From: Minisyncoccota bacterium
GTDB taxonomy: Bacteria > Patescibacteriota > Minisyncoccia > Phycocordibacterales > UBA2100
Direction: 5' to 3'
Assembly: GCA_022842645.1 (NCBI GenBank)
Contig: JALHPE010000003.1
Span: 10,445 to 74,444, forward strand
DNA length: 64,000 bases
In this document: positions 1-64,000 of the stretch, in pieces
Layout: the number at the start of each line of letters is the position of its first letter
Numbering within the stretch: position 1 is the stretch's first letter
The notes under the pieces: model-generated
Told to the model about the DNA's origin: nothing
Seen by the model: only the letters and a program-made list of their open reading frames with translations
Databases searched by the model: none
Made by a program: the position numbers and the translations under genes

Positions 1-220
1 CTTGTCGGTTTTTTCAGTTTTAACAGTCGAACCAATGAGAAAACGCGCCCCCGAGGAGGTGTCCTCGAAGATAACGTGGCGATAGTCTGCTGGATGAAGG
101 TCTTTTTTCATGTCGCGGTACTATACCCCAGAGAATCAGTAGATTCAAGTCTGCGAGGGTGAGCTAAAAAATTCGTTCGAAACTCTGGAAAGCCGGCGCT
201 ACCCATATTTTCTACAGAAT

Positions 221-2398
221 TTAAATCTCCCGCCAATCCGGCCGTCGCGACACCGTGGCAGTTTGCGTAAGATTCCCTCCCAGGCCGGTGCAGAAAAGTG
301 TGTAGGTGGTCATACGTGTGAGCGGAGATGATGTTTCGGATCCAGAAAGCGTACTCCACGAGTCGTCGATGCCAGGATTGTCTTCTGTCACGGTGCACGA
401 GGTCGCGCTTTGCACATTCCAGGATACGGTGACGGTGTTGTTGTAGCCGATGAAGGAAGGAGAGACACGAAGCTCCCCTCCCGAAGCAGTGAACGGGGCG
501 GGAGGCAGGGTGCAGGTGCCTGCGGAGCAGATGAGGCCGGTGCTACAGGCTTCTATAGGAGCATTGGTGCATGCATTCTGTCGATGTGTGCTGTCGGTGC
601 AGACGTAGGTGGAGGCGCAAGCTGGAAGCCATGCGGTTTGCACGGGGTTTGAGCCAGCATTGAAACTGACCCACCCGACGTTCGTGTCTCCCCAGGCGTA
701 GCCAGAGAGCGTGCTACTCGCGAGTGTCGGGCCGTACGTGGGAGACGTGCCGGAGAGGCTGATGAAGCCGTCCCAACCGCCGCTTTGTGGATCGTTTGCG
801 GAGAGTACCTTCATCCAACCCCGAAGCGCAAGATCTTGCATGCGTGCAGTGCAGGTGCCTGAAGGACAACCCAGAAGATCATTTGCACTCGCACTCACCC
901 AGCCGACATTTGCGCTCCATGCACAGCCCGAGAACGTGCCGTCGTTTGCGATTGCGACGCCGAAGTTGCTCGCGCCACAGGTGCCAGAGTTCTGACAGTT
1001 GAAATCGATCCATCCGATGGTGTCGCTCCATGCGTAGCCGGTGACGGGAGTCCCTCCTGACGCAACGACACATTGAGGAAGTGCAATAATTGCACTATCT
1101 TCGTTTGAATACGGACTGTCGCCGATGGCGTTCGTGGCAACAACGCGGTAGTAGTAGGTGGTGTTGGGAGAAGCGGTCGTGTCGTCGAAGGTGTTCACGA
1201 CGCCAACTGAGGTGAGAAGTACTGTGGGGTTTGAGGATGTGCCACGGTAGATCTTGTAGCCAGTGATTGCGCTGCCGCCGTTGCTTGAAGGAGTGTTCCA
1301 TGTGAGAGAGATGCTGTCTGCGTCTGATGTGGCGTTGAGGGATTGGGGGGCGGTGGGGAGCGACGTAATGGGGGCACGAAAGATAGCGTTTGTTGCATTA
1401 GAAACTCCGTATGTTCCAGGGCCGTTCGAGCCTCCGAAAAGATACACATAATCTCCTAAAATTGCGGCTTGCGACCATCCAAGATTCCCTGGTAGGGTGG
1501 CACCGGTATTTGTCCAGCTGAGCGGATTTGAGGTTGGTGCGCGGTAAATTACGTTAGTGAAAGCAGAGCCATTGTTCCCACCAAAAAGGTATATGTAGTC
1601 GCCAACCACAACCAATTGAGACTGTCCGAGAATTCCTGGAATCGTCGCTCCGGTATTTATCCATGCGGTGGGGTTCGATACGGGAGCACGGTAAATGACA
1701 TTTACATATCCAAAGCTCACATAGTTAAATCCGCCAAACAAATATATATAGTCGCCGACGACAGCTACTTGCGATACATAGAGATCAGAGGGTAGTGCCG
1801 ATCCCGTCACCGTCCAACTCAAAGGATTCGATAGTGAGGCTCTATAAATTTGACTCAGATATTCTCCACCGAAAAGATACACGTAGTCTCCGATGATTTC
1901 GATTTGAGATCCAATAATATTTTCAGGAAGCGTCGCTCCGGTATTTGTCCAGCTGAGCGGATTTGAGGTTGGTGCGCGGTAGATGACGTTCAAATATCCG
2001 AAACCATTATGCCCCCCGAAAAGATATACGTAATCACCGATGATAATCGCTTGCGATTGTCCGAGAATTCCTGGAATCGTCGCTCCGGTATTTATCCATG
2101 CGGTGGGGTTTGTAATGGGAGCACGGTAAATGACATTGGTGTAGACAAACGAGTCGGTAAAACCCCCAAAAAGGTAAATGTACTCTCCAATAACGACTAC
2201 CTGAGAGCCTGCCACAACTCCCGGCAAAACACTTCCTGTATTCACCCACCCTCCTTCATTGAGACTCTGCGAATCTGCTTTCTGCGGCTCGGCTGAAAAC
2301 GAAATGATGAATGTGAAGAAAATCGCGGCAATAACCAGAAGCCCTGAGATGTGGTGTACGCGAACACGCTTCACGTGCGAATGCATTTGCCTACTCAT
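221..2398 (-). CDS. large secreted/membrane-anchored surface protein: N-terminal TM/signal, ~7 Kelch-like repeats (recurrent GDYVYLFGG and IYRAP..NP..W.NTGATLP motifs), a fibronectin-III-like segment, and C-terminal Cys-rich GW(I/V)xF repeats
   Basis: 725-aa ORF. Obvious internal ~45-aa tandem repeats with the Kelch hallmark YxYLFGG. Hydrophobic N-terminus (ISGLLVIAAIFFTFIISF). C-terminal motifs GYAWSDTIGWIDF / GYAWGDTNVGWVSF and many Cys. Confidence 0.6.
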   Translation of the reverse strand: MSRQMHSHVKRVRVHHISGLLVIAAIFFTFIISFSAEPQKADSQSLNEGGWVNTGSVLPGVVAGSQVVVIGEYIYLFGGFTDSFVYTNVIYRAPITNPTAWINTGATIPGILGQSQAIIIGDYVYLFGGHNGFGYLNVIYRAPTSNPLSWTNTGATLPENIIGSQIEIIGDYVYLFGGEYLSQIYRASLSNPLSWTVTGSALPSDLYVSQVAVVGDYIYLFGGFNYVSFGYVNVIYRAPVSNPTAWINTGATIPGILGQSQLVVVGDYIYLFGGNNGSAFTNVIYRAPTSNPLSWTNTGATLPGNLGWSQAAILGDYVYLFGGSNGPGTYGVSNATNAIFRAPITSLPTAPQSLNATSDADSISLTWNTPSSNGGSAITGYKIYRGTSSNPTVLLTSVGVVNTFDDTTASPNTTYYYRVVATNAIGDSPYSNEDSAIIALPQCVVASGGTPVTGYAWSDTIGWIDFNCQNSGTCGASNFGVAIANDGTFSGCAWSANVGWVSASANDLLGCPSGTCTARMQDLALRGWMKVLSANDPQSGGWDGFISLSGTSPTYGPTLASSTLSGYAWGDTNVGWVSFNAGSNPVQTAWLPACASTYVCTDSTHRQNACTNAPIEACSTGLICSAGTCTLPPAPFTASGGELRVSPSFIGYNNTVTVSWNVQSATSCTVTEDNPGIDDSWSTLSGSETSSPLTRMTTYTLFCTGLGGNLTQTATVSRRPDWREI

Positions 2399-2458
2399 AC
2401 ATAGTAAATACTACGACATCCCCGCATGCACATGCGTTAAGGATGTGTACTACTCTTC

Positions 2459-3727
2459 TCAACGCCCTTCAAGAACGTCGATTTCCTTCTGAAACTTATC
2501 CGCAAGACCCATCACCCCGTCGCCATAGAACGCATACGCGGGTTTGTTGGCATTTCCCCAACCGGCAAAGTAGCGCAGTGCCGCAAGACGCTCCGACGCG
2601 CGGGTGCCCACATCGGCGCCGTTGTCAGCCATAAGAAGAGAAGAAGCGAAAATGGCAGTACGCGCGTCCCATGGACTTGGCGGCTTATTGCCCGTGAGTT
2701 CTCCAATGCGCTCTTTATACATCACCCACGTCGAAGGAATGAATTGTGCGGGGCCCATGGCACCCCCCCATCCATACCATGGCTTCTTCGAGACTTTTTG
2801 TGCGTCGGGATCAAGCCCGAGTTCTTCCATTAAGGTCTTAAAGACAGGGACATCACGCGTGGGGTGCATGTCGGTCTTCCAATTTCCTGTGCCCACGTTT
2901 TCTCCAAGATTCGACTCCTGCGCGAGGACGCCAAGAATAAGCGCGGGTCGGACGCCTGTGACTTCAGATGCTTCTTTGGCATACTCATACGCCTTTCCAA
3001 ACGGAATCGCGCCGGAATCGCGCAGCTCGAAGAGGCGCGCACGAATCTCATTTGCTGTTTTTGTTTGCTCGGCAATAGTACGCTGATACACGGTTTCCTC
3101 ACCTTTTGCACGCCTCACCAGATCTTGTTTTTCATCTTCTGTTCTCTGGAGTGCTTTTTGTTGGAGCACCTGCAGCTGTCGCAGCTCCTCTTCTTCTTGC
3201 TGCTGCGTAAAAAGGGCTTCTTTACGATCGGCCAAATCTTTACGTGCGATCGCCATTTCTTTGAACGCCGTATCGAGTGCTTCCTGCACTGTCTGAAAAT
3301 TATCAACTTCTACAAAGAGATCGGAAAGCGAGCCGTTTAAGACAAGTTCCACAAGCGTGGTGTCGTCGATCTCACGTGTTCTGCGTATCATCTGGGCAAC
3401 TGATGTCTGCCCTTCCGCGACTTTTCTGTCGAGAATCTTAATTGCAGCTTCTTTGTCGGTGATACCGTCCGTAAGACGCTTGATTGCAAGATTACGCTGA
3501 CGAATTTCGAGTTGCGCCTCTTTAACCTGACTATCGAGAATCGCGACGTCGCGCTCAAGCGACTGACGCTCTGCCTGCTTCCCTGCCAAGACGGATTTAT
3601 TCTGAGCGATTTCACGCTCAACTTCTGCAAGTTCTTGCTCAAGCGCAGCGCGCTCTTCGGGAGTCAGCGCCGCAAAAACGAAAAGCGGCGCGCAGAACAA
3701 TATGCATACCACGAGCGCAAACCTCAT
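2459..3727 (-). CDS. membrane-anchored coiled-coil lytic transglycosylase (MltB/Slt-like C-terminal domain)
   Basis: N-terminal hydrophobic segment (MRFALVVCILFCAPLFVFA), then a long heptad-rich coiled coil. C-terminal AQESNLG...GPAQFIPSTW motifs are typical of lytic murein transglycosylases. Start chosen at the internal Met preceding the signal-like segment. Confidence 0.5.
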   Translation of the reverse strand: MRFALVVCILFCAPLFVFAALTPEERAALEQELAEVEREIAQNKSVLAGKQAERQSLERDVAILDSQVKEAQLEIRQRNLAIKRLTDGITDKEAAIKILDRKVAEGQTSVAQMIRRTREIDDTTLVELVLNGSLSDLFVEVDNFQTVQEALDTAFKEMAIARKDLADRKEALFTQQQEEEELRQLQVLQQKALQRTEDEKQDLVRRAKGEETVYQRTIAEQTKTANEIRARLFELRDSGAIPFGKAYEYAKEASEVTGVRPALILGVLAQESNLGENVGTGNWKTDMHPTRDVPVFKTLMEELGLDPDAQKVSKKPWYGWGGAMGPAQFIPSTWVMYKERIGELTGNKPPSPWDARTAIFASSLLMADNGADVGTRASERLAALRYFAGWGNANKPAYAFYGDGVMGLADKFQKEIDVLEGR

Positions 3728-3761
3728 ATTGTGTAAGTATACCGCGTGACGCGGGGAGCCA

Positions 3762-4160
3762 CTACTTTGCTGACGCGGAAATCCCAAGCTCCTTACGTAC
3801 GACCTCAACCACCTCCGAGGGAATCATGCTCGCCTTCACCACATACCGGTGTGCCCCGAGATCCTCTGCATGCTTTTGGTCAGCCTCGGTACTCTGATTG
3901 GTGAGTGCAATAAGACGAGCACTCCCCTCCAATTTCTCCTGCTTCACCTTGCTCAAAAAAGAAAAACCATCTTCGCCAGGCATGGCAATATCAAACAGTA
4001 TGGCATCTACCTTTTCCCCCGCGCGCAAGGTTTGTAAAGCCTCTTCTGTTGAAAAACATGGCACGACTGTAAAACCCTCTTGCGAGAATTTAAGCGCATA
4101 CATATCGAGCAGGAATTTGTCGTCGTCAAGAAGGAGTACTTTTTTGCCGGTATCTGCCAT
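3762..4160 (-). CDS. single-domain CheY-like response regulator receiver
   Basis: 132 aa. KVLLLDDD...DIAMPGEDGF...K pattern of receiver domains (acid pocket DD, phospho-Asp, conserved Lys). Immediately upstream of pilB in the same orientation (PilH/PilG-like position). Confidence 0.75.
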   Translation of the reverse strand: MADTGKKVLLLDDDKFLLDMYALKFSQEGFTVVPCFSTEEALQTLRAGEKVDAILFDIAMPGEDGFSFLSKVKQEKLEGSARLIALTNQSTEADQKHAEDLGAHRYVVKASMIPSEVVEVVRKELGISASAK

Positions 4161-4168
4161 AGGTGATG

Positions 4169-5908
4169 TTATTGTGTCGTAGTTTCATCAGGTATACTTT
4201 TTTCTTCGCTTGAGGCTTCGCCTGCCGGAATTTCTGTGACAGCCACTTGATCTGCCTCATCGCCGAGAAGCAATGGGCTCAGCGTGTTAACTTCCGAAAA
4301 TGGCACCCTCTTTGCGAACGCCTTGAGTATAGCATCCTCACGCATCGTGCGCATACCTTGACTTCGTGCGGCAGCCCACAGTTTAGAATCCACCGGGTTC
4401 GTAAGCACGATTTTCTCAATCTCTGACGACATCTCTAAGACCTCAAACACTGCTGCGCGCCCTCGCATGCCGGTAGGACATGCTGCAGAGCGTTCTGGCT
4501 CATACACTTCGTTTGGTATGGGAAAACGATATTTTGCGGGAATCGTCGACAGGTCTTTTTCGATCGCTGTACGATCGCTTGCAGAAAGTGGCACCGGTTT
4601 CCCCGTGCCGTCACAGAGCGTACGCACGAGACGCTGTGCCATAGAGAGTATCAGCGTCGAAGGAATGAGGTACGGTTCGACACCCATGTCGATAAGACGC
4701 GGAATGGTACCCACGGCATCGTTAGTGTGAATCGTCGAAAGCACGAGGTGACCAGTGAGTGCTGCTTGCATCGCGAGCTTCGCCGTCTCACCATCGCGAA
4801 TCTCACCCACCATAATGATGTCGGGATCTTGGCGAAGCGTGGTGCGCAGACCATTTGCAAAAGTGTACCCAATTTCTGGTCGCACCTGCGACTGAATGAT
4901 GCCCTCGACGTGATACTCAATCGGATCTTCGAGTGAAAGAACATTCTGATGTTCACGATCGAGTTCGGCGAGCATGGAATAGAGTGTGGTGGATTTACCT
5001 GAGCCTGTAGGGCCTGAGATAAGAATGAGACCGTGCGGCCGCTTGATTGCCTCACGGATCAGACCTAAATCGCGCTCAGAAAAACCTAAATCGCCGAGTG
5101 GAATAAATCCCTGATTACGATCCAGAATACGCATCACGATCTTTTCTCCCATGTAGGTGGGAAATGTCGAGACACGAAAATCGATCTGGCGGTCGTCGAA
5201 TGATGCGGAAAAGCGACCATCCTGTGGCTTGCGTCGTTCATCAAGACGGATCGAGGAAAGCACCTTCACACGTGCAATGATTGCGCGGTGTGTTTCCATA
5301 GGGAGGACGACGCTCGTATGCAATTCTCCATCGACACGATAGCGCACACGCACCCCTGCACCAGTCGGTTCGATATGAATATCAGATGCCTTGCCATCAA
5401 TGGCATAGCGCAAAATCGTGGAGACAATTTTTACTGCAGGAGCATCTTCCCGAATAGTGTCGTTCCCTCCTCCTTGCCCCGCGAGATTCCCGAGCTGAAG
5501 CAAATCTTCTTCGTCGGAAAATTCCTTGGGAGCATCGTCTTTCTTTCGCACCTGCTCTTCGCTTTGTAAATCGGAGAGTGCGCGATCGACGTCCCCTCCA
5601 AGCCCTCGGTACATTTGTATGACTTTTTCGATGTCAGAATCCGGAATCTTAAAGAGCTTAAATGGCATCCCTGTTTTACGCGTGATGAAATTTAAGGCAT
5701 CGATAGCCGCGATGTTATCGGGATCTACAATACCAATCTCCAAAACTCCCTCCACGACAGCAAGCGGCGCAAAACGATAATGTTCCGCCGACTCTTCGGG
5801 AATATATTTCAATATCTCGTACGGAATCTTTGCCGAACCGAGCGTTCGCTCCGGCAGTGCCGAAGAAAAGCCGGACCCCGTGCCGCGTAAATCGGTGGGC
5901 GGAGGCAT
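4169..5908 (-). CDS. pilB: type IV pilus assembly ATPase PilB (GspE family)
   Basis: 579 aa. Walker A LILISGPTGSGKSTTLYSML, Asp box and His box of GspE/PilB secretion ATPases, N-terminal GspE_N-like region. Confidence 0.85.
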   Translation of the reverse strand: MPPPTDLRGTGSGFSSALPERTLGSAKIPYEILKYIPEESAEHYRFAPLAVVEGVLEIGIVDPDNIAAIDALNFITRKTGMPFKLFKIPDSDIEKVIQMYRGLGGDVDRALSDLQSEEQVRKKDDAPKEFSDEEDLLQLGNLAGQGGGNDTIREDAPAVKIVSTILRYAIDGKASDIHIEPTGAGVRVRYRVDGELHTSVVLPMETHRAIIARVKVLSSIRLDERRKPQDGRFSASFDDRQIDFRVSTFPTYMGEKIVMRILDRNQGFIPLGDLGFSERDLGLIREAIKRPHGLILISGPTGSGKSTTLYSMLAELDREHQNVLSLEDPIEYHVEGIIQSQVRPEIGYTFANGLRTTLRQDPDIIMVGEIRDGETAKLAMQAALTGHLVLSTIHTNDAVGTIPRLIDMGVEPYLIPSTLILSMAQRLVRTLCDGTGKPVPLSASDRTAIEKDLSTIPAKYRFPIPNEVYEPERSAACPTGMRGRAAVFEVLEMSSEIEKIVLTNPVDSKLWAAARSQGMRTMREDAILKAFAKRVPFSEVNTLSPLLLGDEADQVAVTEIPAGEASSEEKSIPDETTTQ

Positions 5909-5910
5909 AT

Positions 5911-6255
5911 CTAATTGCCTCGTGGTTTAGACGAGGTTCCTGCCGTAGGAGTAGTGGTTCCCGACCGCGTGATTGGCAAGAATGGATTCGGGCGACCAAC
6001 CGGCTCAGGCATGATTTGGGTTCCCGTATCCACAAGCCGGAGGAACGCGGGGTCGGAAAGAATCGTTCCCGCAAGCGTAATCGTGCGTAGCTGAAGAAGT
6101 GTCTCAACGACATCACCATCACTCGAGCCCTGCACGGTTAAATCTTGAGTTGTGAGAAGTGGCTCGGGCGTCGTATCGCGGAGGAAGAGATACCAGCCCG
6201 CAAACGCCGCAAGGACACTGCCGAGTATTAGTATGAGTGTTGTGTTATTGGCCAT
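5911..6255 (-). CDS. small single-TM pilus-operon protein (PilP-like position)
   Basis: ORF with internal start MANNTTLILILGSVLAAFAGWYLFL (one TM), Thr/Pro-rich tail. Sits between pilO-like and pilB; 8-bp overlap with the upstream gene. Confidence 0.4.
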   Translation of the reverse strand: MANNTTLILILGSVLAAFAGWYLFLRDTTPEPLLTTQDLTVQGSSDGDVVETLLQLRTITLAGTILSDPAFLRLVDTGTQIMPEPVGRPNPFLPITRSGTTTPTAGTSSKPRGN

Positions 6256-6262
6256 ACGTAAT

Positions 6263-6829
6263 TTATTTGAGCCAGTAGGTGCGGAGCGTGACGTCAAAGC
6301 GGTACAAAGGCTCAGTGCCTTGGGCGCTCAAGTCAGGATCCATACTGAGCTCCACAAGATCAACAATGCGCAAACTATTCTCTAGAGCATTCATAAACTC
6401 CACGAATTTCGGGTACGAACCGCTCGTGGCAAATTTAAGAGTGAGCGAATCGGTTTCATTGTAATCTGCACCAATAACCGCTGCGTCCCCGGTGTTTGCA
6501 GTAAGTCCTTGAGCATCGATGACTACGTTTTGCAGGGCAAAGCCGTGCTTCGATGCGAGTGTGTCGAGATCTAAGACGAGGCGCACATTGTCAACGTGAT
6601 CCGGAAGAAGTTTCTTCAGACGATCAATGTCGACCGGATTGAATGCGTTATATCTCGAGAGCAGTTGCTGTTTCAAACGCTGCAGTTCATCGGCTTTGGA
6701 GAGCGCACTATCATATTCGGTGATTTGTACTTGCATGGCGCGCGCACCGTCATACGCAGGCTTCGTATACATCACAAAGATTGCGACCGATGCAGCAAAG
6801 AGAGCGATAGTAAAAATAATACGCATCAT
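6263..6829 (-). CDS. pilO: PilO-like pilus assembly protein
   Basis: 188 aa, N-terminal TM (IIFTIALFAASVAIFVMY) then coiled-coil and periplasmic domain. Gene order pilM-pilN-pilO. Confidence 0.55.
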   Translation of the reverse strand: MMRIIFTIALFAASVAIFVMYTKPAYDGARAMQVQITEYDSALSKADELQRLKQQLLSRYNAFNPVDIDRLKKLLPDHVDNVRLVLDLDTLASKHGFALQNVVIDAQGLTANTGDAAVIGADYNETDSLTLKFATSGSYPKFVEFMNALENSLRIVDLVELSMDPDLSAQGTEPLYRFDVTLRTYWLK

Positions 6830-7512
6830 AGAGTTTCTGGTGTTCCTTGCGGCTCACCAGCAGGTTCGAGCGGCGTGCCGAACGGTGTGGGGAGTGCGGA
6901 TTCTTCAGTTTGATCTGGCAATGTCACCTGCGCCGCGCGATACCGTAGTTTGGTTGGATCAACCGCAGCAGTAAAATCAAAGCGCACCCCCTCAATAGTC
7001 CTATTGATGTTGGAAAAAATCGGATTAAGAATGAGACCACTTCTCGCTAAAAGATCCGCCTGAAGCGCGATGGAATTGACGCTCTGTGCAACCCCCTGCA
7101 TCGCAATACCCATTTCGGTGTCATTCTGGGCAGTGAAGCTGAAGTTTGAAAACGCGACCGTCTGGAGCGTCAGCTGCTGTAACAGTTCGAAAATATCAGA
7201 GGGAGCAGTGTGCGTCGCAAGCACCTCATCAGCAGCTTTCATACGATCATCAAGACGCGTGAGCTCGCTGATAAGCGCAGGCTCGAATGCTTCTTTCGCT
7301 CGCTGCAGCTGCGCACGCTTGCTCTCCGCAGCAGTCGAGAGGTACTGCACATATAAAAAGACGCCAACTGCGAGTACGACGGAAGCAAAAAAGAGCACCA
7401 ATGAGACGAGGAGCCCGAGATCAGCGCCACCTTTTTGCTCGCGCCGTCCTCCAGCACTCGGCGCCGAAATAGGTGCTTGTGGTATAAACGAAGAACGAAT
7501 GTTTGATTCCAT
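6826..7512 (-). CDS. pilN: PilN-like pilus assembly protein
   Basis: 228 aa, single TM (LVSLVLFFASVVLAVGVFLYV) followed by coiled-coil. Directly downstream of pilM with 4-bp overlap to pilO. Confidence 0.55.
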   Translation of the reverse strand: MESNIRSSFIPQAPISAPSAGGRREQKGGADLGLLVSLVLFFASVVLAVGVFLYVQYLSTAAESKRAQLQRAKEAFEPALISELTRLDDRMKAADEVLATHTAPSDIFELLQQLTLQTVAFSNFSFTAQNDTEMGIAMQGVAQSVNSIALQADLLARSGLILNPIFSNINRTIEGVRFDFTAAVDPTKLRYRAAQVTLPDQTEESALPTPFGTPLEPAGEPQGTPETL

Positions 7513-7530
7513 AGAAAGTCCCTAACTTTC

Positions 7531-8682
7531 CTAGCCCTTCCTGAGTTCACGTAACGCGAGTCCGACCGGCACTGCAAAACCAGGGCCGATCGACTGAAGC
7601 ACTTGATCAAGAAATGCCGGTGCTTCAGTACGACTAAACGGATTCGCAATTTCCACCTGCGCGTGGAGCGCCTGATTCGCAAATCCTTGAAGTCCAGGAA
7701 GCGATGCGCCACCACCGCACAAAAGCACGTGCGACACATCTTTATTGTATCGCTTCCCGTAGCTCAATAGTACCCTATCAGCCTCTCCAAAGAGGCGCTC
7801 GAGTGTGGATAGAAGAGACTGCTTCACTTTATCATTTTCATCGACAGAAAAAGCTGAGGAACTGGTGAGCCCGCGCTCGCGCTTCACGCGCTCCGCTTTC
7901 TCAAAATCCCACGAAAGCGAGCGCGCAAGATGTTCGGTCATTTGTTGGCCACCGACCGTCGCGAGATGCGTCATGCGCACTACCCCGCGCTCGACGATAT
8001 ACATTTTTGTTGTTGAGGCACCCAAGTCAATCACCAGAACTGGTGCCAAACCATGGCCGAGGGAGCTCCGAATTGCACTGAAGATTTCTATTTCATAAAA
8101 ACGCGTGGAAAGTCCGGCGCCCGCGGCGATCGTCTGAAAATTGCGCACTGTATCGTTGTGAATGGCAACGAGAAGCACTTCTTGCCCCTTACTCTGAAGC
8201 GCCGTTTTGCCTTGAATACGATCAAAGGCCGCATCGCTTCCTTCTTCGGGCGGAATAACGAACCAATCAAGCATAACTTCCGAAACTGGCACTGGAATAT
8301 ATTTACGCGCCTCGATCGGAATCATTTGTTTTAAATGTTCCGGGTCAGTTTTGGGGAGATCGATAATCGAAACAAGGCTCGAAGAGAATGGTATCGACAT
8401 TCCCGCAACCTTTGCCGTGACATTCGCCTCCCGCATGAGGTCGAGCAGTGCTTCGGTTAAGGTTTCCGGCGAGAGCTTTACTGCTTTCCCCACTGGTTCT
8501 TTCGCATAGGGAGCAAGCGCGATTTCGCCATAGGTCTCGAGGACTGCCGCACCATGCGCAGAACGAAGTTGCACCACTTTTGCAGACGCCGCGCCTATGT
8601 CGACACCAATAACGCTACTCTCGGTTTTTCCCGTGAGCGCGGCAGAAAGCTTTTGCGTGAGCGTCCCTAACGATAACGCCAT
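7531..8682 (-). CDS. pilM: type IV pilus assembly protein PilM (actin-like ATPase fold)
   Basis: 383 aa. N-terminal VIGVDIGAASAKVVQL typical of PilM/FtsA-like proteins. Two actin-fold halves. Confidence 0.8.
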   Translation of the reverse strand: MALSLGTLTQKLSAALTGKTESSVIGVDIGAASAKVVQLRSAHGAAVLETYGEIALAPYAKEPVGKAVKLSPETLTEALLDLMREANVTAKVAGMSIPFSSSLVSIIDLPKTDPEHLKQMIPIEARKYIPVPVSEVMLDWFVIPPEEGSDAAFDRIQGKTALQSKGQEVLLVAIHNDTVRNFQTIAAGAGLSTRFYEIEIFSAIRSSLGHGLAPVLVIDLGASTTKMYIVERGVVRMTHLATVGGQQMTEHLARSLSWDFEKAERVKRERGLTSSSAFSVDENDKVKQSLLSTLERLFGEADRVLLSYGKRYNKDVSHVLLCGGGASLPGLQGFANQALHAQVEIANPFSRTEAPAFLDQVLQSIGPGFAVPVGLALRELRKG

Positions 8683-8731
8683 AGAGACAAGTATACCGTA
8701 CTTTGTATCGTGTGCGTCGTATGAAAAGCGA

Positions 8732-8765
8732 CAACTGGCTCAAATGGCGCCGATTGAGCCAGTTG
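8732..8765. repeat. ~34-bp palindromic element (copy 1), overlaps the RT stop codon
   Basis: CAACTGGCTCAAA TGGCGCCG ATTGAGCCAGTTG: 13-bp arms with one mismatch. A second 7-bp hairpin CACACGC/GCGTGTG lies at about 8776-8796. Confidence 0.5.
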
Positions 8766-9789
8766 CATATATGCGCCTCACACGCGCCTGAAGCGTGTGC
8801 GCATTGCCATGGGAGAGTAGCCCCAGATATGAATCGCGGACATGTTTATTCTCAGTGTGTGCGGCACAGTTCCGCAACATCCGTCGCTTCGTAGTCGTGC
8901 GCAGGACGCAATGGTCGGGAAAATGCACCCAGCCGAGGAAATCAACTCCAGACGCAAGAGTTGAAATTGAGATTTTGTTAGGATGCAGTTCGAGCTTGAG
9001 TGTCTCGCGCAGAAATACTGCTGCATGCGGCAGCATTTCTGTGAGTTCTCTGCGATCATGCGATAGAAAGACGAAATCATCCGCATACCGAATGTAGTAT
9101 CGTACCCTCAAGTGGTGTTTTACGAATTGGTCGAATTCGTTCATATAGATATTGACGAGAAGTTGCGAGGTAAGATTGCCGAGCGGCAGTCCCTTGCTAG
9201 GTACTCCCGAATCAAAGCTTGCGATAACGCGTCCGATGAGATCGACGATACGTTTGTCGCGAATGTGAGACGCAATAATGCGCATAAGCGTTTCCTGGTC
9301 GATCGAAGCAAAGAATTTCCGTATGTCGCATTTCAAGACCCAACACGTATGCGTATGGTTGCGCGAGACTTTGTATGCAAACGAGCGAAATCGATTCATC
9401 GCATGATGCGTGCCTTTCCCATTTCGACATGAGTATGAGTCCGCGATGAAGGTGCGGTCGAAGAATGGGTAGAGCTTGCGATAGAGCGCATGATGCAGGA
9501 GTCGGTCACGCACTGTGGCTTTGTGGATGTTTCTTGGCTTTGGGTCGGAGATGTTGAAGGCGCGGTACGGACCGTGCACGTATGTTCCTGCAACCAAGTC
9601 ACGATTGAGCGCAAGAATATTATCCATCAATCGATATTGAAATTCCTGCACATCTTGTTTCTTTCGCTTCCCGCGCACGAATTTCTTCCATGCCGCAAGG
9701 AGATTCGGAGCGGAGATGATATCCTCGTAGGTATGAGCGAAGACAAGATCCACACACCTAAGCCTGCCCCCCCCCTCACCTTTTTGCAA
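8740..9789 (-). CDS. DGR-type reverse transcriptase
   Basis: 349 aa. RT motifs: VLKCDIRKFFASID (motif A), LPLGNLTSQLLVNIYMNEFD (DGR-type [I/L]GxxxSQ instead of group-II/retron QGxxxSP), YIRYADDFVFL (YxDD), LELHPNK, FLGW thumb. No maturase/endonuclease domain. The true start may be the downstream GTG at 9753, because a C9/G9 homopolymer lies in codons 5-8. Confidence 0.85.
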   Translation of the reverse strand: MQKGEGGGRLRCVDLVFAHTYEDIISAPNLLAAWKKFVRGKRKKQDVQEFQYRLMDNILALNRDLVAGTYVHGPYRAFNISDPKPRNIHKATVRDRLLHHALYRKLYPFFDRTFIADSYSCRNGKGTHHAMNRFRSFAYKVSRNHTHTCWVLKCDIRKFFASIDQETLMRIIASHIRDKRIVDLIGRVIASFDSGVPSKGLPLGNLTSQLLVNIYMNEFDQFVKHHLRVRYYIRYADDFVFLSHDRRELTEMLPHAAVFLRETLKLELHPNKISISTLASGVDFLGWVHFPDHCVLRTTTKRRMLRNCAAHTENKHVRDSYLGLLSHGNAHTLQARVRRIYATGSIGAI

Positions 9790-9795
9790 CCGAAG

Positions 9796-10167
9796 CTCGT
9801 GCCCATAATTGAAAAAACTAAGGGTGCATACAAACTCTGGATACAGGCGCGGAGAAATATGCCGCGAACGGAACAGTTTGGGATTGGCAAGAAAACTGAC
9901 GATCTTTTTTTGATGCTTATGGAAACACTGCGCCGCGCATCATTTGCGGCGCATCAAGAGAAAATACCACTTCTCACTCATGCGGTTGGGCTCACGGATT
10001 CGCTCCGCTTTTTCCTTCAGATCGCATGGGAAAATGTTTTGGTCCGTCAGAATCAATACATTCCCTTAGCAACTGAAATCGAAGAGATTGGTCGCATGAT
10101 AGGTGGATGGCGCAAGGGTCTCGTTGCAAAAACCCCGCTTGAAAAAAGCGGGGAAAGAAAAGAGTAG
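9796..10167 (+). CDS. avd: Avd-like accessory variability determinant (four-helix-bundle protein), encoded antisense between TR and RT
   Basis: About 123 aa from GTG 9796 (ATG at 9859). N-terminal AYKLWIQA resembles the LxVWQKA start of Avd/TIGR02436 proteins. C-terminal ATEIEEIGRMIGGWRKGL resembles the conserved Avd C-terminal helix (E..RML.GLI). Stop codon TAG 10165-10167 abuts the TR. Orientation is opposite to RT/TR, which is atypical. Confidence 0.5.
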   Translation, partial: LVPIIEKTKGAYKLWIQARRNMPRTEQFGIGKKTDDLFLMLMETLRRASFAAHQEKIPLLTHAVGLTDSLRFFLQIAWENVLVRQNQYIPLATEIEEIGRMIGGWRKGLVAKTPLEKSGERKE

Positions 10168-10282
10168 CGGGAAGCAACCTGGTTGCCAGCATTCCACTCG
10201 TTCGGATTCGTCACGGAGTTCGCGAACAAGCTCCACCCACCGTTGTCGGAGTTCCAGTTCGCGTTCACGGCCCAGAGTGCTT
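10166..10282 (-). repeat. DGR template repeat (TR), sense on minus strand
   Basis: 117 bp, 111/117 identical to 10614-10730. All 6 mismatches have T in the TR on the plus strand (A on the sense strand): 10244, 10253, 10259, 10264, 10265, 10282. The first 78 bp (10166-10243) are identical. Confidence 0.75.
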
Positions 10283-10535
10283 TGTGCGTAGTGCCATCTT
10301 GTATCACCACAGTTCGACCCGCCAACTGGCGGATCTACGCCGCTGTATCGCATACGGGACCTCGAAGTCCTCCAGCATCACGCACCGATTCTTATCTTTT
10401 TTGAGGCATTCGCTCGTACGCTTACGCGAGACGCATCCAGCGCAATACTGACGACACGAATGAACGAGGTGCTGCACAGAAGTCGCGACCGCCGCACTCA
10501 AGCTATCCTCAGGGGTTAGTGTATCAAAAGTAAAA

Positions 10536-10574
10536 GACCCTCTAAATCCTGCTTGCGCGAAGATTCAGAGGGTC
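10536..10574 (-). promoter_or_regulatory. hairpin just downstream (sense) of the VR, candidate DGR homing-enhancing stem-loop
   Basis: GACCCTCT (10536-10543) pairs with AGAGGGTC (10567-10574), 8-bp perfect stem and ~23-nt loop. About 40 bp 3' of the VR end on the sense strand, as described for DGR VR-flanking cruciforms. Confidence 0.4.
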
Positions 10575-10611
10575 AAAGTATCTCAAACCCAAATTTCTCA
10601 GGGTTCAAGAA

Positions 10612-11241
10612 TCAGCGGGAAGCAACCTGGTTGCCAGCATTCCACTCGTTCGGATTCGTCACGGAGTTCGCGAACAAGCTCCACCCACCGTCGTCGGAGT
10701 GCCAGTGCGCGAACACGGCCCAGAGTGCTCCATTCTTGTCACGGACGTAGAAAATATTGGCGTAGCCATTCGTAAGAAGGTTGCCCTTCTCGCCGTTCGG
10801 TTGTTTCTCCAACATCGTCCACAGGTCGGCGAGGTATGTTTCGTGCGCCTCACCGAGCTCCTTGATGATCGGCCCGTCGACCGATGCCTTGCGAAGCGTG
10901 TGAAGCTTCAGCTCGCCTGCCGGAACGTTTTCCTCGACCTTCGCGAAGTTATCGCGGAAATTGTCCCAGACGAATGCGATCTTCACCGCTGCCTTTCGGC
11001 TGGTGTCGACCTTGAAGTGGTCTGCGGCGACAAATCGGCCGGCGCCGGATACGACAACGGTTGCGACGAAGTCGAGAAGATTCGATGCGGACTTCTTGCC
11101 GTTCGCACCAAGCGAATGGTTAAGAAAGCCCTGCATGTAGCTTCCGTCGATACTTCCGTCTTCGATCTGCCGGAACAGATCTTTGAGCTGAGAGGCCGTC
11201 ACATTGGACGAACCCTCGACGACAACTTTCTGAGCTGCCAT
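10612..11241 (-). CDS. DGR target (variable) protein, 209 aa, C-terminal VR; no signal peptide
   Basis: C-terminus ...KNGALWAVFAHWHSDDGGWSLFANSVTNPNEWNAGNQVASR is encoded by the VR. TR-encoded version ...ALWAVNANWNSDNGGW... has AAC/AAT (Asn) codons at the variable positions. N-terminus lacks a signal peptide or TM. Confidence 0.7.
   Translation of the reverse strand: MAAQKVVVEGSSNVTASQLKDLFRQIEDGSIDGSYMQGFLNHSLGANGKKSASNLLDFVATVVVSGAGRFVAADHFKVDTSRKAAVKIAFVWDNFRDNFAKVEENVPAGELKLHTLRKASVDGPIIKELGEAHETYLADLWTMLEKQPNGEKGNLLTNGYANIFYVRDKNGALWAVFAHWHSDDGGWSLFANSVTNPNEWNAGNQVASR
10614..10730 (-). repeat. DGR variable repeat (VR) at the 3' end of the target gene
   Basis: Counterpart of the TR. VR bases at the mismatch positions are C, G, G, A, A, C on the plus strand (sense-strand TR A -> G, C, C, T, T, G). 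Ends exactly at the target stop codon (10612-10614). Confidence 0.75.
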
Positions 11242-11342
11242 TGGTTTTTCTCCTTAAAGAGCATCCGGCACTATTGCCGAAGTGAAAACATCATACCACG
11301 CTACCACCCAGTTTGCAAGAGCGTAAAACGGGGCTCAAAACA

Positions 11343-11390
11343 GGGCTGTTTCAGCCCCACTGGCTCAAACGGCGCCGTTTGAGCCAGTTG
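11343..11390. repeat. small hairpin plus ~33-bp palindromic element (copy 2), between the wHTH pseudogene and the DGR target
   Basis: GGGCTG TTT CAGCCC (11343-11357), then CACTGGCTCAAA CGGCGCCG TTTGAGCCAGTTG (11358-11390). About 90% identical to copy 1 over ~36 bp. Confidence 0.5.
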
Positions 11391-11399
11391 CCATTGGGG

Positions 11400-11932
11400 C
11401 TAGGTTAGCGCGTAAAATGGTCTTTTCTGCTTCCCCACCCTGGTGAGGCGACCAGTTGTGGCAAGCTCGCGCACATAGCGGCTGGCTGTTGCATCGGAAA
11501 CTCCGAGAAGAATCTGCACATCGTTGTTGGTAATTTTCCCGCGCTCGCGTGCGAGGGCGACGATTTTTCGAGACGTGCGCGCTTTTTCCCAGCGCGTTTT
11601 TCAGCTGCGTAAGCGCGCCATGTTGCAATGCTTGGAGGAAGAGGTGCGGGCGGAGGGGTGAGGGGCACGGATATGGATGATGCCGAGGGTAGAGTGGCCG
11701 GCTCTGCATGTAAAACTGGCACCTCGGATTCAGTAGCACTTTCAATGTGGGACTTACGAAGTCCCACATCAGTCGCAAGGGGCTCCATGACGGGTTTCGG
11801 AAACTCGTCATTCACCTCTGGTGTAGATTCGGGAGCTGGCTCTTGTGCAACTTGTAGGGGTACTACAACCGGCTCCTCTACTACTTCAGGCACTGGTGTC
11901 GGTTCTATAGGCACGCTCGCCTCAGCGGTCAT
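11400..11932 (-). pseudogene. proline/acid-rich N-terminal ORF plus C-terminal winged-helix HTH in a different frame (candidate frameshifted DNA-binding protein)
   Basis: Frame B (11405..11932) encodes a Pro/Glu-rich low-complexity peptide ending ...AEKRAGKKRARLEKS. A second frame ending at TAG 11400-11402 encodes RKIVALARERGKITNNDVQILLGVSDATASRYVRELATTGRLTRVGKQKRPFYAL, a wHTH like Fic/RecG-type C-terminal domains. It is preceded by an in-frame TGA and has no start codon. The frames meet around two A5/T5 runs near 11584-11600. Confidence 0.35.
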
Positions 11933-12255
11933 AGCACTGCATCAATTTTCGCCGCAACAATAAAGTCGTTTTCGGAAAGACCTTGCACCGAGTGCGTGGA
12001 GAGTTCAATTTCCACACGACCCCAGGAGAGCGAGACATCCGGGTGATGCCCTTCTTCTTCCGCGATTGCCGCAACTTTTGCCACAAAATCAAACGCCGTT
12101 TTAAAATCGGGGAATTTGAATTCTCGGGAAATGGCGCGTGCGGCTGGCCAGAGTGTCCATCCATGTATTTCTTTGAGCAAACGTTCGGCTTCTTGCACGG
12201 GAAGTGGCGGACCACCAACTTCACAGGGTATGCACTTTTTTTCCGAGAGTGTCAT
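11929..12255 (-). CDS. phhB: pterin-4a-carbinolamine dehydratase (PCD/DCoH)
   Basis: 108 aa with the EEGHHPD signature and overall PCD fold pattern. Confidence 0.85.
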   Translation of the reverse strand: MTLSEKKCIPCEVGGPPLPVQEAERLLKEIHGWTLWPAARAISREFKFPDFKTAFDFVAKVAAIAEEEGHHPDVSLSWGRVEIELSTHSVQGLSENDFIVAAKIDAVL

Positions 12256-12935
12256 GCCATAATGCTACCATGCTCCGCCTCTTTCAGGTGGTTGCGTCCT
12301 CTCTCCAGGCGGTGCTCGATATTGTATTGCCACGCAAAGACCGCGCAGTGCGCGCCGCGCATTATTCGAGCGACTCACTTCCCGTTTCCCCGCTTACCCA
12401 AACCTACGGCGGCGTTTCGATCACCTCACTCCTCTCATACCAAGATCAAGCAGTGGAAGATTGCATTCGCGCGCTTAAATACGATGCCTCGGGTGCGGCG
12501 GCGCACATTCTTGCGGAGATTGTCGCTGAATACCTGCGAGAAGAAATTGCCCAGATTCGCGCGTTCAGTACCGAACCAATCTTATTGGTGCCCGCGCCGC
12601 TCCATCCACGAAGGTTTCGTGAACGTGGTTTTAATCAGGTTTCCCTCGTACTTGAGCGTCTCCCCAAAGAATTCCGAGACGGCACGCTCGCAACACTTTC
12701 ATTTGGCGTGATTGAACGCGTAAAAGAAACACGGCCACAGACACATCTTTCTCGCACCGAGCGCATGGAGAACGTAAAAAATGCCTTTGCCCTTGCAGAA
12801 CGCGACGCGGCCGCGCACTCTCATATCATCCTTATCGACGACGTCACGACGACGGGCGCGACGCTTTTCGAAGCGTCGCGCCCACTTGAACGCATTCACG
12901 CATCATTCACCCTCCTCGCACTTGCGCGCGCCTAA
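12204..12935 (+). CDS. comFC: ComF-family phosphoribosyltransferase-domain protein
   Basis: PRTase signature HIILIDDVTTTGATLFEA; LVPAPLHPRRFRERGFNQ region conserved in ComFC/GntX. The real start is probably the internal Met near 12270. Confidence 0.7.
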   Translation: MADHQLHRVCTFFPRVSCHNATMLRLFQVVASSLQAVLDIVLPRKDRAVRAAHYSSDSLPVSPLTQTYGGVSITSLLSYQDQAVEDCIRALKYDASGAAAHILAEIVAEYLREEIAQIRAFSTEPILLVPAPLHPRRFRERGFNQVSLVLERLPKEFRDGTLATLSFGVIERVKETRPQTHLSRTERMENVKNAFALAERDAAAHSHIILIDDVTTTGATLFEASRPLERIHASFTLLALARA

Positions 12936-12951
12936 CTATCAGTGTTTTTCC

Positions 12952-13824
12952 CTATGGATTACAACGCCCGCAATATTTCGGATCTGCAACATTCCCATAC
13001 TGCGTCACCTGTGTTTTTTCTGTATGACCACACGTGTCGCATTGATACATCTCATAAAGTGGCATATCGGTGGGGAGCGCACATACAGCACATGGAAGCC
13101 CCCGTTCAATGTTTGTGACGTGAAAACCTGGCGCATGACATCGTGAACATCGTGCATTCACATGTTGTAAGAGATCCTCTGTCGCCTTCTCTATTGCACG
13201 CATGCGTGTCGGATTTTTATGTGCACGCATATCGGTTTCAAGAAATACACGTTTTACAAAAGGGCGTTTGAGCATCCGATCCACCTGCGCAACCAATGCT
13301 TCTTCGGTTCGTATCTCCTTATGAATTCCCCACGGCCATCTCTTGCCAGTGCGAACAATAATGCCATGTTCAGGAAAGCCGATCTTGCGGGCAAATGCAC
13401 GAGCCTCCTCCACATTTGTGACCACACACTCATCAAGGTTTGTTTCTGTCGTGCGATGATGGCCGCGGATCTCATATCCATGGAGAGCATCAAGCAGGAG
13501 GACAAGCTCGAGATTTGAATCTATAAAAGGAAGTGAGGGATGCGCACCAAAACTCCCCTCGCTTGCCACAGCGAGGTCAGTGCCGGTGTTCTCCATGGCA
13601 ACACGCGCTTTTGCGCGTGCCGCTTCAAGCTGATTGCCTGCCCTTTTCACCTCTCGCGTAAACGTTCCAAATCGGTCTGAATCAAAATCCTGAGGTACCA
13701 CAACCTTAACACCTAGGTGTTCCTCAAGAAGGGGCGCAATAACGCGCTCCTTCCCATGCATAGTTGCTACAACGAGTTTACGACCCTTGAACGGCGAAGT
13801 ATGCTGCATATCTTTTGATACCAC
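12952..13824 (-). CDS. hypothetical protein with C-terminal Cys-rich zinc-ribbon pairs
   Basis: 290 aa. C-terminal CSRCH...CAVC...CDTC...CGRC arrangement. No confident family assignment. Confidence 0.4.
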   Translation of the reverse strand: MVSKDMQHTSPFKGRKLVVATMHGKERVIAPLLEEHLGVKVVVPQDFDSDRFGTFTREVKRAGNQLEAARAKARVAMENTGTDLAVASEGSFGAHPSLPFIDSNLELVLLLDALHGYEIRGHHRTTETNLDECVVTNVEEARAFARKIGFPEHGIIVRTGKRWPWGIHKEIRTEEALVAQVDRMLKRPFVKRVFLETDMRAHKNPTRMRAIEKATEDLLQHVNARCSRCHAPGFHVTNIERGLPCAVCALPTDMPLYEMYQCDTCGHTEKTQVTQYGNVADPKYCGRCNP

Positions 13825-13891
13825 ATTCTTGGTGATACGGTCACGTAATCATTCTGTTCGCAACGTACAGGTTAGATCTATGATTTTCATT

Positions 13892-14362
13892 CTAGTGCTG
13901 ATGCCCACCGCCAACTTCGTGCGGTATCACTTCATGAAGTACGGTATTAGAAACTAAAATAAGCACAAGCCCTAACACGATCACCGTCAGGAGACCTTGT
14001 GCAGTAATACCAAAATGATATTTGTGCGCAAATGCCACATACGCTACTACCAGTCCTATTGCGAGCAGATATCCCGCGTACACAGGATTATCTAAGTAGT
14101 GCTGAATGCCACCCGAGAGAAAACCAGTTGCAATGGCTAAAGTACTCACGATGGCAAAGTACTTCATATTCAATTGTTCTCTTTCGATCTGAGCTTCAAG
14201 GATGCTTCCGATAACCATGAGCACCAGTCCAATAACTCCTAGGACAATGTAGCGCGTGCTGTGGGCGTCAAGTGTTCCCACATGCACAATCGAGCCGCCA
14301 ATTAATGCCACTCCTAGATATGAGGTGAGGTAGATTAAAAACTTTTTATTTTGTTCAGACAT
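13892..14362 (-). CDS. hypothetical multi-pass membrane protein
   Basis: 156 aa with 4-5 hydrophobic helices. Confidence 0.4.
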   Translation of the reverse strand: MSEQNKKFLIYLTSYLGVALIGGSIVHVGTLDAHSTRYIVLGVIGLVLMVIGSILEAQIEREQLNMKYFAIVSTLAIATGFLSGGIQHYLDNPVYAGYLLAIGLVVAYVAFAHKYHFGITAQGLLTVIVLGLVLILVSNTVLHEVIPHEVGGGHQH

Positions 14363-14670
14363 ACGAGTGACAGTATATGTAATAACTATTCAAAATGATA
14401 CATGGTCGGCATAGGCCCGATACTTTTTACTACCTTGTCTCGCACCCGTCTCTGCTGAGACAGGTCCCGCTCCGCCTTTCGAATCCCTCACAAAATATCC
14501 ATCAGACATTCCTCCTCTCCGCAGTATTTTCACTGTGTTTCAATCTGCGGAGAGAGTTGAACGTTGTTAGAACCTATTTTCGCATGGCTCGCGCCTGGGA
14601 AGCGTTCCCGGATTTTCCCATACGATAAACAAAGGGGATTTGCCCAAACTCGTGTGGTGATTTCATAGAA

Positions 14671-14710
14671 ATCGCCGCACTCCTTACAAGAAGTGCGGCG
14701 ATTTGGGTCT
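14671..14710. terminator. GC-rich hairpin with flanking T/A tracts (candidate bidirectional intrinsic terminator)
   Basis: ATCGCCGCACT...AGTGCGGCGAT 11-bp stem followed by TTTGGG on plus, and by TTTCTATG on minus. Downstream of minus-strand gene 14811..15377. Confidence 0.4.
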
Positions 14711-14810
14711 TCTGCTCGATCCTGTCGTTACTCGGTGTCGCTCTTCTTGTCTCGCATAGGAAGCGAGGCCAAGAAAAAAACGATGATGAGCCCGACAAGT
14801 GGGATCAGAA

Positions 14811-15377
14811 CTAAGTGTTGAGCCACTGAATCAACCATGTCAGTCCTCCTGTGAGTTCAGCTCGAAAGATCAGGGCGAGGGCAGTCAGTGATATGAGTAC
14901 CCATATCACGATACAGCCCCGGACGGTTACGAGCAACCGGTGCTGTAACCGACCCCGCGCCGTGCGCAGATACTCGTATCGTGTCGATGAGAAGAACTGC
15001 AGATCACCTTCGATGCGGTTTGCCCGCTCAAGCTCGGCGAGAAAGTCATTCCACATCGTAACGTACTGATTATCGCGATCGAGAATGCGCGAGAAGAAGA
15101 GATTTGCGAACGCAAATATGATACCTCCCGCCACAATCACTTCAAGCTCGATAGTCGTGATATTTGGATCAATGAACCGATACGCGACCGCCGTATACGC
15201 CGGTATGTTGAGGATGAGCGCAAGCTGTGCTCCTTGCCACCGCAACAATGCCTCACCATTACGCATTGTGCAGAGACCGATGAAAGCTGACCCCGCCGCA
15301 ATCGCCTTAGGCGCGCAGGACACCGGGTCAGGTGTACCCGGCTCTTCAGCCGGAGGTGGTATGTTTTCTACGGTCAC
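14811..15377 (-). CDS. hypothetical membrane protein
   Basis: 188 aa with several TM helices. No recognisable catalytic motif. Confidence 0.4.
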   Translation of the reverse strand: MTVENIPPPAEEPGTPDPVSCAPKAIAAGSAFIGLCTMRNGEALLRWQGAQLALILNIPAYTAVAYRFIDPNITTIELEVIVAGGIIFAFANLFFSRILDRDNQYVTMWNDFLAELERANRIEGDLQFFSSTRYEYLRTARGRLQHRLLVTVRGCIVIWVLISLTALALIFRAELTGGLTWLIQWLNT

Positions 15378-15485
15378 GAGAACCTCCTGTTGGTTGTTAC
15401 GACTCGCGACACACTACCGCACCGATCTTGAGAACGCAAAGAGGGGGATTATTCAACCGTCCGTCCCGTCACTTTGATAAGCGAA

Positions 15486-15660
15486 CCCTTCTTGAGATAG
15501 GTACCGATATTTTTTGAAACATACCCGTTCACTTCGGGCATAAACTTAATGGCGGTTACACCTTTTCCGTCCGATGTAAATGTTGCGTCACACGATTCAA
15601 TACTCGCCCCTATGCCGCAATCTGCGCCGACAGTTAGAAGCGAGATATTTTCGCGTCGCT
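15486..15660 (-). pseudogene. start-less ORF fragment (gene remnant)
   Basis: The minus-strand frame translates ...ADCGIGASIESCDATFTSDGKGVTAIKFMPEVNGYVSKNIGTYLKKGSLIKVTGRTVE* but is preceded by an in-frame stop and has no start codon. Lies in a ~700-bp non-coding stretch upstream of the first terminase. Confidence 0.25.
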
Positions 15661-16102
15661 CTCACGTTCGACCCTAATCCTCAAAGAAAAAACTCACGGT
15701 TTCATTGAAAAATCCGCTGGATCTCTACGCAGGGATTGCAGAGAAATATCCGCGGACTACAAAAGCGTTCGAACCTGAAAATAACGCCGAAGATGCAGGA
15801 CAATCTCTACCATTCGCTCAAGATATTCCTGCTTTGCGGTGATAGTCGGTCTCGAACTAACACATGTCAAGCAGTGTAAGGGTTCCTTGGCGACTTTGCG
15901 AATTGGCAATTTGATGGGAGTCGGTCGGGATCTCGCTTCCCAATGTGACACCATGTTACAGATATCCCGGCATTTTGGACTGTAACAATGGCTGTCCACA
16001 CCGACATACGACAAACCCGTGGTACGATGCTTGTAAACCTATACGGCTCCCCTAACAAGGATTCGTGACTGCACCTAAACGGAGTACCTGATTGTGACCT
16101 GA

Positions 16103-17725
16103 TTGCATTACTCGTTAGTCCAATTGCATATGGCAAAGAAAAAGTCGGTGTCCCCTAAGGACATCTTCGAGCGACTTCTCAAAGATCGCTCAGCTCGCAT
16201 CGCGGCAGTGCGCCAGTCGCACCTATTATTCTTCCACATCTACTTCTCACGATACGTAAAGTACGGCACAGCACCGTTCCACAAGGAGATGTTTGAGCTT
16301 ACTGAAAACGTAAAGATACCACTCGCCGTTATCGTTGCTTTCCGCTCGTCGGGAAAATCAACGATTGTTACCACTTCATACCCACTATGGTCGATACTTG
16401 GCGAACAACAGAAGAAGTTCGTGCTCATTATCTCCCGTGTCCAATCACAGGCACAGCAACATCTTCGCAACATTAGACATGAGGTTGAGAGTAACCGGAT
16501 ACTGGCCAGTGACCTTGGACCTTTTGATTCAGAGCACGGACAGTTCGGTCTCCAGGCTCTTGTGTTCAAGAAGCTCGGAGCGAAAATCATGATTGCATCA
16601 GTCGATCAAAGTATTCGTGGACTGCGTCACTTGGAACATCGTCCTGACCTCATCATTCTTGATGACGTTGAAGATACGGCATCGGTGAAAACCCAAGAGA
16701 GTCGCAATTCGGCGTGGCAATGGTTCACAAGTGAGATACTCCCCATCGGTTCTGAAGGTACTAGGATCTTCGCTGTTGGAAATCTCCTTCATCGCGATTC
16801 ACTTCTGAAGCGCATCGAGACACAGATCGGGTTAGGCACGCTCGGCGTGTATCGTGAATATCCGATTGTGAAAGACGGCGTGCCGCTTTGGACTGCGAAG
16901 TATCCAGACGCAGATGCAATCGAAGCCGAGCGCAAACGCATCATGGATCGCGTAGCATGGCATCGTGAATACTTGTTGGAGATTCTGCCCGATGATGACC
17001 AACTTATTCATCCTCAATGGATTCAGCGATACGATACGTTGCCGACAGAACGACCTCGCCACACTCTCATTGGACTCGACCCAGCAATCTCAAAAGAAGC
17101 AAGTGCAGATTGTACGGCAATGGTTGGTATATGGGTGTATGGCTCAAAAGAAAATACAAGAATATATATCTACCCGCAGATTGTGAACAAGCGACTCACG
17201 TTCAACGAAGCGGTTCAAGAAGCTGAGGCACTCTCTCATGCCGTTGGAAACGGCAGCCGTGCCCACATATACGCAGAAAAAGTCGCCTACCAACAAGCAC
17301 TCATCGAACACCTCAAAAGCCGAGGCAATCCTGTTGACGGCATTTCCCCGGGAGGCACTGACAAGCACGCACGACTCGCGTCAGTAACGCATTTCTTCGA
17401 AACGGGCAAGGTGTTTTTTCCCAAAACCACTGTTGCTGAGGTCTTGATCAACCAGCTTCTTGGCTTTGGAGTTGAAAAGCATGACGACCTCGTCGATGCC
17501 CTCACACTCGCGCTCCACCAAGTTATGTACAAGGATCGCTATGGAGGCGCAATCGGCGTCCTCTGGAATACGCCACCTCGCGAGGAAGAGATGATGAACC
17601 TCAGTAGTCGAGAAAAGTTCGTCATCATGGAAAAGTGGCGTGAGAATAGGAACAATAATCCGTTTCTCATCAGAGGTGGCAGAACACCCATGCCCGACGA
17701 CTGGAAGCCACGCTGGGATCGGTAA
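16103..17725 (+). CDS. phage terminase large subunit-like protein (paralog 1)
   Basis: 540 aa. N-terminal ATPase with deviant Walker A VIVAFRSSGKST and Walker B LIILDDVED. C-terminal RNase-H-like nuclease with IGLDPA ... HDDLVDALTLAL (Terminase_6-type). About 45% identical to the ORF at 21070..22578. Confidence 0.7.
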   Translation: MHYSLVQLHMAKKKSVSPKDIFERLLKDRSARIAAVRQSHLLFFHIYFSRYVKYGTAPFHKEMFELTENVKIPLAVIVAFRSSGKSTIVTTSYPLWSILGEQQKKFVLIISRVQSQAQQHLRNIRHEVESNRILASDLGPFDSEHGQFGLQALVFKKLGAKIMIASVDQSIRGLRHLEHRPDLIILDDVEDTASVKTQESRNSAWQWFTSEILPIGSEGTRIFAVGNLLHRDSLLKRIETQIGLGTLGVYREYPIVKDGVPLWTAKYPDADAIEAERKRIMDRVAWHREYLLEILPDDDQLIHPQWIQRYDTLPTERPRHTLIGLDPAISKEASADCTAMVGIWVYGSKENTRIYIYPQIVNKRLTFNEAVQEAEALSHAVGNGSRAHIYAEKVAYQQALIEHLKSRGNPVDGISPGGTDKHARLASVTHFFETGKVFFPKTTVAEVLINQLLGFGVEKHDDLVDALTLALHQVMYKDRYGGAIGVLWNTPPREEEMMNLSSREKFVIMEKWRENRNNNPFLIRGGRTPMPDDWKPRWDR

Positions 17726-17764
17726 AAGACTGTGGAATACGGGGTTGGCGTGAGGGTGTAGAAT

Positions 17765-18523
17765 GTGCGTATGGAAACACAGACACGAACACCAGTGCCA
17801 ATGCTCGGCATCGTTGTGGAGGCACGGCGAGAAGCACAGCGTACCGTTGAAACGATGAATCGGGCATTGCAGCCGACACTACGAGTGCTCAACAGCGACT
17901 TCATGCGAAACTTGATGTCGATGGCGAACGCTGCCAATCGTCATATGGAGCCATTGCTTCGATTTCAAAAACAGATGGATAGCGTGCTCGGAGAACACCG
18001 TGAGGCACTGGGGTGCGCACTTTCTCCCTTCGTATCGGCGGCATACACGCACGCGACTCACCCTGAAACCATTCACTACATACCTGCCCGCCCCGTTATC
18101 AAGTCAGAACCACGTGAGATTAATGTCGAATCGATAGCGGAAGAGTTAGTGGCAGTGTTCGCAAAAAAAGGTTTGGTACTCATTGAGCGCACAACCTTTG
18201 CTCAAATCGACCTCGTATACAACCGAAAGAATCGGACACTTGAATACAGCGCAGGTACCGCGCACCGCGCTACAAGTTTCCAAGATACGGAAAGCAACAA
18301 GCGTCGTGAATTGTTCGATACTCTCGTTCAAACAAAGCGGAAAATTACAGGACGCGAGCTGAAAAAGATACTTGGCTGCCCCAACACTGATGCAACGTAC
18401 AAAGTCGTTCAGGGATTGAACCGAAAAATGAAGAATGAGCTTGGTCTCACCGTTAATATCGTGGATGGTAGTGGCCGAGATGGCTACCACATTCACAAAA
18501 CCATCGCGATCCACCCGAAGTAA
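17765..18523 (+). CDS. hypothetical protein with C-terminal OmpR/PhoB-like winged-helix DNA-binding domain
   Basis: 252 aa. C-terminal ...ITGRELKKILGCPN...NIVDGSGRDGYHI resembles OmpR-type wHTH. No receiver domain. Confidence 0.4.
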   Translation: MRMETQTRTPVPMLGIVVEARREAQRTVETMNRALQPTLRVLNSDFMRNLMSMANAANRHMEPLLRFQKQMDSVLGEHREALGCALSPFVSAAYTHATHPETIHYIPARPVIKSEPREINVESIAEELVAVFAKKGLVLIERTTFAQIDLVYNRKNRTLEYSAGTAHRATSFQDTESNKRRELFDTLVQTKRKITGRELKKILGCPNTDATYKVVQGLNRKMKNELGLTVNIVDGSGRDGYHIHKTIAIHPK

Positions 18524-18686
18524 CATCTACCCACACATCTGGAGTGTGGATAGTGATTAAAAATGGCTCTGCATAAGGGTCTTTTTTCTATGGAGTCTCC
18601 AGTGAGTAGGTATGTGTTGTGGGGGCAGAAAATGGTCTGCTTGTAATGCAGGCCTTGTGTCTGTTTACCAGATTAGCAACACATAT

Positions 18687-19961
18687 ATGGCACAAAAATT
18701 AGCATGGCGCACGGTCGACAAAAAGATATCCGACCTCGTACCGAACATAAAGAACCCGCGCACGATGTCCCCGAAGCAGGTCGACGATCTTAAACGGTCG
18801 CTCAAGAAATTCGACTTGGTCGAGCTACCTGTGGTTGACACCGACAACACCGTAATCGCAGGGCACCAGCGCCTCATGGTGCTCAAACTCCTCGGTCGCG
18901 AGCACGAATCTATCCCCGTGCGTCTACCCAATCGCAAGCTCACCCAAAAGGAATACGATCAGTACCTCCTCGGCAGCAACCGCATCCACGGCGACTGGGA
19001 CTGGCAGGCACTTGCCGACAATTTCGACATTGGAACGCTTCTCTCAAGCGGCTTCGATGACACCGACCTGACCCACATCTTCGACGACTTGGAAGTCGAG
19101 GACGACGAGTTCGATGTCGACAAAGAACTCGAAAAGATTAAAAAGCCGGTCACCAAGTCCGGTGAGATGTTCCAGCTCGGTACGCACCGCATCATTTGCG
19201 GCGACAGCACGGATCCCAAGGTGCTCAAGAGATTGATGGGTGGCAAGAAAGCAAACTCCATTCTGCAAGATCCGCCATACAACATTTCCCTCGACTACAA
19301 CAAAGGCATCGGCGGCAAGCGCAATTACGGTGGCACCGTCGATGACGCGAAGCCAGACAAGGAGTACAAAAAGTTTCTCAAGACGGCACTAGAGAACACC
19401 CTGTCGGTGCTTGAAAAAGACGCACACGTATTCACGTACTGCGATCAGAAGTACATCTGGCTCTTGCAAACGCTCTACGCCGAACTTGGCATCGCTAACA
19501 AACGTGTATGCCTGTGGGTAAAGAATAATTCAACCCCCACGCCGCAAGTTGCCTTCAACAAACAGTACGAGCCGTGCGTGTATGGCACGGTCGGCAAGCC
19601 GTACTTGAGTGAGAAGGTGTTGAATCTTTCAGAAGTTTTGAACAAAGACATCGGCACCGGCAACCGCACATTGGAAGACATCTACGACATGATCGACATT
19701 TGGTTAGTAAAGAGATTGAACGGCACCGACTACCAGCATCCCACCGAGAAACCCCCGATGCTTCATGAGAAAGCTCTGCGACGCTGTACGAAGCCGGGCA
19801 ATATCGTGCTGGATTGCTTTGGTGGCTCGGGCAGTTTGCTCATCGCCTGTGAACAACTCAAACGCTCCGCGTACTTGGTCGAACGCGAGCCGATATTCGT
19901 TGATCTCGTCATCCGCAGATATGAAAAACTCACCGGACAAAAAGCAAAAAGACTCCGATAA
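18687..19961 (+). CDS. ParB-like nuclease domain fused to N6/N4 DNA methyltransferase
   Basis: N-terminal LVPNIKNPR...AGHQRL (ParB/Srx fold). Methyltransferase motif IV ILQDPPY followed by C-terminal motif I VLDCFGGSGS (beta-class order). Start set at internal ATG 18687. Confidence 0.75.
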   Translation: MAQKLAWRTVDKKISDLVPNIKNPRTMSPKQVDDLKRSLKKFDLVELPVVDTDNTVIAGHQRLMVLKLLGREHESIPVRLPNRKLTQKEYDQYLLGSNRIHGDWDWQALADNFDIGTLLSSGFDDTDLTHIFDDLEVEDDEFDVDKELEKIKKPVTKSGEMFQLGTHRIICGDSTDPKVLKRLMGGKKANSILQDPPYNISLDYNKGIGGKRNYGGTVDDAKPDKEYKKFLKTALENTLSVLEKDAHVFTYCDQKYIWLLQTLYAELGIANKRVCLWVKNNSTPTPQVAFNKQYEPCVYGTVGKPYLSEKVLNLSEVLNKDIGTGNRTLEDIYDMIDIWLVKRLNGTDYQHPTEKPPMLHEKALRRCTKPGNIVLDCFGGSGSLLIACEQLKRSAYLVEREPIFVDLVIRRYEKLTGQKAKRLR

Positions 19962-20688
19962 GTTCTGGCAGCTCGGAGATCACCGACTCGCGCAAGGCGA
20001 TTGCCGTGATGCCACGCTCCTCAAAACGTTGCTCGGTATAGAGCATATCAACGTACTGTGTACAGATCCGCCGTATGGAGTTGCAGTCGCAGAGTCCAAG
20101 CGCAACTTCAGGACGCTCACCAAGGACAAAGACATCGCCGGCGATCAGCTGCAATCGGATGAAGAGTACCGTCAATTCAGCAAGGAGTGGTTGGAGGCAC
20201 TCGTGCCCTACCTCGCCAAGAAAAACAGTGCGTACATCTTCAACGCCGACAAGATGGTGTGGTCGTTGCGCGACGGCATGGCTGATAGCGACTTCAAGAT
20301 CGCGCAATTGCTTGTATGGGTGAAGCAACAATCCGTCATCGGGAGATTGGACTATGCCCCTCAACACGAACTCATCGTGTATGGCTGGCATGGTACGCAC
20401 CACTTCAGGCGCTCGAAGGATAAATCGGTGCTGTTCTACCCGCGCCCCAACAAAAGCAAATTGCATCCGACCACCAAACCGATTGGCTTGGTACGGCGAC
20501 TCGTCTTCAACAGCACCAGCATGGGTGATGTTGTTTTCGATGGGTTCCTTGGGAGCGGTACGACTCTGTTGGCATGTGAGCAGACAAAACGTCGTTGCTT
20601 CGGGATCGAGCTTGATCCCGAGTACTGCCAGACCATCATCAAACGTTGGGAAAAAATGACCGGCCGCAAAGCAAAACGCATATGTTAA
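19921..20688 (+). CDS. N6/N4 DNA methyltransferase (second copy)
   Basis: LCTDPPYG (motif IV) and VFDGFLGSGTTLLACE (motif I). Overlaps the previous gene by ~40 bp, and its own end overlaps the TerS-like gene. Confidence 0.75.
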   Translation: MKNSPDKKQKDSDKFWQLGDHRLAQGDCRDATLLKTLLGIEHINVLCTDPPYGVAVAESKRNFRTLTKDKDIAGDQLQSDEEYRQFSKEWLEALVPYLAKKNSAYIFNADKMVWSLRDGMADSDFKIAQLLVWVKQQSVIGRLDYAPQHELIVYGWHGTHHFRRSKDKSVLFYPRPNKSKLHPTTKPIGLVRRLVFNSTSMGDVVFDGFLGSGTTLLACEQTKRRCFGIELDPEYCQTIIKRWEKMTGRKAKRIC

Positions 20689-21089
20689 AGAAAAGCGACC
20701 AACTCAAGGCTGCTCTACTGGAGCAGCTACGAAAGACGCCAATCATTCAGATCGCGTGCGAGAAATTAAACATCTCCCGCATGTCCTTCTATCGCTGGAA
20801 ACAAGAAGATCCGGAGTTTGCAAAGAACATTGATGATGCGCTCCTCGACGGACAGCTTTTAGTAAATGATCTTGCAGAATCGCAACTGATATCAGCGATT
20901 AAGGATCGAAACATGCACGCCGTTATGGCGTGGCTCAAACATCACCATCCGTCATACACCACACGAGTACAGATCGAAGGTACGGTCAACACCATTCAAG
21001 AACTCTCACCCGAGCAAAAGGAATTGGTGCGGAAGGCACTCGAATTAGCAAATCTAACCCTCAACGACCATGAACAACTTAACGCATGA
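20682..21089 (+). CDS. terminase small subunit-like HTH protein
   Basis: About 135 aa. ACEKLNISRMSFYRWKQEDPEF is an HTH_23/terminase-small-subunit-like helix-turn-helix. Immediately precedes and overlaps the second TerL. Confidence 0.45.
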   Translation: MLKKSDQLKAALLEQLRKTPIIQIACEKLNISRMSFYRWKQEDPEFAKNIDDALLDGQLLVNDLAESQLISAIKDRNMHAVMAWLKHHHPSYTTRVQIEGTVNTIQELSPEQKELVRKALELANLTLNDHEQLNA

Positions 21090-22578
21090 CAAAGATATGT
21101 TTGAGCGGATCTCAAAAGACCGCACGGTGCGGCGAACTATCGCCCGCGAGAGCCACCTCATGTTCTTCTACGTCTACTTTCCCCATTACGTCACGTATGA
21201 AATAGCCGAGTTCCAAAAGGACATATTTCGCATTACAGAAGATGCGGGTAACAAGCTCGCGGTTATTGTGGCTTTTCGCGGGTCAGGGAAATCAACGCTC
21301 GTTACGTTCTCATACTCCCTCTGGGCGATGCTTGGAGTCCAACGCAAGAAATTCGTGCTCATTATCTGCCAAACGCAGACGCAAGCAAAACAGCATCTCA
21401 TTAACCTCAAGCGAGAGTTGGAAAGTAACATACTGCTTCGGAACGACCTGGGGCCCTTTCAAGAAGAGAGTGGCGAATGGGGTGCCTCGGCACTGGTATT
21501 TCCGCAGCTGAAGGCAAAAATCATGGCGGTCTCCGCCGAGCAAAGTATCCGAGGCCTCCGACACAACCAACATCGTCCCGACCTCATAATCTGCGACGAC
21601 CTCGAAGATATGGCATCAGTGAAAACGTATGAGAATCGGCAGAAAATATACAACTGGTTCTCGGGTGAGGTTATGCCCCTTGGGGATCGGAATACCCGAT
21701 GCGTTGTTGTCGGTAACCTGTTGCACGATGACTCGCTCGTGATGCACCTAAAGAAAGATATCGAAGAGAATCAACGTGATGGCATTTTCAAGTCATATCC
21801 TCTCATTGATGAAAAAGGAAAGACGCTCTGGCCGGGGAAGTATCCGACGGATGCTGATATCGCAGAAGAAAAGAGAAAGAGCGGTAATGAGTACGCATGG
21901 CAGCGCGAATACCTGCTACATATCGTACCGGATGAAGATCAGGTTATTCATCGAGAATGGATCCAGTATTACGACACGATAACCCACAACAAGGATCAAT
22001 TCTATGGCGTATTCATGGGTGTCGATTTGGCTATCTCGCAAAAAGAAACTGCGGACTATACGGCGATGGTAAGTGCGGTCATGGCGTCATCACGAGAGGG
22101 TGGGCTCTGCGTCTACATCCTACCGAATGTCATCAATCGACGCATGAATTTCCCGCAAACTATCGAACAGATAAAGGCGGTGTATAACGCGAACAAGACA
22201 CTCTACACAACACACATTCTCGTTGAGGATGTCGGGTATCAAAAAGCGGTTATCGACCAATTGGGACACGACTCATACACTGCCGAGGGTGTGAAAGTAA
22301 GCTCAGACAAACGCTCACGCCTGATTACCATCTCGGACATGATTAAAAGGGGCAAGATAAAGTTTCCAAAGCAAGGGGCTGAAGCATTAATCCGGCAAAT
22401 TGTCGGCTTCGGTGTTGAAAAGCACGATGACCTTGTCGATGCGTTCACCATTGTGGCTCACAAAAGTGTTGAACTTGATAGACCGTATCCTGGAATCCTT
22501 TGGATCCCACTCGGACAAAATCGTAACGACTACTATGACGATGATGATTTTCGCGTCACGATGGATACGATCTGGTAG
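21070..22578 (+). CDS. phage terminase large subunit-like protein (paralog 2)
   Basis: 502 aa. VIVAFRGSGKST Walker A, LIICDDLED Walker B, nuclease motifs MGVDLA ... HDDLVDAFTIVAH. Confidence 0.7.
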   Translation: MNNLTHDKDMFERISKDRTVRRTIARESHLMFFYVYFPHYVTYEIAEFQKDIFRITEDAGNKLAVIVAFRGSGKSTLVTFSYSLWAMLGVQRKKFVLIICQTQTQAKQHLINLKRELESNILLRNDLGPFQEESGEWGASALVFPQLKAKIMAVSAEQSIRGLRHNQHRPDLIICDDLEDMASVKTYENRQKIYNWFSGEVMPLGDRNTRCVVVGNLLHDDSLVMHLKKDIEENQRDGIFKSYPLIDEKGKTLWPGKYPTDADIAEEKRKSGNEYAWQREYLLHIVPDEDQVIHREWIQYYDTITHNKDQFYGVFMGVDLAISQKETADYTAMVSAVMASSREGGLCVYILPNVINRRMNFPQTIEQIKAVYNANKTLYTTHILVEDVGYQKAVIDQLGHDSYTAEGVKVSSDKRSRLITISDMIKRGKIKFPKQGAEALIRQIVGFGVEKHDDLVDAFTIVAHKSVELDRPYPGILWIPLGQNRNDYYDDDDFRVTMDTIW

Positions 22579-22585
22579 TGGACGG

Positions 22586-23371
22586 TTAAAGGTTCAGAAA
22601 ATGCGAGACAATCGCGAGCGTGACTTCGTAGTCGTCCATCGTGAGGATATACGGAACCTCCTTACCATCCTTGAAGATATAGAGACCGTCTGACCTCAGC
22701 TCGAACGAACCGATTTTGCTATACGGGAGCGAGAAGTGTTTACGATTACCGATGTACCCAACACGTTGGTTGGTGAGATAAAAACCGCCAGTATCTTCTT
22801 CGGCAAGAGTCTCAGTCGTTTCGGTGCCTACGCCAAGTGAACCCGCTCGGTAGCGGACACCTTTCATGATCTTTATTGAGCCCGAGAACCCCCCGTAGTT
22901 AACCCGCGCAGTTGTTCGTTTGAGTTTGCGCAGTACCGCTGACTGACCGTAGTGAAGCACTTCTCCCTCCTTGAACACGATATTAAGATCGTGTTTTCCT
23001 TCGGGAATGGTTGGCAGGGTACTTTGGTCGATAAGCGCAAGTGTGTAGTATTTGTTAAATGCGTTTTGATCGAATTTTATGTCCTTGAATTCGAGCCCGA
23101 AGTGATTGACGATTGCCTCGATGGATTTCTTTTCATCTTCGGTAATTCTTTCGTCGGATGCCACGTGTTGGAAGGCGTTCGAAGCACCTGCGCGTCTGAC
23201 GACAACCAAGTCTTCGTCGGTGAGCTTGAACTGTTCCTGCAGTGTTTTCAGTTGCTGTTTTTCTTCTTCAGAGAGGACGCCGTCGGAGAGAAACCGCGTC
23301 AACATTTCTTGATACTCTCGCGTGCCTTTCCTTCTCTCGAGAATCGAAGTGACAAAATCAAAGAGTGCCAT
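22586..23371 (-). CDS. hypothetical protein with C-terminal bacterial PH-like (bPH/YokE-like) domain
   Basis: 261 aa. C-terminal ...GGFYLTNQRVGYIGNRKHFSLPYSKIGSFELRSDGLYI resembles bPH domains. N-terminus helical. Confidence 0.35.
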   Translation of the reverse strand: MALFDFVTSILERRKGTREYQEMLTRFLSDGVLSEEEKQQLKTLQEQFKLTDEDLVVVRRAGASNAFQHVASDERITEDEKKSIEAIVNHFGLEFKDIKFDQNAFNKYYTLALIDQSTLPTIPEGKHDLNIVFKEGEVLHYGQSAVLRKLKRTTARVNYGGFSGSIKIMKGVRYRAGSLGVGTETTETLAEEDTGGFYLTNQRVGYIGNRKHFSLPYSKIGSFELRSDGLYIFKDGKEVPYILTMDDYEVTLAIVSHFLNL

Positions 23372-23380
23372 ATGAATAAT

Positions 23381-23405
23381 CGCTATCGAATAATGTTCGA
23401 TAGCG
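23381..23405. promoter_or_regulatory. perfect inverted repeat CGCTATCGAA-N5-TTCGATAGCG (candidate operator)
   Basis: 10-bp arms, 10 bp upstream of the start of minus-strand gene 22586..23371, at the edge of a 390-bp non-coding region. Confidence 0.3.
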
Positions 23406-23764
23406 AGCTTTGAGAAAACACAAAGCCCGCCACCAGGAGGGTTTTTAGGCCCCTACTAGGGTTTCCCCTAATAACGCGTTCAACGCCCTGAATGACGGGT
23501 TGTCTATGTTGAACGCGATTCGCGACCATGCCGCCGTTTCCGAGGGTTTAGGTCGTTGCTCTTTCGAGCCGATATTGGTTGTGTAAAGAGCATGATAGCT
23601 CGAAAACAAGCTACCGTACAAGACCCTAGCTTAGTAATCGGAGGTTGCGAAGGGTTACCAACAGCTGGACTTTCAGAGAAAGTATCGCTTGGTATATCTG
23701 ACTCTCAGAAAGATTTTAATTACTCAACTTCTGAATATAAACATCGTGTCTGCGTTATCTATTT

Positions 23765-24163
23765 TTAACTTGCCTTAATTTGAAAGTTATACATTCCCAT
23801 GCCGCACACGCCTTGTATGTTTTCGCCGGATTGGAGAGTGCCGAGATCAATCACTTCCTCACCTGTCGGTTGTAGTATTTTCTGGAATCCAATTGAACGA
23901 ACGACAAGAGACGCGGAACAATCATAGGTGCCATTAGTTTTCACCACCAGTTTAGTTGGTATGCCGCTTTTGATCTGCGTCACGCGCGGAGAATATCCGC
24001 CCTTTGCGGTTATGGTCACATACTGCACGCCGTCTTTGATCTCAATATTTTGTGACTGTTCGTTTCCGTCTCCTGAGGAGCTTGAGCTGTCGGATACGAA
24101 ATACAAAGTACCTCCAATGAGAGTCATGCTTACGATAATGGATAAGATGGTGCTTTTTTGCAT
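23765..24163 (-). CDS. secreted cupredoxin-like domain protein
   Basis: 132 aa. N-terminal TM/signal, Ser-rich linker, then a beta-sandwich-like domain with Cys/Met (VCGMGMY) at the C-terminus, as in cupredoxin_1 proteins commonly next to copA. Confidence 0.5.
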   Translation of the reverse strand: MQKSTILSIIVSMTLIGGTLYFVSDSSSSSGDGNEQSQNIEIKDGVQYVTITAKGGYSPRVTQIKSGIPTKLVVKTNGTYDCSASLVVRSIGFQKILQPTGEEVIDLGTLQSGENIQGVCGMGMYNFQIKAS

Positions 24164-24180
24164 AGATCGGTTGGTAAACT

Positions 24181-25185
24181 CTATATGTTAAATAAGGGGT
24201 CAATGACACCGAGACCGGCAAGCCCCGCGAGGAGCGCGAAAGCCCCGAGACCGATGACCACGACACCCGCCGACGCGAAGAACAGAGGCGCATGTCTTGA
24301 GTGAGCCAGTGAAGCCGATCCAAACGAAAGAAGCGCAAGCACCGGAAGCGTGCCGAGCGCGAACGCGGTCATGATCAAGAGTCCCGAGAGAAATGAGCCG
24401 CTTGAGAGCGCGGCGATCTGCATCGTCTGGGTGAATCCGCATGGGAGAAAGAATGTGCCAACACCCAGAAGAAACGGTGCCATGCTTGTATGCTCTACGC
24501 TACGGAAAAAATCGAAAACTCCCGACGGTAGAGCGATCATATTCTTCTCAAACACCCCGACCAGATTAAGTCCGAGCAGAATCATCACGATTGATGCGAT
24601 GATCCCGAGGATCGCGGTCGCGGTAAAACTTATGCCGATCGCGCTTCCGATAGCCCCAAGGATGCCACCGAGCACGGCAAAACCGAGAAGGCGTCCTGCG
24701 TGGAAGAGCATCATGGGCTTCACATCGCTTGTATTGTCTTGAGAGACACTCGCGGAGAGAGAAAGGACAAGCCCGCCCACCACCGCAAGGCAACTCGAAA
24801 TGGACGCAACGAGCCCTATGATAAAGCCAGTTATGGGCGTCACCGTTCCGCCTAGACCGAAATTTACTATCCCTGATTTCTGCACGATGATAAAGAGGGC
24901 GAGGAACGCGAGTCCGATGGGAAGCGCCTGCCAAATGACGCTGTCTTTCTTCTCACGAGCCTTCTTCTCGACAGAGAGCGCATAGCCGCTGCTTTTTATT
25001 TTCTCAGTCAATAGTTCCGCGAGCGTATGCGGACTCTCTTCGAGCGTCGTGTCGAAAGAGACGGTCTCGCGCTTCAAGTCGACACTCGCACGCTCGATGC
25101 CAACCTGTTCGTTCAGCGCATCTTCGATGAAGATCTTACAGGACGCACAGTGAGTGCCGGAGACGTGAAAGGTGTATGTTTTCAT
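24181..25185 (-). CDS. heavy-metal-associated (HMA) domain fused to a DsbD_2/CcdA-like polytopic membrane domain
   Basis: N-terminal TFHVSGTHCASCKIFIEDAL (HMA with CxxC). Membrane part has Cys in TM helices (SSCLAVVGG, FFLPCGFTQ) like the CcdA/DsbD family. Confidence 0.6.
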   Translation of the reverse strand: MKTYTFHVSGTHCASCKIFIEDALNEQVGIERASVDLKRETVSFDTTLEESPHTLAELLTEKIKSSGYALSVEKKAREKKDSVIWQALPIGLAFLALFIIVQKSGIVNFGLGGTVTPITGFIIGLVASISSCLAVVGGLVLSLSASVSQDNTSDVKPMMLFHAGRLLGFAVLGGILGAIGSAIGISFTATAILGIIASIVMILLGLNLVGVFEKNMIALPSGVFDFFRSVEHTSMAPFLLGVGTFFLPCGFTQTMQIAALSSGSFLSGLLIMTAFALGTLPVLALLSFGSASLAHSRHAPLFFASAGVVVIGLGAFALLAGLAGLGVIDPLFNI

Positions 25186-25190
25186 GAGTG

Positions 25191-25526
25191 TTATTCGAAT
25201 TCTTTACCGAACCGATAAAAGACGACCCCCGCCACCGCCCATGCCAAGGGAAGCCAGAGCGGTATTGCGAAAAACGCCGTATCCTGCCACAACTGCGCTC
25301 TGCTGAATTGGGTCATGCCGATCTCGATCAGAGCCCCGAGCGTTCCGGCGGTCAGAAAGAGCGCAAGCTCGGGCTTTGTGTGTTTGGAACTGAGGAAAAG
25401 ATACACGGCATAGAGCGCGATGAACGCGAGCGCGACGAGCTCATTGCCATGCGTCATCGTCTCGATAATGAAGAAAGCGAGAAGAGGCAGGAAGTATTTG
25501 AGTGCGATGAAGATGTATTTTTTCAT
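25191..25526 (-). CDS. small hypothetical membrane protein
   Basis: 111 aa, three predicted TM helices. Confidence 0.3.
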   Translation of the reverse strand: MKKYIFIALKYFLPLLAFFIIETMTHGNELVALAFIALYAVYLFLSSKHTKPELALFLTAGTLGALIEIGMTQFSRAQLWQDTAFFAIPLWLPLAWAVAGVVFYRFGKEFE

Positions 25527-25533
25527 GGCATGT

Positions 25534-27825
25534 TCATAGTTTTACCCTCTTGATTCTCAGCGAGTTCGCGACGACCGTGACGCTCTCGAACGCCATGATA
25601 GCTCCTGCGACGGCAGGGCTCAGGGTCCAGCCGAAAAACGGATAGAGGACGCCTGCAGCGACGGGAATGCCAACTGAGTTGTATCCGAACGACCAGATGA
25701 GGTTCTGCCATATCGTCCGCTTCGTCTTCTTCGCGAGATTGATAGCTTCTGCCACTTTCCCGATATCGCCCTTGAGCAACACGATGTCCGAGCTTTCGAT
25801 AGCGATGTCAGAGCCGTCGCTCATGGATATCGCCACATCAGCCTGCGCGAGCGCGGGAGAGTCGTTCACGCCGTCGCCGATCATAGCGACGATGAGGCCT
25901 TTCTTCTGGAGATCCCCGATGATCCTCAGCTTATCTTCCGGCTTTACATCCGTATACGCTTCGTCAATACCAAGACTTTTGGCAACAGCTTCCCCGGTTT
26001 TCTTGTGATCCCCCGTCGCCATGATCACCTTCAGTCCCAACGACTTCAGTTTTGCTATTTCCGCTTTCGCCTCCGCTTTGATCGTGTCGTGGATCTTTAC
26101 GAGCGAGAGCACCTCGGTATCGTTCGACAGATACAGTTCACGGCCGCTCTCGAAACGCCCATCCTGAAAGTCTTTCCGTATCTGTTCCTGCGATTGCCTG
26201 ATCGTTTCTCCTATGTATCCGATGGAGCCAAGATAATAGGCTGTACCATCATGTATTGCCTTCAGGCCCTTACCCGGGAGTTCTGTAATCTCGGAAACGG
26301 TGAGTTCTTTTGCGTCTGCATCCTTCAGCCACAGAGCAACACTTGCCGAAACAGGATGCTTTGATGATTTTGTCATCGAGTAAATGACGGATTGTTTGAA
26401 ACTCGTATCAAGCGAGTGACACATATGACCCTCGTCCTTGCAGAATATCCCCTCGATGGAGAGCCTGTTTTCCGTCAGCGTCCCGGTCTTGTCGAAGACG
26501 ATAGCGTTCACGCTCGCGAGTTTCTCAAGGCTTTCGGCGTTCTTGATGAGGATGCCCCGACGCGCGCCCGCCCCGACGCCAGTGATGATCGCCGTCGGTG
26601 TCGCAAGCCCTAAGGAGCACGGACACGCGATCACAAGTACCGCCATGGTGGTGGCAAGCGCGAGTGCGAATGCCTGCGAGAATCCGAGTACGCCAGGACC
26701 GAAGATCATCCATGACGCAAACGTAATGACTGCAATAACCAAAACGACGTAGACAAAGTAGCCAGAGATCCTATCGGCTATTTTTTCGATCGGTGCCTTC
26801 GAGTTCTGGGCATTCTCGACGATAGTGATGATATGCGAGAGCGCGGTATCTTTCGTCTCTTTCTCCACCTTTACTTTAAGCAAACCTTGGAGATTTTGCG
26901 TGCCCGCGAACACAGCGGCTCCCAAAGCTTTATCAACCGGCACCGACTCTCCCGTCAGGTTCGATTCATCGATACTCGATGCGCCGAACACGACCATGCC
27001 ATCTACCGGAATGCGTTCGCTCGGCTTCACGATGACCACATCGCCGATCTTGACGTTCTCTATAGCGATCTCCATCTCTTTCCCATCACGCTCGACGAGC
27101 GCGGTCTTGCTCGTGAGTTCTGCCAGTTTCTGGAGTGATTCGTTGGTCTTGCGTTTGGCGCGCGTTTCGAGGAATTGGCCGAGGGCGATGAGTCCGATGA
27201 CGATGATGACGACATCATAGAAATTCGAACTGACATCCAGGTAGGGTGCCAGCTGTGCCTCGAATGCGGTAACAGCGAAAGAGTATATGAAAGCGATGAT
27301 AGTCGAGATGCCGACCAGCACGTCCATGTTGGCAATGCCGGTCCGGAGGAATATCCAAGTTGCCTTGATGTATCTGCGTCCGATGCCGAAGAGGACAAAG
27401 GTCGCGAAGATCGGCATCAGGTGGTGGAACGCCTCATAGAGCGTCTCCGGCATTTCGGGCAGGATCCTGAAGTCAGAGAGCACGTCCCACGCCATCATCA
27501 CGAAAGAAAAGATGACCATCGGGATGACGAACCGCATCTCGAACGCCATCGCGTTTTCCTTGGCGTCTTTGCCGTCCATGCGCGCGTGATCCATTCCCAC
27601 CGCTTCTTTTTTGACGACATCTTCGAACGTGTAGCCGAAGGGCGAAATGGCGGCGCTCAGGGATTCGATAGGAACCGGCGGTCCTGAAAAGACCACGCGG
27701 GCTTTTTCCTGAGCGAGCCCGACCGATACAGACTCGACCCCCGGCACTTTCGAGACTTTGTTCTGAATAAGCGAGACACAACTCGCGCAGTGCATCCCGA
27801 TGACTTTATAGGTGTGTTCGGCCAT
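25534..27825 (-). CDS. copA: copper-translocating P1B-type ATPase
   Basis: N-terminal HMA (YKVIGMHCASCV), membrane CPC motif (IACPCSLGLATP), DKTGTLT phosphorylation site, GDGVNDSPAL hinge. Start set at the internal Met MAEHTYK (27825). Confidence 0.9.
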   Translation of the reverse strand: MAEHTYKVIGMHCASCVSLIQNKVSKVPGVESVSVGLAQEKARVVFSGPPVPIESLSAAISPFGYTFEDVVKKEAVGMDHARMDGKDAKENAMAFEMRFVIPMVIFSFVMMAWDVLSDFRILPEMPETLYEAFHHLMPIFATFVLFGIGRRYIKATWIFLRTGIANMDVLVGISTIIAFIYSFAVTAFEAQLAPYLDVSSNFYDVVIIVIGLIALGQFLETRAKRKTNESLQKLAELTSKTALVERDGKEMEIAIENVKIGDVVIVKPSERIPVDGMVVFGASSIDESNLTGESVPVDKALGAAVFAGTQNLQGLLKVKVEKETKDTALSHIITIVENAQNSKAPIEKIADRISGYFVYVVLVIAVITFASWMIFGPGVLGFSQAFALALATTMAVLVIACPCSLGLATPTAIITGVGAGARRGILIKNAESLEKLASVNAIVFDKTGTLTENRLSIEGIFCKDEGHMCHSLDTSFKQSVIYSMTKSSKHPVSASVALWLKDADAKELTVSEITELPGKGLKAIHDGTAYYLGSIGYIGETIRQSQEQIRKDFQDGRFESGRELYLSNDTEVLSLVKIHDTIKAEAKAEIAKLKSLGLKVIMATGDHKKTGEAVAKSLGIDEAYTDVKPEDKLRIIGDLQKKGLIVAMIGDGVNDSPALAQADVAISMSDGSDIAIESSDIVLLKGDIGKVAEAINLAKKTKRTIWQNLIWSFGYNSVGIPVAAGVLYPFFGWTLSPAVAGAIMAFESVTVVANSLRIKRVKL

Positions 27826-27826
27826 A

Positions 27827-28093
27827 TTATTTGCGCTTGAGCTTGTATACCTTGAGAACCTCGTCTTTCGCTTTACCGGTCTGACCCGACGACATCTGAT
27901 GATGCACGCAGTGGTCGAGATGGTTTTCAAGTAAGAGATCCTCGACATTGGAGAGCCCCTGCTTTACCGCCGAGGTCTGCGTAATCACATCGATGCAATA
28001 CGTATCACTGCCGATCATCTTCTGGAGCCCGCGCACCTGTCCTTCGATAAGCTTGAGGCGACGGATGGCTTTCGCCTTACTTTTCTCGTCCAT
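27827..28093 (-). CDS. csoR: CsoR/RcnR-family metal-sensing transcriptional repressor
   Basis: About 89 aa. RLKLIEGQVRGLQKMI...C...H...C pattern of CsoR. Stop is 1 bp from the copA start (operon). Confidence 0.8.
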   Translation of the reverse strand: MDEKSKAKAIRRLKLIEGQVRGLQKMIGSDTYCIDVITQTSAVKQGLSNVEDLLLENHLDHCVHHQMSSGQTGKAKDEVLKVYKLKRK

Positions 28094-28145
28094 GTATTTC
28101 ATACACACCAAATATACCCCCTGGGGGTATTGGGGTCAAATCTGT

Positions 28146-28373
28146 TCAGATGAAGTCGAAGATGTTCTCCAAGAGGCCGCTACGTTCGTTTTCCTCGACG
28201 CGCCCACGCCCCTCGGACCTTCTCTCACCGCCTTGCGACGCTGAGTCTCGTTCGATGATCTTGTCCAATTCGCCTCTATCGAGCCAGATTCCGCGGCATG
28301 TGGGGCAATAATCAATTTCGATTCCTTGGCGCTCCATCATCTGGAGTGCAGTATCGTCAATGGGACATTTCAT
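28146..28373 (-). CDS. TFIIB-type zinc-ribbon domain protein
   Basis: 75 aa. CPIDDT...CPTCRGIWLDRGELDKI (zf-TFIIB-like) plus acidic/Arg-rich tail. Confidence 0.5.
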   Translation of the reverse strand: MKCPIDDTALQMMERQGIEIDYCPTCRGIWLDRGELDKIIERDSASQGGERRSEGRGRVEENERSGLLENIFDFI

Positions 28374-28410
28374 AGGTAGTATTTGTGATCATTTCTTTAA
28401 TACTGTACGG

Positions 28411-29598
28411 CTATTGCAGCATCTTCCGGTATTCGCCCGTCGCCGTATTAAATGCGGGCAGTTCTGAGCCGGAAAGCGGTTCTCCACGCGGGAACTCGGC
28501 TGTGAGAGGATTCACGGGGTTTCCGTTCTCGAACATCGCATACTGGAGATGCGGTCCAGTCGAGATGCCAGTCGACCCGACATAGCCGACAACATCGCCC
28601 TGTAAGACATCGACACCCTTTTTCACACCTTTAGCAATGCTGGAAAGATGCGCATACTGCGTCAGATAGTTTCCATGCTTCAGCTCGACGGTAATGCCGA
28701 GGCCGCCTTTCGAACCCGCTACGCTCACCGTCCCATCTGCCGTTGCAATGACCGGCGTTCCCGAAGGTGCTGCGTAATCGATCGCGCGATGCGGGGTAAC
28801 CTGTTTGGTGACCGGATTCGTCCGCTGATAGCTGAAGCCGGAGCTTATCCGCGCGTAGTTCAGGGGTGATTTGAGGAACTGACGGACAAGAGAGTTTCCA
28901 TCGGTATCGTAGAACGCATCCTGGTAACGGAACGCTTCGAACGCCTTGCCGTCATTGATGAATCGAGCCGCGAGCACGTTGCCTGCGCCAGCATCTTTTC
29001 CATCCAATGAGCGTTTTTCGTAGACGATAGAGAATGAATCGCCCTCGCGAATATCGGTCGCGAAATCGATGTCGCCGGAGAAGATGCTCGCGAGTTCGAG
29101 CGTCACCTTGTCCTCGATCCCAACACTTTCTGCTGCGGCGAACAATGAATCCGCTATTGTTCCTTTCGCAGCCACGACCTCAATTTCATATTCAATGGGT
29201 TGCTTCGATGCGAAGAATTGGCTTCCGTTTTTCTCCACTACAACGACCTCGTCGTCCGAGATCGGATATTCGATAGCCGCGAGAGCTTTCTCGGCAAAAA
29301 TGAATCGGATTATTTGTCCCGCACGGATCGTCGTGAAGTCGTAGACACCGCTCGTCGCTTCCAGGATTGCTTGAACCTCCTCGAATGGAATGCGCGCCGC
29401 TTCACCGACCGTCGCGAACGTGTCACCCGACTGTATGACGTATTCCTCGACCTGAGTATCAGCGGCAGGCTCGGCGCGTGTGGCACCGGTGTGGGCGACG
29501 TACACAATCTCCTTGGTAACGATTTGCAGCAGTACCAATGCCGCGACCACTGAGGCGGAGATCGCACATAGCGACGTGATAAGTACGGTTCGTCTCAT
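28411..29598 (-). CDS. M23-family peptidoglycan endopeptidase
   Basis: 395 aa. N-terminal TM. C-terminal HRAIDYAAPSGTPV...GDVVGYVGSTGISTGPHLQY (HxxxD and HxH of LytM/M23). Confidence 0.8.
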   Translation of the reverse strand: MRRTVLITSLCAISASVVAALVLLQIVTKEIVYVAHTGATRAEPAADTQVEEYVIQSGDTFATVGEAARIPFEEVQAILEATSGVYDFTTIRAGQIIRFIFAEKALAAIEYPISDDEVVVVEKNGSQFFASKQPIEYEIEVVAAKGTIADSLFAAAESVGIEDKVTLELASIFSGDIDFATDIREGDSFSIVYEKRSLDGKDAGAGNVLAARFINDGKAFEAFRYQDAFYDTDGNSLVRQFLKSPLNYARISSGFSYQRTNPVTKQVTPHRAIDYAAPSGTPVIATADGTVSVAGSKGGLGITVELKHGNYLTQYAHLSSIAKGVKKGVDVLQGDVVGYVGSTGISTGPHLQYAMFENGNPVNPLTAEFPRGEPLSGSELPAFNTATGEYRKMLQ

Positions 29599-29600
29599 GG

Positions 29601-30242
29601 CTAGTAATCAACGTAATACCTAATGCTTGCCTTCGCCTTCAGCTCCGCAAGGAACGTACCTGCAAGCCGGTCCACTTTTTCTTCGCGTATCTGTTCTTTG
29701 ATCTTCTTTCGTGCCTCTCTTTCCTCTTCCTTCGGAATTGCTATTTTGTTATCCGTAATATAGGCGTCGATCTCCTCTTCACTCACGTCCGCCTTTTCGC
29801 CAAGGAGTTTTTCGAGCGTTAAGTGTTCTATTAATTGATTTCGCATGTCTTTTTCCGTGATGCCCTGTTGTTGAAGCTGGTCCTCAAGAGTCGAACCGTT
29901 TGCTACCATTTGCGATTCGATCGATTGTATTTCACCCGTGAGTTCGCTTTCATCGATAACAATGTTCCGTGCACGCGCTTCGTCAGCGATGAGTTTTTTG
30001 GTTATTACTGCGTCAATGGCTTGCTGTCCGGCCTGCCGTTCAAGATCTCGAATGATCGCGATGCGGCTGATGGGTTTTCCATTTACCGTCGCCGCGACGA
30101 CATATCCCTGCATGACAAGGAGTGCACCGAGAATGAGCACAGCGACAACGCCGAGTGCGATGAAGGTCGTCTTCCGGTTTTTGAAGCCGCTTTTTATGGC
30201 AACAGGTTGCGCAGATGCCTCTTCTGTTTTTTGATCTTCCAT
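29601..30242 (-). CDS. SurA N-terminal-domain-like periplasmic chaperone
   Basis: 213 aa, N-terminal TM, helical chaperone-like domain. No PPIase signature. Confidence 0.4.
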   Translation of the reverse strand: MEDQKTEEASAQPVAIKSGFKNRKTTFIALGVVAVLILGALLVMQGYVVAATVNGKPISRIAIIRDLERQAGQQAIDAVITKKLIADEARARNIVIDESELTGEIQSIESQMVANGSTLEDQLQQQGITEKDMRNQLIEHLTLEKLLGEKADVSEEEIDAYITDNKIAIPKEEEREARKKIKEQIREEKVDRLAGTFLAELKAKASIRYYVDY

Positions 30243-30276
30243 AGTGTCGTAATCAGATATTGTTAATGACGAATAC

Positions 30277-30840
30277 TTACGCCGCTCTGTTCTTTCGGAG
30301 TACCACGAATGCCAGCCCCGAGAGCATCAACATGCTTCCGAAGACCATGATGCCGAGGAATGGAATCGTGGCGAAGCCGAAGATGAGGATTGGCGAATCC
30401 GTGCACGCGGGCATGAGGCCTCCGTACGAACATGGAAGCGTGAGTGTGTTTCCGAGGACGAACCGCTGGAAGTGGTAATAGTAATGATAGAGCGCGTACC
30501 AGAGGCCGAAGCCCGAGAGGATAGCGACGGTCACATGCGCTTCACGCGTCTTGTACCACAGAGCGACTGGTGCGATGACGGCGATAGGATACAGGAATAT
30601 TCGCTGCCACCAGCACAATTCGCAGACCGGCGTCTCGTACGCAAGTTGGAAGATGAGGGTTCCGACGACTGATGCGATGCCAATCGCCGCAATCGCTGCT
30701 AGGTAACGTTCATACGAATGCGAGAGCAGATGTGCTCGAATCTTGGGGGATACGAGATACCCGATCCACGCAATTGCAAGTGTCGCGAAGAGTCCGACAG
30801 AGCCGAGGACAAGAAGTGTTGAGAATGCTTCAAGGGTCAT
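30277..30840 (-). CDS. dsbB: disulfide bond formation protein B
   Basis: 187 aa, four TM helices, CELCWWQRIFLYP periplasmic-loop Cys pair as in BdbC/DsbB, second Cys pair in loop 2. Confidence 0.7.
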   Translation of the reverse strand: MTLEAFSTLLVLGSVGLFATLAIAWIGYLVSPKIRAHLLSHSYERYLAAIAAIGIASVVGTLIFQLAYETPVCELCWWQRIFLYPIAVIAPVALWYKTREAHVTVAILSGFGLWYALYHYYYHFQRFVLGNTLTLPCSYGGLMPACTDSPILIFGFATIPFLGIMVFGSMLMLSGLAFVVLRKNRAA

Positions 30841-30844
30841 ACGG

Positions 30845-31504
30845 CTACTTGGTTTTATCTAACTCCGCTTGGATGAGCGCCTTGAATGCCTCGTAACTTT
30901 GAGGATTCTGGATTTTTGTGCCCTGGACGAACAACGACGGCGTGCTGTTGTTGCCAAGCTTTTCGCTATTATCGAAGTCGCGCTGTACGCGCGCTTTGGT
31001 TGATGGATCAGCGACATCCGCTTTGAATTTCTCCATGTCGAGCCCAATCTGCTCTGCGTACGCTTCAAACACCTGTGGCGTCGGCATCTGCTTGTTGCCC
31101 CACTTTTCCTGATTCTCGAAGAGCACGTCATGCATCTCCCAATACTTGCCTTGCTTCGAGGCCGCTTCGACGGCGATCGCAGCCGTCATACTGTTCTTGT
31201 GCCCAGGCAGTGGGAAGTAGCGCGTCACGATGCCCAAATCATTCGGGAATTCCGTGCCGAGCTGTTTGATGAGCGGGTAATACGCGCCGCATGCCTCGCA
31301 CTCGAAGTCGAGGTACTCGACGAGCGTCACTTTCGCCTCGGGATTTCCTTTTACATGATCGTCCGCGACGATGTTCAGGATACCCGCCGCTTCCGCGCTG
31401 GTTGCGGGAGTCGGGGCGGGATTGAGTAATTTGTTGGAGAAAAGGAGTCCAATGATAACGACTGCACCAAGTCCCCACCAGATATGCGATTGTTTGATTT
31501 TCAT
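30845..31504 (-). CDS. DsbA-family thiol:disulfide oxidoreductase
   Basis: 219 aa, signal anchor, thioredoxin-fold active site FECEACGAYYP (CxxC). Confidence 0.75.
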   Translation of the reverse strand: MKIKQSHIWWGLGAVVIIGLLFSNKLLNPAPTPATSAEAAGILNIVADDHVKGNPEAKVTLVEYLDFECEACGAYYPLIKQLGTEFPNDLGIVTRYFPLPGHKNSMTAAIAVEAASKQGKYWEMHDVLFENQEKWGNKQMPTPQVFEAYAEQIGLDMEKFKADVADPSTKARVQRDFDNSEKLGNNSTPSLFVQGTKIQNPQSYEAFKALIQAELDKTK

Positions 31505-31541
31505 ACGATTTTATTTCACTACGTAATAATTTGTAATTTTG

Positions 31542-32081
31542 TTACGTCGCACACACCGCGGGATTCGTAATCTGCCGCGCTGAGAGATATACGGAGAACG
31601 CCAGAAGAAGCGCTCCGATGATCCCGAATTCGCTTCCTCCGAGCGGCAGAAGCGCCAGCGCGCCTGTTGCTCCTACGAGAGCAAGCGCTCCTCCCAGCAG
31701 GAGCGTACCGCAGGCGGCGCATCCCACACCCAGGACACCGCTTCCGATGCCGAGAACGCCAGTCCACATGCTATGCCACGTACGCGCAATCTTCCGCCGC
31801 AGATAGTAGACCGTCATCGCCACATACATCCCGAAGAGGATCGCGATGACTACCGTGTAGAGGGCGGAGAGCGGCGTGAAATTCGTCGTTATCGAACCCA
31901 AGAGACTTACGGGTAGCGCGAACTTTTCAGACCATGAGGTGCTTGGAGAGAGCGCGATACGCGCGATAAGGCCGAGGTTCGGAAGCCATGTCGCAAGGGC
32001 AAAGACGAGCGCGCTCGTTGCAATAGCGAGCGCGAGATACGCAGGCCTTGTGAACACAGTGCGGAATGCTCGTGTCACCAT
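31542..32081 (-). CDS. hypothetical polytopic membrane protein
   Basis: 179 aa, Gly/Ala-rich TM helices, paired Cys (GCAACG). Function unknown. Confidence 0.35.
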   Translation of the reverse strand: MVTRAFRTVFTRPAYLALAIATSALVFALATWLPNLGLIARIALSPSTSWSEKFALPVSLLGSITTNFTPLSALYTVVIAILFGMYVAMTVYYLRRKIARTWHSMWTGVLGIGSGVLGVGCAACGTLLLGGALALVGATGALALLPLGGSEFGIIGALLLAFSVYLSARQITNPAVCAT

Positions 32082-32083
32082 AC

Positions 32084-32779
32084 TTATTTGTCCTTCTGCG
32101 CGATGTCGATTAATTGCTGCACCGATTCATACGGTTGTGCGCCCGAGAGCGGATATTTTTTTCCGCTTTTCGAGACGACGATGCTCCACGGCGTGCCGTT
32201 GCCGCCGGTTGCCTGTGCATTCTGCACCTCGTCCTCGATGTGCTCGTCGTATCGTGTGCTCGCAAGGCATTCGTTGAATTGTGCAACGTCGAGTCCCACG
32301 AACTCTGCGATTTTGGGCAATTCTGCCACGTCGAGTCCGTCGTTCGCAGGAGTTATCGCGAAGAGCCGGTCAAGATATTTCCAGAATGCGTCGTTGCCGC
32401 CGAGTTCGTTGGCGCATTCTGTTGCGACGGCTTCTTTGCGCGCCTTTTTGTGCAGCTGATCGAGCGGGAACTGTCGATAGACCCATGCAACATCGCTGTT
32501 TTCCTCGACGACTTGCTTCATCGTCTCATGGAATCGTTTGCAGAACGGGCATTCGGTATCCGAATATTCGACGATTTTGACGGGCGCATCCGGATTGCCA
32601 CGTACATGATCGGACGCGGAAATGGGAGTCATCGCTTCCAGATCTCCGGTTGGAGCTTGTGCTTCCGGTTGGTTCGCACCGGTGCTACTCGCGCTCCCGC
32701 TCGTATAGAAGACAGCTCCCGCGATGAGCGCTCCGGCGATGACGATAGCGGCAGGTATTGCTACGTTAGTTTGTGTCAT
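32084..32779 (-). CDS. DsbA-family thiol:disulfide oxidoreductase (second copy)
   Basis: 231 aa. DTECPFCKRFH CxxC active site in a thioredoxin-like fold, N-terminal TM anchor. Confidence 0.75.
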   Translation of the reverse strand: MTQTNVAIPAAIVIAGALIAGAVFYTSGSASSTGANQPEAQAPTGDLEAMTPISASDHVRGNPDAPVKIVEYSDTECPFCKRFHETMKQVVEENSDVAWVYRQFPLDQLHKKARKEAVATECANELGGNDAFWKYLDRLFAITPANDGLDVAELPKIAEFVGLDVAQFNECLASTRYDEHIEDEVQNAQATGGNGTPWSIVVSKSGKKYPLSGAQPYESVQQLIDIAQKDK

Positions 32780-32788
32780 GGTTGTTTT

Positions 32789-33175
32789 TTATCGTCCGAA
32801 CCACTGCGTCAGCCACCCCTGCATGGTGGTGATCTCAGAAGTCTGGGCGTTGATAATATCTTCGGCCATTTTCTTCAGTTCGGGGCGTTTCGTGCTACCT
32901 GCGATCAGCTGCGCCATGTCTATCGCGCCCTGATGATGCACGATCATGCTCTCCAGGAAGGCTGCGTCGCGCGCATCGCCGGTTTGCTTTTTGAGATCCG
33001 AGAGCATGCTCGACATCGACGAGTCCATCGAATGCTCTCCGGACATAGCGGGAGCGGAGTCGCTTGTGCCGACATGGGTCGGTTCGGTCGGCGTTTTGAA
33101 TTGCGCGATACCGTATCCCGCGCCTCCTCCCACAAGAAGCGATACAATCATTGTTGAGAGAATTGTGTTGTTCAT
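32789..33175 (-). CDS. DUF305-family protein (copper-resistance associated)
   Basis: 128 aa. MIVHHQGAIDMAQL resembles the DUF305 MIPHHQGAI.MA core. N-terminal TM. Confidence 0.6.
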   Translation of the reverse strand: MNNTILSTMIVSLLVGGGAGYGIAQFKTPTEPTHVGTSDSAPAMSGEHSMDSSMSSMLSDLKKQTGDARDAAFLESMIVHHQGAIDMAQLIAGSTKRPELKKMAEDIINAQTSEITTMQGWLTQWFGR

Positions 33176-33239
33176 ATGGATTAAGAAATTGATACTAAAA
33201 ACACGCCACAGAAGCGGCGTGCCGGATTATTATCTTCAG

Positions 33240-33662
33240 CTAGAAAAGCTTCGGGTTAAGGATGCCGCGCGCAAACACTTCCTGCAGCGCGATGTGCGTC
33301 GGGATATATCCGTGAGCCGCGACGGGACGAAACATCGAATCTGGGGGAAAGAAAGCCCGCCGCAGAAGCGGTAGGAATCCGATGACGGCGGCAAGGAACG
33401 CGAACAGAATAGTTGAGAAATCTGCTTGGACCGGCAGAGCATTGAACATGTTTTGCGCAGCCGCGACATGTTGCATCGGCGTCATGTTGCAGATGACGAC
33501 TCCCGGCATGAAGGGACATCCCCCCATCTGACCATTCATCTCCTGCCCCATGCCGATATGCGAGACACCGATGAAGCCAGCAAATAGATAGCCGACAAGG
33601 ACGAGACAAACCGCAACGGATGCAATCTCACGTCTCAATAACATGCGTACGAGTATAGCCAT
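33240..33662 (-). CDS. hypothetical membrane protein
   Basis: 140 aa with 3-4 TM helices and His/Met-rich loops. Confidence 0.35.
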   Translation of the reverse strand: MAILVRMLLRREIASVAVCLVLVGYLFAGFIGVSHIGMGQEMNGQMGGCPFMPGVVICNMTPMQHVAAAQNMFNALPVQADFSTILFAFLAAVIGFLPLLRRAFFPPDSMFRPVAAHGYIPTHIALQEVFARGILNPKLF

Positions 33663-33772
33663 AAAGCGGGCGATATGCCAGCATGCCGGTCAAGCTCAAT
33701 AAAAGCTTAGCTAGACTGGGCATACCTGCCCGCAGACGCTGAAATGGAAACTTGACTGTATGGCATATTTAA

Positions 33773-34441
33773 TTGTATAATATACATATGGAGACTGCTT
33801 CCCCTCACCCGGAGAAACGACCCTCAAAAGCGGTATTTCTCGCCACAACAGTGGTGGTTTTCGTCATGTCGCTCTCTGCCGCAGATTCCGTCGGCTTCGT
33901 CCCGTATTACGTCGATGGCACCGAACCGGCACGTTCGCGTGTCGCAATTTCCGAATTACCGGAACTTGGTGAGGAACCAGTGACCCAAGCGGCCGAACCT
34001 GAAGTCGGCGTCCTGCCGACGCGCATCCGCAGCTCAACCATCAATCTTGACTTGCCGGTACAGGATTCTGCCACGCGCGACATCGATGAGTTGAATGAGA
34101 TGCTTAAGGACGGCCCCGTTCGCTATGTCGATTCCGCAAAGCTCGGCGAGAAAGGCAACGTGCTCATATTCGGCCACTCGTCACAACTTCCGGTTGTGCA
34201 TAATCAGATGTACAAGGCATTTAATCGCGTGCCGGAACTGAAAGAGGGCGACACGATCACGCTTGAAGGCGGCGGCAAAGAATTCGTTTACACTGTTCGT
34301 TCGGTGAAAAAGGTTGACGCAAACGAGGGTGTGATCGATCTCTCCAAAGACGGCAATCGCCTTACGCTCGTTACCTGCGACACGCTGACGGGCAAAAGCG
34401 CACGGTTCGTCCTCGAAGCCGAGCTCGTCGGGTCGTACTAA
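33773..34441 (+). CDS. sortase-family transpeptidase
   Basis: 222 aa. N-terminal TM. Catalytic His context NVLIFGHSS, TLxTC motif LTLVTCDTL, and downstream Arg. Confidence 0.75.
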   Translation: MYNIHMETASPHPEKRPSKAVFLATTVVVFVMSLSAADSVGFVPYYVDGTEPARSRVAISELPELGEEPVTQAAEPEVGVLPTRIRSSTINLDLPVQDSATRDIDELNEMLKDGPVRYVDSAKLGEKGNVLIFGHSSQLPVVHNQMYKAFNRVPELKEGDTITLEGGGKEFVYTVRSVKKVDANEGVIDLSKDGNRLTLVTCDTLTGKSARFVLEAELVGSY

Positions 34442-34503
34442 AGACTTTTCTTGACATCTAACTTGGTAATCGAGAAGCACGCGCGGGTCTGGCGGCCCGT
34501 TTG

Positions 34504-35562
34504 CTATTCAAGAATATCGTATATGCGTTCGTCTTCCGCGCCGAATTTCCACGGTAACAATCCTCCGACGCCGAATTCTCTCGCAAGCTCATATTTCGGC
34601 TTGAAACTCCGCACATCCTCGAACCATACTTCGTGGAGAGCGCCCGCGTCATCGGTGTACTTGAAAAACGGCGCTTCAACACTCGTATCGTATTCGATGG
34701 TTGCATTTTTTTGCGTAGCAAGAACGAGCGCGCTTTGGTAATCGACGCCATTCGCCGTGTGCCACTCTCCGTGGTCGTTCGTCCAATCGTATCCGTCCAT
34801 CGGAATGCCAAGCAAGATCTTCTTCATAGGGACGCCCTGCGATGTGGCGTATTCCAATACGTTCCGCATCCATCCGATTTCAGCGTTGGCTCCCGGATCG
34901 CTCGTTTCGTAATGCTGGTCGTAGGTCATATAGGCAAGATAGTCGGCTCCCGTCAGTGATGGAATATTTTGCCCTCGCGTTTCTGTTCCTTGCAGCTGGG
35001 CGTGGATGGCGACGACAAGCATCTTGCCCCGCGAATCGAGGGCGGCACCGAGTTCGTTCACGAACGCTGTATAATCCGCTGCCTGCGAATCTTGGAGGAA
35101 TTCGTAGTCAATGTTCACGCCGTCAAAACCCTTAGATTCGATGAGTTCGACAATGGATGCAATATGCACGCGACGTGCCTCTGCGGTGTCAATGACCTTT
35201 TGTACGCGACCGGAGTCCCAATTTCCTTCATCGGGGAGGTTCGCGATCAAGGCGAGCGCTTTGACGTCTTTGTCCTGCGCGAAGCGCACGATAGACATGT
35301 CTTCTAAGGCGGATCCGTACTTTCCGATGTTGCCATTCTCATCCAACCGGTACCAGAACAATACGAGCCCGTCCATGTCGTCAACGTGCTTCTGGAACAT
35401 GGCATAGGCGCGCGGTTGATCCCAATACGGGATCGAACCGACCACAAAAAACGGATCTTCGTTTCGACTCGGTTGCGATGAGTCGCGCTCGCGGATACTT
35501 CCTATCGCGAAAACCAGTACTGCAAGCCCGCCTACGGCAATGAATATGAATTTTGGGGGCAT
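34504..35562 (-). CDS. GH18-like glycoside hydrolase (chitinase/YaaH-type), membrane anchored
   Basis: 352 aa. N-terminal TM. DGVNIDYEF matches the GH18 DGxDxDWE catalytic motif. Confidence 0.5.
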   Translation of the reverse strand: MPPKFIFIAVGGLAVLVFAIGSIRERDSSQPSRNEDPFFVVGSIPYWDQPRAYAMFQKHVDDMDGLVLFWYRLDENGNIGKYGSALEDMSIVRFAQDKDVKALALIANLPDEGNWDSGRVQKVIDTAEARRVHIASIVELIESKGFDGVNIDYEFLQDSQAADYTAFVNELGAALDSRGKMLVVAIHAQLQGTETRGQNIPSLTGADYLAYMTYDQHYETSDPGANAEIGWMRNVLEYATSQGVPMKKILLGIPMDGYDWTNDHGEWHTANGVDYQSALVLATQKNATIEYDTSVEAPFFKYTDDAGALHEVWFEDVRSFKPKYELAREFGVGGLLPWKFGAEDERIYDILE

Positions 35563-35568
35563 ACGTTA

Positions 35569-36138
35569 TCAGATCGTGCGTCTCTCCATCCACTCATCGA
35601 GAACCTTATCGATTGTTTTCCAAGTTACGCGCGGCATATCGACGGTGCGATTATATGGCTGGTCGTAGAGGATATGCGTCCATTCTTGTGCCCATATGCC
35701 GGAGACCGACGGAGAATCATCGATAAGAATATCGCCCTTAACGAAGGTCTTATCCCGTGTGAGTATGATCTTGCCGGTCCAATCTCTGCCCAGATGTTTT
35801 TCAACCCATTCGTATTTTTCAGGAACGCAAAACTGCCATTCCCACGTCGGAGCAGTTACGATCTGTACATGAGTCACTTGGTCCGCTAGCCGCTCGAGCC
35901 CCTCTCGCGCTCCTTCAATGAGCGGTAAATCTCGAAAGAATCCTTCCTGAAGACGGAGCGATTTTATCTTTTTCTGATCGTCGTACGGAAAGTTATATTC
36001 AAGGTTGAATTCAGCAAGAGTGTTGCGGTCGGGTAATTTTATTTCGGGATACTGTTTCGCGATCGCTTGGTAGAAACCGGCAAGCTGATCCGCAATCACG
36101 TTGTCGAGATCAACAAGGGCTATGAATGGTTTTTTCAT
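35569..36138 (-). CDS. HAD-family 5'(3')-deoxyribonucleotidase-like protein
   Basis: 189 aa. N-terminal FIALVDLDNVIAD HAD motif I and NT5C-like overall pattern. Confidence 0.6.
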   Translation of the reverse strand: MKKPFIALVDLDNVIADQLAGFYQAIAKQYPEIKLPDRNTLAEFNLEYNFPYDDQKKIKSLRLQEGFFRDLPLIEGAREGLERLADQVTHVQIVTAPTWEWQFCVPEKYEWVEKHLGRDWTGKIILTRDKTFVKGDILIDDSPSVSGIWAQEWTHILYDQPYNRTVDMPRVTWKTIDKVLDEWMERRTI

Positions 36139-37064
36139 ACATGCGTTTCGGTCTCCTTTTTCCTTCTCTGGCGTTCAAGCACTTCTTCGAAGTTGGAATA
36201 AACGCCTTCGTGAACCTCTGGACGGCTCATGACCGCCCCTGTAGCCATAAGTTCGTATGCGAGCTTAGGGATGTCAGCGCCCGAACGAATCGTTATGCCC
36301 ATGCCGCCAGATCCACGCGCATTTATCTCAGTCAACTTGTATCCTTCAGAGCCTCGCATGAACTGGAAATTAACGGGACCGACAAATATCAAGCGCTGTG
36401 CGAGGTCTTCGATCACCTTGATGAGCATTTCGTCTCGAAACACGCGTCCAGACACGCTGATTCCTTGATCGATCACGACGCGTATTCTCGGAACGGCGAC
36501 AACGAGTTTCCCGTCGAAATCAAACATCGCGTCCACGGATACTTCCGGGTTTTGGAGCAGTTCCTGAAATACATACGTTTCTTCAGGGATATCGCTCAAC
36601 TCCGCCGCATTAGTTACGACTTTCGTCCCTTTTCCGCCCCTGCCTATCGCAGGTTTCGCGAAGATCGGAAACGCATTAATTTCATTTTTCTTATAACGTT
36701 CTGGCAAGTGATCAGCGGCAATTTCATACATTCTATCCTTATTTGAGGTAAAGGAAATCGTTTTGAATGGTGACACCAGTACTCTACATCCGATGTCGCC
36801 TGCGCGTTCGCTGAGGAGGCACATTTCTTCGTCGACCGTCGGAATTATGCAATCTATGCGCTCGTCGTTGATGATGCGTTTCAGGATGTCGAGATATGTC
36901 GGGTCCGTCGCAAACGGCACGATATGGAATGAGCCGACGAGCGATTTTCCGATCGTATCTTCTTCGGCGCTTGTGCCCACCAGGTGAGCGCCATCGATCT
37001 GCGAGAGTGATTTGGCGAAACAAATGCCTGATGGTCCCCCGACAGCTGTAAGTAAGATTTTCAT
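36135..37064 (-). CDS. ATP-grasp domain protein
   Basis: 309 aa. MKILLTAVGGPSG pre-ATP-grasp start and central ATP-grasp fold. 4-bp overlap with the downstream gene. Confidence 0.6.
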   Translation of the reverse strand: MKILLTAVGGPSGICFAKSLSQIDGAHLVGTSAEEDTIGKSLVGSFHIVPFATDPTYLDILKRIINDERIDCIIPTVDEEMCLLSERAGDIGCRVLVSPFKTISFTSNKDRMYEIAADHLPERYKKNEINAFPIFAKPAIGRGGKGTKVVTNAAELSDIPEETYVFQELLQNPEVSVDAMFDFDGKLVVAVPRIRVVIDQGISVSGRVFRDEMLIKVIEDLAQRLIFVGPVNFQFMRGSEGYKLTEINARGSGGMGITIRSGADIPKLAYELMATGAVMSRPEVHEGVYSNFEEVLERQRRKKETETHV

Positions 37065-37154
37065 AGAGGTGATTATTGAGAGTAACGAATCTCTATGCGC
37101 ATATGCAGCATAGAAAACCGTGCCAGAAACGAGTCTGGCACGATAGAAATACCT

Positions 37155-37529
37155 CTAGTTGAGGAAGGTCGTTTTCAGATCGAGCGGCAAAGGCGCTGGG
37201 ACGTGATTGATTGCAGGGTGCACTGGAGTCGCATCCCGATAAGGCGGAGGGGCTGTAAGAGCGAGATTTGATACAACAGAAACTACCAAGGGCTGCTTTA
37301 TGAGCTGGAATTTTGGGACGATGGGAGTCGGAGAATGAGCCTCTATATATGTCGGCGGACTGTCATGGTCTTCGCCAGAATGCGGAAGAGTATCGTGATG
37401 TGATGCGTAGGAACCCGCCGTATCTGCTGATGCCACTAAGGCGAAATGATGCCCAGAAACCACAAGAGTACCCATTAACAAAACGCCAGCTATAAATCGG
37501 CTCACTTTTAATCCGGAAAGCACCTTCAT
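37155..37529 (-). CDS. hypothetical secreted protein
   Basis: 124 aa, N-terminal signal-like segment, Pro-rich. Confidence 0.3.
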   Translation of the reverse strand: MKVLSGLKVSRFIAGVLLMGTLVVSGHHFALVASADTAGSYASHHDTLPHSGEDHDSPPTYIEAHSPTPIVPKFQLIKQPLVVSVVSNLALTAPPPYRDATPVHPAINHVPAPLPLDLKTTFLN

Positions 37530-37665
37530 ACGCGACAGGCTACCAGAGAGCGACTGAAAGACAAGTGAACGAATGATTTACACCACTATGTGTAAAGTTG
37601 CCAACACCTGGGGTCTCTCGGACGCTCTGGACTCTTGGAGGGGTCTGCGTCATCCCTTGTGGTGT

Positions 37666-38991
37666 ATGAATACATATATAAGGCCCGTGGACAGCATTAG
37701 CAGGCAGGCTGTCCAAGCGCCCGTGAGAGTGAAGTACTGCCTGTATGCAAGAAAAAGCACAGAAAGCGAGGAGCGGCAGGTTTTGAGTATCGACAGCCAA
37801 ATCAAGGAGATGCTCCAGCTTGCGGATCGCGAGGGATTGGAGGTAGTCGAGCTTAAGAGAGAATCGCACTCAGCAAAGGAGACCGGCACGCGGCCGGTCT
37901 TCAATGAGATCGTCGAAGAACTGCGAGCTGGGAAGTACAATGGTATTCTGACATGGGCACCGGACCGTATTAGTAGGAACGCGGGCGACTTGGGCAAGAT
38001 CGTCGATCTCATGGACGCAGGTGGGTTGCAAGAAATTCGCACCTACAGCCAGAGCTTCAGGAACAACCCGAACGAGAAGTTCCTTTTGATGATTCTCGGT
38101 TCGCAAGCCAAGCTCGAAAATGACAACCGAGGTGTCAACGTAAAGCGCGGTCTTCGAACGCGCTGCGAGATGGGACTACGGCCGGGTGTTGCGCCAACGG
38201 GTTACTTCAACGAGAAGCTCGCCGAAAAGAAATGTCACGCGGTCATTGACCCCGTACGCGCACCGATCATCAAGCAGATGTTCGAGAAAGTAGCGAATGA
38301 CAAATGGTCGGGACGCAAGGTGCACCATTGGCTCAAGTTCGACCTTAACTTCAAGAGCAAAGGTAACAAGAATCTCTCGCTCGGTAACATCTACATCATT
38401 CTGCAGAACCCCTTCTACTACGGTACCTTCGAATACCCCGAAAAGAGTGGCAACTGGTATGAGGGCAAACATGAGCCGCTCATCACCAAAGAACTCTACG
38501 ACGCGGTACAGGCGCAACTCAAGCGTGACCACATCGTGCGCTCTGATATCAAGGAGTTCGCATTTACGAAACTCATGACCTGTGGCTCATGCCAATCGGG
38601 CGTCACCGCCGATGAGAAATTCAAGAAGCTGAAGGATGGTACATCAAACCGCTATGTGTACTACGGCTGCACGCGGCACAAGGACAAAGCTTGCAAGAAC
38701 GGGTATGTGCGCGAAGAAGAACTCATTACCCAAATGGTTAAAATCATGGATGAGGTTGATTTTAACAAGATAGCCATGCGGGAGAAGTTCGAGGCAGAGG
38801 TGGAACGACTGCGGAAGTTCCAGCACAGCTTCCTACATACGAAAGATACGAAGCCGGAAAAAGACATCGATCTCTGCGCATATGCGAAATACATCCTCAA
38901 GGACGGCAGCTTAACGGAGAAACGGGAACTCCTGCTGTGCATCAAGAGCAAACTCACGCTTACGAACGGGGTGCTGACGTTGGAGAAGTAA
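37666..38991 (+). CDS. large serine recombinase (integrase/resolvase family)
   Basis: Resolvase catalytic domain VKYCLYARKSTESEERQVLSIDSQ (Ser nucleophile) ...DRISRN, then recombinase domain and zinc-ribbon (TCGSCQSG...YYGCTRH), about 440-470 aa. Ends 87 bp from the 3' end of tRNA-Ser. Confidence 0.85.
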   Translation: MNTYIRPVDSISRQAVQAPVRVKYCLYARKSTESEERQVLSIDSQIKEMLQLADREGLEVVELKRESHSAKETGTRPVFNEIVEELRAGKYNGILTWAPDRISRNAGDLGKIVDLMDAGGLQEIRTYSQSFRNNPNEKFLLMILGSQAKLENDNRGVNVKRGLRTRCEMGLRPGVAPTGYFNEKLAEKKCHAVIDPVRAPIIKQMFEKVANDKWSGRKVHHWLKFDLNFKSKGNKNLSLGNIYIILQNPFYYGTFEYPEKSGNWYEGKHEPLITKELYDAVQAQLKRDHIVRSDIKEFAFTKLMTCGSCQSGVTADEKFKKLKDGTSNRYVYYGCTRHKDKACKNGYVREEELITQMVKIMDEVDFNKIAMREKFEAEVERLRKFQHSFLHTKDTKPEKDIDLCAYAKYILKDGSLTEKRELLLCIKSKLTLTNGVLTLEK

Positions 38992-39077
38992 TCGAGCAGA
39001 ATTCAAAAAGTTCGAATCCTTTTAGGGTTCGGACATATTTAGGGGAAACGGTCGCTAAACACCGTCGCCCTAGACTG

Positions 39078-39166
39078 CGGAGAGGGAGGGATTCGAACCC
39101 TCGAGACAGTTTGACCCGCCTAACACGTTAGCACCGTGCCGCTTTCGACCACTCAGCCACCTCTCC
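39078..39166 (-). tRNA. tRNA-Ser (anticodon GCU)
   Basis: Manual fold: acceptor GGAGAGG/CCTCTCC, 3-bp D-stem with GG loop, anticodon stem GCACG/CGTGT, loop GTGCTAA (U33, anticodon GCT, A37), long variable arm, T-arm GAGGG-TTCGAAT-CCCTC, discriminator G. CCA not encoded. Confidence 0.8.
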
Positions 39167-39204
39167 GTGTAGTCGATAGACTATCATGAAATGTCGGGTG
39201 CGCG

Positions 39205-39543
39205 CTACGGCAACACCTTCTGTATAAACCATGAAATCACCGAGAGCACGACAACACCAAGAAGTGCAGGGATAAATCCGGCAACATCAAATCCTGGCAC
39301 AATCCACTCCATCGCCCAAAAGAGAAGCGCATTGAGCACAAATGAAAAAAGTCCAAGTGTAATTATGGTGAGCGGAAGCGTGAGAATCTGGAGGATGGGG
39401 CGAATGACCGTAATCACGACCGACCACACAAGGCTCACAAGAAGGAGCGTCATCCATCCTCCAGAAACCGAAATGCCCGGAACAATATTGACCGTAAGAT
39501 AGACTGCCGCAGCTGTCGCAAGAATACGCAAGGCGAAGTTCAT
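39205..39543 (-). CDS. phage-holin family 4 (DUF360-like) membrane protein
   Basis: 112 aa, four TM helices, GWM..LL...W.VI..I.P.L..LTLPL pattern typical of holin_4_2/YvlD-like proteins. Confidence 0.5.
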   Translation of the reverse strand: MNFALRILATAAAVYLTVNIVPGISVSGGWMTLLLVSLVWSVVITVIRPILQILTLPLTIITLGLFSFVLNALLFWAMEWIVPGFDVAGFIPALLGVVVLSVISWFIQKVLP

Positions 39544-39832
39544 GCGTGCAGTATGACAAAGAAAAAACCCTGCGCAACCAGGGTTTTTTCTTGCGACTCG
39601 AGAGGCTATAGTGCCTCCTCTTCTTCCACTACAGGGTGGTCGCCACCTTCTTCATCGTCGGTCTCCTCTGCCACTTCATCAATGGCACTTGGATCTATCA
39701 CCGCGTCATCATGATCATCGCTCATGCTCAAATCCGCTTATTTATAAACATCGCTATCGTACCGGGTTTTACGCATTCCATGCAAGTGGACATAGGCTCG
39801 AAACCTGTGCATAACTTTTTCGTGCTCGCACA

Positions 39833-42025
39833 GTGCGTCTCGCCCGCTACAATGGAGACATGCATGTAAACGACGAGCTTTCGCGACATTTCCGTCTCAT
39901 AGCACCGCAAACAAGTGCGCTCCGTCGTCTTGGCATCCGCACAGTGCGCGACCTTCTCTATCACTTCCCATCACGATTCGAACACGCTGGAGCTTCAAGC
40001 ACGACACGCACACTCGCCCCCGGCACAAAAGTAACCCTTGTGGGCGAGCTCGGAAAACTTGAAGCAAAAAAACTTTGGAAAAGCAGGAGGGCCGCAACGG
40101 AAGGATTGTTTTCGGATGCATACGGCAAAGTGAAAGTGACGTGGTTCAACCAACCTTACATCGCCAAAATGGCGCCTCAGGGAACGCTCATCAAACTCTC
40201 GGGGACGGTTGGTGGCTCCGCCGAACGCCCCTACATCTCGAACCCTGAAATCGTCGTGCTCCCCGCAGGCACTGTCGTTGAGGAAGGTATGTTCGAAAAA
40301 TCTAACCCCTTGAACCTAGAACCTAGAACCTTATTCCCCATCTACCCCGAGACTCGCGGCATTACTTCTAAGTGGTTCTTTCATGCTCTAAAGCGTGTCT
40401 TTAGTGAGCATGCCCATACCGAAATTCCCGATCCGCTACCGTCGGATATTCGCGCACGATATAACCTACCCGATCTTGCAACAGCGCTCATATGGGTGCA
40501 TACACCTGAGGAAGAAAAACACGCCATCGCGGCACGCAAACGTTTCGCCTTTGAGGAAATTTTTGCGATCCACATTGCGCGCGCGCAGGAACGCGCAGAA
40601 AATACTACACTTCCGTCGTTTCGTCTTGAGGGTGCAGACGCACATGCACAGCGCTTCCTCGACGCAACCCCTTTCGCACCCACGAACGCTCAGCGCCGCG
40701 CGACAGAAGAGATGACGGCGGACATGCAAAAGCCCTACCCCGGCGCGAGACTCTTGGAGGGCGATGTTGGATCAGGAAAAACTCTTGTTGCCGCGGCATG
40801 TGCCTATGCGGTAGTACACACACGTCCACCAGGGCGCACTTCGGGCACTCTCCAAGTTGCCTACATGGCACCCACAGAAATTCTTGCTACACAGCACTTT
40901 AATTCATTCATTGAATACTTTCGTGAACTCCCCATTTCGATTGCGCTCATCACGGGCTCAGGATGCAAAAAATTCCCGTCAAAAGCGCGTAAAGGAGAAG
41001 CCACCGACATTTCCCGCACACAGCTTTTGAAATGGGTCAAAAACGGAGAAATCGCGATGGTCGTCGGCACGCACGCCCTCATCCAAAAATCGGTCGAATT
41101 CCAACATCTGGCACTGTGTATCGTCGATGAACAGCACCGCTTCGGCACGAAACAACGTCGCGCACTCGCAAGAAAAGGAGACCTCACTCCTCACTTTCTT
41201 TCGATGACCGCGACGCCGATACCGCGCACGCTTGCACTCACGATCTATGGCGACCTCGATCTCTCGGTCTTGGACGAACTTCCGCCAGGACGTGCACAGG
41301 TGAAAACTGAACTCGTGCTTCCGAATGCGCGCGCACGTGCCTATGAAAAAATACGAACGGAACTGGAGCATGGTAGGCAGGCGTATGTCATCTGCCCACG
41401 TATCGACGAGCCCGATCCAGCAAAAATAAATGCCATCCAAGCAAAGAGCGTGAAAGCAGAGGCGGTGCGCATCAAGAAAGAAGTGTTTCCTGATTATGAA
41501 ATTGGCGTGCTACATGGCGCGCTCAAGCCTAGCGAGAAAGATCGTGTCCTTGCACGCTTCGCGCGTGGAGAGATCCACATCCTCGTTGCCACTTCTGTTG
41601 TTGAAGTCGGCATCAACGTCCCGAACGCGACTGTAATTTTGATCGAGGGTGCAGAGCGTTTCGGCCTTGCACAACTGCACCAGCTTCGCGGACGCGTACA
41701 ACGCTCGACTCATCAACCATTTTGCTTCCTGTTGCCGGAGACGCGCGGCACGCAGGCGCTCCAGCGCCTGCGTGCGCTTGAAAAAAGTTCCGACGGCTTC
41801 GCGCTCGCCGAGCGCGATCTTGAGCTCCGTGGTGCAGGAGATCTCTACGGCGGGCGTCAGTGGGGCATGTCAGACCTTGGCATGGAGGCTCTGCAAAATG
41901 CACGCCTTATCTCAGCAGCACGTGCTGAAGCGCGGGTGCTCATCGAAAAAGATCCAGCACTCACAACGTACCCAGCGCTCAAGGAGCGCATGGAGCGCGC
42001 CGGAGGCGCGCTCCATGCCGAATGA
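39833..42025 (+). CDS. recG: ATP-dependent DNA helicase RecG
   Basis: 730 aa. N-terminal wedge domain, helicase motif I LEGDVGSGKTLVA, motif II DEQHRFG, C-terminal helicase domain and TRG-like region. Confidence 0.9.
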   Translation: MRLARYNGDMHVNDELSRHFRLIAPQTSALRRLGIRTVRDLLYHFPSRFEHAGASSTTRTLAPGTKVTLVGELGKLEAKKLWKSRRAATEGLFSDAYGKVKVTWFNQPYIAKMAPQGTLIKLSGTVGGSAERPYISNPEIVVLPAGTVVEEGMFEKSNPLNLEPRTLFPIYPETRGITSKWFFHALKRVFSEHAHTEIPDPLPSDIRARYNLPDLATALIWVHTPEEEKHAIAARKRFAFEEIFAIHIARAQERAENTTLPSFRLEGADAHAQRFLDATPFAPTNAQRRATEEMTADMQKPYPGARLLEGDVGSGKTLVAAACAYAVVHTRPPGRTSGTLQVAYMAPTEILATQHFNSFIEYFRELPISIALITGSGCKKFPSKARKGEATDISRTQLLKWVKNGEIAMVVGTHALIQKSVEFQHLALCIVDEQHRFGTKQRRALARKGDLTPHFLSMTATPIPRTLALTIYGDLDLSVLDELPPGRAQVKTELVLPNARARAYEKIRTELEHGRQAYVICPRIDEPDPAKINAIQAKSVKAEAVRIKKEVFPDYEIGVLHGALKPSEKDRVLARFARGEIHILVATSVVEVGINVPNATVILIEGAERFGLAQLHQLRGRVQRSTHQPFCFLLPETRGTQALQRLRALEKSSDGFALAERDLELRGAGDLYGGRQWGMSDLGMEALQNARLISAARAEARVLIEKDPALTTYPALKERMERAGGALHAE

Positions 42026-42098
42026 TCGAAAATATACGTTTTATTGGAAGTCGCGAATACCCCGCTCCTTCGAGCAGAAGTCGACGAAGCGGACGTTT

Positions 42099-43436
42099 TT
42101 ATTGAACGATTGTCACCGCCGCCGTGTCGATAAAATTAAGTGACGCGCCACGTTTCAGAGTTATCGTATACGAGCCTGCATTTTGATATGTGCGCGTAAA
42201 TTCACGCGAAACCACACCAGAAGAACACGACCCTTCCGCCTGCGTAACAGGCGACGAACCATCACCCCAATTCAGTTCATACCGCGAACACGAAGACGCA
42301 ATATCGAATCGCGCACGCACGGTAAACGGATTGCTATTCACGCCACCTTCGACCGCAAATGCGCCACCGGTTGTGGAAGCGCCATTTCCAACACCAACGG
42401 TGACAGACGCTACATTAACAGCCGGAGAACCGCGGTAGAGACGCGCAACATAGGTGCCACTGGTCGAATATGTGTGAGGAACTTGGAATGCACTTGCGGT
42501 GCATCCTGAGAGTGCAATAGAGGCGCTTTGTCCGTCGCCAAAATCAATACGATACGGCCCTGCATTACATTGCCCCGAAGCATTCACCGTGCCTGAGAAT
42601 GTAACAACAAGGGGCACGGCGCCTGTAGTTGGCGATGCATTCAGCGTGTCTGAGCTCGGTGTTGGCGTTCCGCTTCCCTGCGTAACGTTCACCGTTGCAG
42701 AAACCTGATGGGTCCCCGCACGCAAAAGCACTTGATACGTACCCCCTCTTTGATAGACATGTGGAAATACTTGATTAAGCTCCGAACAACGATTCGCGGG
42801 TACGTTTACCGAGGCTGGTGCAGTGCCATCGCCAAAATCAATTTGATAAATTTGTGCAGCACATGAACGCGCAGTGTTTACAGTGGCGTCTACCGACACA
42901 TTCAGCGGAGAAACACCCGCCGTTGGCGTAACTTTTATAAATCCACTGACTTGTCCGGTAGTCCCACTACCGCTTCCCGCACCATCCGGACACTGTAGGG
43001 CAAGAATCGCAGCGGTACGCGGTCCTGTCACGCCATATCCGGTGGAAGCCGCATCCCCATCACAGACGATTTTATTTTTACATTGGAATCGTTTTACGGC
43101 GGCTTCCGTGAGTCCACCGTAATAGCCTGAGACTTGCGCTTCTGGGTACACACTCGGATCAAGCGCCAAAAATTGCTGGAGTCGGGTCACATCCGCGCCC
43201 GAATCCCCCATCTTTAAGACACGACTCACGCGCGGGCACGTGCCCGCCGGGGCAACTGTGCCACCACTCGGAGTGGTCACAACGCCGCCTGGCGTTGCCC
43301 CAATTTGTCCCTGGAGTGCTTGTATCTTCGCGAGAAGATCGTTGATTTGAACTCGAAGCTCATCGGCGGTCAGTGCGGTTGCGGCAAACGGGAAGAGTAA
43401 TAAGCCAACAACAGAAATCTGCAAAGTGCGTATCAT
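42099..43436 (-). CDS. secreted protein with peptidoglycan-binding domain and PKD-like repeats
   Basis: Signal peptide, coiled-coil, PG_binding_1-like MGDSGADVTRLQQFLAL...GGLTEAAVKRFQ, then three repeats containing (I/L)xFGDG (PKD-like). Confidence 0.55.
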   Translation of the reverse strand: MIRTLQISVVGLLLFPFAATALTADELRVQINDLLAKIQALQGQIGATPGGVVTTPSGGTVAPAGTCPRVSRVLKMGDSGADVTRLQQFLALDPSVYPEAQVSGYYGGLTEAAVKRFQCKNKIVCDGDAASTGYGVTGPRTAAILALQCPDGAGSGSGTTGQVSGFIKVTPTAGVSPLNVSVDATVNTARSCAAQIYQIDFGDGTAPASVNVPANRCSELNQVFPHVYQRGGTYQVLLRAGTHQVSATVNVTQGSGTPTPSSDTLNASPTTGAVPLVVTFSGTVNASGQCNAGPYRIDFGDGQSASIALSGCTASAFQVPHTYSTSGTYVARLYRGSPAVNVASVTVGVGNGASTTGGAFAVEGGVNSNPFTVRARFDIASSCSRYELNWGDGSSPVTQAEGSCSSGVVSREFTRTYQNAGSYTITLKRGASLNFIDTAAVTIVQ

Positions 43437-43478
43437 GCACTCATTCTCGCACGAGAGAGATACCTCGCAAGACCCAAT

Positions 43479-43817
43479 TCACAGTTTGAAAAATGCACGT
43501 GTCTCAGCTACATCCTGCGCAATCATACGCCTCAGCTCCTCTTCGCTTTGAAATGTTGCATCTTCGCGTATTTTTTTCAAAAGCCGAATCTCAATCTCAC
43601 GTCCGTACAAATCCTCCGCAAAATCCAAGATATGTGCCTCAAGAAGCCCACGTCTCTGGTCGGCATATACGGCTGCAGAATATGTTTTCCCTTCTACAAC
43701 AACCTCACCCGCAAAAATGCCGGAAAGCGTTGCGTCCGAAAGCGGAATATTCGCCGTCGGAAACCCAATCCGCGCCCCTTCGCCCGAACTTTTCTGCACA
43801 ATACCAGAGTACTTCAT
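43479..43817 (-). CDS. riboflavin kinase domain protein (stand-alone flavokinase)
   Basis: 112 aa. GIVQKSSGEGARIGFPTANIPL matches the RFK PTAN motif region. Confidence 0.7.
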   Translation of the reverse strand: MKYSGIVQKSSGEGARIGFPTANIPLSDATLSGIFAGEVVVEGKTYSAAVYADQRRGLLEAHILDFAEDLYGREIEIRLLKKIREDATFQSEEELRRMIAQDVAETRAFFKL

Positions 43818-44281
43818 GAAAGCTCGCGAAGCGCGGCAAGTGCGTACGCGCGCGTCGTGGGGTAGATATCCGCTTCCTCCAATTCTTCCTTAGTGAGCCA
43901 TCGTGTCTCGACACCATCTTCAGGTCGTAACGTGCCGCCAACAACTTTTCCGAAATATGTGAAATCGATGTGCTCATGCGTCTCATTGAACGCATGTCGA
44001 TTAAGGAATTTTGGTGGGAGGATGTCGCTGCTTTCATTTTTCAATTCTGGGAGTTGCGAACCTCCGATAAGCTCGATATCAAATCCAGTCTCTTCTTTGA
44101 CTTCTCGAATTGCCGCCTCGAGCGGTCCTTCGTCGAGCTCGATGTGCCCTCCTGGTTGCAACCATTTCCCAAGCTTCTTGTGCAGATGCAAAAACACTTT
44201 GCCCTCGTGCACGATAAATACGCTCGCAGTGAAGTCTATTTTTTCGTGGATGTGTGCCATGAAGTATTTTAGTACGCCCAC
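43814..44281 (-). CDS. Nudix hydrolase
   Basis: Nudix box GGHIELDEGPLEAAIREVKEETG. 4-bp overlap with the downstream gene. Confidence 0.8.
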   Translation of the reverse strand: MGVLKYFMAHIHEKIDFTASVFIVHEGKVFLHLHKKLGKWLQPGGHIELDEGPLEAAIREVKEETGFDIELIGGSQLPELKNESSDILPPKFLNRHAFNETHEHIDFTYFGKVVGGTLRPEDGVETRWLTKEELEEADIYPTTRAYALAALRELS

Positions 44282-44345
44282 TAGGAATCGAACCTAGGTA
44301 CACCGTGTATAAGACGATTGCTCTACCATTGAGCTATGGGCGCAT
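44276..44345 (-). tRNA. tRNA with anticodon UAU (Ile-type)
   Basis: Manual fold: acceptor GCGCCCA/TGGGCGT (G1-U72 wobble), D-arm GCTC-AATGGTA-GAGC, anticodon stem ATCGT/ACGGT, loop CTTATAC (anticodon TAT), T-arm CTAGG-TTCGATT-CCTAG. CCA not encoded. Confidence 0.6.
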
Positions 44346-44999
44346 ATGGCACTCACGTATGTACTTGAGTGCACCTGTAATGTACTCCCACATTGGAACA
44401 TTATCAAAGATGAGGTCGCAGGTACCATGTCCATGTCCGTGCTTACGAGTGAGACCCGTCAATCGAGACTCTTTGATGGCAGGTTTTCTAAAATAACGCA
44501 CGGGAACATTCAATATCTTAGACCAAAATCGTGTCTCAGATGCAATGCTCATGTCTTTGTACAGTTGCAGCCGGATGCGAATTTTATCCTTGGGCACACC
44601 AGCAACCACCAGCCACTGCAAGAACGCTTTGATAACAGCCGGATCGGTGTTTGCAATCTCGCTCCTTCCTCGTGCAGATTTAGTTCCCTCTGCCCAATAA
44701 AGATATATTCCCGCGATAAAAAGATCTCTACGGGAAAGTCTACCAATCTCTTTTCGAGCTTTTTCATACGCAACTGCCATTGTCTTCTCTCTTTTAGTAC
44801 GCATCGTTTTCCTAAAGTTCTCGATACGTCGTGGATTCAGATCACGAACTTCCCGCATTTGTTCAGCTGAGAGCGGCATGTCTTTCAACCAGCCATTGAG
44901 TGTGCTTTTACTCGCCCCAAGCATCTTACCAATTTCAGAATAACTTCTTCCCTCCGACCGCAAAATGCGCGCCTTTTCCCTATCGATAAATCGAGTCAT
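44334..44999 (-). CDS. HTH-domain protein with possible LAGLIDADG-like endonuclease region
   Basis: 221 aa. N-terminal SYSEIGKMLGASKSTLNGWL helix-turn-helix. Central FIAGIYLYWAEGTKS weakly resembles a single LAGLIDADG motif. The 3' end overlaps the tRNA by 12 nt. Confidence 0.3.
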   Translation of the reverse strand: MTRFIDREKARILRSEGRSYSEIGKMLGASKSTLNGWLKDMPLSAEQMREVRDLNPRRIENFRKTMRTKREKTMAVAYEKARKEIGRLSRRDLFIAGIYLYWAEGTKSARGRSEIANTDPAVIKAFLQWLVVAGVPKDKIRIRLQLYKDMSIASETRFWSKILNVPVRYFRKPAIKESRLTGLTRKHGHGHGTCDLIFDNVPMWEYITGALKYIRECHMRP

Positions 45000-45060
45000 A
45001 ATCCGAACCTCTAAATACTACCATGAATAAGTGGTTATGGAGGTTCTATATTGTGGACAG

Positions 45061-46206
45061 CTAGCGTATCACTTTCGCCACCGCTCGGGCAACTCGCGTA
45101 TCAAACATGTCCGGCAGGATTTTTTCGGGTGTTGGTTTTGAAATAAGTCCCGCAAGTGCCTTTGCGGCTTTTAATTTCATCTCGTCGGTTATCTTCCTCA
45201 CTTTGTTATCCAAGGCACCGCGGAATACCCCAGGAAAAACGAGTGAGTTATTCACCTGGTTCGGAAAGTCTGAACGCCCTGTCGCAATCACTTTCGCGCC
45301 ACCTTTTTTTGCCTCGCTCGGCATGATTTCAGGCACCGGATTCGCCATCGCGAAAATGACAGGATTGGGATGCATCGCCTTCACCATGTTTGCGGTCAGA
45401 ACTCCGGGCTTCGAGACCCCCAAAAATACATCGGATTGGACAAGCGCATCGCGAAGCCCGCCGTGTCCGTGCGCAAAAATCACGCCTTCGTCGATAAGTG
45501 CACGCTTTACGGAATTCAAATCCTTCCGCCCGCTCCAAATCACACCCACGCTATCAACGGCAAGAACCTGCGCGCCTGGCGCATATCTTTTTACGAGTCG
45601 CATGATTGCAACGCCCGCAGCACCAACCCCCGAAACGGTCACCCAACTCTTATTCAAATCCTTCTTCACAACCTTCATCGCGTTAATAAGCCCCGCGAGG
45701 ACAACGATCGCAGTTCCATGCTGATCATCGTGCATGACGGGAATATCGAGTCGCTCGATTAAACGCTTTTCAATCTCAAAACACTGTGGCGCCGCAATAT
45801 CTTCCAAATTAATACCGCCAAAACCGGGTGCAATCCGCACCACCGTTTCCACAATCTCATTTGGATCTTGTGTATCAAGAACGATAGGCACCGCGTCTAA
45901 GTCTGCAAATGTTTTAAAGAGCGCCGCTTTCCCTTCCATCACCGGAAGCGCGCCCAAAGCCCCAATATTCCCCAGTCCCAAAACCGACGAGCCGTCAGAA
46001 ACCACCGCAATCGTCCGCCCTTTCATTGTATATTCCCGCGCCTTCTTCGGATTTTTAGCAACAAAAGAAGAAACCGCCCCAACGCCCGGCGTATACACGA
46101 GCGCAAGATCCTCCCGATTCTTAATCGGTGCCGCCGGCACTATCCTTATTTTCCCGCCAAATTTTTTATGAAGCGCGAGCGCTTTTTTTGAGACATCTTT
46201 TCCCAC
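45061..46206 (-). CDS. NAD(P)-dependent malic enzyme (short form)
   Basis: 381 aa. LALVYTPGVGAVS..., Rossmann GxGxxG (VSGVGAAGVAI), and overall ME pattern. Confidence 0.85.
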   Translation of the reverse strand: MGKDVSKKALALHKKFGGKIRIVPAAPIKNREDLALVYTPGVGAVSSFVAKNPKKAREYTMKGRTIAVVSDGSSVLGLGNIGALGALPVMEGKAALFKTFADLDAVPIVLDTQDPNEIVETVVRIAPGFGGINLEDIAAPQCFEIEKRLIERLDIPVMHDDQHGTAIVVLAGLINAMKVVKKDLNKSWVTVSGVGAAGVAIMRLVKRYAPGAQVLAVDSVGVIWSGRKDLNSVKRALIDEGVIFAHGHGGLRDALVQSDVFLGVSKPGVLTANMVKAMHPNPVIFAMANPVPEIMPSEAKKGGAKVIATGRSDFPNQVNNSLVFPGVFRGALDNKVRKITDEMKLKAAKALAGLISKPTPEKILPDMFDTRVARAVAKVIR

Positions 46207-46289
46207 GGCGAGAGTATAACATTAGGTTGCTAGAACTCAGGCGAGAAGGTATTGTGCCGTGAGTCCAGTTCAAACCATGGAGGAAAAAG

Positions 46290-47183
46290 ATGGACATTTC
46301 GCAATTGCGAATCATGAATGCAGCCGGGTGGTGCAAGGACATCGAAACCGTCCGAGAGTTGGCTAAGACGCCGGTTTCAGAAATCACCGTCGGCTCCATC
46401 ACGCTCGAACCGCGGCCAGTCAACGAAGGTAATGTCTTCTGGCAATCACCGGATGGCACCTATGCACTCAATTCGCTCGGGCTTCCAAATCCTGGTATCG
46501 CGACGTATAGGAAACGACTACCTGAGATGCAAAAAATTGCACACGCCGCCAACAAAAAACTCCGCGTGAGTATCGCCGGGTTTAGCCCGTCTGAATACTT
46601 CAAACTTGCTGTTGGCATAGCTCGCAATGTCGATGTAATTGAGGTAAACCTTGGTTGCCCTAATGTGTGGGGAGCCGAAGGCCAAAAACCAATTCCCTCG
46701 TTCAATCCAGCACTCACAACCTCGATCATCAATTCGGTAGCAGAGGCTCTTCAAGACATGGGTAACGATCTCCCACGGATTGCAATCAAGCTATCTCCGT
46801 ACAGCGATCCACTGCAAATGGATACCATCATTTCCGTTATTCAATCCGAACGACTGTTTGTTGATGAGGTTGTAACATGCAATACGTTCCCAAACGCCTT
46901 TGCATGGCAGGACGGCGCACGAGCGATTACACCCGGTGACGGATTCGCTGGGATGAGCGGCTCGGCCATGAAAGCAATTGCGCTTGGTCAAACAAAACGA
47001 TTGCACGGAGCACTGCATTGTCACGGCATCGAAATTGTTGGAGTAGGCGGCATCGCCACTGGGCAGGATGTAGTCGATTTTGCCCAGCTCGGCGTGAAAA
47101 AAGTACAGATCGGCACGCACTACTTCGTGCACGGTGAAAAGGTATTCAGCGAACTTCTGCAAGAAGTTGCAGATTTAGTTTGA
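46290..47183 (+). CDS. pyrD: dihydroorotate dehydrogenase-family flavoprotein
   Basis: 297 aa. GLPNPGI and NLGCPN motifs of class-1 DHODH / dihydropyrimidine dehydrogenase catalytic subunits, plus C-terminal GGI motif. Confidence 0.7.
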   Translation: MDISQLRIMNAAGWCKDIETVRELAKTPVSEITVGSITLEPRPVNEGNVFWQSPDGTYALNSLGLPNPGIATYRKRLPEMQKIAHAANKKLRVSIAGFSPSEYFKLAVGIARNVDVIEVNLGCPNVWGAEGQKPIPSFNPALTTSIINSVAEALQDMGNDLPRIAIKLSPYSDPLQMDTIISVIQSERLFVDEVVTCNTFPNAFAWQDGARAITPGDGFAGMSGSAMKAIALGQTKRLHGALHCHGIEIVGVGGIATGQDVVDFAQLGVKKVQIGTHYFVHGEKVFSELLQEVADLV

Positions 47184-47264
47184 AAACTTGCGGCGGCGCC
47201 CCAAAGCGCCGCCGCATTCTTTAAAAACAAAAGGAGCATGCAACACACGCTCCTTTCTTTCTTG

Positions 47265-48743
47265 TTAATACCGCACCCCTGCGATAAACACCGCTTCAAC
47301 AGCGCCTGGGAGTGTTTCGCCCTCGAGCGGCGACCAACCGACTTTCGTCTTGAGATCCTTCCGATCAACGACAGTCTCTTTCTTTGTGTTCAATACGGTA
47401 AGCGAACCCATATACCCTTCAGCCAGATCGCCGAAACCTTTGCCGAAGTCCCGATCAAGGAATTGGAAAGGTAGGAAGCGATTTACAAACACACCAGGAT
47501 TGTAAGAAGCTACCCGCGCAATGTCCTGCGGCGTAAACCCATGCTCGCGCATGAGCCAGCAACAGATCAATCCATGTGTATCAAGCCAGGGCGCACCACT
47601 GGTATTGTTCCGGACGCAGATCTCCGCGAAAAGATCCGGACTGTTGTCACGGACGATGTCTGCGATCTCTTTGTTCGTCTTCCCAGGAAACTGGTTCTTG
47701 AACTGTCCAAACGCCGAGAATTTCTCTTCCTCGGTGTGCGGCGCATGATCATTCGCCAGATATTGAATGAAACCGTTCTTGAGACCCTTGATCAAATCGG
47801 ATCGATGTTGAGGAGCCTGGATTGCCGGATTCATTTGGACTTTCATCCAGAGCGAAGGATCCTCATCGGTCATCGACGTGTCGAAGTACAGATGCAGTGG
47901 CGAGACTTCCAGTTCGATATCGCACCCACGTGCCCTATATTCGGCAATAATCTCGAAGCTCTTGCCTCCGGTAGACCAATGGCACAACTTTGCTTTGATG
48001 CCATGCTTCTCAATGAGTGGAAGAAGAAGCCGGAGCCCTTCATTCACGCATTCGACTGGTCGACGATCACTGTGAGTCCTGCCTCCAACCGACATCTGCA
48101 CGATTGGCTCGTACTCGACGTGGAATGAGACACGCTCTTCGCGATAGTGCCCCAGGATCGTATCAAGCTCGTCGCCGTAAGTAACTGTAAGCGTGCCAAC
48201 GGATTTTCCGAAGTACACTTTATAGGGATACTCGCCCGCCTTACCAAGTGGCCGTGTCGTCGCATCGACCCCGATGTAGTTCAAGATGACTACAGGATGA
48301 TCGAGTTCACGTACACGGTTCCGATGCCATTGGAATTGCTGGCCGCCAATAACGGGATCGACTGTATTCGGCATCGCGGAGACATGCACGACTCCACCAT
48401 GTAGAGCCGCAGCTGCGCCGGTCGTATAGTCCTCCTTGTAGTTCTGCTTTCCGGTATTGTCTTCGCGCAAGTGGTCGTGAACGTCGCCAAGGCCGGCGAA
48501 GATGAGACAATCACCGCCAAACATGTGGTCGGCCTCAAGATGCTCACCTCTTTCTATCTTGGTTATCAAGCCGATTTGTAAGTCGATGGTAACCCGCCCC
48601 CAAAACGGAAGTTCGGGCACTCGCACCAGATGACCATAGATAGTCGTTTTGTGCTCGTCTCTCTGCATTGTCATTGTGTACACCTTTCCTTGCTGTTGAG
48701 AACAAACTTGCGGGAGCATAGCATAGACCCGGTGACATGGCAT
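47265..48743 (-). CDS. cyclic amidohydrolase (dihydroorotase/dihydropyrimidinase-like)
   Basis: Metal-binding DVHDHLRE (DxHxHxR) and later HGG.../D motifs of the amidohydrolase superfamily. The ORF is long (492 aa) and the true start may be internal. Confidence 0.55.
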   Translation of the reverse strand: MPCHRVYAMLPQVCSQQQGKVYTMTMQRDEHKTTIYGHLVRVPELPFWGRVTIDLQIGLITKIERGEHLEADHMFGGDCLIFAGLGDVHDHLREDNTGKQNYKEDYTTGAAAALHGGVVHVSAMPNTVDPVIGGQQFQWHRNRVRELDHPVVILNYIGVDATTRPLGKAGEYPYKVYFGKSVGTLTVTYGDELDTILGHYREERVSFHVEYEPIVQMSVGGRTHSDRRPVECVNEGLRLLLPLIEKHGIKAKLCHWSTGGKSFEIIAEYRARGCDIELEVSPLHLYFDTSMTDEDPSLWMKVQMNPAIQAPQHRSDLIKGLKNGFIQYLANDHAPHTEEEKFSAFGQFKNQFPGKTNKEIADIVRDNSPDLFAEICVRNNTSGAPWLDTHGLICCWLMREHGFTPQDIARVASYNPGVFVNRFLPFQFLDRDFGKGFGDLAEGYMGSLTVLNTKKETVVDRKDLKTKVGWSPLEGETLPGAVEAVFIAGVRY

Positions 48744-48807
48744 AGACTGAACAAAAGTCGCGGCTTTTTCATGTGTGCTACAGTGTCGGCAGAAATAGGA
48801 GGAAAAA

Positions 48808-49089
48808 GTGATGTCATCGCATCAAACAAACGCAGTGCTTTGTCCTGCCACAGGACAGACATGCACGCAAAACCTTGGAGTCTTTGAGCGAACGATCACG
48901 CTTCGACGCTGGACAGAGGGTACCGTGAAAGCAACCGTCTGCTCTCAGGAATGTGCGCAACAATGGGCAGACGTAAACAAAAAAATAATCACGGGAGACA
49001 GTACCCACGAGAACCCCGACAGGAAGCGAGTGGAGACAGTTGTCATCATTCAACATCCTGATCAGGTACTTGGACGAGATCGTCGTTAA
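48808..49089 (+). CDS. small Cys-containing hypothetical protein
   Basis: 93 aa with CPATGQTC and CSQEC pairs. Followed directly by an intrinsic terminator. Confidence 0.35.
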   Translation: MMSSHQTNAVLCPATGQTCTQNLGVFERTITLRRWTEGTVKATVCSQECAQQWADVNKKIITGDSTHENPDRKRVETVVIIQHPDQVLGRDRR

Positions 49090-49116
49090 CGCAGCCGAAA
49101 GGCTGCGTTTTCTTTA
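49088..49116 (+). terminator. intrinsic terminator
   Basis: AACGCAGCC-GAAA-GGCTGCGTT hairpin followed by TTTTCTTT. Confidence 0.5.
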
Positions 49117-49140
49117 CGTAACAACAGTATGTAGTTCCAC

Positions 49141-51090
49141 TTACACAAGCGGCTGATGTTCAATATCCTCTTTCTTCTTTGGAACAATACCGTTGGCGAT
49201 CAGGATCTTTTCAAATTCCTCGCGCTCAATAGTTTCCACCTCAACAAGTGCCTTCGCAATCGCATCCAAGACTTTGCGGTGCGTGGTAATCACCTCAAGC
49301 CCGCGCTTATGTGCCTCTGTCACAATCGCTTTCACTTCAGCATCCACTTGCGATGCAACTTCCTGCGAAAGCTCGCCCGGCTCAATGCCAGCACCAAAAA
49401 GCGTACGCCCTGGCTGCGCCTCGTATGCCATCGGGCCTAACTTATCCGACATGCCGTATTTGGTGACCATATCGCGCGCAAGCGCCGTCAAAACCTGTAA
49501 ATCGTTTGAGGCGCCCGTCGTCACGTCGTTGTAGATCATTTTCTCCGCAATGTAGCCACCGAGCGAGACCGCAATGTCATCGAGGAACTCAAGTTTCGAC
49601 TGCATGCGGCGATCATCGAGTGGGAGTTTCAAAGTGTATCCTGCCGCGCGGCCGCGGGAGATAATGGAAACCTTGTGCACTGGGTCGGCATATTTCAAGA
49701 CTGAAGCGATGAGTGCATGCCCCGCCTCGTGATACGCCGTAATCTCTTTCTCTTTTTTGTTCAAAACATGGGAACGACGTTCGGGACCAAGCATCACCTT
49801 CTCGATCGAGCGAATGAGATCGTATTGCGTGACTTCTTTGCGATCCTCGCGCGCAGCAAGAATTGCCGCCTCGTTCATCAGGTTCGCGAGATCCGCGCCA
49901 GAAAATCCTGGTGTGCGCTCCGCGATGACACCGAGCTTCACATCCGGTCCAAGCGGCTTCTGCCGCGCATGCACGGTGAGTATCTCTTCACGGTCGCGGC
50001 GATCGGGAAGATCAATCATCACCCGTCGATCAAAGCGTCCTGGGCGAAGGAGTGCCGGATCAAGCACATCCGGGCGGTTTGTCGCTGCCATCACAATCAC
50101 GCTTTCATTCGGCTCAAAACCATCCATCTCAACAAGAATCTGATTCAGCGTCTGCTCACGCTCATCATTCCCACCACCAACGCCCGTGCCGCGAATGCGA
50201 CCAATAGCATCAATCTCATCAATAAAAAGAATTGCAGGCGCAGATTTTTTCGCAACCTGAAACGTATCGCGCACGCGCGAAGCACCAACCCCCACAAACA
50301 TTTCCACAAACTCAGAGCCTGAAATCGAGTAAAACGGCACACCACCTTCTCCCGCAACCGCACGCGCAAGCAAAGTCTTCCCCGTGCCCGGCCCACCCAT
50401 GAGGAGCACGCCTTTCGGGATGCGCGCACCAATCTGAATAAATTTCTTGGGGTTTTTCAAAAAATCCACAATCTCGGTGAGTTCTGCTTTTGCTTCGCGC
50501 GCGCCAGCAACATCTTTAAACGTCACCTTCTGTTGTTCATCCTCGGGCGAGACGAGTCGCGCGAGCGAACGACCAAACGTAAACGCCTGCATGCCACCGC
50601 CCCCGCGCATCTGGCGCGAGAGATACCACATAATGCCGACGAGAAGAAGGACTGGAATAAGAAGTGGCGCAAGCGTGAGGAACCAGTAGCGTGCACCACC
50701 CTGATCCGTCACGATAATTTTTACCCCCGCCAACTGCTCGGCAGAAACCCCATAATTAGAGAGTGTTTCGGTAAATGAAGCTTCTGATTCTTTGCGGGAA
50801 ACTTTTTCACTCTCGTCCTTGTAGCGCCCCTCAATCGTGTTGCCCGAAATAGTAAGTTCAGCAACGAGACCAGCTCTCACATCAGCCGCAATCTGCGAGA
50901 GCGGCACGTCCTCAGGACCTTTAGCAAAATATTCTTTGACCGTCGAATATCCCGCAGAAATAAGGAGAAAGACCGCAAGCGCAATAAGGAGCTGCGTCAG
51001 AATTCCCTGACTTTCGGGAATTTTAGGTGCCTTTTCTTTTTTATCCTTCTTTTCCTTCTTCGGGGTCTCTTTGGTTTCCATCCGGCGCAT
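49141..51090 (-). CDS. ftsH: ATP-dependent zinc metalloprotease FtsH
   Basis: 649 aa. N-terminal TMs, AAA Walker [17 protein letters not shown], zinc site HEAGHAL. Confidence 0.9.
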
Positions 51091-51143
51091 TATACATATT
51101 TAGAGCCCTAGAGCTAGCAGCTGAGGGGCGGTATAGTAGCGAC

Positions 51144-51581
51144 ATGGCACTTATCCGTAACGAAAAACTCACATTTGATTACACTATCCTCGAAGAAATC
51201 GAGGCGGGTATTGAATTGCTTGGGTCTGAGGTAAAGTCGCTGCGCGCCGGCCAAGGCTCATTAAAAGGCGCGCGCGTCATCGCGCGCGGCGGCGAGGTCT
51301 ATCTCGTGGGCGCCACCATTCCCGCCTGGCAAGTTTTGAATGCCCCCAAAGACTACGATGCCACGCGCCCACGCAGACTCTTACTCTCCAAGAAACAGAT
51401 TGCACACGTTGCCTCCGCTGAAGGCCAAAGTGGCTTGACAATAGTGCCTATCTCGGTGTATAATAAAGCCAGAAAATTGAAGCTCGGTATCGCTATCGCT
51501 CGCGGCAAGAAAAAAGCCGACAAACGTCAGGATATAAAGAAGAAAGATGACGAGCGGCGTATGCGACGGAAAGAAGCATAA
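51144..51581 (+). CDS. smpB: SsrA-binding protein SmpB
   Basis: Starts MALIRNEKLTFDYTILEEIEAGIELLGSEVKSLR, characteristic of SmpB. Basic C-terminal tail. Confidence 0.85.
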   Translation: MALIRNEKLTFDYTILEEIEAGIELLGSEVKSLRAGQGSLKGARVIARGGEVYLVGATIPAWQVLNAPKDYDATRPRRLLLSKKQIAHVASAEGQSGLTIVPISVYNKARKLKLGIAIARGKKKADKRQDIKKKDDERRMRRKEA

Positions 51582-51629
51582 TGCACATTTACAACTGAAT
51601 GTTTGAGGGTGGCAACTGAGGAGAAAAAT

Positions 51630-51866
51630 ATGTCTCGTATCGCGAGAGCACCATCTCTGCAGGACGAACTCGATCTCATGTCACACGAGGAGGAAGAAAA
51701 GCAGCGCGACGAACGTATGACCACTGATGAACTTCAGTTGGAACTGCGCGACCTCGACGGCAGGCACCATCTTTCTGAACTCGAACGTCAGCGCAGAGAG
51801 GATCAGATGCTTCGAGAAAGCGCCTGGGACTATTTCTTCGCCGACGCAAGTGTCGATGCAGATTAA
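51630..51866 (+). CDS. small acidic hypothetical protein
   Basis: About 78 aa, highly charged (E/R/D-rich), coiled-coil-like. Confidence 0.3.
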   Translation: MSRIARAPSLQDELDLMSHEEEEKQRDERMTTDELQLELRDLDGRHHLSELERQRREDQMLRESAWDYFFADASVDAD

Positions 51867-52365
51867 TTCGTATAACACCTACCGGGGAGAGCGCGAATGC
51901 TCTTCCCTACCCTCAAGTATTGAGTAGAATGTACTCAGAGCAGCTGAATGCTTGAAGGTGGAAAACAGGGAGAATCTCATGTTGATATGTTCTCTTGCAC
52001 TTGCAGTAGTACTAACTATTGCGATCATGCTCCCTCTTCTGAAAAACGGAAGAGTCTGACCACCGGGCGAGCGCTCGCGCTCGCCCACACCCTCAAGCAT
52101 TTAGTATGTATGTGACAGATCTTTGAAAATTGAATAATGAAAGATATGTTCCCGACATCGAGAGCAGTCCTTCCCCGTGAGATAGCAAGCATTCAGCAGA
52201 GTACGACAGTATTGTTTTACAGAGACTTGATCGCAGAAAAGATTTTGGTATCTCACGGGGGAAGATTGTAATCGAAATAAGCCCAATCATTCACAAACAG
52301 AGCGTGTATCTTTTGATACTTGATACCTGCTACTTGATACTTACAAAACGCTTCGCGTTTTGTTT

Positions 52366-52763
52366 GGGGGTGACTGGTTTCGATAGAAAATTCAGTCTGC
52401 CTGTGTGCAAGACGGAAGCGAACATCTTCCTTAAAATGTTCAAACTCTAAGTGCAAACAAAACTGCACAGGGGGTTCTCTCACCGATTCAGGTGAAAGAC
52501 CTCGGCCTCGTCTTCGCTTAAACGCGTCCGACGACCGTTCGTCTGGTTGGTATCCGATACACCAGGTTCGAACGTCATATACATCGGATTCGGCTTCCCT
52601 ATCACACCGTAGGCTAGTTTAAAGAAAGAGTGTCCGGTTTCGTACGATCTTGAACATTCCTTACGTACGATTCTTAAATCTCAGAATGTTCTACGTCTTG
52701 TAGAATCGCTTGCGGATCATTTTTTACACGGGAGTTCGATTCTCCCCACCTCCACAAATACAA
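52366..52763 (+). ncRNA. ssrA: tmRNA (ssrA)
   Basis: 5' GGGGGTGACTGGTTTCGATAG (tRNA-like acceptor plus D-loop analogue). 3' T-arm GGAGTTCGATTCTCC followed by CACCTCC-A pairing with the 5' end, including the G3-U wobble identity element for alanylation. Downstream of smpB, followed by a terminator. Confidence 0.75.
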
Positions 52764-52775
52764 AAACCGCCCTTT

Positions 52776-52803
52776 CGGGCGGTTTTGTTTTTAGTTTTGC
52801 TGT
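52776..52803. terminator. bidirectional intrinsic terminator
   Basis: ACCGCCC-TTTC-GGGCGGT hairpin flanked by A-tract upstream and T-tract downstream. Serves tmRNA (+) and rplY (-). Confidence 0.55.
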
Positions 52804-52817
52804 TTTATTTTTAGTTC

Positions 52818-53447
52818 CTACTCTTTCGCCGGCTCTCCCGCAGGGGCGGCACCTTCTGCTGGAGCAGCACCTTCAGCCGCGACAGGCGCAGGCGCCTCAT
52901 CCTTGTGTTCAACAAATGCCGTGACCGACGCGACAATTTCATCTGACTCCGTTTGGAGTTCTGCGCTCGCCGGAAGCTTGATGTCGGAAGCAATAATGCG
53001 GTCACCAACGTTCTCGAGCGCGGAAATATCAACTTCAAGGTGCTGTGGGATTTCATGCGCCGCAACCTCAATCTCAATTTCGTGAAGTGACTTCACCACA
53101 ATGTGGCCAAGCTTCTCGGCAGGCGGAGCGCCAACAAATTCGAGTGGGATATTAAGGCTCACTTTCTTGCCCTTCTCTATCACATAGAAATCAGCATGGA
53201 GTGGCGCATCAGTCACTGGATGAAGCTGCACGTCATGAATGAGTGTGTCTTTATCTTCACTAAGCCCCTTCAATTTAACGAGTGTCGTCTCTCCCGCCTC
53301 GCGGAATGTGCGTACGAATTCGCGCGCATTGATGGCGATCGGTGTAGACGCTTCTTTTGGGCCATACATAACCGCAGGCATCACGCCCGCTGCGCGCATG
53401 TCGTCTGGAGAGGCTTTCGCGTCCCGTGGCAAAACTGCAAGTTCTAA
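52818..53447 (-). CDS. rplY: 50S ribosomal protein L25 / general stress protein Ctc
   Basis: MLELAVLPRDAKASPDDMRAAGVMPAVMYGPKE N-terminus typical of L25/Ctc. C-terminal Ala/Pro/Glu-rich extension. Confidence 0.85.
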   Translation of the reverse strand, partial: LELAVLPRDAKASPDDMRAAGVMPAVMYGPKEASTPIAINAREFVRTFREAGETTLVKLKGLSEDKDTLIHDVQLHPVTDAPLHADFYVIEKGKKVSLNIPLEFVGAPPAEKLGHIVVKSLHEIEIEVAAHEIPQHLEVDISALENVGDRIIASDIKLPASAELQTESDEIVASVTAFVEHKDEAPAPVAAEGAAPAEGAAPAGEPAKE

Positions 53448-53774
53448 CATGGGCGGAAGTATGCCCAACTTTTAACTAAAAGTCAAAGGGCACCCGTAGG
53501 TGCCCTTTGCATCATCCTCAGCGCAGCTCTGCTTCAAAGCGAAGCGCAGCAATCTCAACCGATCGTCGGTGAAGCACATCGAGAAGCGGAAAGATTACAA
53601 TTACCCACACCATAAGAGACGCAACAACGCATGCCACAAACATGCGAATGTCGTCTTTTTGTGACGGAGCGTGCATTCGTTCCCGCCTTTCGGGTTCATT
53701 CCATTCGGGACGTGCGAGCATCGGAGCCTCCTTGGTTACTCCAAAGAAACCCTATACCAACACAAATGCCATGT

Positions 53775-54626
53775 CTAGCGTGTATTAAAAAGTGAGAGTT
53801 TAGCTTTAACGACGTCCCCCATCTGAGCCGCACCGTGCGCAAGATACTTCGCAGGAGAAACATCGTCAGTTGCAAGAAGTCCTGCCTCAATTCCCTTACG
53901 ATACGCAACACGAATTTCGGTGTTGATATGGACGACGCAGACGCCGTTTTGAATAGCGGCGCGGATATCGTCTTCGCTGTTTCCCGAAGCACCGTGGAGG
54001 ACGAGTGGAATACCCGCTTTTTGCGCGATAGCCCCGATACGAGGAATGTCGAGTGCTGGATCCGGTACATTTTTGAGCATGCCGTGGATATTGCCGACGG
54101 AGGGGGCGAGCAAATCAATGCCGGATTCCCTCACAAAACGTTCGGCAACTTCCGGATCGGTTTTGTCGAGCCCCGCACCCTCAGGAATTACATCGAGCAC
54201 TTTTGAAGAAGCGCCAATATAGCCAAGCTCCCCTTCTACAAGCACATCCCGCCCGGATGAGTGCGCATATGCCACCGCCTCCTTTGCCTGTACGATATTT
54301 TCCTCGAGAGAAAGCTGACTACCATCAAACAAGACCTCATCAAATCCGGCGTCGATTGCTTCCTTAATACCGGCAATTGATTTTGTATGATCGGCGTTCA
54401 AATATATTTCCTGCCCCTTCGCGCGCAGCGCCGCCACAAGTGCGGCCGCTTGCGCGACTCCCACAAACGCTCGCTCGCCCTCAGAAACCCCCACCATCAC
54501 CGGCACGCCCAACTCTCGCGCCACTTCCGCAATCGCATTGAGCTGCGTCGAATCAGAAAAATTAAAGTGCCCCACGGCAATACCGCGCTCCCGCGCATCC
54601 ATAATCACTTCACGTAGTGTTCTCAT
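53775..54626 (-). CDS. fba: class II fructose-bisphosphate aldolase
   Basis: 284 aa from internal Met MRTLREVIMDARERGIAVGHFNF. The upstream part of the 424-aa ORF has no similarity and runs into an AT-rich promoter region. Class II FBA/tagatose-bisphosphate aldolase motifs (HxDH, GxH). Confidence 0.8.
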   Translation of the reverse strand: MRTLREVIMDARERGIAVGHFNFSDSTQLNAIAEVARELGVPVMVGVSEGERAFVGVAQAAALVAALRAKGQEIYLNADHTKSIAGIKEAIDAGFDEVLFDGSQLSLEENIVQAKEAVAYAHSSGRDVLVEGELGYIGASSKVLDVIPEGAGLDKTDPEVAERFVRESGIDLLAPSVGNIHGMLKNVPDPALDIPRIGAIAQKAGIPLVLHGASGNSEDDIRAAIQNGVCVVHINTEIRVAYRKGIEAGLLATDDVSPAKYLAHGAAQMGDVVKAKLSLFNTR

Positions 54627-54723
54627 AGACACCAGTATAGCGCGTAAATGTATATAGTATCTGGTATATAGTATTTGGTATGCAATACAAGATACGAGAT
54701 ACAAAATACGATATACTTCCCAT

Positions 54724-55713
54724 ATGAAATACGATTTTCTAGCTTTCGGGGACATTGTTATTGACGCCTTTATCCGCCTTAAAGACGCCAAGGTGCATTG
54801 CAATATCAATAATGAAGATTGCGAGCTTTGTGTGAAGTTTGGGCAAAAGATCCCGTTTGAATCAGTGGAAGAAGTGTTTGCCGTCGGAAATGGCCCGAAT
54901 GCGGCGGTTTCTGCACTTCGTCTTGGTCTTGCCTCAACTGTGGTTGCAAACGTCGGAAACGACCGAAACGGCGATGACTGCATCGCGACCCTCGGCAAAG
55001 AAGGTATGAATACCGAATACGTGAAAAAGCACGATGGAATCAAAACCAACTACCACTATGTCCTTCAATACGAAGCCGAGCGCACCATTCTCGTAAAGCA
55101 CGAAGCATTCCCCTACACACTCCCCCAATTTTCAGAACCGCCAGCATGGTTTTATCTCACCTCGCTTCCACTTGAAACACTCGACTACCAGCTTGAGATC
55201 GCGCGCTACGCAAAAGCAAACGGCGTGAAAGTCGCATTCCAGCCAGGCACCTTTCAGATGCAGCTCGGCAAAGAAAAGCTGGCGGAAGTGTACCAAGCAT
55301 CCGATATCTTTTTCTGTAACAAAGAAGAATCGCAACAAATCCTCGGGACTCCGGATGAGCACGATATTAAAAATCTGCTTACGGGTATTCGCGCGCTTGG
55401 TCCGAAGATTGCGGTCATCACCGACGGCAGAAATGGCTCCTCCATCATGGATGACTCCGGGGCCTATCATGCACCAATGTATCCCGACCCAGCGCCACCC
55501 GTTTCCCGCACTGGCGCCGGAGACGCCGCTGCTTCAACCACTGTTGCCTATATCATCAAAGGTCTAGAGCCCAAAGAGGCGATGCTTCGTGGCCTCATTA
55601 ATTCTGCATTCGTCGTCCAAAAAGTGGGCGCACAAAAAGGACTTCTTTCTGCCGAGGCCCTTGAAGACGCTTTTACAAAGCGTCCAGCAGAATTTACTGC
55701 CACACCACTCTAA
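54724..55713 (+). CDS. PfkB-family carbohydrate kinase
   Basis: 329 aa. N-terminal GG-type motif (FGDIVIDAF...) and C-terminal TGAGDAAASTT anion-hole motif of ribokinase-family kinases. Confidence 0.8.
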   Translation: MKYDFLAFGDIVIDAFIRLKDAKVHCNINNEDCELCVKFGQKIPFESVEEVFAVGNGPNAAVSALRLGLASTVVANVGNDRNGDDCIATLGKEGMNTEYVKKHDGIKTNYHYVLQYEAERTILVKHEAFPYTLPQFSEPPAWFYLTSLPLETLDYQLEIARYAKANGVKVAFQPGTFQMQLGKEKLAEVYQASDIFFCNKEESQQILGTPDEHDIKNLLTGIRALGPKIAVITDGRNGSSIMDDSGAYHAPMYPDPAPPVSRTGAGDAAASTTVAYIIKGLEPKEAMLRGLINSAFVVQKVGAQKGLLSAEALEDAFTKRPAEFTATPL

Positions 55714-55796
55714 ATACATAATCAGGGTCGAGCCCCCACATTACGAAAAAAGAGGCACTACTAGGGTGCCTCTTTGTGTTCGTTTAAGTGGCGTGT

Positions 55797-57248
55797 CTAT
55801 TGTGTTGGTATGGTGCTACCCGGTTTCTGACCCATCCTTCGATACACCCAAGTCATGCCCATGATCAGAATTATACCGAAGGCAACCGCGATGAAAGAGT
55901 ACAATGTCATAAATCTTCCTGCAGACACTTCTTCGGGACTAGCACATAACGCTGGATCGATAGCACTACAGTCAAAGACGAGGTACGCCTCATCGACAAA
56001 TTCATCATCTTGAAAAAGCCGAGCAGTCAGAGTGAAATAATCGTACGATTGTTTGGGAGTAAAGACCGACGCGATTCCCATCATGGCACTCGTTACTGCA
56101 CCGTCATACTGATGCGAATGTATGAGGTTGCCATCACGATCGCGCACCTCAAGCTCAAGGAGTCCGCCGGAGTCAAGCGAGCCATCGTTGGAATTATGTA
56201 GGCACGAAAAGAGTGTATTTTGCTCACCGGATCGGAGTGGAAATGACGCAACTCCGGGGAAATTAATACGTGTTCTGTTGACATCACTACGCACAAAGCG
56301 CGCTCCTATGATTGAGCGCGTATCATTCCACGCTGCAGTCCCGACCACATAATACACAGGATACCGTGTATCGATGACCGTGAGACGTACTTCAGCAGAA
56401 GCATTGGGCGGTATATTCACCGACTGCGATTCCTCTTGTACTACGTTCTCTCGTAAGAGTCCGTCCCATTGATACACTGTCCACTGCACTATTGCTCGCT
56501 GTTCAGTGTTCGTAGTGTTTTCCAATTGTGCGGACACAACACCTGGCGAGCTTGCATCGAGGCGTGGCGGAAAAGCGGCAAAGAAATAAGGTTCATCGTT
56601 TATAGTGACACTCGCTTTATCAAATTGAACATTCTGAGTACGTTCGCCTATAACTCGAAAAGGAACGGTGTTACCAACAACATCGTCAGTGAACGAGAGC
56701 CCCAGCAAATTAAACTTGCGAGAGGAAACAAAGTATGTGGCAAGCTGGTACTCTCCCGTCATGGCATAGCTCGGAACCATCCACTCAAAGGAAATGGGGG
56801 CACTACCGTTTGCGGGAATGACGATGTCACCTTTTGCAAAGAATTGATCGACTACATCTGGCCCATTACCATCGTTACCCGCATCACGAGATTTGAATAT
56901 TTTTACGTAGAGTGAGCCGTCTACTATTGGATACGGATTATTATTGACTACCCTACCGGTAAACGCGATAGCTGCTCCCGAGACAGTTTGTGCGACTGAT
57001 GGACTGAGTTTTACCTGAACCGATCCAAATGTATAGTAATCGAAACACGAAACGGTACCCGGAAGTACTAGGGATGCAGCGTCATCAAAAGCACTATCCG
57101 GATCATCGATGAATCTTTCTGGGAGAGGGTTTTCATCATCGAAGCGGATAAGCTGAGTTTGAGCGGCCGTACTGAGGGGCGCAGAAAGCATCATCACCAT
57201 CAGATAGGAGTAGACGAGGATTGAAAGTGTATTTCGTGTGCGTAACAT
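55797..57248 (-). CDS. hypothetical type-I membrane/surface protein
   Basis: Signal peptide (MLRTRNTLSILVYSYLMVMMLSAPLSTAAQ), large extracytoplasmic domain, C-terminal TM (FIAVAFGIILIMGMTWVY) plus a short basic tail. Confidence 0.4.
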   Translation of the reverse strand: MLRTRNTLSILVYSYLMVMMLSAPLSTAAQTQLIRFDDENPLPERFIDDPDSAFDDAASLVLPGTVSCFDYYTFGSVQVKLSPSVAQTVSGAAIAFTGRVVNNNPYPIVDGSLYVKIFKSRDAGNDGNGPDVVDQFFAKGDIVIPANGSAPISFEWMVPSYAMTGEYQLATYFVSSRKFNLLGLSFTDDVVGNTVPFRVIGERTQNVQFDKASVTINDEPYFFAAFPPRLDASSPGVVSAQLENTTNTEQRAIVQWTVYQWDGLLRENVVQEESQSVNIPPNASAEVRLTVIDTRYPVYYVVGTAAWNDTRSIIGARFVRSDVNRTRINFPGVASFPLRSGEQNTLFSCLHNSNDGSLDSGGLLELEVRDRDGNLIHSHQYDGAVTSAMMGIASVFTPKQSYDYFTLTARLFQDDEFVDEAYLVFDCSAIDPALCASPEEVSAGRFMTLYSFIAVAFGIILIMGMTWVYRRMGQKPGSTIPTQ

Positions 57249-57274
57249 ATATGTTTGTAATATATGGATATATT

Positions 57275-58738
57275 TTACTGCTCTCTCCAACTCGGTAATA
57301 CATTGACTGTTGCCTGTTTTGAGTAGGTCTCTCCTCCGACAGTGCGGCAGGTAAGCGTATAGGTAACTTGTCCGAGTATGGCGCTTGTTACTTCCCCATT
57401 CACTGGAGAGGCAAGGCCGCTCCAAGCATCACCGTTCGAACCACGCATTGAGCAGGAATTCATATTCTGTGAACTCCAGTGAACTTTGGTTGTCACACCC
57501 TTGCGAACCAGAGAGGGAGTGACACGAATACTAAGATCATTGGCACTCGTGCCGCTCCCTGTGTTTCCTCCTGTAGCCCCAATATTTTCTCCAAGCAATC
57601 CAGCGGTGGCCGAAGCAGCGGGCTCGCAAGTAAATGAGAAACTCCCCCACGGAGAGAGTGCCCCGGCGTCATCTTGGGCACGCACAAGCACGTCTTTGGG
57701 GCCTGGGGTAGCATATGTCCTGCTTGTCGTCTGCGATGTGCCCGCTGGAACGTAGTCGGTCGTCGGAATTGTTTGATCTACCGTACCGTCTCCATTCCAA
57801 TCTATGAGATACCGGATGGGCTTGTTTTGAGTGTGCAACGAGTTCATTTGAATACTAAACGGCATACCGACGATACATGAGCCGCCCACCGCAGAGACGG
57901 AAGGACTCTGAGGTCCGTCTGCTGGTGGCACCTCTTCTGTGACAGTAATCGTGAACGGCAGCGTCTTTGCGGGAAGCGGAACTGTACTGCGCGGCTCATT
58001 CCTCTCTGCTCCAGCAAAATCAATAACATTGGCGAGGTTACCCATTGGTTCGCATATATGAAGGCGCGGCCATCGATTGGGTGGCGATGCGTCGCGACTT
58101 TGGTCGTAACTATATATTCGAACGAACTGATGAGCGACGCTATCGGCGAATGCGAATGTGACCGTATGCGTACCGACATTCGAGACCGTGCACGATGCCG
58201 AATCAGCTGTCGTCGAGCACGTGCCGAGCACCGATGTATTTTGTACGGTCTTGGCGGGTGGTACAGCATATACCGGCGCATAGATACTCATACCTGCGGG
58301 CCTTCCCTTGAAACGCGCACCCTCTGCATTCCTTATCCTGTCTGCCGTACTACACGAAACGGCGGGAGGAAGCGAGCTTGTCCAATATGCATACGGAGAA
58401 TCGTACATTGATGCTGTGGTGTGCCATGACATGCTCTCGGGAAGGAATTCGAATCTAAGCCTGGTGCCTTGCGCCACCGTAGAACCGGAGGGAACTACTT
58501 GACCAGTATCAATGTTCACGACCCGGGTCTTGTATTCAACATTGCCGTTAAATGGCTCCACCGTCAGATAACTGATGTGCTTGCGCACATCACGCATCCA
58601 CTGCTCTTTCGTTACGGGAAAATTCACTGTAAAAACGACACTCTCGGCTCGTGCACTATTTGTTGTAAGGAGAAATACAGATACACAACATAACAACAGT
58701 GCATATATGACCCCTTTATTCGCAATCATTCCCACCAT
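57275..58738 (-). CDS. hypothetical secreted protein
   Basis: Signal peptide (IANKGVIYALLLCCVSVFLLTTNSARA), Ser/Thr/Gly-rich beta-rich domains. Confidence 0.4.
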   Translation of the reverse strand: MVGMIANKGVIYALLLCCVSVFLLTTNSARAESVVFTVNFPVTKEQWMRDVRKHISYLTVEPFNGNVEYKTRVVNIDTGQVVPSGSTVAQGTRLRFEFLPESMSWHTTASMYDSPYAYWTSSLPPAVSCSTADRIRNAEGARFKGRPAGMSIYAPVYAVPPAKTVQNTSVLGTCSTTADSASCTVSNVGTHTVTFAFADSVAHQFVRIYSYDQSRDASPPNRWPRLHICEPMGNLANVIDFAGAERNEPRSTVPLPAKTLPFTITVTEEVPPADGPQSPSVSAVGGSCIVGMPFSIQMNSLHTQNKPIRYLIDWNGDGTVDQTIPTTDYVPAGTSQTTSRTYATPGPKDVLVRAQDDAGALSPWGSFSFTCEPAASATAGLLGENIGATGGNTGSGTSANDLSIRVTPSLVRKGVTTKVHWSSQNMNSCSMRGSNGDAWSGLASPVNGEVTSAILGQVTYTLTCRTVGGETYSKQATVNVLPSWREQ

Positions 58739-58791
58739 ATATACATAAATGTAGCATTGGAAAACACGAGGCCCGAAGAAAATCCCCCCCC

Positions 58792-59781
58792 CTACCGTGC
58801 ATAACTGCGCACGACCGCCACAATAGAAGATACACCCATGCCATAATGCTCGATGAGCTCAGTCGGTGTTCCTGATTGCCCAAATTGATCCTGCATACCG
58901 ATGAATGACATGGGGAGCGGATTTTTCTGCGCGAGAAGCTCAGCAATCGCGCCACCGAGTCCACCATGCACCTGATGCTCTTCCACCGTAACCACACCAA
59001 GAACTCCCTGCACGGCGTCGAGAATGGTGGTTTCGTCGAGTGGTTTTATGGTGTGCACATTGACGACGATGGTTGAGATTTCGGATTCGAGCTGTTTTGC
59101 TGCAAGAAGTGCGTTATGTACAAAAGGACCTGTTGCAATGATCGCAACTTTTGGCGCTTGTCCCTTCCAGAGCACATTCGCCCTCCCTATCTCAAATGGC
59201 GTCTCAGCGCTCGTCATGACTGGCGTCTTTTCGCGCCCAAACCGCATATACACAGGGCTCCCCTGTGTAGCGGCGGCAACGGTTGCTTTACGCGCCTCTT
59301 CGGCATCGCACGGGGAAATAACAATCATGTTTGGCATTGCGCGCATAAGCGCGATGTCTTCGAGCATCTGATGTGTCGCGCCGTCGGGGCCAACTGAAAC
59401 CCCCGCGTGCATGCCACACACAATTGCATGCACGTTGTTGAGTGCGATGGTCGTGCGAATCTGTTCCCAATTTCTTCCTGGGGAGAATGCGGCGTACGAA
59501 GTGAAAAATGGGATCTTTCCGTAATTCGCCATGCCAGCGGCAACGGTCGCCATATTTTGCTCCGCAACACCCATTTCAATAAAACGATGGGGAAATTCTT
59601 TTTGAAACCATTCGGCGCGAGTGGATTCGGTGAGGTCGGCTGAGAGAACGACAACACGCTCATCTGCCTTCCCTGCTTCGAGAACGCCTTTGCCAAATCC
59701 ATCACGCGTTGGCGCAAGATCGACTCCGCCAACTGGCGGATCGAATATATTCGTCGCGAGCTTTGCATCAGGATTTAACAT
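58792..59781 (-). CDS. tkt: transketolase, C-terminal (pyrimidine-binding) subunit
   Basis: FIEMGVAEQNMATVAAGMA and the downstream transketolase C-terminal domain. Start at internal Met MLNPDAK. Confidence 0.85.
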   Translation of the reverse strand: MLNPDAKLATNIFDPPVGGVDLAPTRDGFGKGVLEAGKADERVVVLSADLTESTRAEWFQKEFPHRFIEMGVAEQNMATVAAGMANYGKIPFFTSYAAFSPGRNWEQIRTTIALNNVHAIVCGMHAGVSVGPDGATHQMLEDIALMRAMPNMIVISPCDAEEARKATVAAATQGSPVYMRFGREKTPVMTSAETPFEIGRANVLWKGQAPKVAIIATGPFVHNALLAAKQLESEISTIVVNVHTIKPLDETTILDAVQGVLGVVTVEEHQVHGGLGGAIAELLAQKNPLPMSFIGMQDQFGQSGTPTELIEHYGMGVSSIVAVVRSYAR

Positions 59782-59782
59782 A

Positions 59783-60640
59783 TTATTGGTGCTCGCTCGA
59801 AACTTTCCCACCGAGTGTGCGGAGTTCGTTCAAAAACTTCACCGCCTCCTCCTTGCTCGGCGGCTTCCCATGCCAACGATAATCAAATTCGATTTCCTTC
59901 ACGCCCTTGCCGGGAATCGTGTGGGCGATAATGACCGTCGGTTTTTCGTAAATAGCTTTTGCTTCCTCGCATGCAGCGATGAATTGTGGAATGTTGTGAC
60001 CATCCACCTCCAAGACGTGCCAATTAAATGATTCGTATTTTTCGCGCAGGGGCTCAAGCGGCATGATACTTTCCGTCATACCGTCAATTTGGATGTTGTT
60101 GCGATCAATAATCCCTGTGAGATTGGAGAGACGATTCTTCCCCGCGAACATCATTGCCTCCCAGATATTTCCCTCCTGATGCTCGCCGTCTGACATCGCG
60201 CAGTACACGCGGAATTTCTTGCCGTCCATCCGTGCGGCGTAGGCGTAGCCTGAAGCTTGCGAGAGTCCGGAACCAAGCGGACCCGAAGTTGACTCAACAC
60301 CTGGCAATTTTTCGCGCTCCGGGTGTCCTTGAAGTCTCGAGCCAAACTTCCGGAGCGTGAGACATTCTTCAATGGGAAAATATCCTGCATGTGCCATCGC
60401 GGCATAACGCACGGGCGTGATGTGGCCATTACTCAGGAACAAGCGATCGCGCTCCGCCCACGCGGGGTTTTTCGGATCATGCGTGAGCACATGAAAATAG
60501 AGCGCGGTGAAAATATCCGCCATACCAAGTGGCCCCGCCGTGTGTCCTGAACCAGCTGCAACGAGCATCTCTAGTATCGTCGCGCGCACCGTCTGTGCGC
60601 GCTCGTGAAGCTCTCGTGTTTCCCCGTCCGAAAGCGGCAT
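59783..60640 (-). CDS. tkt: transketolase, N-terminal (TPP-binding) subunit
   Basis: GSGHTAGPLGMADIFTALYF and GDG..EG motifs of the split transketolase N-terminal subunit. Confidence 0.85.
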   Translation of the reverse strand: MPLSDGETRELHERAQTVRATILEMLVAAGSGHTAGPLGMADIFTALYFHVLTHDPKNPAWAERDRLFLSNGHITPVRYAAMAHAGYFPIEECLTLRKFGSRLQGHPEREKLPGVESTSGPLGSGLSQASGYAYAARMDGKKFRVYCAMSDGEHQEGNIWEAMMFAGKNRLSNLTGIIDRNNIQIDGMTESIMPLEPLREKYESFNWHVLEVDGHNIPQFIAACEEAKAIYEKPTVIIAHTIPGKGVKEIEFDYRWHGKPPSKEEAVKFLNELRTLGGKVSSEHQ

Positions 60641-60644
60641 CTCC

Positions 60645-61298
60645 CTATGATACCGCGTTTACCGCATCCAAAAGCGCGTGATATGTGGATGCAGGGTCTT
60701 TCGCACGCGCAAGCGCCGCACCGACACAGAAATGCGTCGCACCTGCACGCGCGAGATTCTCAATGTTCTCAAGCGTCACACCACCATCAACAGCAATCGA
60801 AAGTGTGGGGTGTTGGGCACGCGCCGCGGACACACGTTGAATAGAGCGTTCATCGAAATGCTGGCCCTGCTCTCCAATGTGCTCAATTGTCATGAGTTGG
60901 ATAAAGTCGACAAGGGGCGCGTAAGAATCACACACGCTAACAGGCGTATGTAGATTAAGCGCACAGCCAATCTCTTCCACCCCTGCCGCGCGCCAGAGCG
61001 CAAACACCTCATCCGCGCGCTCCACGTGTGCAAACGACTCCACATGCGCAATAAGTCGATGCACCCCGGCGCGTGCGCATAGAATACCGAGCGAAAGCGG
61101 ATCTTTCACCATAAGATGCGCTTCGTATCGCACGTGTGCCTGAGGTAAATCACTCTTCGAAACAGGAGTCCATGTCGTGTTTGATGTGAGCGTACTATCA
61201 GCGAAATCAACATGAAGCATCTGGGCGAAGGAGTAGCGGTCAAGTGCAACACTCACGTCACTCGCATTCGCAGGAACAACAGTGGGGATAATCTGCAT
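60645..61298 (-). CDS. rpe: ribulose-phosphate 3-epimerase
   Basis: 218 aa from internal Met MQIIPTVVPAN. HVDFADS and IAVDGGV motifs of RPE TIM-barrel enzymes. Confidence 0.8.
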   Translation of the reverse strand: MQIIPTVVPANASDVSVALDRYSFAQMLHVDFADSTLTSNTTWTPVSKSDLPQAHVRYEAHLMVKDPLSLGILCARAGVHRLIAHVESFAHVERADEVFALWRAAGVEEIGCALNLHTPVSVCDSYAPLVDFIQLMTIEHIGEQGQHFDERSIQRVSAARAQHPTLSIAVDGGVTLENIENLARAGATHFCVGAALARAKDPASTYHALLDAVNAVS

Positions 61299-61302
61299 GC
61301 GA

Positions 61303-61782
61303 TTAACGAGAGGAGTCGAGCTTCGCGAGACGTCTCGCGTGGCGCGCTTCGCCAGAAAATGGCGTCGAAAGCCAGAGCTGCACCGCATGTTTTGCATCTT
61401 GCTCGGAAATAAAGCGCGCACCGAGACAAAGCACGTTCGCATTATTATGCGCGCGCGTTGATTGGAGAAGATTTAAAATAGTTCCTACGGCGTCGGTCTG
61501 CTCGCCCCGCGCTTCACCGTAATAGACAGCGGCGCGCACACCCTCCACACGATTTGCCGCCATCGCTTCGCCTTGACCCGAGGCACCAATGCCAATACCG
61601 ATGCTGTTAGAATCTTCTGCAACGCGCCTCGCCATAGGCATAATGTAGTCGGGATAATCGTCTTCCATATTAAATGATGTCGGGCCGCAATCGTGCACAT
61701 GGTGTCCTTCTCCCTCAAGGAACGATGCAAGAATACTCTTCAATTTAAAACCCGCATGATCCGACGCAAGGTAGATATGCAT
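61303..61782 (-). CDS. rpiB: ribose-5-phosphate isomerase B
   Basis: MHIYLASDHAGFKLK N-terminus and RpiB/LacAB fold length (159 aa). Confidence 0.85.
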   Translation of the reverse strand: MHIYLASDHAGFKLKSILASFLEGEGHHVHDCGPTSFNMEDDYPDYIMPMARRVAEDSNSIGIGIGASGQGEAMAANRVEGVRAAVYYGEARGEQTDAVGTILNLLQSTRAHNNANVLCLGARFISEQDAKHAVQLWLSTPFSGEARHARRLAKLDSSR

Positions 61783-61987
61783 ACCTATATCCTAGCAGGA
61801 GATGGCACGAGATAGCTACGGATAATGCATATTGCCGTGTACTGCTCTTCCGGGCACAGAAGAGAGTCTCGTCGTTCGTTTCTTTCCTCTAGAGGAGGCA
61901 GATAGACGAGAAGTGCAACAAGGGCAAGAAGCAAAAGGAGTAGTGTCGTAATAGTGCCGAGCGCGATGAAGACGATCTTCTTAAGAC

Positions 61988-62998
61988 TCATGCGCGAATA
62001 CGAAGAGCGGCCTCAACGTGCCGAACGAGCGTATGTGCATACCCCATTTCATTGTCATACCACGCAAGAACTTTCACGAGCGTGCCATCTACAACACGGG
62101 TCATGTCGAGCTGAGCGATGGACCCATACGGCTGTCCTACGATATCCGAGGAAACGAGGGGCTCATCGGCGATGGTAAAGACAGTCTTCCAGCGATCGCT
62201 TCCGGCGGCGTTTTTGAGCGCAGCGTTTACTTCCTCTGGTGTCGTTGGACGCTTCGCAACAAACGTGACGTCCACCATCGAACCCGCAGGAACCGGGACA
62301 CGAAGCGAAATACCATCAAACTTTCCGGCGAGCTGGGGGTAGGCAAGTGCCGTCGCTTTCGCCGCGCCGGTTGAAGTGGGTACAATATTTTGCGCAGCGG
62401 CACGCCCCTCGCGCCAATCTTTATCTTTTGGCCCGTCAACAAGAGATTGCGATGCGGTGTAGCCGTGTGTGGTCGAGAGAATCGCGCGCTCGATACCAAT
62501 CGCTTCATCCAGGATGCCAATGATGGGAGACGCAGCATTGGTCGTACACGACGCATTGCTTGAAATGGTGCAGGCTGCTAGCTTTGATTCGTTTGCACCA
62601 ATAAGAACCGTTTCTGCTCCCTCGCCTTTCGCCGGAGCAGAGATGACGACACGCTTCGCACCGGCATCAATGTGGCCCTTCGCTTTTGCAGGGTCAGTAA
62701 AGACACCGGTGGACTCCACCACAACATCAATCTGCATATTCCCCCACGGAAGCTTCGCCAGCTCTTTCTCTTGCACAAACGCAATTTTCTTTCCGTCAAC
62801 TATCAAATTCTTACCATCCTGCGCTACTGAAAACGGTGCTTTGCCGTACACCGTGTCGTACTTCAAAAGATACGCCAAATTTTCGAGCGATCCCAAATCG
62901 TTTAACGCGACAATCTCAAAATCTACTTTCGCAGCCTGCGCCGCTCGAAAGAAACAACGACCAATACGGCCAAAACCATTGATTGCAATTTTTGTCAT
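61988..62998 (-). CDS. gap: glyceraldehyde-3-phosphate dehydrogenase
   Basis: INGFGRIGR NAD-binding start, catalytic ASCTTN, ~336 aa. Confidence 0.9.
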   Translation of the reverse strand: MTKIAINGFGRIGRCFFRAAQAAKVDFEIVALNDLGSLENLAYLLKYDTVYGKAPFSVAQDGKNLIVDGKKIAFVQEKELAKLPWGNMQIDVVVESTGVFTDPAKAKGHIDAGAKRVVISAPAKGEGAETVLIGANESKLAACTISSNASCTTNAASPIIGILDEAIGIERAILSTTHGYTASQSLVDGPKDKDWREGRAAAQNIVPTSTGAAKATALAYPQLAGKFDGISLRVPVPAGSMVDVTFVAKRPTTPEEVNAALKNAAGSDRWKTVFTIADEPLVSSDIVGQPYGSIAQLDMTRVVDGTLVKVLAWYDNEMGYAHTLVRHVEAALRIRA

Positions 62999-63116
62999 TA
63001 CGCCATTGTACCCCAAAAATAGGGTGTATACCTTACTATGTCTTTAAAGGTCGGCGTTGGTGCGGGATGTAAGTGGTTACCCAAAGAGGAACTCCTCTCG
63101 GGCACACGCGCTACGA

Positions 63117-63899
63117 TCATTGCTTCTGAGCTTCGATCTCACTGTAAGTTGTCCGAGAAATTTCGGCAATGGTCTTCTCCAACTGAGTGAAATCTTTACC
63201 GCGCGTCATGACACAGAGTATATAGGGATTCGGCTTTGTATACACAACACCGCAATCATGGAGCTGGACGGTACCATCGCCAAGTTCGCGCTCGCCGAAC
63301 TTATGCGCAACGGGTATTTCTGCAGGAAGCCCCGCAACCAAGCCTTTATCAAATGTCGATTCTGAAAGAAGTGACAGAACGTATTCAGACATGGTGCGGG
63401 AGATGTAGGTTGCGTTGTAGAGAATGCGGAAAAATGAGGCGTAGGATTTAACGGAAACTTGATAGTCCGCGCCCATGCGCGGCGAGCTAATCCCAAGGCG
63501 TTCGTAGGAATCTTTGAGCGATGCCTCGTCGATGACCTGGCTCAACATGAGTGCCGCATCGTTATCAGAAAAGATCAGTGTCGCGCGCACAAGTTCATCA
63601 AGCGTGTAGGCATTTCCACGTTGAATCGGCGCTGGTGGCGGATAGTGCAGTGGAAACGAAGGGGCACTCGTTGCAAGCTCGTACTGATTTTGTGTAATTT
63701 CAGGGTGCTCAATCGCGTGCTCATACACACTCATAATAAGCGGAACCTTAAGAAGGCTTCCGGGAGTAAAGAGAAGATTCTCATTGACACCAATCCAACC
63801 ACCATATTTGAGTTCCCGAAAATATACCCCCGCTTCGGTAATTGCGCCCGATCGCTTCTGCTCATCAATAAGTGAGTGAAGTTTTTTTTGTAAATCCAA
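63117..63899 (-). CDS. class-A beta-lactamase-like serine hydrolase
   Basis: SxxK (FTPGSLLK), SDN (IFSDNDA), and KxG-like (HKFGE) motifs in class-A order. Confidence 0.5.
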   Translation of the reverse strand: MDLQKKLHSLIDEQKRSGAITEAGVYFRELKYGGWIGVNENLLFTPGSLLKVPLIMSVYEHAIEHPEITQNQYELATSAPSFPLHYPPPAPIQRGNAYTLDELVRATLIFSDNDAALMLSQVIDEASLKDSYERLGISSPRMGADYQVSVKSYASFFRILYNATYISRTMSEYVLSLLSESTFDKGLVAGLPAEIPVAHKFGERELGDGTVQLHDCGVVYTKPNPYILCVMTRGKDFTQLEKTIAEISRTTYSEIEAQKQ

Positions 63900-64000
63900 A
63901 AGTGCACCCTGTGAAGCAGCTGATGATTCACTTTCGCATGCGAGAAGTGGGCTGATGAATGTAAATGAAGAATTCTGTTCGCGCTTCTCGATAAGCGAAG

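Follow-up and report, generated by a model that had tools for sequence, protein, structure and literature searches.

A CPR-type diversity-generating retroelement with a covarying leader RNA that may guide homing to the variable repeat

Introduction

Most diversity-generating retroelements (DGRs) of Patescibacteria (CPR) share architecture B3, 'TR-(avd)-RT', in which a reversed avd gene follows the template repeat (TR) and is itself followed by the reverse transcriptase (RT) gene on the TR strand (Wu et al. 2018, PMC5758913); this architecture accounts for 90% of CPR DGRs (PMC5758913). DGR clade 2 is confined to Patescibacteria, and its targets are without recognisable domains (Roux et al. 2021, PMC8144416). 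For the DGR of Bordetella phage BPP-1, it was proposed in 2017 that RNA which is linked to the cDNA and lies near the site of priming base-pairs with the IMH (PMC5703328), and Avd-binding stem-loops have been predicted 3' of the TR in other DGRs (bioRxiv 10.1101/2023.10.23.563531). How mutagenised cDNA finds and enters the variable repeat (VR) is described as 'incompletely understood' in a 2026 study (PMC12875486).

Here, we describe a locus at 8740–11241 of a 64,000-nt stretch of a Minisyncoccota genome (the window). A preliminary description had read this region as a complete DGR with RT, Avd, TR and VR-bearing target; this core reading was supported in every test run, and each component lies where it had been placed.

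Results and discussion

Organization of the locus

The genes and repeats of the locus are as follows.

11290–11318, minus strand: sigma-70-like promoter (TTGCAA-17-TGnTATGAT), 49 nt before the start codon (ATG) of the target
10612–11241, minus strand: target gene, 209 aa, with the VR at the C-terminus
10614–10732, minus strand: VR, the last 39 target codons; 5 (core) or 7 (extended) differences from the TR, all at TR adenines and all in the 5' third
10166–10284, minus strand: TR, rich in AAC codons, with 25–27 adenines
9799–10167, plus strand: avd accessory gene, divergent from RT and convergent with TR; its stop codon overlaps the last TR bases
8740–9789, minus strand: DGR RT gene, a 349-aa ORF with a TTG start at 9789 and an alternative GTG at 9753

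Along the minus strand, the order is promoter, target with VR, two hairpins with a U-run, a -10-like box, leader RNA, TR, a stem-loop with a U-run, avd (on the other strand) and RT. Because avd is inverted, the layout formed by TR, avd and RT is the CPR-typical B3 'TR-(avd)-RT' and not that of the Bordetella phage. A complete DGR of this layout is, with high confidence, the best explanation of 8740–11241. The target-TR-(avd)-RT cassette is common to about 35 of 80 related loci, TR and VR differ at 12–26 almost purely A-specific positions in about 35 related loci, and all homologues of named source are from Patescibacteria. Since its type is common in Patescibacteria (CPR), the DGR is ordinary as an element. 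An Rfam search over 8500–11600 returned no family at E <= 1 apart from two chance-level matches.

An Avd-like ORF ending at the TR had been noted previously. Its end was placed correctly, the stop codon (10165–10167) abutting the TR end at 10166; that it lies on the plus strand, whereas RT, TR and target lie on the minus strand, had gone unmentioned. The GTG start at 9799 is a presumed start, the mechanical ORF beginning at 9490. The product matched Pfam bAvd PF22296 (4.2e-10; 40.5 bits, cut-off 40) and positions 2–104 of the NCBIfam model DivGenRetAVD (7e-15; 55 bits, below the cut-off of 80), and a PDB sequence search with it gave nothing meaningful. These matches point to an Avd gene adjacent to both TR and RT, as in other DGRs, and avd is inverted in all 40 related loci where tblastn placed it beside the TR. 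The avd and RT start codons are only 9–45 nt apart, and a promoter scan called no promoter for either gene.

The target matched no family in Pfam or NCBIfam; a PDB sequence search gave nothing meaningful, and a Foldseek search of its model against PDB and BFVD gave no match. It is the one member of its cluster at 90% identity and belongs to a family of at least 402 Patescibacteria proteins, in which the hypervariable columns fall at the VR. The protein probably has a divergent C-type lectin fold.

TR/VR pair and degree of diversification

The direct repeat pair previously taken as TR and VR was recovered as two 116-nt copies at 10166–10281 and 10614–10729 (96% identical, spacing 448), the second comprising the final 39 codons of the 209-aa ORF, as had been described, and no third copy occurs in the 64-kb window. 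Tabulation of the mismatches, which had been suggested as a check, gave 5/5 changes from TR-A to VR-N on the minus strand (hypergeometric p = 3.3e-4; 25 A in 116 nt). The pair can be extended to 10284 and 10732 via two more A-to-G differences, which brings the count to 7/7 at A, and the next difference is at a C. A 65-aa ORF in the VR-TR spacer is spurious, and a record look-up with it gave no match.

The VR is only lightly diversified and is fixed in the sampled population. Only 5 of the 25 TR adenines (20%) are changed in the VR, compared with 37–79% in relatives; the 3' two-thirds of the TR contain 14 adenines, all of them unchanged (0/14), and the 3'-terminal 76 nt of the VR are identical to the TR. 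The VR is also identical across seven independent assemblies, one of which spans the full VR and six its 5' part, where all TR-differing sites are located. No diversification within the population was seen among these assemblies, which were compared as consensus contigs, where minority variants are invisible. An assembly chimera behind the TR-like VR is unlikely because an independent contig (L005) covers the VR-specific 5' part together with the entire shared stretch, and the six other assemblies agree over the variable sites.

It is possible, though on balance doubtful, that the DGR is now silent or decaying and that the near-identity of VR and TR results from a recent non-mutagenic TR-to-VR conversion or duplication. 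At the per-adenine rate of the relatives, 14 untouched adenines out of 14 would have a p of at most about 1.5e-3, and this reading would also fit the identical VR in assemblies of different runs, the TR-identical 3' end and the frameshift in the adjoining 175-aa ORF. However, RT, avd, the TR adenines, the leader RNA, the guide/flank complementarity described below and the hairpins are all intact, the 5–7 existing differences are all at adenine sites, and minority variants would not show in consensus contigs.

Elements flanking the VR and the TR

Four elements lie next to the two repeats.

10607–10613, minus strand: VR 3' flank GATTCTT, overlapping the stop codon and starting where TR/VR homology ends
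10536–10610, minus strand: two hairpins 3' of the VR (10610–10581 and 10574–10536), the second followed by a U-run (10535–10527)
10518–10526, minus strand: extended -10-like box TGATACACT, directly after the target terminator
10128–10153, minus strand: stem-loop CCCCGCUU/AAGCGGGG plus UUUUU, located 12 nt beyond the 3' end of the TR and antisense in the 3' coding end of avd

The flanks of VR and TR part right after CCCGCT. By its location, GATTCTT may represent the IMH-type element, and the hairpin that had been noted just 3' of the VR was borne out, with two hairpins present rather than one. The 96-nt stretch containing them has a folding energy of -39.4 kcal/mol (z = -7.1), and the second has a conserved stem (GACCCUCUG.../...CAGAGGGUC). 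A long hairpin with a T-run 40–75 nt past the stop codon was found by the scan in 23 of 26 related loci, about 21 of these cases being convincing. The box at 10518–10526 was not called by a simple promoter scan; its consensus in alignment A4 is TTTTGnTATACT, the T, A and final T of the hexamer being invariant in 23 loci, and it is presumed to be the promoter of the TR RNA. The stem-loop after the TR was matched by a terminator scan (fold -15 kcal/mol), and 25 of 26 loci have a hairpin with a T-run at the corresponding position, their stem sequences differing; compensatory changes were found in three of the five consensus pairs. The stem-loop is terminator-like and occupies the position at which Avd-binding stem-loops have been predicted elsewhere.

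A structured leader RNA and a guide-like segment

The region directly 5' of the TR contains two further features.

10274–10415, minus strand: conserved, structured RNA domain immediately preceding the TR (alignments A4 and A5)
10387–10393, minus strand: guide-like segment AAGAAUC, next to the closing helix on its 5' side and complementary to the VR flank GATTCTT

The RNA domain, 128 nt in length, is present at 45 loci and shows strong covariation. A 12-bp closing helix (5' strand 10385–10374, 3' strand about 10296–10285) encloses two stem-loops and A-rich single strands, and RNAalifold found compensatory changes at 25 of the 27 pairs. In the alignment, 95.8% of cells are paired, compared with 36–49% in slid controls, and the observed values were reached in 0 of 500 shuffles. 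The covariance model R1 gave 45 matches, all between target and TR and none elsewhere in 638 kb. The domain has no match in Rfam, and the literature searched, which did not include Paul et al. 2017, contains no description of a conserved RNA domain 5' of the TR or of its complementarity to the VR flank.

Beside the closing helix, a stretch of 5–11 nt is complementary to the sequence that directly follows the cognate VR. The mean contiguous Watson-Crick run between guide and VR flank in 39 distinct loci is 7.1 nt for cognate and 4.7 nt for non-cognate pairs, and the cognate mean was reached in 0 of 10,000 permutations. The leader RNA shows this complementarity to the VR flank but not to the TR flank. 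If priming took place in cis, as in BPP-1, the leader would have to pair with the sequence 3' of the TR, and such pairing was not significant (132 of 3000 permutations; 1197 of 3000 with G-U allowed). Covariation and complementarity suggest a permuted DGR RNA that carries a guide for the homing boundary.

The mechanism that we propose on these grounds is as follows. The TR would be transcribed as its own RNA unit with a structured leader of about 230 nt, the predicted order being primer or guide, stop-duplex strand, small stem-loop, A-rich strand, stem-loop, other duplex strand, TR and Avd-type stem-loop, an apparent circular permutation of the Bordetella-phage DGR RNA. RT and Avd would bind the TR RNA and copy the TR to cDNA with errors at adenines, and the cDNA would replace the VR, so that Asn-coded positions of a lectin-like binding face would change. 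The 5–11 nt beside the closing helix would pair 3' of the VR, not 3' of the TR, and would thereby determine both the boundary of homing and its direction from TR to VR. The ends of the transcript, the site of priming and the role of the guide are those that we infer from sequence comparison. The joint proposal has two parts: in CPR B3 DGRs the RNA would be circularly permuted relative to that of the Bordetella phage, the elements for priming, the stop duplex and RT binding preceding the TR and the Avd-type stem-loop alone following it, and a 5–11-nt guide pairing 3' of the VR would determine where homing ends on the 3' side and which repeat is donor and which recipient. This proposal is tentative, and we give it slightly less than an even chance.

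Both partners of the complementarity are on the same strand, about 220 nt apart, and covariation alone cannot separate cis from trans pairing. They might thus form a structural helix within a single long transcript of target mRNA, leader and TR and not a DNA guide. We regard this as unlikely: a hairpin with a U-run and then the box with the invariant T, A and final T lie between the partners, and orphan targets without a leader or TR within 1–6 kb downstream retain the same VR-flank types. In addition, locus L102 has two tandem diversified VRs with the TGATT flank on both.

The 39 loci with a TR-adjacent RNA segment covarying with the DNA past the VR fit the hypothesis made in 2017 for the Bordetella phage (PMC5703328). 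If RNA-guided recognition is the true explanation, they would provide the first phylogenetic (covariation) evidence of RNA-guided target recognition by DGRs. The defined 128-nt RNA and the 7-nt guide/flank pair to which the comparison led are open to mutation and, if confirmed, would give retargeting rules for a compact CPR DGR type. As an element, the DGR described here adds one more to a lineage already known to be DGR-enriched.

Genomic setting

Comparison with close relatives delimited the following features.

8714–11938: insertion of about 3.2 kb relative to close relatives, containing a 175-aa ORF and the DGR, with one palindrome between the two and another at the far end of the DGR
8734–8766: 33-nt palindrome overlapping the RT stop codon (fold -20.8 kcal/mol)
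11359–11391: second copy of the palindrome, lying between the target promoter and the 175-aa ORF upstream of it (fold -31.4 kcal/mol)

In relatives with a PilM in the same 90% identity cluster, pterin-4a is followed by pilM after 15–72 nt, with no DGR; homology to them stops at 11939–11942 and resumes at 8713/8695. Because the pterin-4a dehydratase gene adjoins pilM in these relatives, the DGR-bearing segment of about 3.2 kb is an insertion. The 175-aa ORF upstream of the target is frameshifted.

The 33-nt palindrome has only two copies in the window, which bracket the DGR. The same palindrome occurs in Kaiserbacteria and other CPR MAGs at intergenic positions just after stop codons with no DGR nearby, and the matches to palindrome and pterin-4a are from Kaiserbacteria MAGs. 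None of the 80 related DGR loci has it, nor do the relatives with an empty site. Palindromes as cassette ends or attachment sites were rejected because of these non-DGR intergenic sites and the absence from the 80 related loci; the palindrome is probably a lineage-specific intergenic hairpin. A copy in L022 is syntenic and lies after a homologous HTH gene.

As described previously, RT and pilM share a strand, with 58 bp between the RT stop codon and the pilM ATG (8682), and read-through into the pilus operon had been considered conceivable. This link was not supported: the cassette is in an insertion, and relatives with pterin-4a directly before pilM lack it; pilM has its own -10-like box (TATACT), which is conserved in these DGR-less relatives, and a strong 13-bp hairpin (-20.8 kcal/mol) lies between RT and pilM. 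A functional tie to the type IV pilus, through co-transcription into pilM or a target acting as a pilus-associated adhesin, is therefore highly improbable, even though in two related loci a distant pilM-like gene can be found within 6 kb. No pilM is nearby in the remaining 33 or so of about 35 related DGR loci, and the target, which has no Pfam or NCBIfam family, shows by eye no hydrophobic N-terminal stretch, prepilin-like leader or transmembrane segment. The position of the DGR beside the pilus operon is incidental.

Reverse transcriptase

The 349-aa ORF has the LGNLTSQ, YADD and FLGW motifs attributed to it previously and matched Pfam RVT_1 (1.8e-25). In a PDB sequence search, its closest relative of solved structure was the Bordetella phage BPP-1 bRT (8ub7; 1.6e-44, 156 bits), whereas group II intron RTs (about 1e-21) and proteins deposited as 'retron-type RT' scored about 76–79 bits and the single named retron RT 31 bits. 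LGNLTSQ and YADD align to IGSLTSQ and YMDD of bRT. With [I/L]GxxxSQ replacing QGxxxSP and YxDD present, the RT can be assigned to the DGR clade. A group II intron or retron RT lacking [I/L]GxxxSQ, the finding that the preliminary description had named as contrary to its reading, was not encountered. The top NCBIfam match was the group II intron RT model TIGR04416, with 156.6 bits against a cut-off of 300, retron models were far below their cut-offs, and no DGR-RT model was among the matches. An RT score at the cut-off of a group II intron or retron model together with a cognate structured RNA was not found. That the RT comes from a group II intron or retron and that the repeat pair is an unrelated duplication, for which only the identity of the best NCBIfam model and the lack of a DGR-RT match speak, can be dismissed in view of the score far under the cut-off, a score for 8ub7 twice that of any group II or 'retron-type RT' protein, the [I/L]GxxxSQ motif, the lack of any intron RNA or retron msr/msd in Rfam, the adjoining Avd gene and the adenine-only TR/VR mismatches.

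Comparison with known systems

The BPP-1 DGR (mtd-avd-TR-brt) resembles the present locus in its homologous RT (1.6e-44) and Avd, adenine-specific mutagenesis, C-terminal VR, hairpins 3' of the VR and stem-loop after the TR. Its 'cPRT Stop' resembles the duplex of about 12 bp just 5' of the TR here, with its small stem-loop and A-rich strand. In contrast to BPP-1, avd is inverted here and downstream of the TR, the structured RNA is 5' of the TR and not in a 3' spacer, the post-TR stem-loop is followed by a U-run, the U-run hairpin is about 40 nt from the VR and not directly after the IMH, and the target is a small cellular protein and not a phage tail fibre.

Group II introns have related RTs (about 78 bits), and their EBS/IBS logic, in which a short RNA can base-pair with the DNA flanking the insertion site, resembles that of the guide-like segment. 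Unlike these introns, the locus has no intron RNA (no Rfam match), no maturase or endonuclease domains and no self-mobility, and information goes from TR to VR inside one locus.

The CPR B3/clade 2 DGRs share with this locus their gene order, inverted avd and host lineage, a small target with no recognisable domain and a C-terminal VR, and a TR with AAC codons. There is no essential difference between them, the present copy being unusually little diversified.

Identification and organization of the DGR

The element of the window is a genuine and complete diversity-generating retroelement (DGR) of the B3 (presumably clade 2) kind known from CPR bacteria. The features identified are as follows.

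Features of the DGR and its surroundings (window positions)
8734-8766 and 11359-11391: 33-nt near-perfect palindrome (CAACTGGCTCAAAyGGCGCCrwTTGAGCCAGTTG), bracketing the DGR; the only two copies in 64 kb
8740-9789, minus: reverse transcriptase (RT) ORF, 349 aa; Pfam RVT_1, 1.8e-25
10153-10128: stem-loop after the template repeat (TR), antisense to the 3' coding end of avd
10166-10281 and 10614-10729, minus: direct repeat pair, 116 nt, 96% identical, spacing 448 (repeat search)
10274-10415, minus: core RNA domain, the only covariance-model match in the window
10393-10387 and 10613-10607, minus: guide-like segment (AAGAAUC) and VR flank (GATTCTT)
10526-10518, minus: promoter-like box, window version TGATACACT
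10610-10581 and 10574-10536: hairpins 3' of the variable repeat (VR), the second followed by a U-run; -39.4 kcal/mol, z = -7.1
11400-11932, minus: 175-aa ORF, after the pterin-4a dehydratase gene
16103-17725 and 21070-22578, plus: terminase-large-subunit-like genes (Terminase_6C; Pfam calls, same-population contig L009)
18612-19961 and 19765-20688, plus: N6/N4 DNA methyltransferase genes (Pfam calls, L009)

The 349-aa RT with a DGR motif, which had been reported in a preliminary description made from the sequence alone, was recovered at these coordinates, and its closest solved structure is the Bordetella phage DGR RT (bRT; 8ub7; 1.6e-44, 156 bits), in alignment with which LGNLTSQ stands opposite IGSLTSQ and YADD opposite YMDD. 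Group II intron RTs and 'retron-type RT' deposits reached only ~76-79 bits, and the single retron RT identified by name scored 31 bits, which argues against the alternative that the enzyme belongs with either of those classes. No DGR-RT model was found among the NCBIfam matches of the RT, and the NCBIfam group II model scored 156.6 (cut-off 300).

The repeat pair described as 117 bp was likewise found, and no third copy was detected in the whole 64-kb window by blastn with the repeat as a query. In minus-strand orientation, the five TR-to-VR mismatches comprise one AA to TT, two A to C, and one A to G, and the copy carrying A at every mismatch is the upstream, non-coding one (p = 3.3e-4 for all five landing on A, given 25 A in 116 nt). 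With two further A-to-G differences the pair reaches 10284/10732 and the count on TR adenines rises from 5/5 to 7/7, and the 5' boundary was placed there because the next difference falls on C. The VR forms the final 39 codons of the 209-aa target ORF (10612-11241), as had been described, and is followed by two hairpins where one had been noted. The gap between the VR and the terminator hairpin of many relatives contains several copies of a CYTTTGR-like motif at ~10-nt spacing (e.g. 1731-1800 in locus L060, 1560-1630 in L097, and 6481-6555 in L046); the series ends in a conserved stem, TTTGACCCTYTG, and the stretch is read as a C-terminal extension of the protein in some loci.

The Avd-like ORF stood as proposed in that its stop codon (10165-10167) overlaps the final TR bases and its product narrowly passes Pfam bAvd (40.5 bits, cut-off 40), to which must be added that it lies on the plus strand, opposite to the RT, TR, and target. 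The match to NCBIfam DivGenRetAVD (7e-15) is under that model's cut-off, and the domain alignment indicates a GTG start at 9799. The divergent start codons of avd and RT are 9-45 nt apart (9753-9799 in the window). A scan of this window interval found no promoter-like site, and the promoters would therefore lie inside coding sequence, or the RT would be expressed by transcription that continues from the TR unit through avd in the antisense direction.

When metagenomes were scanned with the target alignment, 80 loci were obtained, ~35 of which have a TR and homologues of RT and avd, arranged as target(+), TR(+), avd(-), and RT(+), with avd ending at the TR as in the window; their TR/VR pairs show 12-26 differences, nearly all on TR adenines. 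This is the same layout as the 'B3' architecture, TR-(avd)-RT, reported by Wu et al. (PMC5758913) for 90% of CPR DGRs and hardly ever outside CPR, and the window element is therefore a typical CPR DGR.

Target protein

The target matched no Pfam or NCBIfam family, but a search gave 402 homologues at E <= 1e-3; those few named by source are all from Patescibacteria. In an alignment of 24 homologues, residues 55-209, for which the AlphaFold model is confident, are conserved except for hypervariable columns, which correspond to the VR (WAVxAxWxxxxGGWxVxAxSVExPxxWxxGxQVxSR). A Foldseek search of the model against PDB and BFVD gave no match, and the fold is read as a divergent C-type lectin fold, although this is not proven; such a fold was anticipated for CPR targets by Roux et al. 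(PMC8144416). The N-termini of the family are modular and not homologous between members, and the first ~30 residues of some of them (MKYGNLTLGQIEAGINKIGG...) also begin a protein that is otherwise unrelated and is encoded after the palindrome in a Kaiserbacteria MAG (locus L022, 7415-7975; proteins P0023 and P0087).

Diversification state of the VR

In 25 relatives, 37-79% of the TR adenines are substituted in the VR, evenly along the repeat. In the window, 5 of 25 (20%) are substituted, all within the 5' third, and the 14 adenines of the remaining two-thirds are all unchanged; such a TR-identical 3' part is not the outcome expected of full mutagenic homing. The same VR sequence was present on contigs of seven different sequencing runs, among which no ongoing diversification was detected at the consensus level, and because one contig covers the whole shared stretch, the VR is not a single-assembly artefact. 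The VR is lightly diversified and apparently fixed in its population; gene conversion by the TR, selection for TR-encoded residues, and low activity are candidate causes of its TR-identical 3' part. The short-read contigs of this population (L001, L004, L005, and L009-L014) all break in the 76-nt stretch identical between TR and VR, so automated surveys of such assemblies would meet the DGR split over three contigs.

Genomic setting

In close relatives, defined as genomes with PilM in the same 90%-identity cluster, the pterin-4a dehydratase gene is followed directly by pilM (gap, 15-72 nt). Window homology to these genomes stops at 11939-11942 and restarts at 8713/8695, indicating that ~3.2 kb, comprising the 175-aa ORF, a palindrome, the DGR, and the second palindrome, is an insertion in the window genome. 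Transcriptional read-through into the pilus operon, suggested earlier, is not borne out: DGR-less relatives also keep the TATACT box that lies 12-17 nt upstream of the pilM ATG, a 13-bp hairpin separates RT from pilM, and a pilM-like gene lies within 6 kb in two related DGR loci only. The adjacency is thus incidental, and the DGR is unrelated to the neighbouring pilus operon.

The palindromes were considered as DGR parts and rejected, as all 80 related DGR loci lack the palindrome and it occurs just past stop codons at unrelated intergenic sites in Kaiserbacteria and other CPR MAGs (L018-L023). Its possible roles include those of a terminator, a protein site, and a REP-like element. The 175-aa ORF, called identically in every population contig, looks frameshifted: its N-terminal part matches the first residues of a 144-aa L022 protein (6825-7259), and its helix-turn-helix-like C-terminal part (KITNNDVQILLGVSDATASRYVRELATTGRLTRVGKQKRPFYALT) lies in a different frame, past a stop codon. 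The plus-strand region 16103-22578 may be a prophage remnant or mobile element.

Conserved RNA elements around the TR

In 25 of 26 loci, the TR/VR match is followed, after a few to ~20 nt, by a stem-loop of 5-12 bp with a T-run, which is shaped like an intrinsic terminator and varies in stem sequence from locus to locus; Avd-binding stem-loops were predicted at the same position in 207 of 278 DGRs (Handa et al.). Directly past the target terminator comes a box, TTTTGnTATACT, which shows no variation at its T, A, and final T among 23 loci and would fit the promoter of a separate TR transcript. The predicted transcript in the window is an RNA of ~390 nt, from ~7 nt past the box to the U-run at 10128-10132. 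The box-to-TR interval (~230 nt) is conserved.

RNAalifold predicted 27 pairs in this leader, 25 with compensatory changes. A covariance model built on its 128-nt core gave 45 matches in 638 kb (22 in loci outside the seed), every one of them located between target and TR and in the orientation of the target. In the core, 95.8% of cells are paired, vs 36-49% with partners slid by 1-3 columns; double changes occur at 20 of 22 pairs, and none of 500 shuffles matched the observed covariation values. The domain is closed by a 12-bp helix, the 3' strand of which stops ~10 nt ahead of the TR, and which encloses a 4-bp stem-loop, an A-rich single strand, a second stem-loop, and another single strand. 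No Rfam family matched it.

Covariation of a guide-like segment and the VR flank

Immediately 5' of the closing helix lies a guide-like segment with complementarity to the flank that starts exactly where TR/VR homology ends. Guide and flank covary between loci (GGAAUUG/CAATTCC; AGGAUCA/TGATCCT; AAGAGUUG/CAACTCTT; UUUACUUG/CAAGTAAA), with complementary runs of up to 11 nt (e.g. UACAGGAAUUG/CAATTCCTGTA). In 39 distinct leader/flank combinations, contiguous Watson-Crick runs averaged 7.1 nt for cognate pairs, vs 4.7 nt for non-cognate pairs and 3.75 nt for shuffled flanks, and none of 10,000 permutations attained the cognate mean. The TR's own 3' flank gave no such signal. A purely intramolecular helix is made less probable by targets that lack a leader or TR within 1-6 kb downstream and have retained the same flank types, and by locus L102, where two tandem diversified VRs both have a TGATT flank. 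As far as we found, the core RNA domain and the guide/flank covariation are undescribed in this DGR lineage, and the main value of the element is as an entry point to both.

Proposed mechanism and comparison with the Bordetella DGR RNA

The cDNA may be primed at the nucleotide adjoining the closing helix; if so, the covalent RNA-cDNA would run colinear to the VR and flank in antisense, and pairing of the guide would fix the 3' homing boundary, with the VR, not the TR, as recipient. Pairing of this kind was proposed for BPP-1 from one sequence by Naorem et al. (PMC5703328), and cDNA integration was still called unresolved in 2026 (PMC12875486). We hold this reading, a permuted DGR RNA whose guide sets the homing boundary, tentatively and at slightly under an even chance, on comparative grounds.

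In the Bordetella RNA, an upstream 'cPRT Stop' strand is followed by ~8 nt, the TR, an Avd-binding stem-loop, the primer (Sp53-56), the second duplex strand (Sp59-70), a small stem-loop, adenosines, the single-stranded 'thumb ring', and an RT-binding stem-loop (Handa et al.). The CPR order is a guide/primer-like segment, a duplex strand, a small stem-loop, an A-rich strand, a stem-loop, a single strand, the other duplex strand, ~10 nt, the TR, and a stem-loop. We infer that the two RNAs contain the same elements, in circularly permuted order in CPR, an arrangement that would be understandable if the inverted avd left no room for a 3' spacer.

Follow-up and report, generated by a model that had tools for sequence, protein, structure and literature searches.

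The two palindromes which flank the DGR cassette of this window (the whole stretch of 64 kb that was analysed) belong to a small conserved family of palindromes, near-perfect and 26–34 bp long; this is well supported. Equally well supported is the nature of the bracket which they form: it consists of the regular 3' palindrome of a winged-helix gene (wHTH), namely copy 2, plus one further copy of the family found after the reverse transcriptase gene (RT), namely copy 1. They are neither att scars nor parts of the DGR mutagenesis. As to their role, the reading which we prefer, with a probability of about 40% as judged from sequence, is that they are REP-like border elements of an inserted module, which may act as sites for wHTH dimers and/or as insulating hairpins. 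The features of the region are collected in Table 1.

Table 1. Palindromes, DGR components and neighbouring genes in the window
Feature	Position	Strand	Details
Palindrome copy 1	8732-8765	.	34 bp, imperfect, CAACTGGCTCAAATGGCGCCGATTGAGCCAGTTG
Palindrome copy 2	11358-11390	.	perfect 30-bp core ACTGGCTCAAACGGCGCCGTTTGAGCCAGT at 11359-11388
Degenerate tandem family copy	11329-11357	-	GGGGCTCAAAACAGGGCTGTTTCAGCCCC, 14 bits with the covariance model
wHTH gene	11400-11932	-	frameshifted; ATG overlaps DCoH stop codon
DGR reverse transcriptase (RT)	8740-9789	-	RVT_1, 1.8e-25
avd (bAvd)	9784-10167	+	PF22296; antisense, between TR and RT
Template repeat (TR)	10166-10281	-	116 nt
DGR target gene	10612-11241	-	VR at 10614-10729
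Target-gene promoter and 5'UTR hairpin	11242-11318	-	TTGCAA-17-TATGAT; conserved hairpin cttcggcaatagtgccggatgctctttaaggag
pilM, first gene of type IV pilus operon	7531-8682	-	right flank of insertion
Pterin-4a-carbinolamine dehydratase (DCoH)	11929-12255	-	left flank of insertion

Both palindromes are real, with the sequences and positions already given by the sequence-only reading. Their identity had been estimated as about 90%: they differ by two substitutions and one indel, which corresponds to about 91%. The positions also uphold the bracketing of the target, TR, avd and RT. Copy 1 has one A.A mismatch and one T.G pair. When the 30-mer was searched in the 64 kb with up to 3 mismatches, copies 1 and 2 were the sole sites, with 0 expected from 100 shuffles. 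A covariance model of 18 family members, used with filters off, gave 51.5 bits for copy 1 and 53.6 bits for copy 2; the remainder of the window does not exceed 14 bits. A REP dispersed within the window is rejected, as neither method found further copies; half-sites number 10 with 5 expected. An Rfam search of positions 7000–13000 (E<=1) yielded a chance match only (anti-hemB, 18 bits).

Copy 1 covers the last 26 nt of the RT ORF, so that the overlap with its stop codon described before is correct; pilM starts about 50 nt further downstream. Copy 2 is found where it had been placed, between the frameshifted wHTH and the target gene: it follows the stop of the frameshifted frame after 9 nt, and the target gene starts 117 nt downstream of it. 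The two small hairpins attributed to the neighbourhood of the palindromes stand only in part. The hairpin CACACGC/GCGTGTG (8779-8799) exists, but it is inside the RT ORF and is not kept in the nzgw465 orthologue. GGGCTG-TTT-CAGCCC (11343-11357) is also present, but as part of the degenerate tandem family copy. On the minus strand this degenerate copy reads as a hairpin followed by GUUUUACG and is terminator-like; locus L059 has the same layout of two palindromes upstream of the target promoter. The DGR itself is genuine: it has RVT_1 and bAvd Pfam matches, and the 116 nt of TR and VR show 5 differences, all of them at TR adenines. Homologues of the RT in other CPR DGRs have 66–79% identity, and the target leader sequence is homologous in L020, L046, L050, L053 and L060.

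The family is found in Kaiserbacteria and other Patescibacteria (CPR). Its consensus is CAACTGGCTCAAAC-GGCGCC-GTTTGAGCCAGTTG, with an invariant CTCA...TGAG box and complementary arms in the rest. The palindrome with a GGCGCC core is present in Kaiserbacteria MFLD01 and JAHFMV01, in 'bacterium C24' and in a MAG labelled as Saccharibacteria; 241 M metagenome records added about 7 further copies, on 7 contigs. Species-representative genomes with matches have 1–3 exact-arm copies each, a number which diverged subtypes would raise. There are several subtypes, in clusters of 2–3, intergenic and mostly just past stop codons; away from the DGR the neighbours are unrelated (NYN, clpB, HIT, small ORFs). 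All members but one lie downstream of the end of a co-directional gene, 0–110 nt past its stop codon. The exception is a copy in L038 (2063-2088), in a divergent intergenic region and 12 nt upstream of a start codon, a location which goes against both a border and a terminator. L008 and L060 carry orthologues of copy 1 at the 3' end of RT, and L046/L061 a collapsed remnant. It is well supported that the family is REP-like in form and low in copy number. It appears to be undescribed and modestly novel: our literature search on DGRs with palindromes or HTH in CPR, and on REPs in Patescibacteria, found nothing relevant. A phage element is rejected, since a loose viral scan gave chance matches only and a strict IMG/VR scan 0 copies. 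A dif site or terminus is also rejected: there is no GC-skew switch near 8–12 kb, genomes have several copies and there is no similarity to dif arms.

The association with the wHTH gene is constant. A clear family palindrome lies 0–20 nt past the wHTH stop codon in 7 of the 8 lineages examined (the window, L020, L050, L019/L033, L028/L041/L042, L054-56 and L057/58); the eighth, L053, has degenerate copies only. In four loci taken by wHTH homology alone, a strong covariance match was found at three of the wHTH genes (L050, L054 and L058, the latter standing for the L057/58 lineage), and the other genes of these loci had no match at E<=0.1. The wHTH gene occurs in 6 genomic contexts. The palindrome is better conserved than the wHTH protein: it is identical in 29–30 of 30 positions between genomes in which the wHTH domains have about 46–65% identity and PilM 78%. 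In L020, L050 and L053 it adjoins the -35 box (TTGCAT) of the target promoter.

The protein has a disordered N-terminal part rich in Pro and Glu and a C-terminal winged helix; the intact orthologue matches wHTH domains of the DeoR/FaeA/DUF977/AbiEi_4 type in Pfam. In the window its frame is broken at an A5 run (about 11556-11560), a frameshift seen in 5 independent assemblies. Its AF2 model (pLDDT 86) has a long helix and a winged helix, and the best structural matches are operator-binding dimers of the MarR/ArsR type. Matches to Zalpha domains raised the question of Z-DNA, which we reject: the palindrome centres are not alternating purine-pyrimidine and the matches correspond to generic winged helices. 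The recognition helix VSDATATRYL is almost invariant. A covariation of this helix with the palindrome subtype is not seen, because the helix does not change.

A comparison with related genomes indicates, with good support, that the unit wHTH-palindrome-target-TR-avd-RT-palindrome, about 3.2 kb long, was inserted between the stop codon of DCoH and the promoter of pilM. Empty sites are found in L044/L045 (PilM 87% identical) and L048/L049 (84%). In them the DCoH stop overlaps the pilM -10 box (TGATATAAT), and there is neither wHTH nor DGR. They have no palindrome at up to 8 substitutions and no covariance-model match, so that no single copy marks an empty site, as had been envisaged; DCoH simply abuts pilM. 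The module had been placed between the HTH gene and the pilus operon. This is right on the pilM side, but the wHTH gene belongs to the insert and the flank is DCoH. On the left the insert begins with the wHTH ATG, which overlaps the DCoH TGA (11929-11932) and lies about 540 bp outside copy 2; about 17 nt separate copy 1 from the right end. In sister DGRs of this locus 0 or 1 palindrome is present. Among related DGRs, none is intact in L046/L061, L059 has degenerate ones on the 5' side only, L050 has the 5' one only and L060 the 3' one only. Adenine-specific TR/VR mismatches are nevertheless present in L046/61, L059, L060 and L050, so that the palindromes are not needed for the DGR. The DGR block is found in the contexts DCoH-pilM, HIT-recJ (L059) and ligA (L053).

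These data bear on whether the palindromes are recombination or cassette-junction sites (attC-, dif- or pdif-like) which move small modules such as wHTH, NYN, orf98 and the DGR block, the DGR being flanked by two of them. The att-like proposal was right in that the DGR is an inserted module, but the palindromes are absent from empty sites, and the module contains wHTH, target, Avd and RT with no integrase or recombinase gene. Bracketing does recur, as pal-NYN-pal-pal (L040), pal-pal-81-aa ORF-pal (L039), pal-orf98-pal (L038) and pal-DGR-pal (window, nzgw465). The same modules appear in different contexts with palindromes at their edges: the context of the NYN gene differs between L014 and L040, and the order of two palindromes and orf98/149 between L001 and L038. 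The outer ends are often CAAC...GTTG (7 of 18 variants). However, bracketing follows trivially if a 3' palindrome comes with every small gene. On its left side the insertion starts with the wHTH gene and not with a palindrome, and no recombinase gene is found in or beside any module. A symmetric centre gives no directionality, extrahelical bases are lacking and so are the length and R boxes of attC. The TA cassette found at this locus lacks palindromes, and no excised or inverted variants were found among contigs of the same population. We consider recombination sites quite unlikely. A related idea, which we regard as very unlikely, is an undescribed CPR cassette system, with 3' palindromes which would serve as crossover or recognition sites and be recognised by the co-travelling wHTH, the modules being gained, lost or shuffled. 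If true, its modules would be the wHTH gene, an NYN nuclease gene, orphan ORFs and the whole DGR block; the DGR hot spot at DCoH-pilM would then have an explanation, and DGRs would have their first mobility unit defined in cis.

The symmetry of the family is strongly preserved. Among the 18 variants 91% of cells are paired; two-sided changes occur in 11 of 15 pairs, with 36 two-sided and 3 one-sided cells. The observed values were reached by none of 500 shuffles on 4 of the 5 measures, and by 1 of 500 on the number of further pair types. Half-sites (TGAGCC/GGCTCA) in the flanks number 9, with 0.95 expected. The hairpins are very stable throughout the family, from -20 to -50 kcal/mol (z -3.4 to -9.8); copy 1 folds with -20.8 kcal/mol (z = -4.4). 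A purely RNA-level explanation takes the palindromes for 3'-end stem-loops, either factor-independent terminators or hairpins which stabilise mRNA, such as the REPs of E. coli. They would accompany small accessory genes, and the association with wHTH would mean no more than that this gene has a conserved terminator of its own. Besides the stability and the covariation which preserves pairing, the location of nearly all copies shortly past a co-directional stop codon is in agreement with it. Copy 1 is followed by the T-rich tract TTGTCGCTTTTC, and TTGTCGCT(C)TTTT follows both copy 1 and its orthologue in L008. But copy 2 and most members have no U-tract, and the consensus terminator/promoter scan called neither palindrome. 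Canonical terminators follow the palindrome in L054 and in the window, whereas in L040 the terminator precedes it. The L038 copy in a divergent region does not fit either. Furthermore, the centres which should form the loop have palindromic sequences of their own (GGCGCC, CCGGCCGG, AGCGCT) and the family has hardly any G.U pairs, which points to a dyad at the DNA level. The two informative imperfect copies (copy 1 of the window and that of L020) have a mismatch which reads C.A in the sense strand but U.G in the antisense strand. A terminator would need neither the invariant CTCA/TGAG box nor 97–100% identity across distant genomes. Altogether we find this explanation possible, but doubtful. 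The REP-like terminator suggested originally is retained in part: the elements are dispersed, diversifying, clustered and mostly 3' of genes, but they have low copy number, few U-tracts and one copy in a divergent region.

It may also be thought that we are dealing with a selfish or neutral mini-repeat of the REP/MITE kind, serving neither the host nor the DGR and spread by a transposase in trans or by template switching; its border position would be a historical accident. The presence of several subtypes and doublets and the low-copy dispersal in unrelated intergenic regions are as expected for such a repeat, and hairpin-templated correction yields perfect palindromy and two-sided changes without selection. 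On the other hand, the identity at orthologous sites (97–100%) persists despite saturated synonymous divergence (PilM 78% amino-acid identity), and a repeat of this kind does not account for a clear copy after one gene family in 7 of 8 lineages. About 320 kb were examined with no transposase except one rve fragment (L014), and viral contigs have no copies. A selfish repeat is unlikely.

In the reading as border elements, the palindromes would mark the borders of the inserted module and would be the dyad-symmetric sites recognised by the co-travelling wHTH protein, whose long N-terminal helix seems suited to dimerisation. As DNA sites and/or strong stem-loops they could separate the transcription of the module from that of its neighbours: copy 2 would do so between the DCoH-wHTH transcript and the target-gene promoter, copy 1 between RT and the putative leaderless pilM promoter. 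Of the three readings first proposed, binding by the neighbouring wHTH protein appears to gain most. Some features are less favourable to it. The arms vary by compensation while the recognition helix is constant, as expected if selection acts on pairing and not on contacts with a protein. The centres of the invariant boxes are separated by 16 bp and so lie on opposite faces of B-DNA, an unfavourable geometry for a simple dimer. The complementarity in L060 and L040 goes far past the core, and these stems of 23 bp exceed the need of a protein site. Both palindromes of the window are intact in spite of the frameshift in its wHTH, and L060 keeps a large palindrome at the RT 3' end with no adjacent wHTH.

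The results define a conserved pair of cis-element and wHTH gene in Patescibacteria, where hardly any regulation has been characterised. The evidence indicates that DGRs recur at the DCoH-pilM junction of Kaiserbacteria, for which close relatives have clean empty sites, and that this DGR clade moves as a block together with its promoter/leader and bordering palindromes. Palindromes around a cassette should be compared with empty sites before they are read as att sites.

Several known systems resemble this family. The cis elements of DGRs (IMH/IMH*, the hairpin/cruciform 3' of VR, the TR-spacer RNA) are also inverted repeats associated with the cassette, but our palindromes lie outside the VR-TR-RT core, are also found at non-DGR loci and are missing from sister DGRs which still show adenine-specific mutagenesis. 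Like attC and Xer-dependent pdif sites, they are found 3' of small context-independent accessory genes, bracket cassettes and are absent from empty sites. They differ from attC in size (30–34 bp instead of 55–140 bp), in having a symmetric centre and in lacking extrahelical bases and R''/R' boxes (RYYYAAC...GTTRRRY); no integrase or Xer gene is nearby and no recombination products were observed. They share low copy number and conservation with ParB-parS-like palindromes. A regulator of the MarR/DeoR/ArsR type with its operator is similar in having a small wHTH with a putative dimerisation helix, a palindrome beside the gene and a small number of further copies in the rest of the genome, some of which adjoin a -35 box. 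Here, however, the site is 3' of the putative regulator gene and not in its own promoter, the half-site boxes are 16–21 bp apart and the arms covary with no change in the recognition helix. From the REP/BIME elements of Proteobacteria the family differs in copy number (about 1–3 exact-arm copies per genome, 2 in 64 kb, instead of tens to hundreds), in its conservation across CPR lineages, REPs being species-specific, and in its constant linkage to a winged-helix gene; it has no GTAG-type 5' tetranucleotide, and the loci examined contain no RAYT transposase (IS200/IS605-type Y1). In other respects the likeness is close. REPs have specific binding proteins and are able to terminate transcripts or to stabilise them. 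They are palindromes of about 30 bp, imperfect to perfect, extragenic and mostly just downstream of genes, and those studied here measure 30–34 bp and are intergenic except copy 1. Both occur singly or as doublets of different subtypes, with a conserved stem base and compensatory variation elsewhere.

Two palindromes flank the diversity-generating retroelement (DGR) of the window, with the sequence and positions described in the sequence-only reading. A 30-mer search tolerating 3 mismatches, an arm search with gaps and a scan for inverted repeats gave no third site in the 64 kb, where none is expected by chance. A covariance model of 18 family members gives 51–54 bits to both copies and at most 14 bits to the rest of the window. 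The hairpins of this family are very stable, whichever strand is considered. Copy 1, which is followed by TTGTCGCTTTTC, lies between the stop of the reverse transcriptase (RT) and the promoter of pilM, the first gene of the type IV pilus operon. Copy 2 follows the end of the DCoH-wHTH transcription unit and precedes the target promoter, from which a degenerate second copy with a U-tract separates it. The DGR enclosed by them is genuine and lies on the minus strand: its template repeat (TR) and variable repeat (VR) have 5 mismatches over 116 nt, all five at TR adenines. pilM appears to be leaderless: it lacks a Shine-Dalgarno sequence, and only 7–8 nt separate the -10 box from its ATG.

Features of the DGR locus in the window and in loci of relatives or metagenome contigs (L numbers); positions without an L number are in the window. 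DCoH, pterin-4a-carbinolamine dehydratase; wHTH, small winged-helix gene
Feature	Position	Strand	Remarks
Copy 1	8732–8765		CAACTGGCTCAAATGGCGCCGATTGAGCCAGTTG
Copy 2	11358–11390		perfect 30-bp palindrome inside, 11359–11388
pilM	7531–8682		flank on one side of DGR
RT	8740–9789	minus	
bAvd (accessory gene)	9784–10167	plus	
TR	10166–10281		116 nt
VR	10614–10729		116 nt
Target gene	10612–11241	minus	
wHTH, frameshifted	11400–11932		flank on other side
A5 run in wHTH	11556–11560		minus strand: CTCGAAAAATCGTC
DCoH	11929–12255		beyond wHTH
DCoH-pilM junction	8683–8731 and 11929–11932; L044 2265–2290; L048 4670–4700		L044, L048: empty sites
Antitoxin/ParE pair	L020 6390–6820; L050 5245–5674; L060 192–615		between DCoH and wHTH or immediately ahead of DGR target
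G-tract	9767–9775; L008 803; L046 5954; L050 7853; L059 4978; L060 2148		window: C9 plus, G9 minus
Target promoter and 5′UTR hairpin	11242–11318; L020 7297–7414; L046 about 4450–4545; L050 6312–6387; L053 5330–5391	minus (window)	
12-bp hairpin	10535–10585	minus	about 30–75 nt downstream of VR end
DUF6671 gene	12952–13824		
Terminase large-subunit-like ORFs	16103–17725; 21070–22578 (Terminase_6C)		
N6/N4 DNA methylase	18612–19961		
NYN gene	L040 1209–1984; L014 3130–3832		with promoter and 3′ region

The two copies belong to a family which extends beyond this locus. When 185,579 species-representative genomes were scanned with exact arms, the palindrome with a GGCGCC core turned up in CPR genomes only: two Kaiserbacteria MAGs (2 and 3 copies), 'bacterium C24' and one MAG labelled as Saccharibacteria. 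The remaining exact-arm matches have unrelated centres and were set aside as chance or other repeats. Metagenomes gave only about 7 further true copies and a strict scan of IMG/VR gave none. Among the neighbours of these other copies are clpB, genes for a HIT protein, an NYN domain and a HAD hydrolase, and small ORFs; the palindrome is specific neither to this locus nor to DGRs. The covariance model also finds diverged members directly beside known ones, with arms GGGTCA..TGACCC, ATCGGCTCA..TGAGCCGAT or CACCTCA..TGAGGTG and centres GGCGCC, GCCGGC or AGCGCT. There are thus several subtypes, some members form doublets, and the family clusters around small accessory genes. In these features it is REP/BIME-like, a REP-like element having been one of the readings from the sequence alone, but its copy number is low. 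The gene with the NYN domain (PIN-like RNase) is found, together with a conserved promoter and 110 nt of 3′ region, in two genomic contexts (L040 and L014). It is bordered in both by family palindromes of differing subtypes, and in L014 a fragment of an rve-type transposase lies just upstream.

The pairing of the arms is conserved. Among 18 variants 91% of the cells are paired, both sides have changed in 11 of the 15 pairs, and two-sided cells stand against one-sided ones as 36 to 3. Shuffles matched the observed values in 0/500 cases on four of five measures and in 1/500 for further pair types; in slid registers pairing drops to 24–44%. The C-T-C-A / T-G-A-G box is near-invariant, the only deviation being at one pair of the four in a single variant. 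Palindromic centres, the near-absence of G.U pairs and an excess of TGAGCC/GGCTCA half-sites in the flanks (9 observed, 0.95 expected) point to a dyad at the DNA level and not to an RNA hairpin alone. Complementarity reaches far outward in L060 (a 23-bp stem) and L040, which counts against a simple protein site. A terminator or stabiliser acting purely on RNA is rather unlikely: U-tracts are missing from most copies, the order with respect to canonical terminators varies (L040 versus L054) and one copy in L038 is found in a divergent region.

The strongest association of the family is with the small winged-helix gene. In the relative nzgw465 (L020) the intact orthologue of the frameshifted gene stops 5 nt before the palindrome. 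A canonical palindrome also follows the wHTH stop in a type I R-M neighbourhood (L019/L033) and before a HAD gene (L028/L041/L042). The stop is followed by ACTGGCTCATTCCGGCCGGAATGAGCCAGT at the DCoH-pilM locus of L050, by TGTGGCTCAATTCCACCATTTGAGCCACA in an AlbA_2 neighbourhood (L054–56) and by TACGCCTCAAATAGCGCTATTTGAGGCGTA plus a canonical half-site after pgk (L057/58); after ligA (L053) there are degenerate copies only. Among four loci fetched by wHTH homology alone, three of the four wHTH genes have a strong model match and no other gene of these loci has one at E<=0.1. The companion palindrome touches the -35 box TTGCAT in L020, L050 and L053. The protein has a winged helix of the DeoR/FaeA/DUF977 type, with a nearly invariant recognition helix VSDATATRYL. 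Its AF2 model (pLDDT 86) has a long N-terminal helix before the winged helix, and its closest matches in structure are dimers of the MarR/ArsR type that bind operators, a generic result. Between genomes, palindrome identity is 29–30/30 where the wHTH domains share about 46–65%. The best-supported mechanism, with a probability of about 0.4, is that a dimer of the co-travelling wHTH protein would bind the palindromes, together with hairpin formation. The palindromes would be border elements.

In the window the wHTH gene is split: an A5 run carries a frameshift of one base, so that the N-terminal 122 codons and the winged-helix domain are in different frames. The same A5 was found in five independent assemblies of short reads, each from a different run, and an assembly error can thus be dismissed in favour of a real pseudogene or a frameshift at a slippery site.

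Close relatives were found through PilM homologues. In L044/L045 (87% PilM identity) and L048/L049 (84%) the DCoH stop overlaps or adjoins the pilM -10 box TGATATAAT, and no wHTH, DGR or palindrome is present at DCoH-pilM. The inserted DNA therefore measures about 3.2 kb and comprises the whole block from the wHTH start codon, which overlaps the DCoH stop at the left edge, as far as about 17 nt beyond copy 1. The sequence-only reading had proposed to see whether a single palindrome marks an empty site: these four loci have zero copies. Recombination sites at cassette junctions would agree with the differing contexts of the modules and with the repeated finding of palindromes on both sides of NYN, of orf98 and of an 81-aa ORF; they are improbable, as no recombinase lies in or beside any module, the centres are symmetric, the empty sites have no palindrome and contigs of the same population show no structural variants. 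In Kaiserbacteria, DGRs have repeatedly been inserted at the DCoH-pilM junction, as have toxin-antitoxin (TA) pairs and wHTH. The pair found there in three relatives, a small antitoxin and a ParE-family toxin, has no palindrome of its own.

Sister DGRs at this locus vary in their palindromes. The order is wHTH-palindrome-DGR-palindrome in nzgw465, with a target gene different from that of the window; wHTH-palindrome-DGR in L050, with a degraded RT and no 3′ copy; and TA-DGR-palindrome in L060, with the palindrome extended to 50 bp and no wHTH. L046/L061 have the DGR only: their RT-pilM junction, AAATGGCTC joined to GTTCTGTCTTTTG, looks by its sequence like a collapsed palindrome, and on the 5′ side a small hairpin follows AAGAGGC. 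The closest RT (79% identity) is in L059, between HIT and recJ, with two degenerate palindromes upstream of the common promoter/leader and none after RT; L053 has wHTH and a DGR downstream of ligA. All these DGRs have adenine-specific TR/VR differences, even where palindromes are missing; mutagenic homing can therefore do without the palindromes. At the borders of the block in this DGR clade they are recurrent but inconsistent. That they are a selfish or neutral mini-repeat is likewise improbable.

Between avd and RT, whose starts are divergent, every DGR of the clade has a G9–G11 tract within the conserved motif TTGCAAAAAGGTGA-Gn-CAGG. Its length varies among relatives (9, 10, 11) and some contigs break at it; the tract may switch RT/avd expression by slipped-strand phase variation. 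The target genes of the clade share a conserved promoter, TTGCNN-17-TAnAnT, and a 5′UTR hairpin, CTTCGGCAAT-NNN-GCCGRATGCTCTTTRAGGAG; the target proteins differ from genome to genome. Downstream of VR in the window, a 12-bp hairpin GACCCTCTGAATC...GATTTAGAGGGTC and then TTTTACTTTTG form either the target gene terminator or a VR-proximal DGR hairpin. Independent short-read assemblies of one population break inside VR (ends of L182–L184) and in the TR/avd region, which fits TR/VR repeat collapse or VR heterogeneity in the population; contigs L029–L032 start at avd or the G-tract. The terminase-like ORFs and the methylase, some 4 kb away from the DGR locus, hint at a mobile island or the remnant of a prophage (16103–22578).

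No description of the family was found in Rfam or in the literature searched on DGR palindromes/HTH in CPR and on REP in Patescibacteria. Together with wHTH it makes a candidate protein/cis-site pair of CPR bacteria that lends itself to testing, and a hot spot of DGR insertion is documented with clean empty sites. The palindromes do not have the testable properties of att or attC sites. They differ from REP sequences in copy number, and no RAYT is known for the family. In their working, the nearest known systems are REP/BIME elements or low-copy palindromes of the operator/parS type.

Follow-up and report, generated by a model that had tools for sequence, protein, structure and literature searches.

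The window analysed here is a 64,000-nt stretch of the genome of a Minisyncoccota bacterium (GCA_022842645.1, contig JALHPE010000003.1, positions 10,445–74,444, forward strand). Between positions 8740 and 11241 of this window lie, in order, a target gene with a variable region (VR) at its C-terminus, a template region (TR), the gene avd (accessory variability determinant) on the opposite strand, and a gene for a reverse transcriptase (RT). We are highly confident that together they form a complete diversity-generating retroelement (DGR) in a Patescibacteria (CPR) chromosome, arranged in the 'B3' layout; the coordinates give the order TR-(avd)-RT with avd reversed, an architecture found in 90% of CPR DGRs (Wu et al. 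2018, PMC5758913). This DGR is a further example of a class already abundant in CPR bacteria. Its genes and repeats are:

8740–9789, minus strand: DGR reverse transcriptase, the longest open reading frame, from a TTG at 9789
9799–10167, plus strand: avd, 122 aa, encoded on the other strand from the TR, RT and target
10166–10282, minus strand: TR, non-coding; of its 26 adenines, almost every one occupies position 1 or 2 of an AAY codon when the VR frame is used
10614–10730, minus strand: VR, the last 38 codons of the target gene and the T of its stop codon
10612–11241, minus strand: target (variable-protein) gene, 209 aa, with the VR as its C-terminus

The RT, which likely starts at a GTG at 9753 to give 337 aa, matches the RVT_1 profile (E = 1.8e-25) and carries the motifs LGNLTSQ and YADD. 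[quoted passage not shown] The profile, the motifs and the PDB match place it in the DGR clade, the profiles searched including no DGR-specific RT model. At least 579 relatives occur in Patescibacteria genomes, and relatives at 60–79% identity are spread across hundreds of them. In one of these relatives, L003, whose RT is 69% identical, the DGR sits between pterin dehydratase and pilM/N/O, the same chromosomal position as in the window. Comparison with L003 was also used to pick the GTG at 9799 as the start of avd. The encoded protein matches the bAvd-like family PF22296 (E = 4.5e-10; 40.4 bits, with a cut-off of 40) and DivGenRetAVD, NF033474 (E = 7.5e-15), the latter at 55 bits, under its curated cut-off of 80. 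About 74% of DGRs have an avd gene; here its stop codon overlaps the last base of the TR, and all relatives with an identified avd have it in this orientation.

Among the 402 homologues of the target open reading frame, the C-terminus is hypervariable, and exactly in those columns for which the TR carries Asn codons. The family has no match in Pfam or NCBIfam, and Foldseek returned no significant match against PDB and BFVD; structure prediction suggests a fold that may be remotely C-type-lectin-like. We found no second DGR target in the 64-kb window, including by a search with the TR pattern in which adenines were replaced by N. With both halves of the TR treated in this way, exactly two places in the window matched, the TR and the VR themselves, with 0 mismatches and 0 matches expected by chance.

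An ungapped alignment of the two copies at an offset of 448 (10166–10281 against 10614–10729) spans 116 nt with five mismatches, at plus-strand positions 10244, 10253, 10259, 10264 and 10265. At the 5' boundary, positions 10282 and 10283 (both T versus C) obey the same rule, so that all five differences, or all seven when the boundary is counted, have T on the plus strand, and hence A in the sense direction, in the 10166 copy. The first mismatch on a non-adenine position is at 10284 (G versus A), which we take as the 5' end of the homology; there is none within the repeat. T makes up 26 of the 117 bases of this copy, and six of six mismatches would fall on T by chance with a probability of ~1.2e-4. 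The preliminary description, which had reported a DGR repeat pair with six of six differences on template adenines, is thus borne out by strand-aware exact alignment (five differences, and one or two more at the boundary). Its protein-level readings are also as our translations give them: the template reads ...ALWAVNANWNSDNGGWSLFANSVTNPNEWNAGNQVASR and the genic copy ...ALWAVFAHWHSDDGGWSLFANSVTNPNEWNAGNQVASR*. The mutated adenines occupy positions 1 and 2 of AAC codons, and the residue changes, in the 5' third of the VR, are N to F, H, H and D. Read in the VR frame, the TR has nine Asn codons and only two adenines at codon position 3. Open reading frames that overlap it are all unsupported; the adenine-bearing copy is non-coding and the other copy is the genic one. 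The target frame, Avd, the RT and 56 A-specific pairs from related loci are independent evidence for the same assignment. These 56 loci share the gene order of the window, and nearly all of their TR/VR mismatches are at template A; the median share of changed adenines is 57%. Each has 8–25 changed adenines, compared with six differences in the window.

The TR is flanked by RNA structure on both sides. The elements on the minus strand are:

10518–10526, minus strand: extended -10-like box TGATACACT (clade consensus TGATATAAT), conserved both where alignment A3 starts and in the consensus of the spacer
10284–10496, minus strand: structured non-coding leader 5' of the TR, ~215 nt, identified by covariation
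10496–10487/10484–10475, minus strand: leader helix P1
10454–10435/10432–10414, minus strand: leader helix P2
10400–10389, minus strand: leader A-run and strand a
10385–10374/10295–10284, minus strand: leader helix P3, enclosing P3a, P3b and an inserted hairpin specific to the window
10372–10366/10361–10355, minus strand: leader helix P3a
10128–10164, minus strand: 3' element of the template RNA, antisense within the last avd codons
10164–10153, minus strand: strand a' (CTCTTTTCTTTC), which pairs with leader strand a
10153–10133, minus strand: 8-bp hairpin CCCCGCTT-TTTTC-AAGCGGGG, followed by TTTTT, from a terminator scan

Covariation establishes the structure of the template RNA. For the leader, RNAalifold predicted 44 pairs, and 39 of these show compensatory changes; 95.8% of cells were paired, versus 69.5% in shuffles, and the covariation score was 0.78, versus 0.27 in shuffles and 0.12–0.17 with the partners slid. 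The window makes 42 of the 44 consensus pairs, and a covariance model of the leader matched it at 10281–10416 on the minus strand (72 bits, E = 4e-13). There is one such RNA per cassette. An Rfam search, at gathering thresholds and at E ≤ 10, gave no match in 10050–10700 beyond chance-level hairpins. Strand a, which sits ~105–115 nt 5' of the TR rather than adjoining it, forms a duplex of ~9 bp with strand a', with compensatory changes in an anchored test; in a fixed-register test, 80.8% of positions formed canonical pairs, versus 65.4 ± 1.6% with loci permuted. Unconstrained RNAduplex runs of the leader against the post-TR linker were uninformative. The post-TR hairpin varies in stem and loop length, so that RNAalifold yielded a poor consensus from its MAFFT alignment; the hairpins were counted per locus against shuffle controls. 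A hairpin followed by a T-run was present after the TR in 51 of 57 TR/VR pairs (the 56 relatives and the window), in 2.5% of shuffles, and after only 1 of 57 VRs. The -10-like box is a candidate promoter for this RNA; a generic promoter scan did not call it.

The DNA directly 3' of the VR has features of its own:

10526–10574, minus strand: hairpin GACCCTCTGAATC...GATTTAGAGGGTC followed by a T-run, from sequence and MFE fold
10560–10611, minus strand: array of about six short motifs of the form T-G-purine (YTTGR-like), repeated every ~8 nt and adjoining the VR on its 3' side

The hairpin has strong counterparts in the equivalent place in most relatives and is probably the terminator of the target gene. 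The motifs are a weak version of a clade-wide array of CTTAG, CTTTG and CTTGG, which are enriched there 35-fold, 17-fold and 13-fold, respectively, relative to the remainder of the loci and are predominantly spaced 7–8 nt apart. We also considered whether the leader RNA acts as a guide, through complementarity to the DNA that follows its own VR, and found no support for this idea; in a crude test, cognate pairs ranked just 20–22 of 57.

[quoted passage not shown] The VR indeed falls into two parts. Its 5' 39 nt (10692–10730) hold the A-to-N changes, and its 3' 78 nt (10614–10691) equal the TR and include 15 unmutated template adenines. Of the 10 adenines in the 5' part, 5 are changed, whereas none of the 15 in the 3' part is; if five changes were spread at random over the 25 adenines, all would land among the first 10 with a probability of 252/53130 = 0.005. 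Across 55 related TR/VR pairs, the share of changed adenines is uniformly 54–66% at distances of 10–130 nt from the repeat end and 6% in the last ~10 nt; among the 56 relatives, the identical tail of the VR is never longer than 34 nt. The clade therefore spares the last ~10 nt only, which refutes the reading of the 78 nt as an IMH-like protected end. Since adenines in the clade are changed at 54–66% beyond the last 10 nt, the VR of the window is a mosaic. Recent homing fares better in one respect, since DGR homing is anchored at the 3' end, where the tract lies; an ordinary mutagenic event, however, would have altered some of the 15 adenines (P ~1.3e-6 for all to be untouched at clade rates). 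With the clade as a baseline, then, the protected end is small and mosaic VRs can be recognised.

Inspection of the 3' ends for differences between IMH and IMH*, which the preliminary description had proposed, revealed none inside the repeat. The last 14 nt (GGTTGCTTCCCGCT) are GC-rich, adenine-free and the same in both copies, and homology stops abruptly beyond them. Identical IMH/IMH* pairs are known in some DGRs (Wu et al. 2018, PMC5758913). Without a difference in the repeat, donor and recipient must be distinguished by flanking sequence.

The mosaic VR reflects either a non-mutagenic conversion or an assembly collapse of a hypervariable region onto the template. If the mosaic is real, an unmutated TR copy has recently replaced the 3' two thirds of the VR, which could have come about through RecA-type gene conversion between the two DNA repeats, separated by 331 bp, or through homing of a faithfully copied cDNA. 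We regard such an event as quite possible, if somewhat short of probable. The two-state pattern of changes argues for it, as do a density of changes in the 5' part that is normal for the clade, a polarity that agrees with 3'-anchored homing, and the identical VR sequence in two assemblies. The last point also weighs against a collapse. Faithful copying of 15 adenines is nevertheless very improbable at clade rates, TR-to-VR recombination is rare in the reconstituted BPP-1 system (PMC12875486), and a conversion tract extending as far as the adenine 14 nt from the repeat end would have hardly any homology left in which to be resolved.

If instead the 3' part of the VR is hypervariable in the population, the assembler may have taken k-mers shared with the TR, or the plurality base A, at each site; we consider this a serious contender, though we lean against it. 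About 40% of clade adenines stay A per site, which would make A the plurality base in a diverse pool, and 78 identical nucleotides render TR and VR inseparable in short-k de Bruijn graphs. Logan contigs are built with k = 31, and an independent Logan contig stops exactly at the repeat boundary, 10614. Such a collapse, were it common, should recur, yet the 56 relatives, assembled from similar data, have no comparably long tail, and the contig of the window runs unbroken across VR, spacer and TR. A collapse would imply a highly active DGR whose 3'-anchored homing often ends short of the 5' third of the VR, and a variable 5' boundary of homing has been described for DGRs (PMC5758913). Finally, it is very improbable that the pair is a drifted segmental duplication of the 3' end of the gene, or a dead DGR relic whose A-bias has no function today: the differences are few (5–7) and public assemblies, with no visible population variation, hold a single VR allele (a protein cluster of one member; the Logan contig identical), which counts against current activity, but every difference falls on A (~1e-4 by chance), the element retains an intact RT, avd, leader RNA and 3' hairpin, the template is made of AAY codons, and the cassette is kept at the same locus in L003.

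For the DGR as a whole, the elements can be put together as follows. A minus-strand RNA of ~380 nt would begin at the -10-like box (near 10520), end with the hairpin and U-run (10153–10128), and comprise the structured leader (P1, P2 and the P3 domain), the 117-nt TR and the 3' stem-loop. The 9-bp duplex between the leader and the segment right after the TR closes the TR into a loop. By analogy with the RNA of the Bordetella phage DGR, this duplex may correspond to the 'cPRT Stop' duplex and the stem-loop may bind Avd. We infer the transcript ends, as well as the priming site and the protein–RNA contacts. From what is known of the family, RT and Avd would copy the TR into cDNA, misincorporating opposite adenines, and the cDNA would replace the VR starting at its 3' end, recoding Asn (AAC/AAT) codons on the putatively C-type-lectin-like target domain.

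The locus closely resembles the CPR B3 DGRs described by Wu et al. (2018, PMC5758913; see also Paul et al. 2017) in gene order and orientation, a single target with a C-terminal VR, an avd reversed between TR and RT, host lineage, and a target without a recognisable domain. It does not differ from them in kind; what is unusual is the small number of TR/VR differences and the pristine 78-nt tract at the 3' end of the VR. Variable proteins with the C-type lectin fold (Mtd, TvpA 2y3c and the archaeal/CPR sub-type cited by Wu et al.) are also among the closest known systems.

With BPP-1 (mtd-avd-TR-brt), the window shares A-specific transfer from TR to VR, an RT of the same clade, Avd, a target with a C-terminal VR, a stem-loop that closely follows the TR, and a duplex joining sequence upstream and downstream of the TR. 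Avd-binding stem-loops just downstream of the TR, most commonly of 9 bp, have been reported for 207 of 278 DGRs (bioRxiv 10.1101/2023.10.23.563531), and the post-TR hairpin of this clade agrees with them. The arrangement of the RNA is different, however. BPP-1 requires a structured 'Sp' RNA of 140 nt on the 3' side of the TR but just 20 nt on the 5' side, whereas in the window ~38 nt separate the TR from the U-run, followed by antisense avd, and the large structured domain (~215 nt) lies 5' of the TR; the window lacks a ~140-nt structured 3' spacer with a priming adenosine of the BPP-1 type (Handa et al.). In BPP-1, moreover, avd lies between VR and TR on the same strand, whereas here it lies between TR and RT on the opposite one, and IMH differs from IMH* and is joined by a GC-rich cruciform, whereas here the repeat ends are identical and an array of short motifs follows the VR.

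We also put forward a tentative proposal, which we consider possible but rather unlikely as a whole: CPR DGRs of the B3 type may use an autonomous ~380-nt template RNA whose large protein-binding or priming domain 5' of the TR is a rearranged BPP-1 RNA, the recipient VR may be marked by the CTTNG-like array with its 7–8-nt period instead of an IMH/IMH* difference and a cruciform, and the mosaic VR of the window may record a partial, 3'-anchored homing event. The literature we covered, which does not include Paul et al. (2017), makes no mention of the leader RNA or the array downstream of the VR. If undescribed, they would offer handles on cDNA priming and on discrimination between recipient and donor in the commonest DGR type of 'microbial dark matter'. 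To our knowledge, both processes have been resolved only in the Bordetella phage model.

Two 33-nt palindromes flank the cassette, at 8732–8766 and 11359–11391. We ruled them out as att sites or cassette ends: the flanking repeats are found in no relative, the DGR of L003 occupies the same chromosomal site without them, and the palindrome occurs as a single copy in five unrelated metagenome contigs, away from any DGR genes. Unlike BPP-1, which belongs to a phage, the DGR of the window is chromosomal and lies beside pilus genes.

The repeat pair is the template and variable region of a diversity-generating retroelement (DGR) belonging to the CPR B3 class, which is already known. The DGR call itself is ordinary for the lineage; the oddity of the window's copy is a mosaic variable region (VR). 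All the DGR genes lie on the minus strand except avd (accessory variability determinant), which alone is on the plus strand.

Genes of the DGR
10612-11241, minus strand: target gene, a 209-aa ORF ending in the second repeat copy
9799-10167, plus strand: avd, 122 aa, between the template repeat (TR) and the reverse transcriptase (RT), matching bAvd-like PF22296 and NCBIfam DivGenRetAVD
8740-9789, minus strand: RT, likely start GTG 9753, RVT_1 E = 1.8e-25, with LGNLTSQ and YADD motifs

The RT sits downstream of the first repeat copy, past avd; the avd stop codon and the last TR base overlap. Among solved structures, the RT is closest to the 328-aa reverse transcriptase of 8ub7-8ube (E = 1.6e-44), presumably the Bordetella phage DGR enzyme; retron-type and group II RTs come next, at about 1e-21.

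The two repeats, 10166-10281 and 10614-10729, are direct copies offset by 448 nt. In an ungapped alignment they differ at five internal positions (10244, 10253, 10259, 10264 and 10265) and at two more on the 5' (sense) edge (10282 and 10283), with similarity ending at a G/A difference at 10284. The preliminary description had placed six of six mismatches on template adenines. Exact, strand-aware pairwise alignment bears this out for every mismatch up to 10283: the sixth lies on the boundary (10282), the seventh (10283) obeys the same rule, and in 7/7 cases T stands on the plus strand of the first copy, which is A on the minus strand. As T makes up 26/117 bases of this copy, six of six would fall on T by chance with a probability of ~1e-4 by our arithmetic. 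Searched with N in place of its adenines, either TR half hit two sites and no others in the 64 kb, both with zero mismatches, and the window thus holds one template and one target. Translation in the gene frame gives ALWAVNANWNSDNGGWSLFANSVTNPNEWNAGNQVASR for the template and ALWAVFAHWHSDDGGWSLFANSVTNPNEWNAGNQVASR* for the genic copy, and the altered adenines occupy the first and second positions of AAC codons. The adenine-rich copy is not the genic one, since it is the second copy (10614-10729) that forms the end of the 209-aa ORF. Every defining DGR feature that could be tested was found; the repeat ends, including the 3'-end elements IMH (of VR) and IMH* (of TR), are identical here.

RT relatives are encoded by at least 579 stretches in a species-representative genome collection from which the window's own genome is absent; the best is 79% identical, and we retained the best 80. 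Two of these 80 have titles that point elsewhere, being bins labelled Gammaproteobacteria and Azotimanducaceae; every other title with a lineage name points to Patescibacteria lineages (Kaiserbacteria, Paceibacterota and others) or to bins with a Saccharibacteria label. Wherever avd could be detected, it sits immediately upstream of RT and on the other strand. This is the B3 order, TR-(avd)-RT, which Wu et al. 2018 (PMC5758913) reported for 90% of CPR DGRs. We recovered 57 TR/VR pairs in 56 related loci, with mismatches almost all on template A and a median of 57% of adenines changed per relative pair (minimum 30%). The target protein has no Pfam or NCBIfam family, and all of its 402 homologues whose source names an organism come from Patescibacteria. 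Homologue C-termini follow the pattern LWAVxAxWxxxxGGWxVxAxSVxxPxxWxxGxQVxSR, in which the x columns correspond to Asn codons in the window's TR. An AlphaFold2 model of the target (39 sequences) reached pLDDT 86 overall and >95 from residue 60 onward, and Foldseek found no significant match to it in PDB or BFVD.

Against this background, the 3' part of the window's VR stands out. In 55 of the relatives' TR/VR pairs the adenine change rate is 6% at 0-9 nt from the repeat end and flat at 54-66% from 10 to 130 nt, and the identical 3' tail in relatives is at most 34 nt (median 20 nt, all 57 pairs). In the window, all 15 adenines 14-77 nt from the repeat end are unchanged (P ~1.3e-6 at clade rates), and the 5' 39 nt have the normal clade density, with 5/10 adenines changed. 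By our arithmetic, all five changes would fall within the first 10 of 25 adenines by chance with a probability of 252/53130 = 0.005. We conclude that the VR is a two-part mosaic. The suggestion that the VR was recently homed fits the polarity, because DGR homing is anchored at the 3' end with a variable 5' boundary (PMC5758913), which would leave a renewed 3' and an older 5' part; an ordinary mutagenic event, in contrast, would not leave the tract pristine. One possible reading is a real, non-mutagenic conversion of the 3' VR, via DNA gene conversion or a faithful cDNA. Another, about as likely, is that assembly or consensus calling collapsed a hypervariable 3' VR onto k-mers common to the TR, in which case DGR activity would be high, not low. 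A Logan contig from SRR28154513 equals the window exactly over 10614-11749 and ends at the repeat boundary; it confirms the VR sequence in unphased form. The IMH-like protected end that had been proposed for the 78 identical nt does not account for them, as only the last 0-9 nt are spared in the clade.

The template RNA carries conserved structure on both sides of TR. The VR-to-TR spacer is 331 nt in the window and 248-405 nt, mostly 315-365 nt, in the clade, and its sequence is conserved too.

RNA features of the template
10284-10496, minus strand: structured leader RNA, ~215 nt, immediately 5' of TR, made up of P1, P2 and a P3 domain of three helices; very strong covariation
10389-10400 with the 10128-10164 region (which also holds the hairpin and U-run), minus strand: a-a' long-range duplex, ~9 bp
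10153-10133, minus strand: post-TR hairpin, then TTTTT, antisense within the last avd codons

The leader consensus, from an alignment of the window with 56 relatives over the 240 nt that precede TR, has 44 pairs. They form hairpins P1 and P2, then a closed multi-helix domain (P3, P3a, P3b) ending 1-2 nt before TR. Compensatory changes occur in 39/44 pairs; 95.8% of cells are paired versus 69.5% in shuffles, with both-side changes in 700 cells versus 203. The covariation score is 0.78 versus 0.27 in shuffles (0/500 reach 0.78) and 0.12-0.17 with slid partners. The window forms 42/44 consensus pairs, and 69 related loci have a counterpart at the equivalent place (such as L023 1412-1532 and L014 5380-5500). 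The window's leader also has an extra hairpin at ~10336-10317, a site where several relatives carry insertions. Upstream of P1 is a conserved TGnTAnAAT box. A covariance model of the P3 domain found one match per cassette in 70/81 sources, including 14 loci left out of every RNA alignment; each match lies on the same strand as RT and immediately 5' of TR (window: 10281-10416, 72 bits, E = 4e-13). Elsewhere in 877 kb nothing scored except one weak match (L020 12830-12972, minus strand, 30 bits, E = 0.0014), ~6 kb from that locus's DGR, which may be a second or degenerate cassette.

Strand a, just 5' of P3, has the consensus AAAUGAAGA (window AAAGATAAGA, 10399-10390) and its partner a', the linker just 3' of TR, UCUUCAUUU (window TCTTTTCTTT). 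Compensatory variants include AAACGAAGA/TCTTCGTTT, AAAGTGAG/CTCACTT and AAATAAAGA/TCTTTATTT, and in a fixed register canonical pairs fill 80.8% of positions versus 65.4 +/- 1.6% with loci permuted. A GC-rich hairpin followed by a T-run comes straight after TR in 51/57 TR/VR pairs (the window's pair and 56 from relatives), with a median stem of 9 bp starting ~12 nt past TR; the combination occurs in 2.5% of shuffles and after 1/57 VRs. This hairpin is the counterpart of the "Avd-binding stem-loop just downstream of TR", which Handa et al. predicted in 207/278 DGRs from an analysis limited to the 40 nt before and the 100 nt after each TR (bioRxiv 10.1101/2023.10.23.563531). Given the duplex, the conserved hairpin and the U-run, the template RNA appears to end ~38 nt past TR, and the RT would then need its own promoter or read-through.

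The window's element and that of Bordetella phage BPP-1 are alike in their overall outline of working, but differ in gene order, 3' spacer RNA and IMH/cruciform arrangement. Like the BPP-1 "cPRT Stop" duplex, the a-a' duplex encloses TR, whereas most of the structured RNA lies 5' of TR here and 3' in BPP-1, which requires 140 nt 3' of TR and only 20 nt 5' (bioRxiv 10.1101/2023.10.23.563531). Rfam 15 has no family for the leader, the duplex or the post-TR element, and the DGR papers that we examined describe neither the leader nor the duplex.

A second clade-wide feature follows the VR. In the relatives' first 60 nt after VR (L002-L079), CTTAG, CTTTG and CTTGG are enriched 35, 17 and 13 times over the rest of the loci. 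The strand-specific array starts directly after the target stop codon, with a dominant spacing of 7-8 nt, and a strong hairpin comes next.

VR flank in the window
10611-10560, minus strand: weaker version of the array, six T-G-purine motifs ~8 nt apart
10574-10536, minus strand: hairpin after the array, then a T-run

Because the TR and VR repeat ends are identical, some flanking feature must tell recipient from donor; we infer that the array is one candidate and may label the recipient for homing. When each leader was compared with its own VR flank in a crude complementarity test, the outcome was negative. Both the leader RNA and the array are possibly new and merit separate study.

The window is chromosomal, with pilM/N/O/B directly downstream of RT, and carries tRNAs and other RNA genes.

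Chromosomal RNA genes
23438-23554, minus strand: LOOT RNA, 65 bits
44272-44343, minus strand: tRNA-Ile, anticodon TAT
52366-52757, plus strand: tmRNA, tag ANKTAQGVLSPIQVKDLGLVFA

In L003, a related locus whose RT is 69% identical, the neighbors match those of the window (pterin-4a-carbinolamine dehydratase, target, TR, avd, RT, pilM/N/O), from which we conclude that the element is old at this chromosomal site. The type IV pilus assembly cluster directly downstream of RT (4169-8682, minus strand; pilB-like ATPase, pilO, pilN, pilM) also adjoins RT in L003, partly in L008, and not in most relatives. Between the dehydratase gene (11929-12255) and the upstream palindrome lie ~540 nt (11392-11928, minus strand) with only overlapping Pro/Ala-rich ORFs of 175 and 148 aa that match no family; L003 lacks an equivalent segment, its dehydratase gene being followed directly by the DGR target. 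Two copies of this near-perfect palindrome of 30-33 nt (ACTGGCTCAAAYGGCGCCRTTTGAGCCAGT), at 8732-8766 and 11359-11391, bracket the cassette. We rejected the pair as a cassette boundary, because single copies of the palindrome turn up in 5 unrelated metagenome contigs (L082-L086), and regard it as a dispersed element. One copy contains the last 8 codons and the stop codon of RT.
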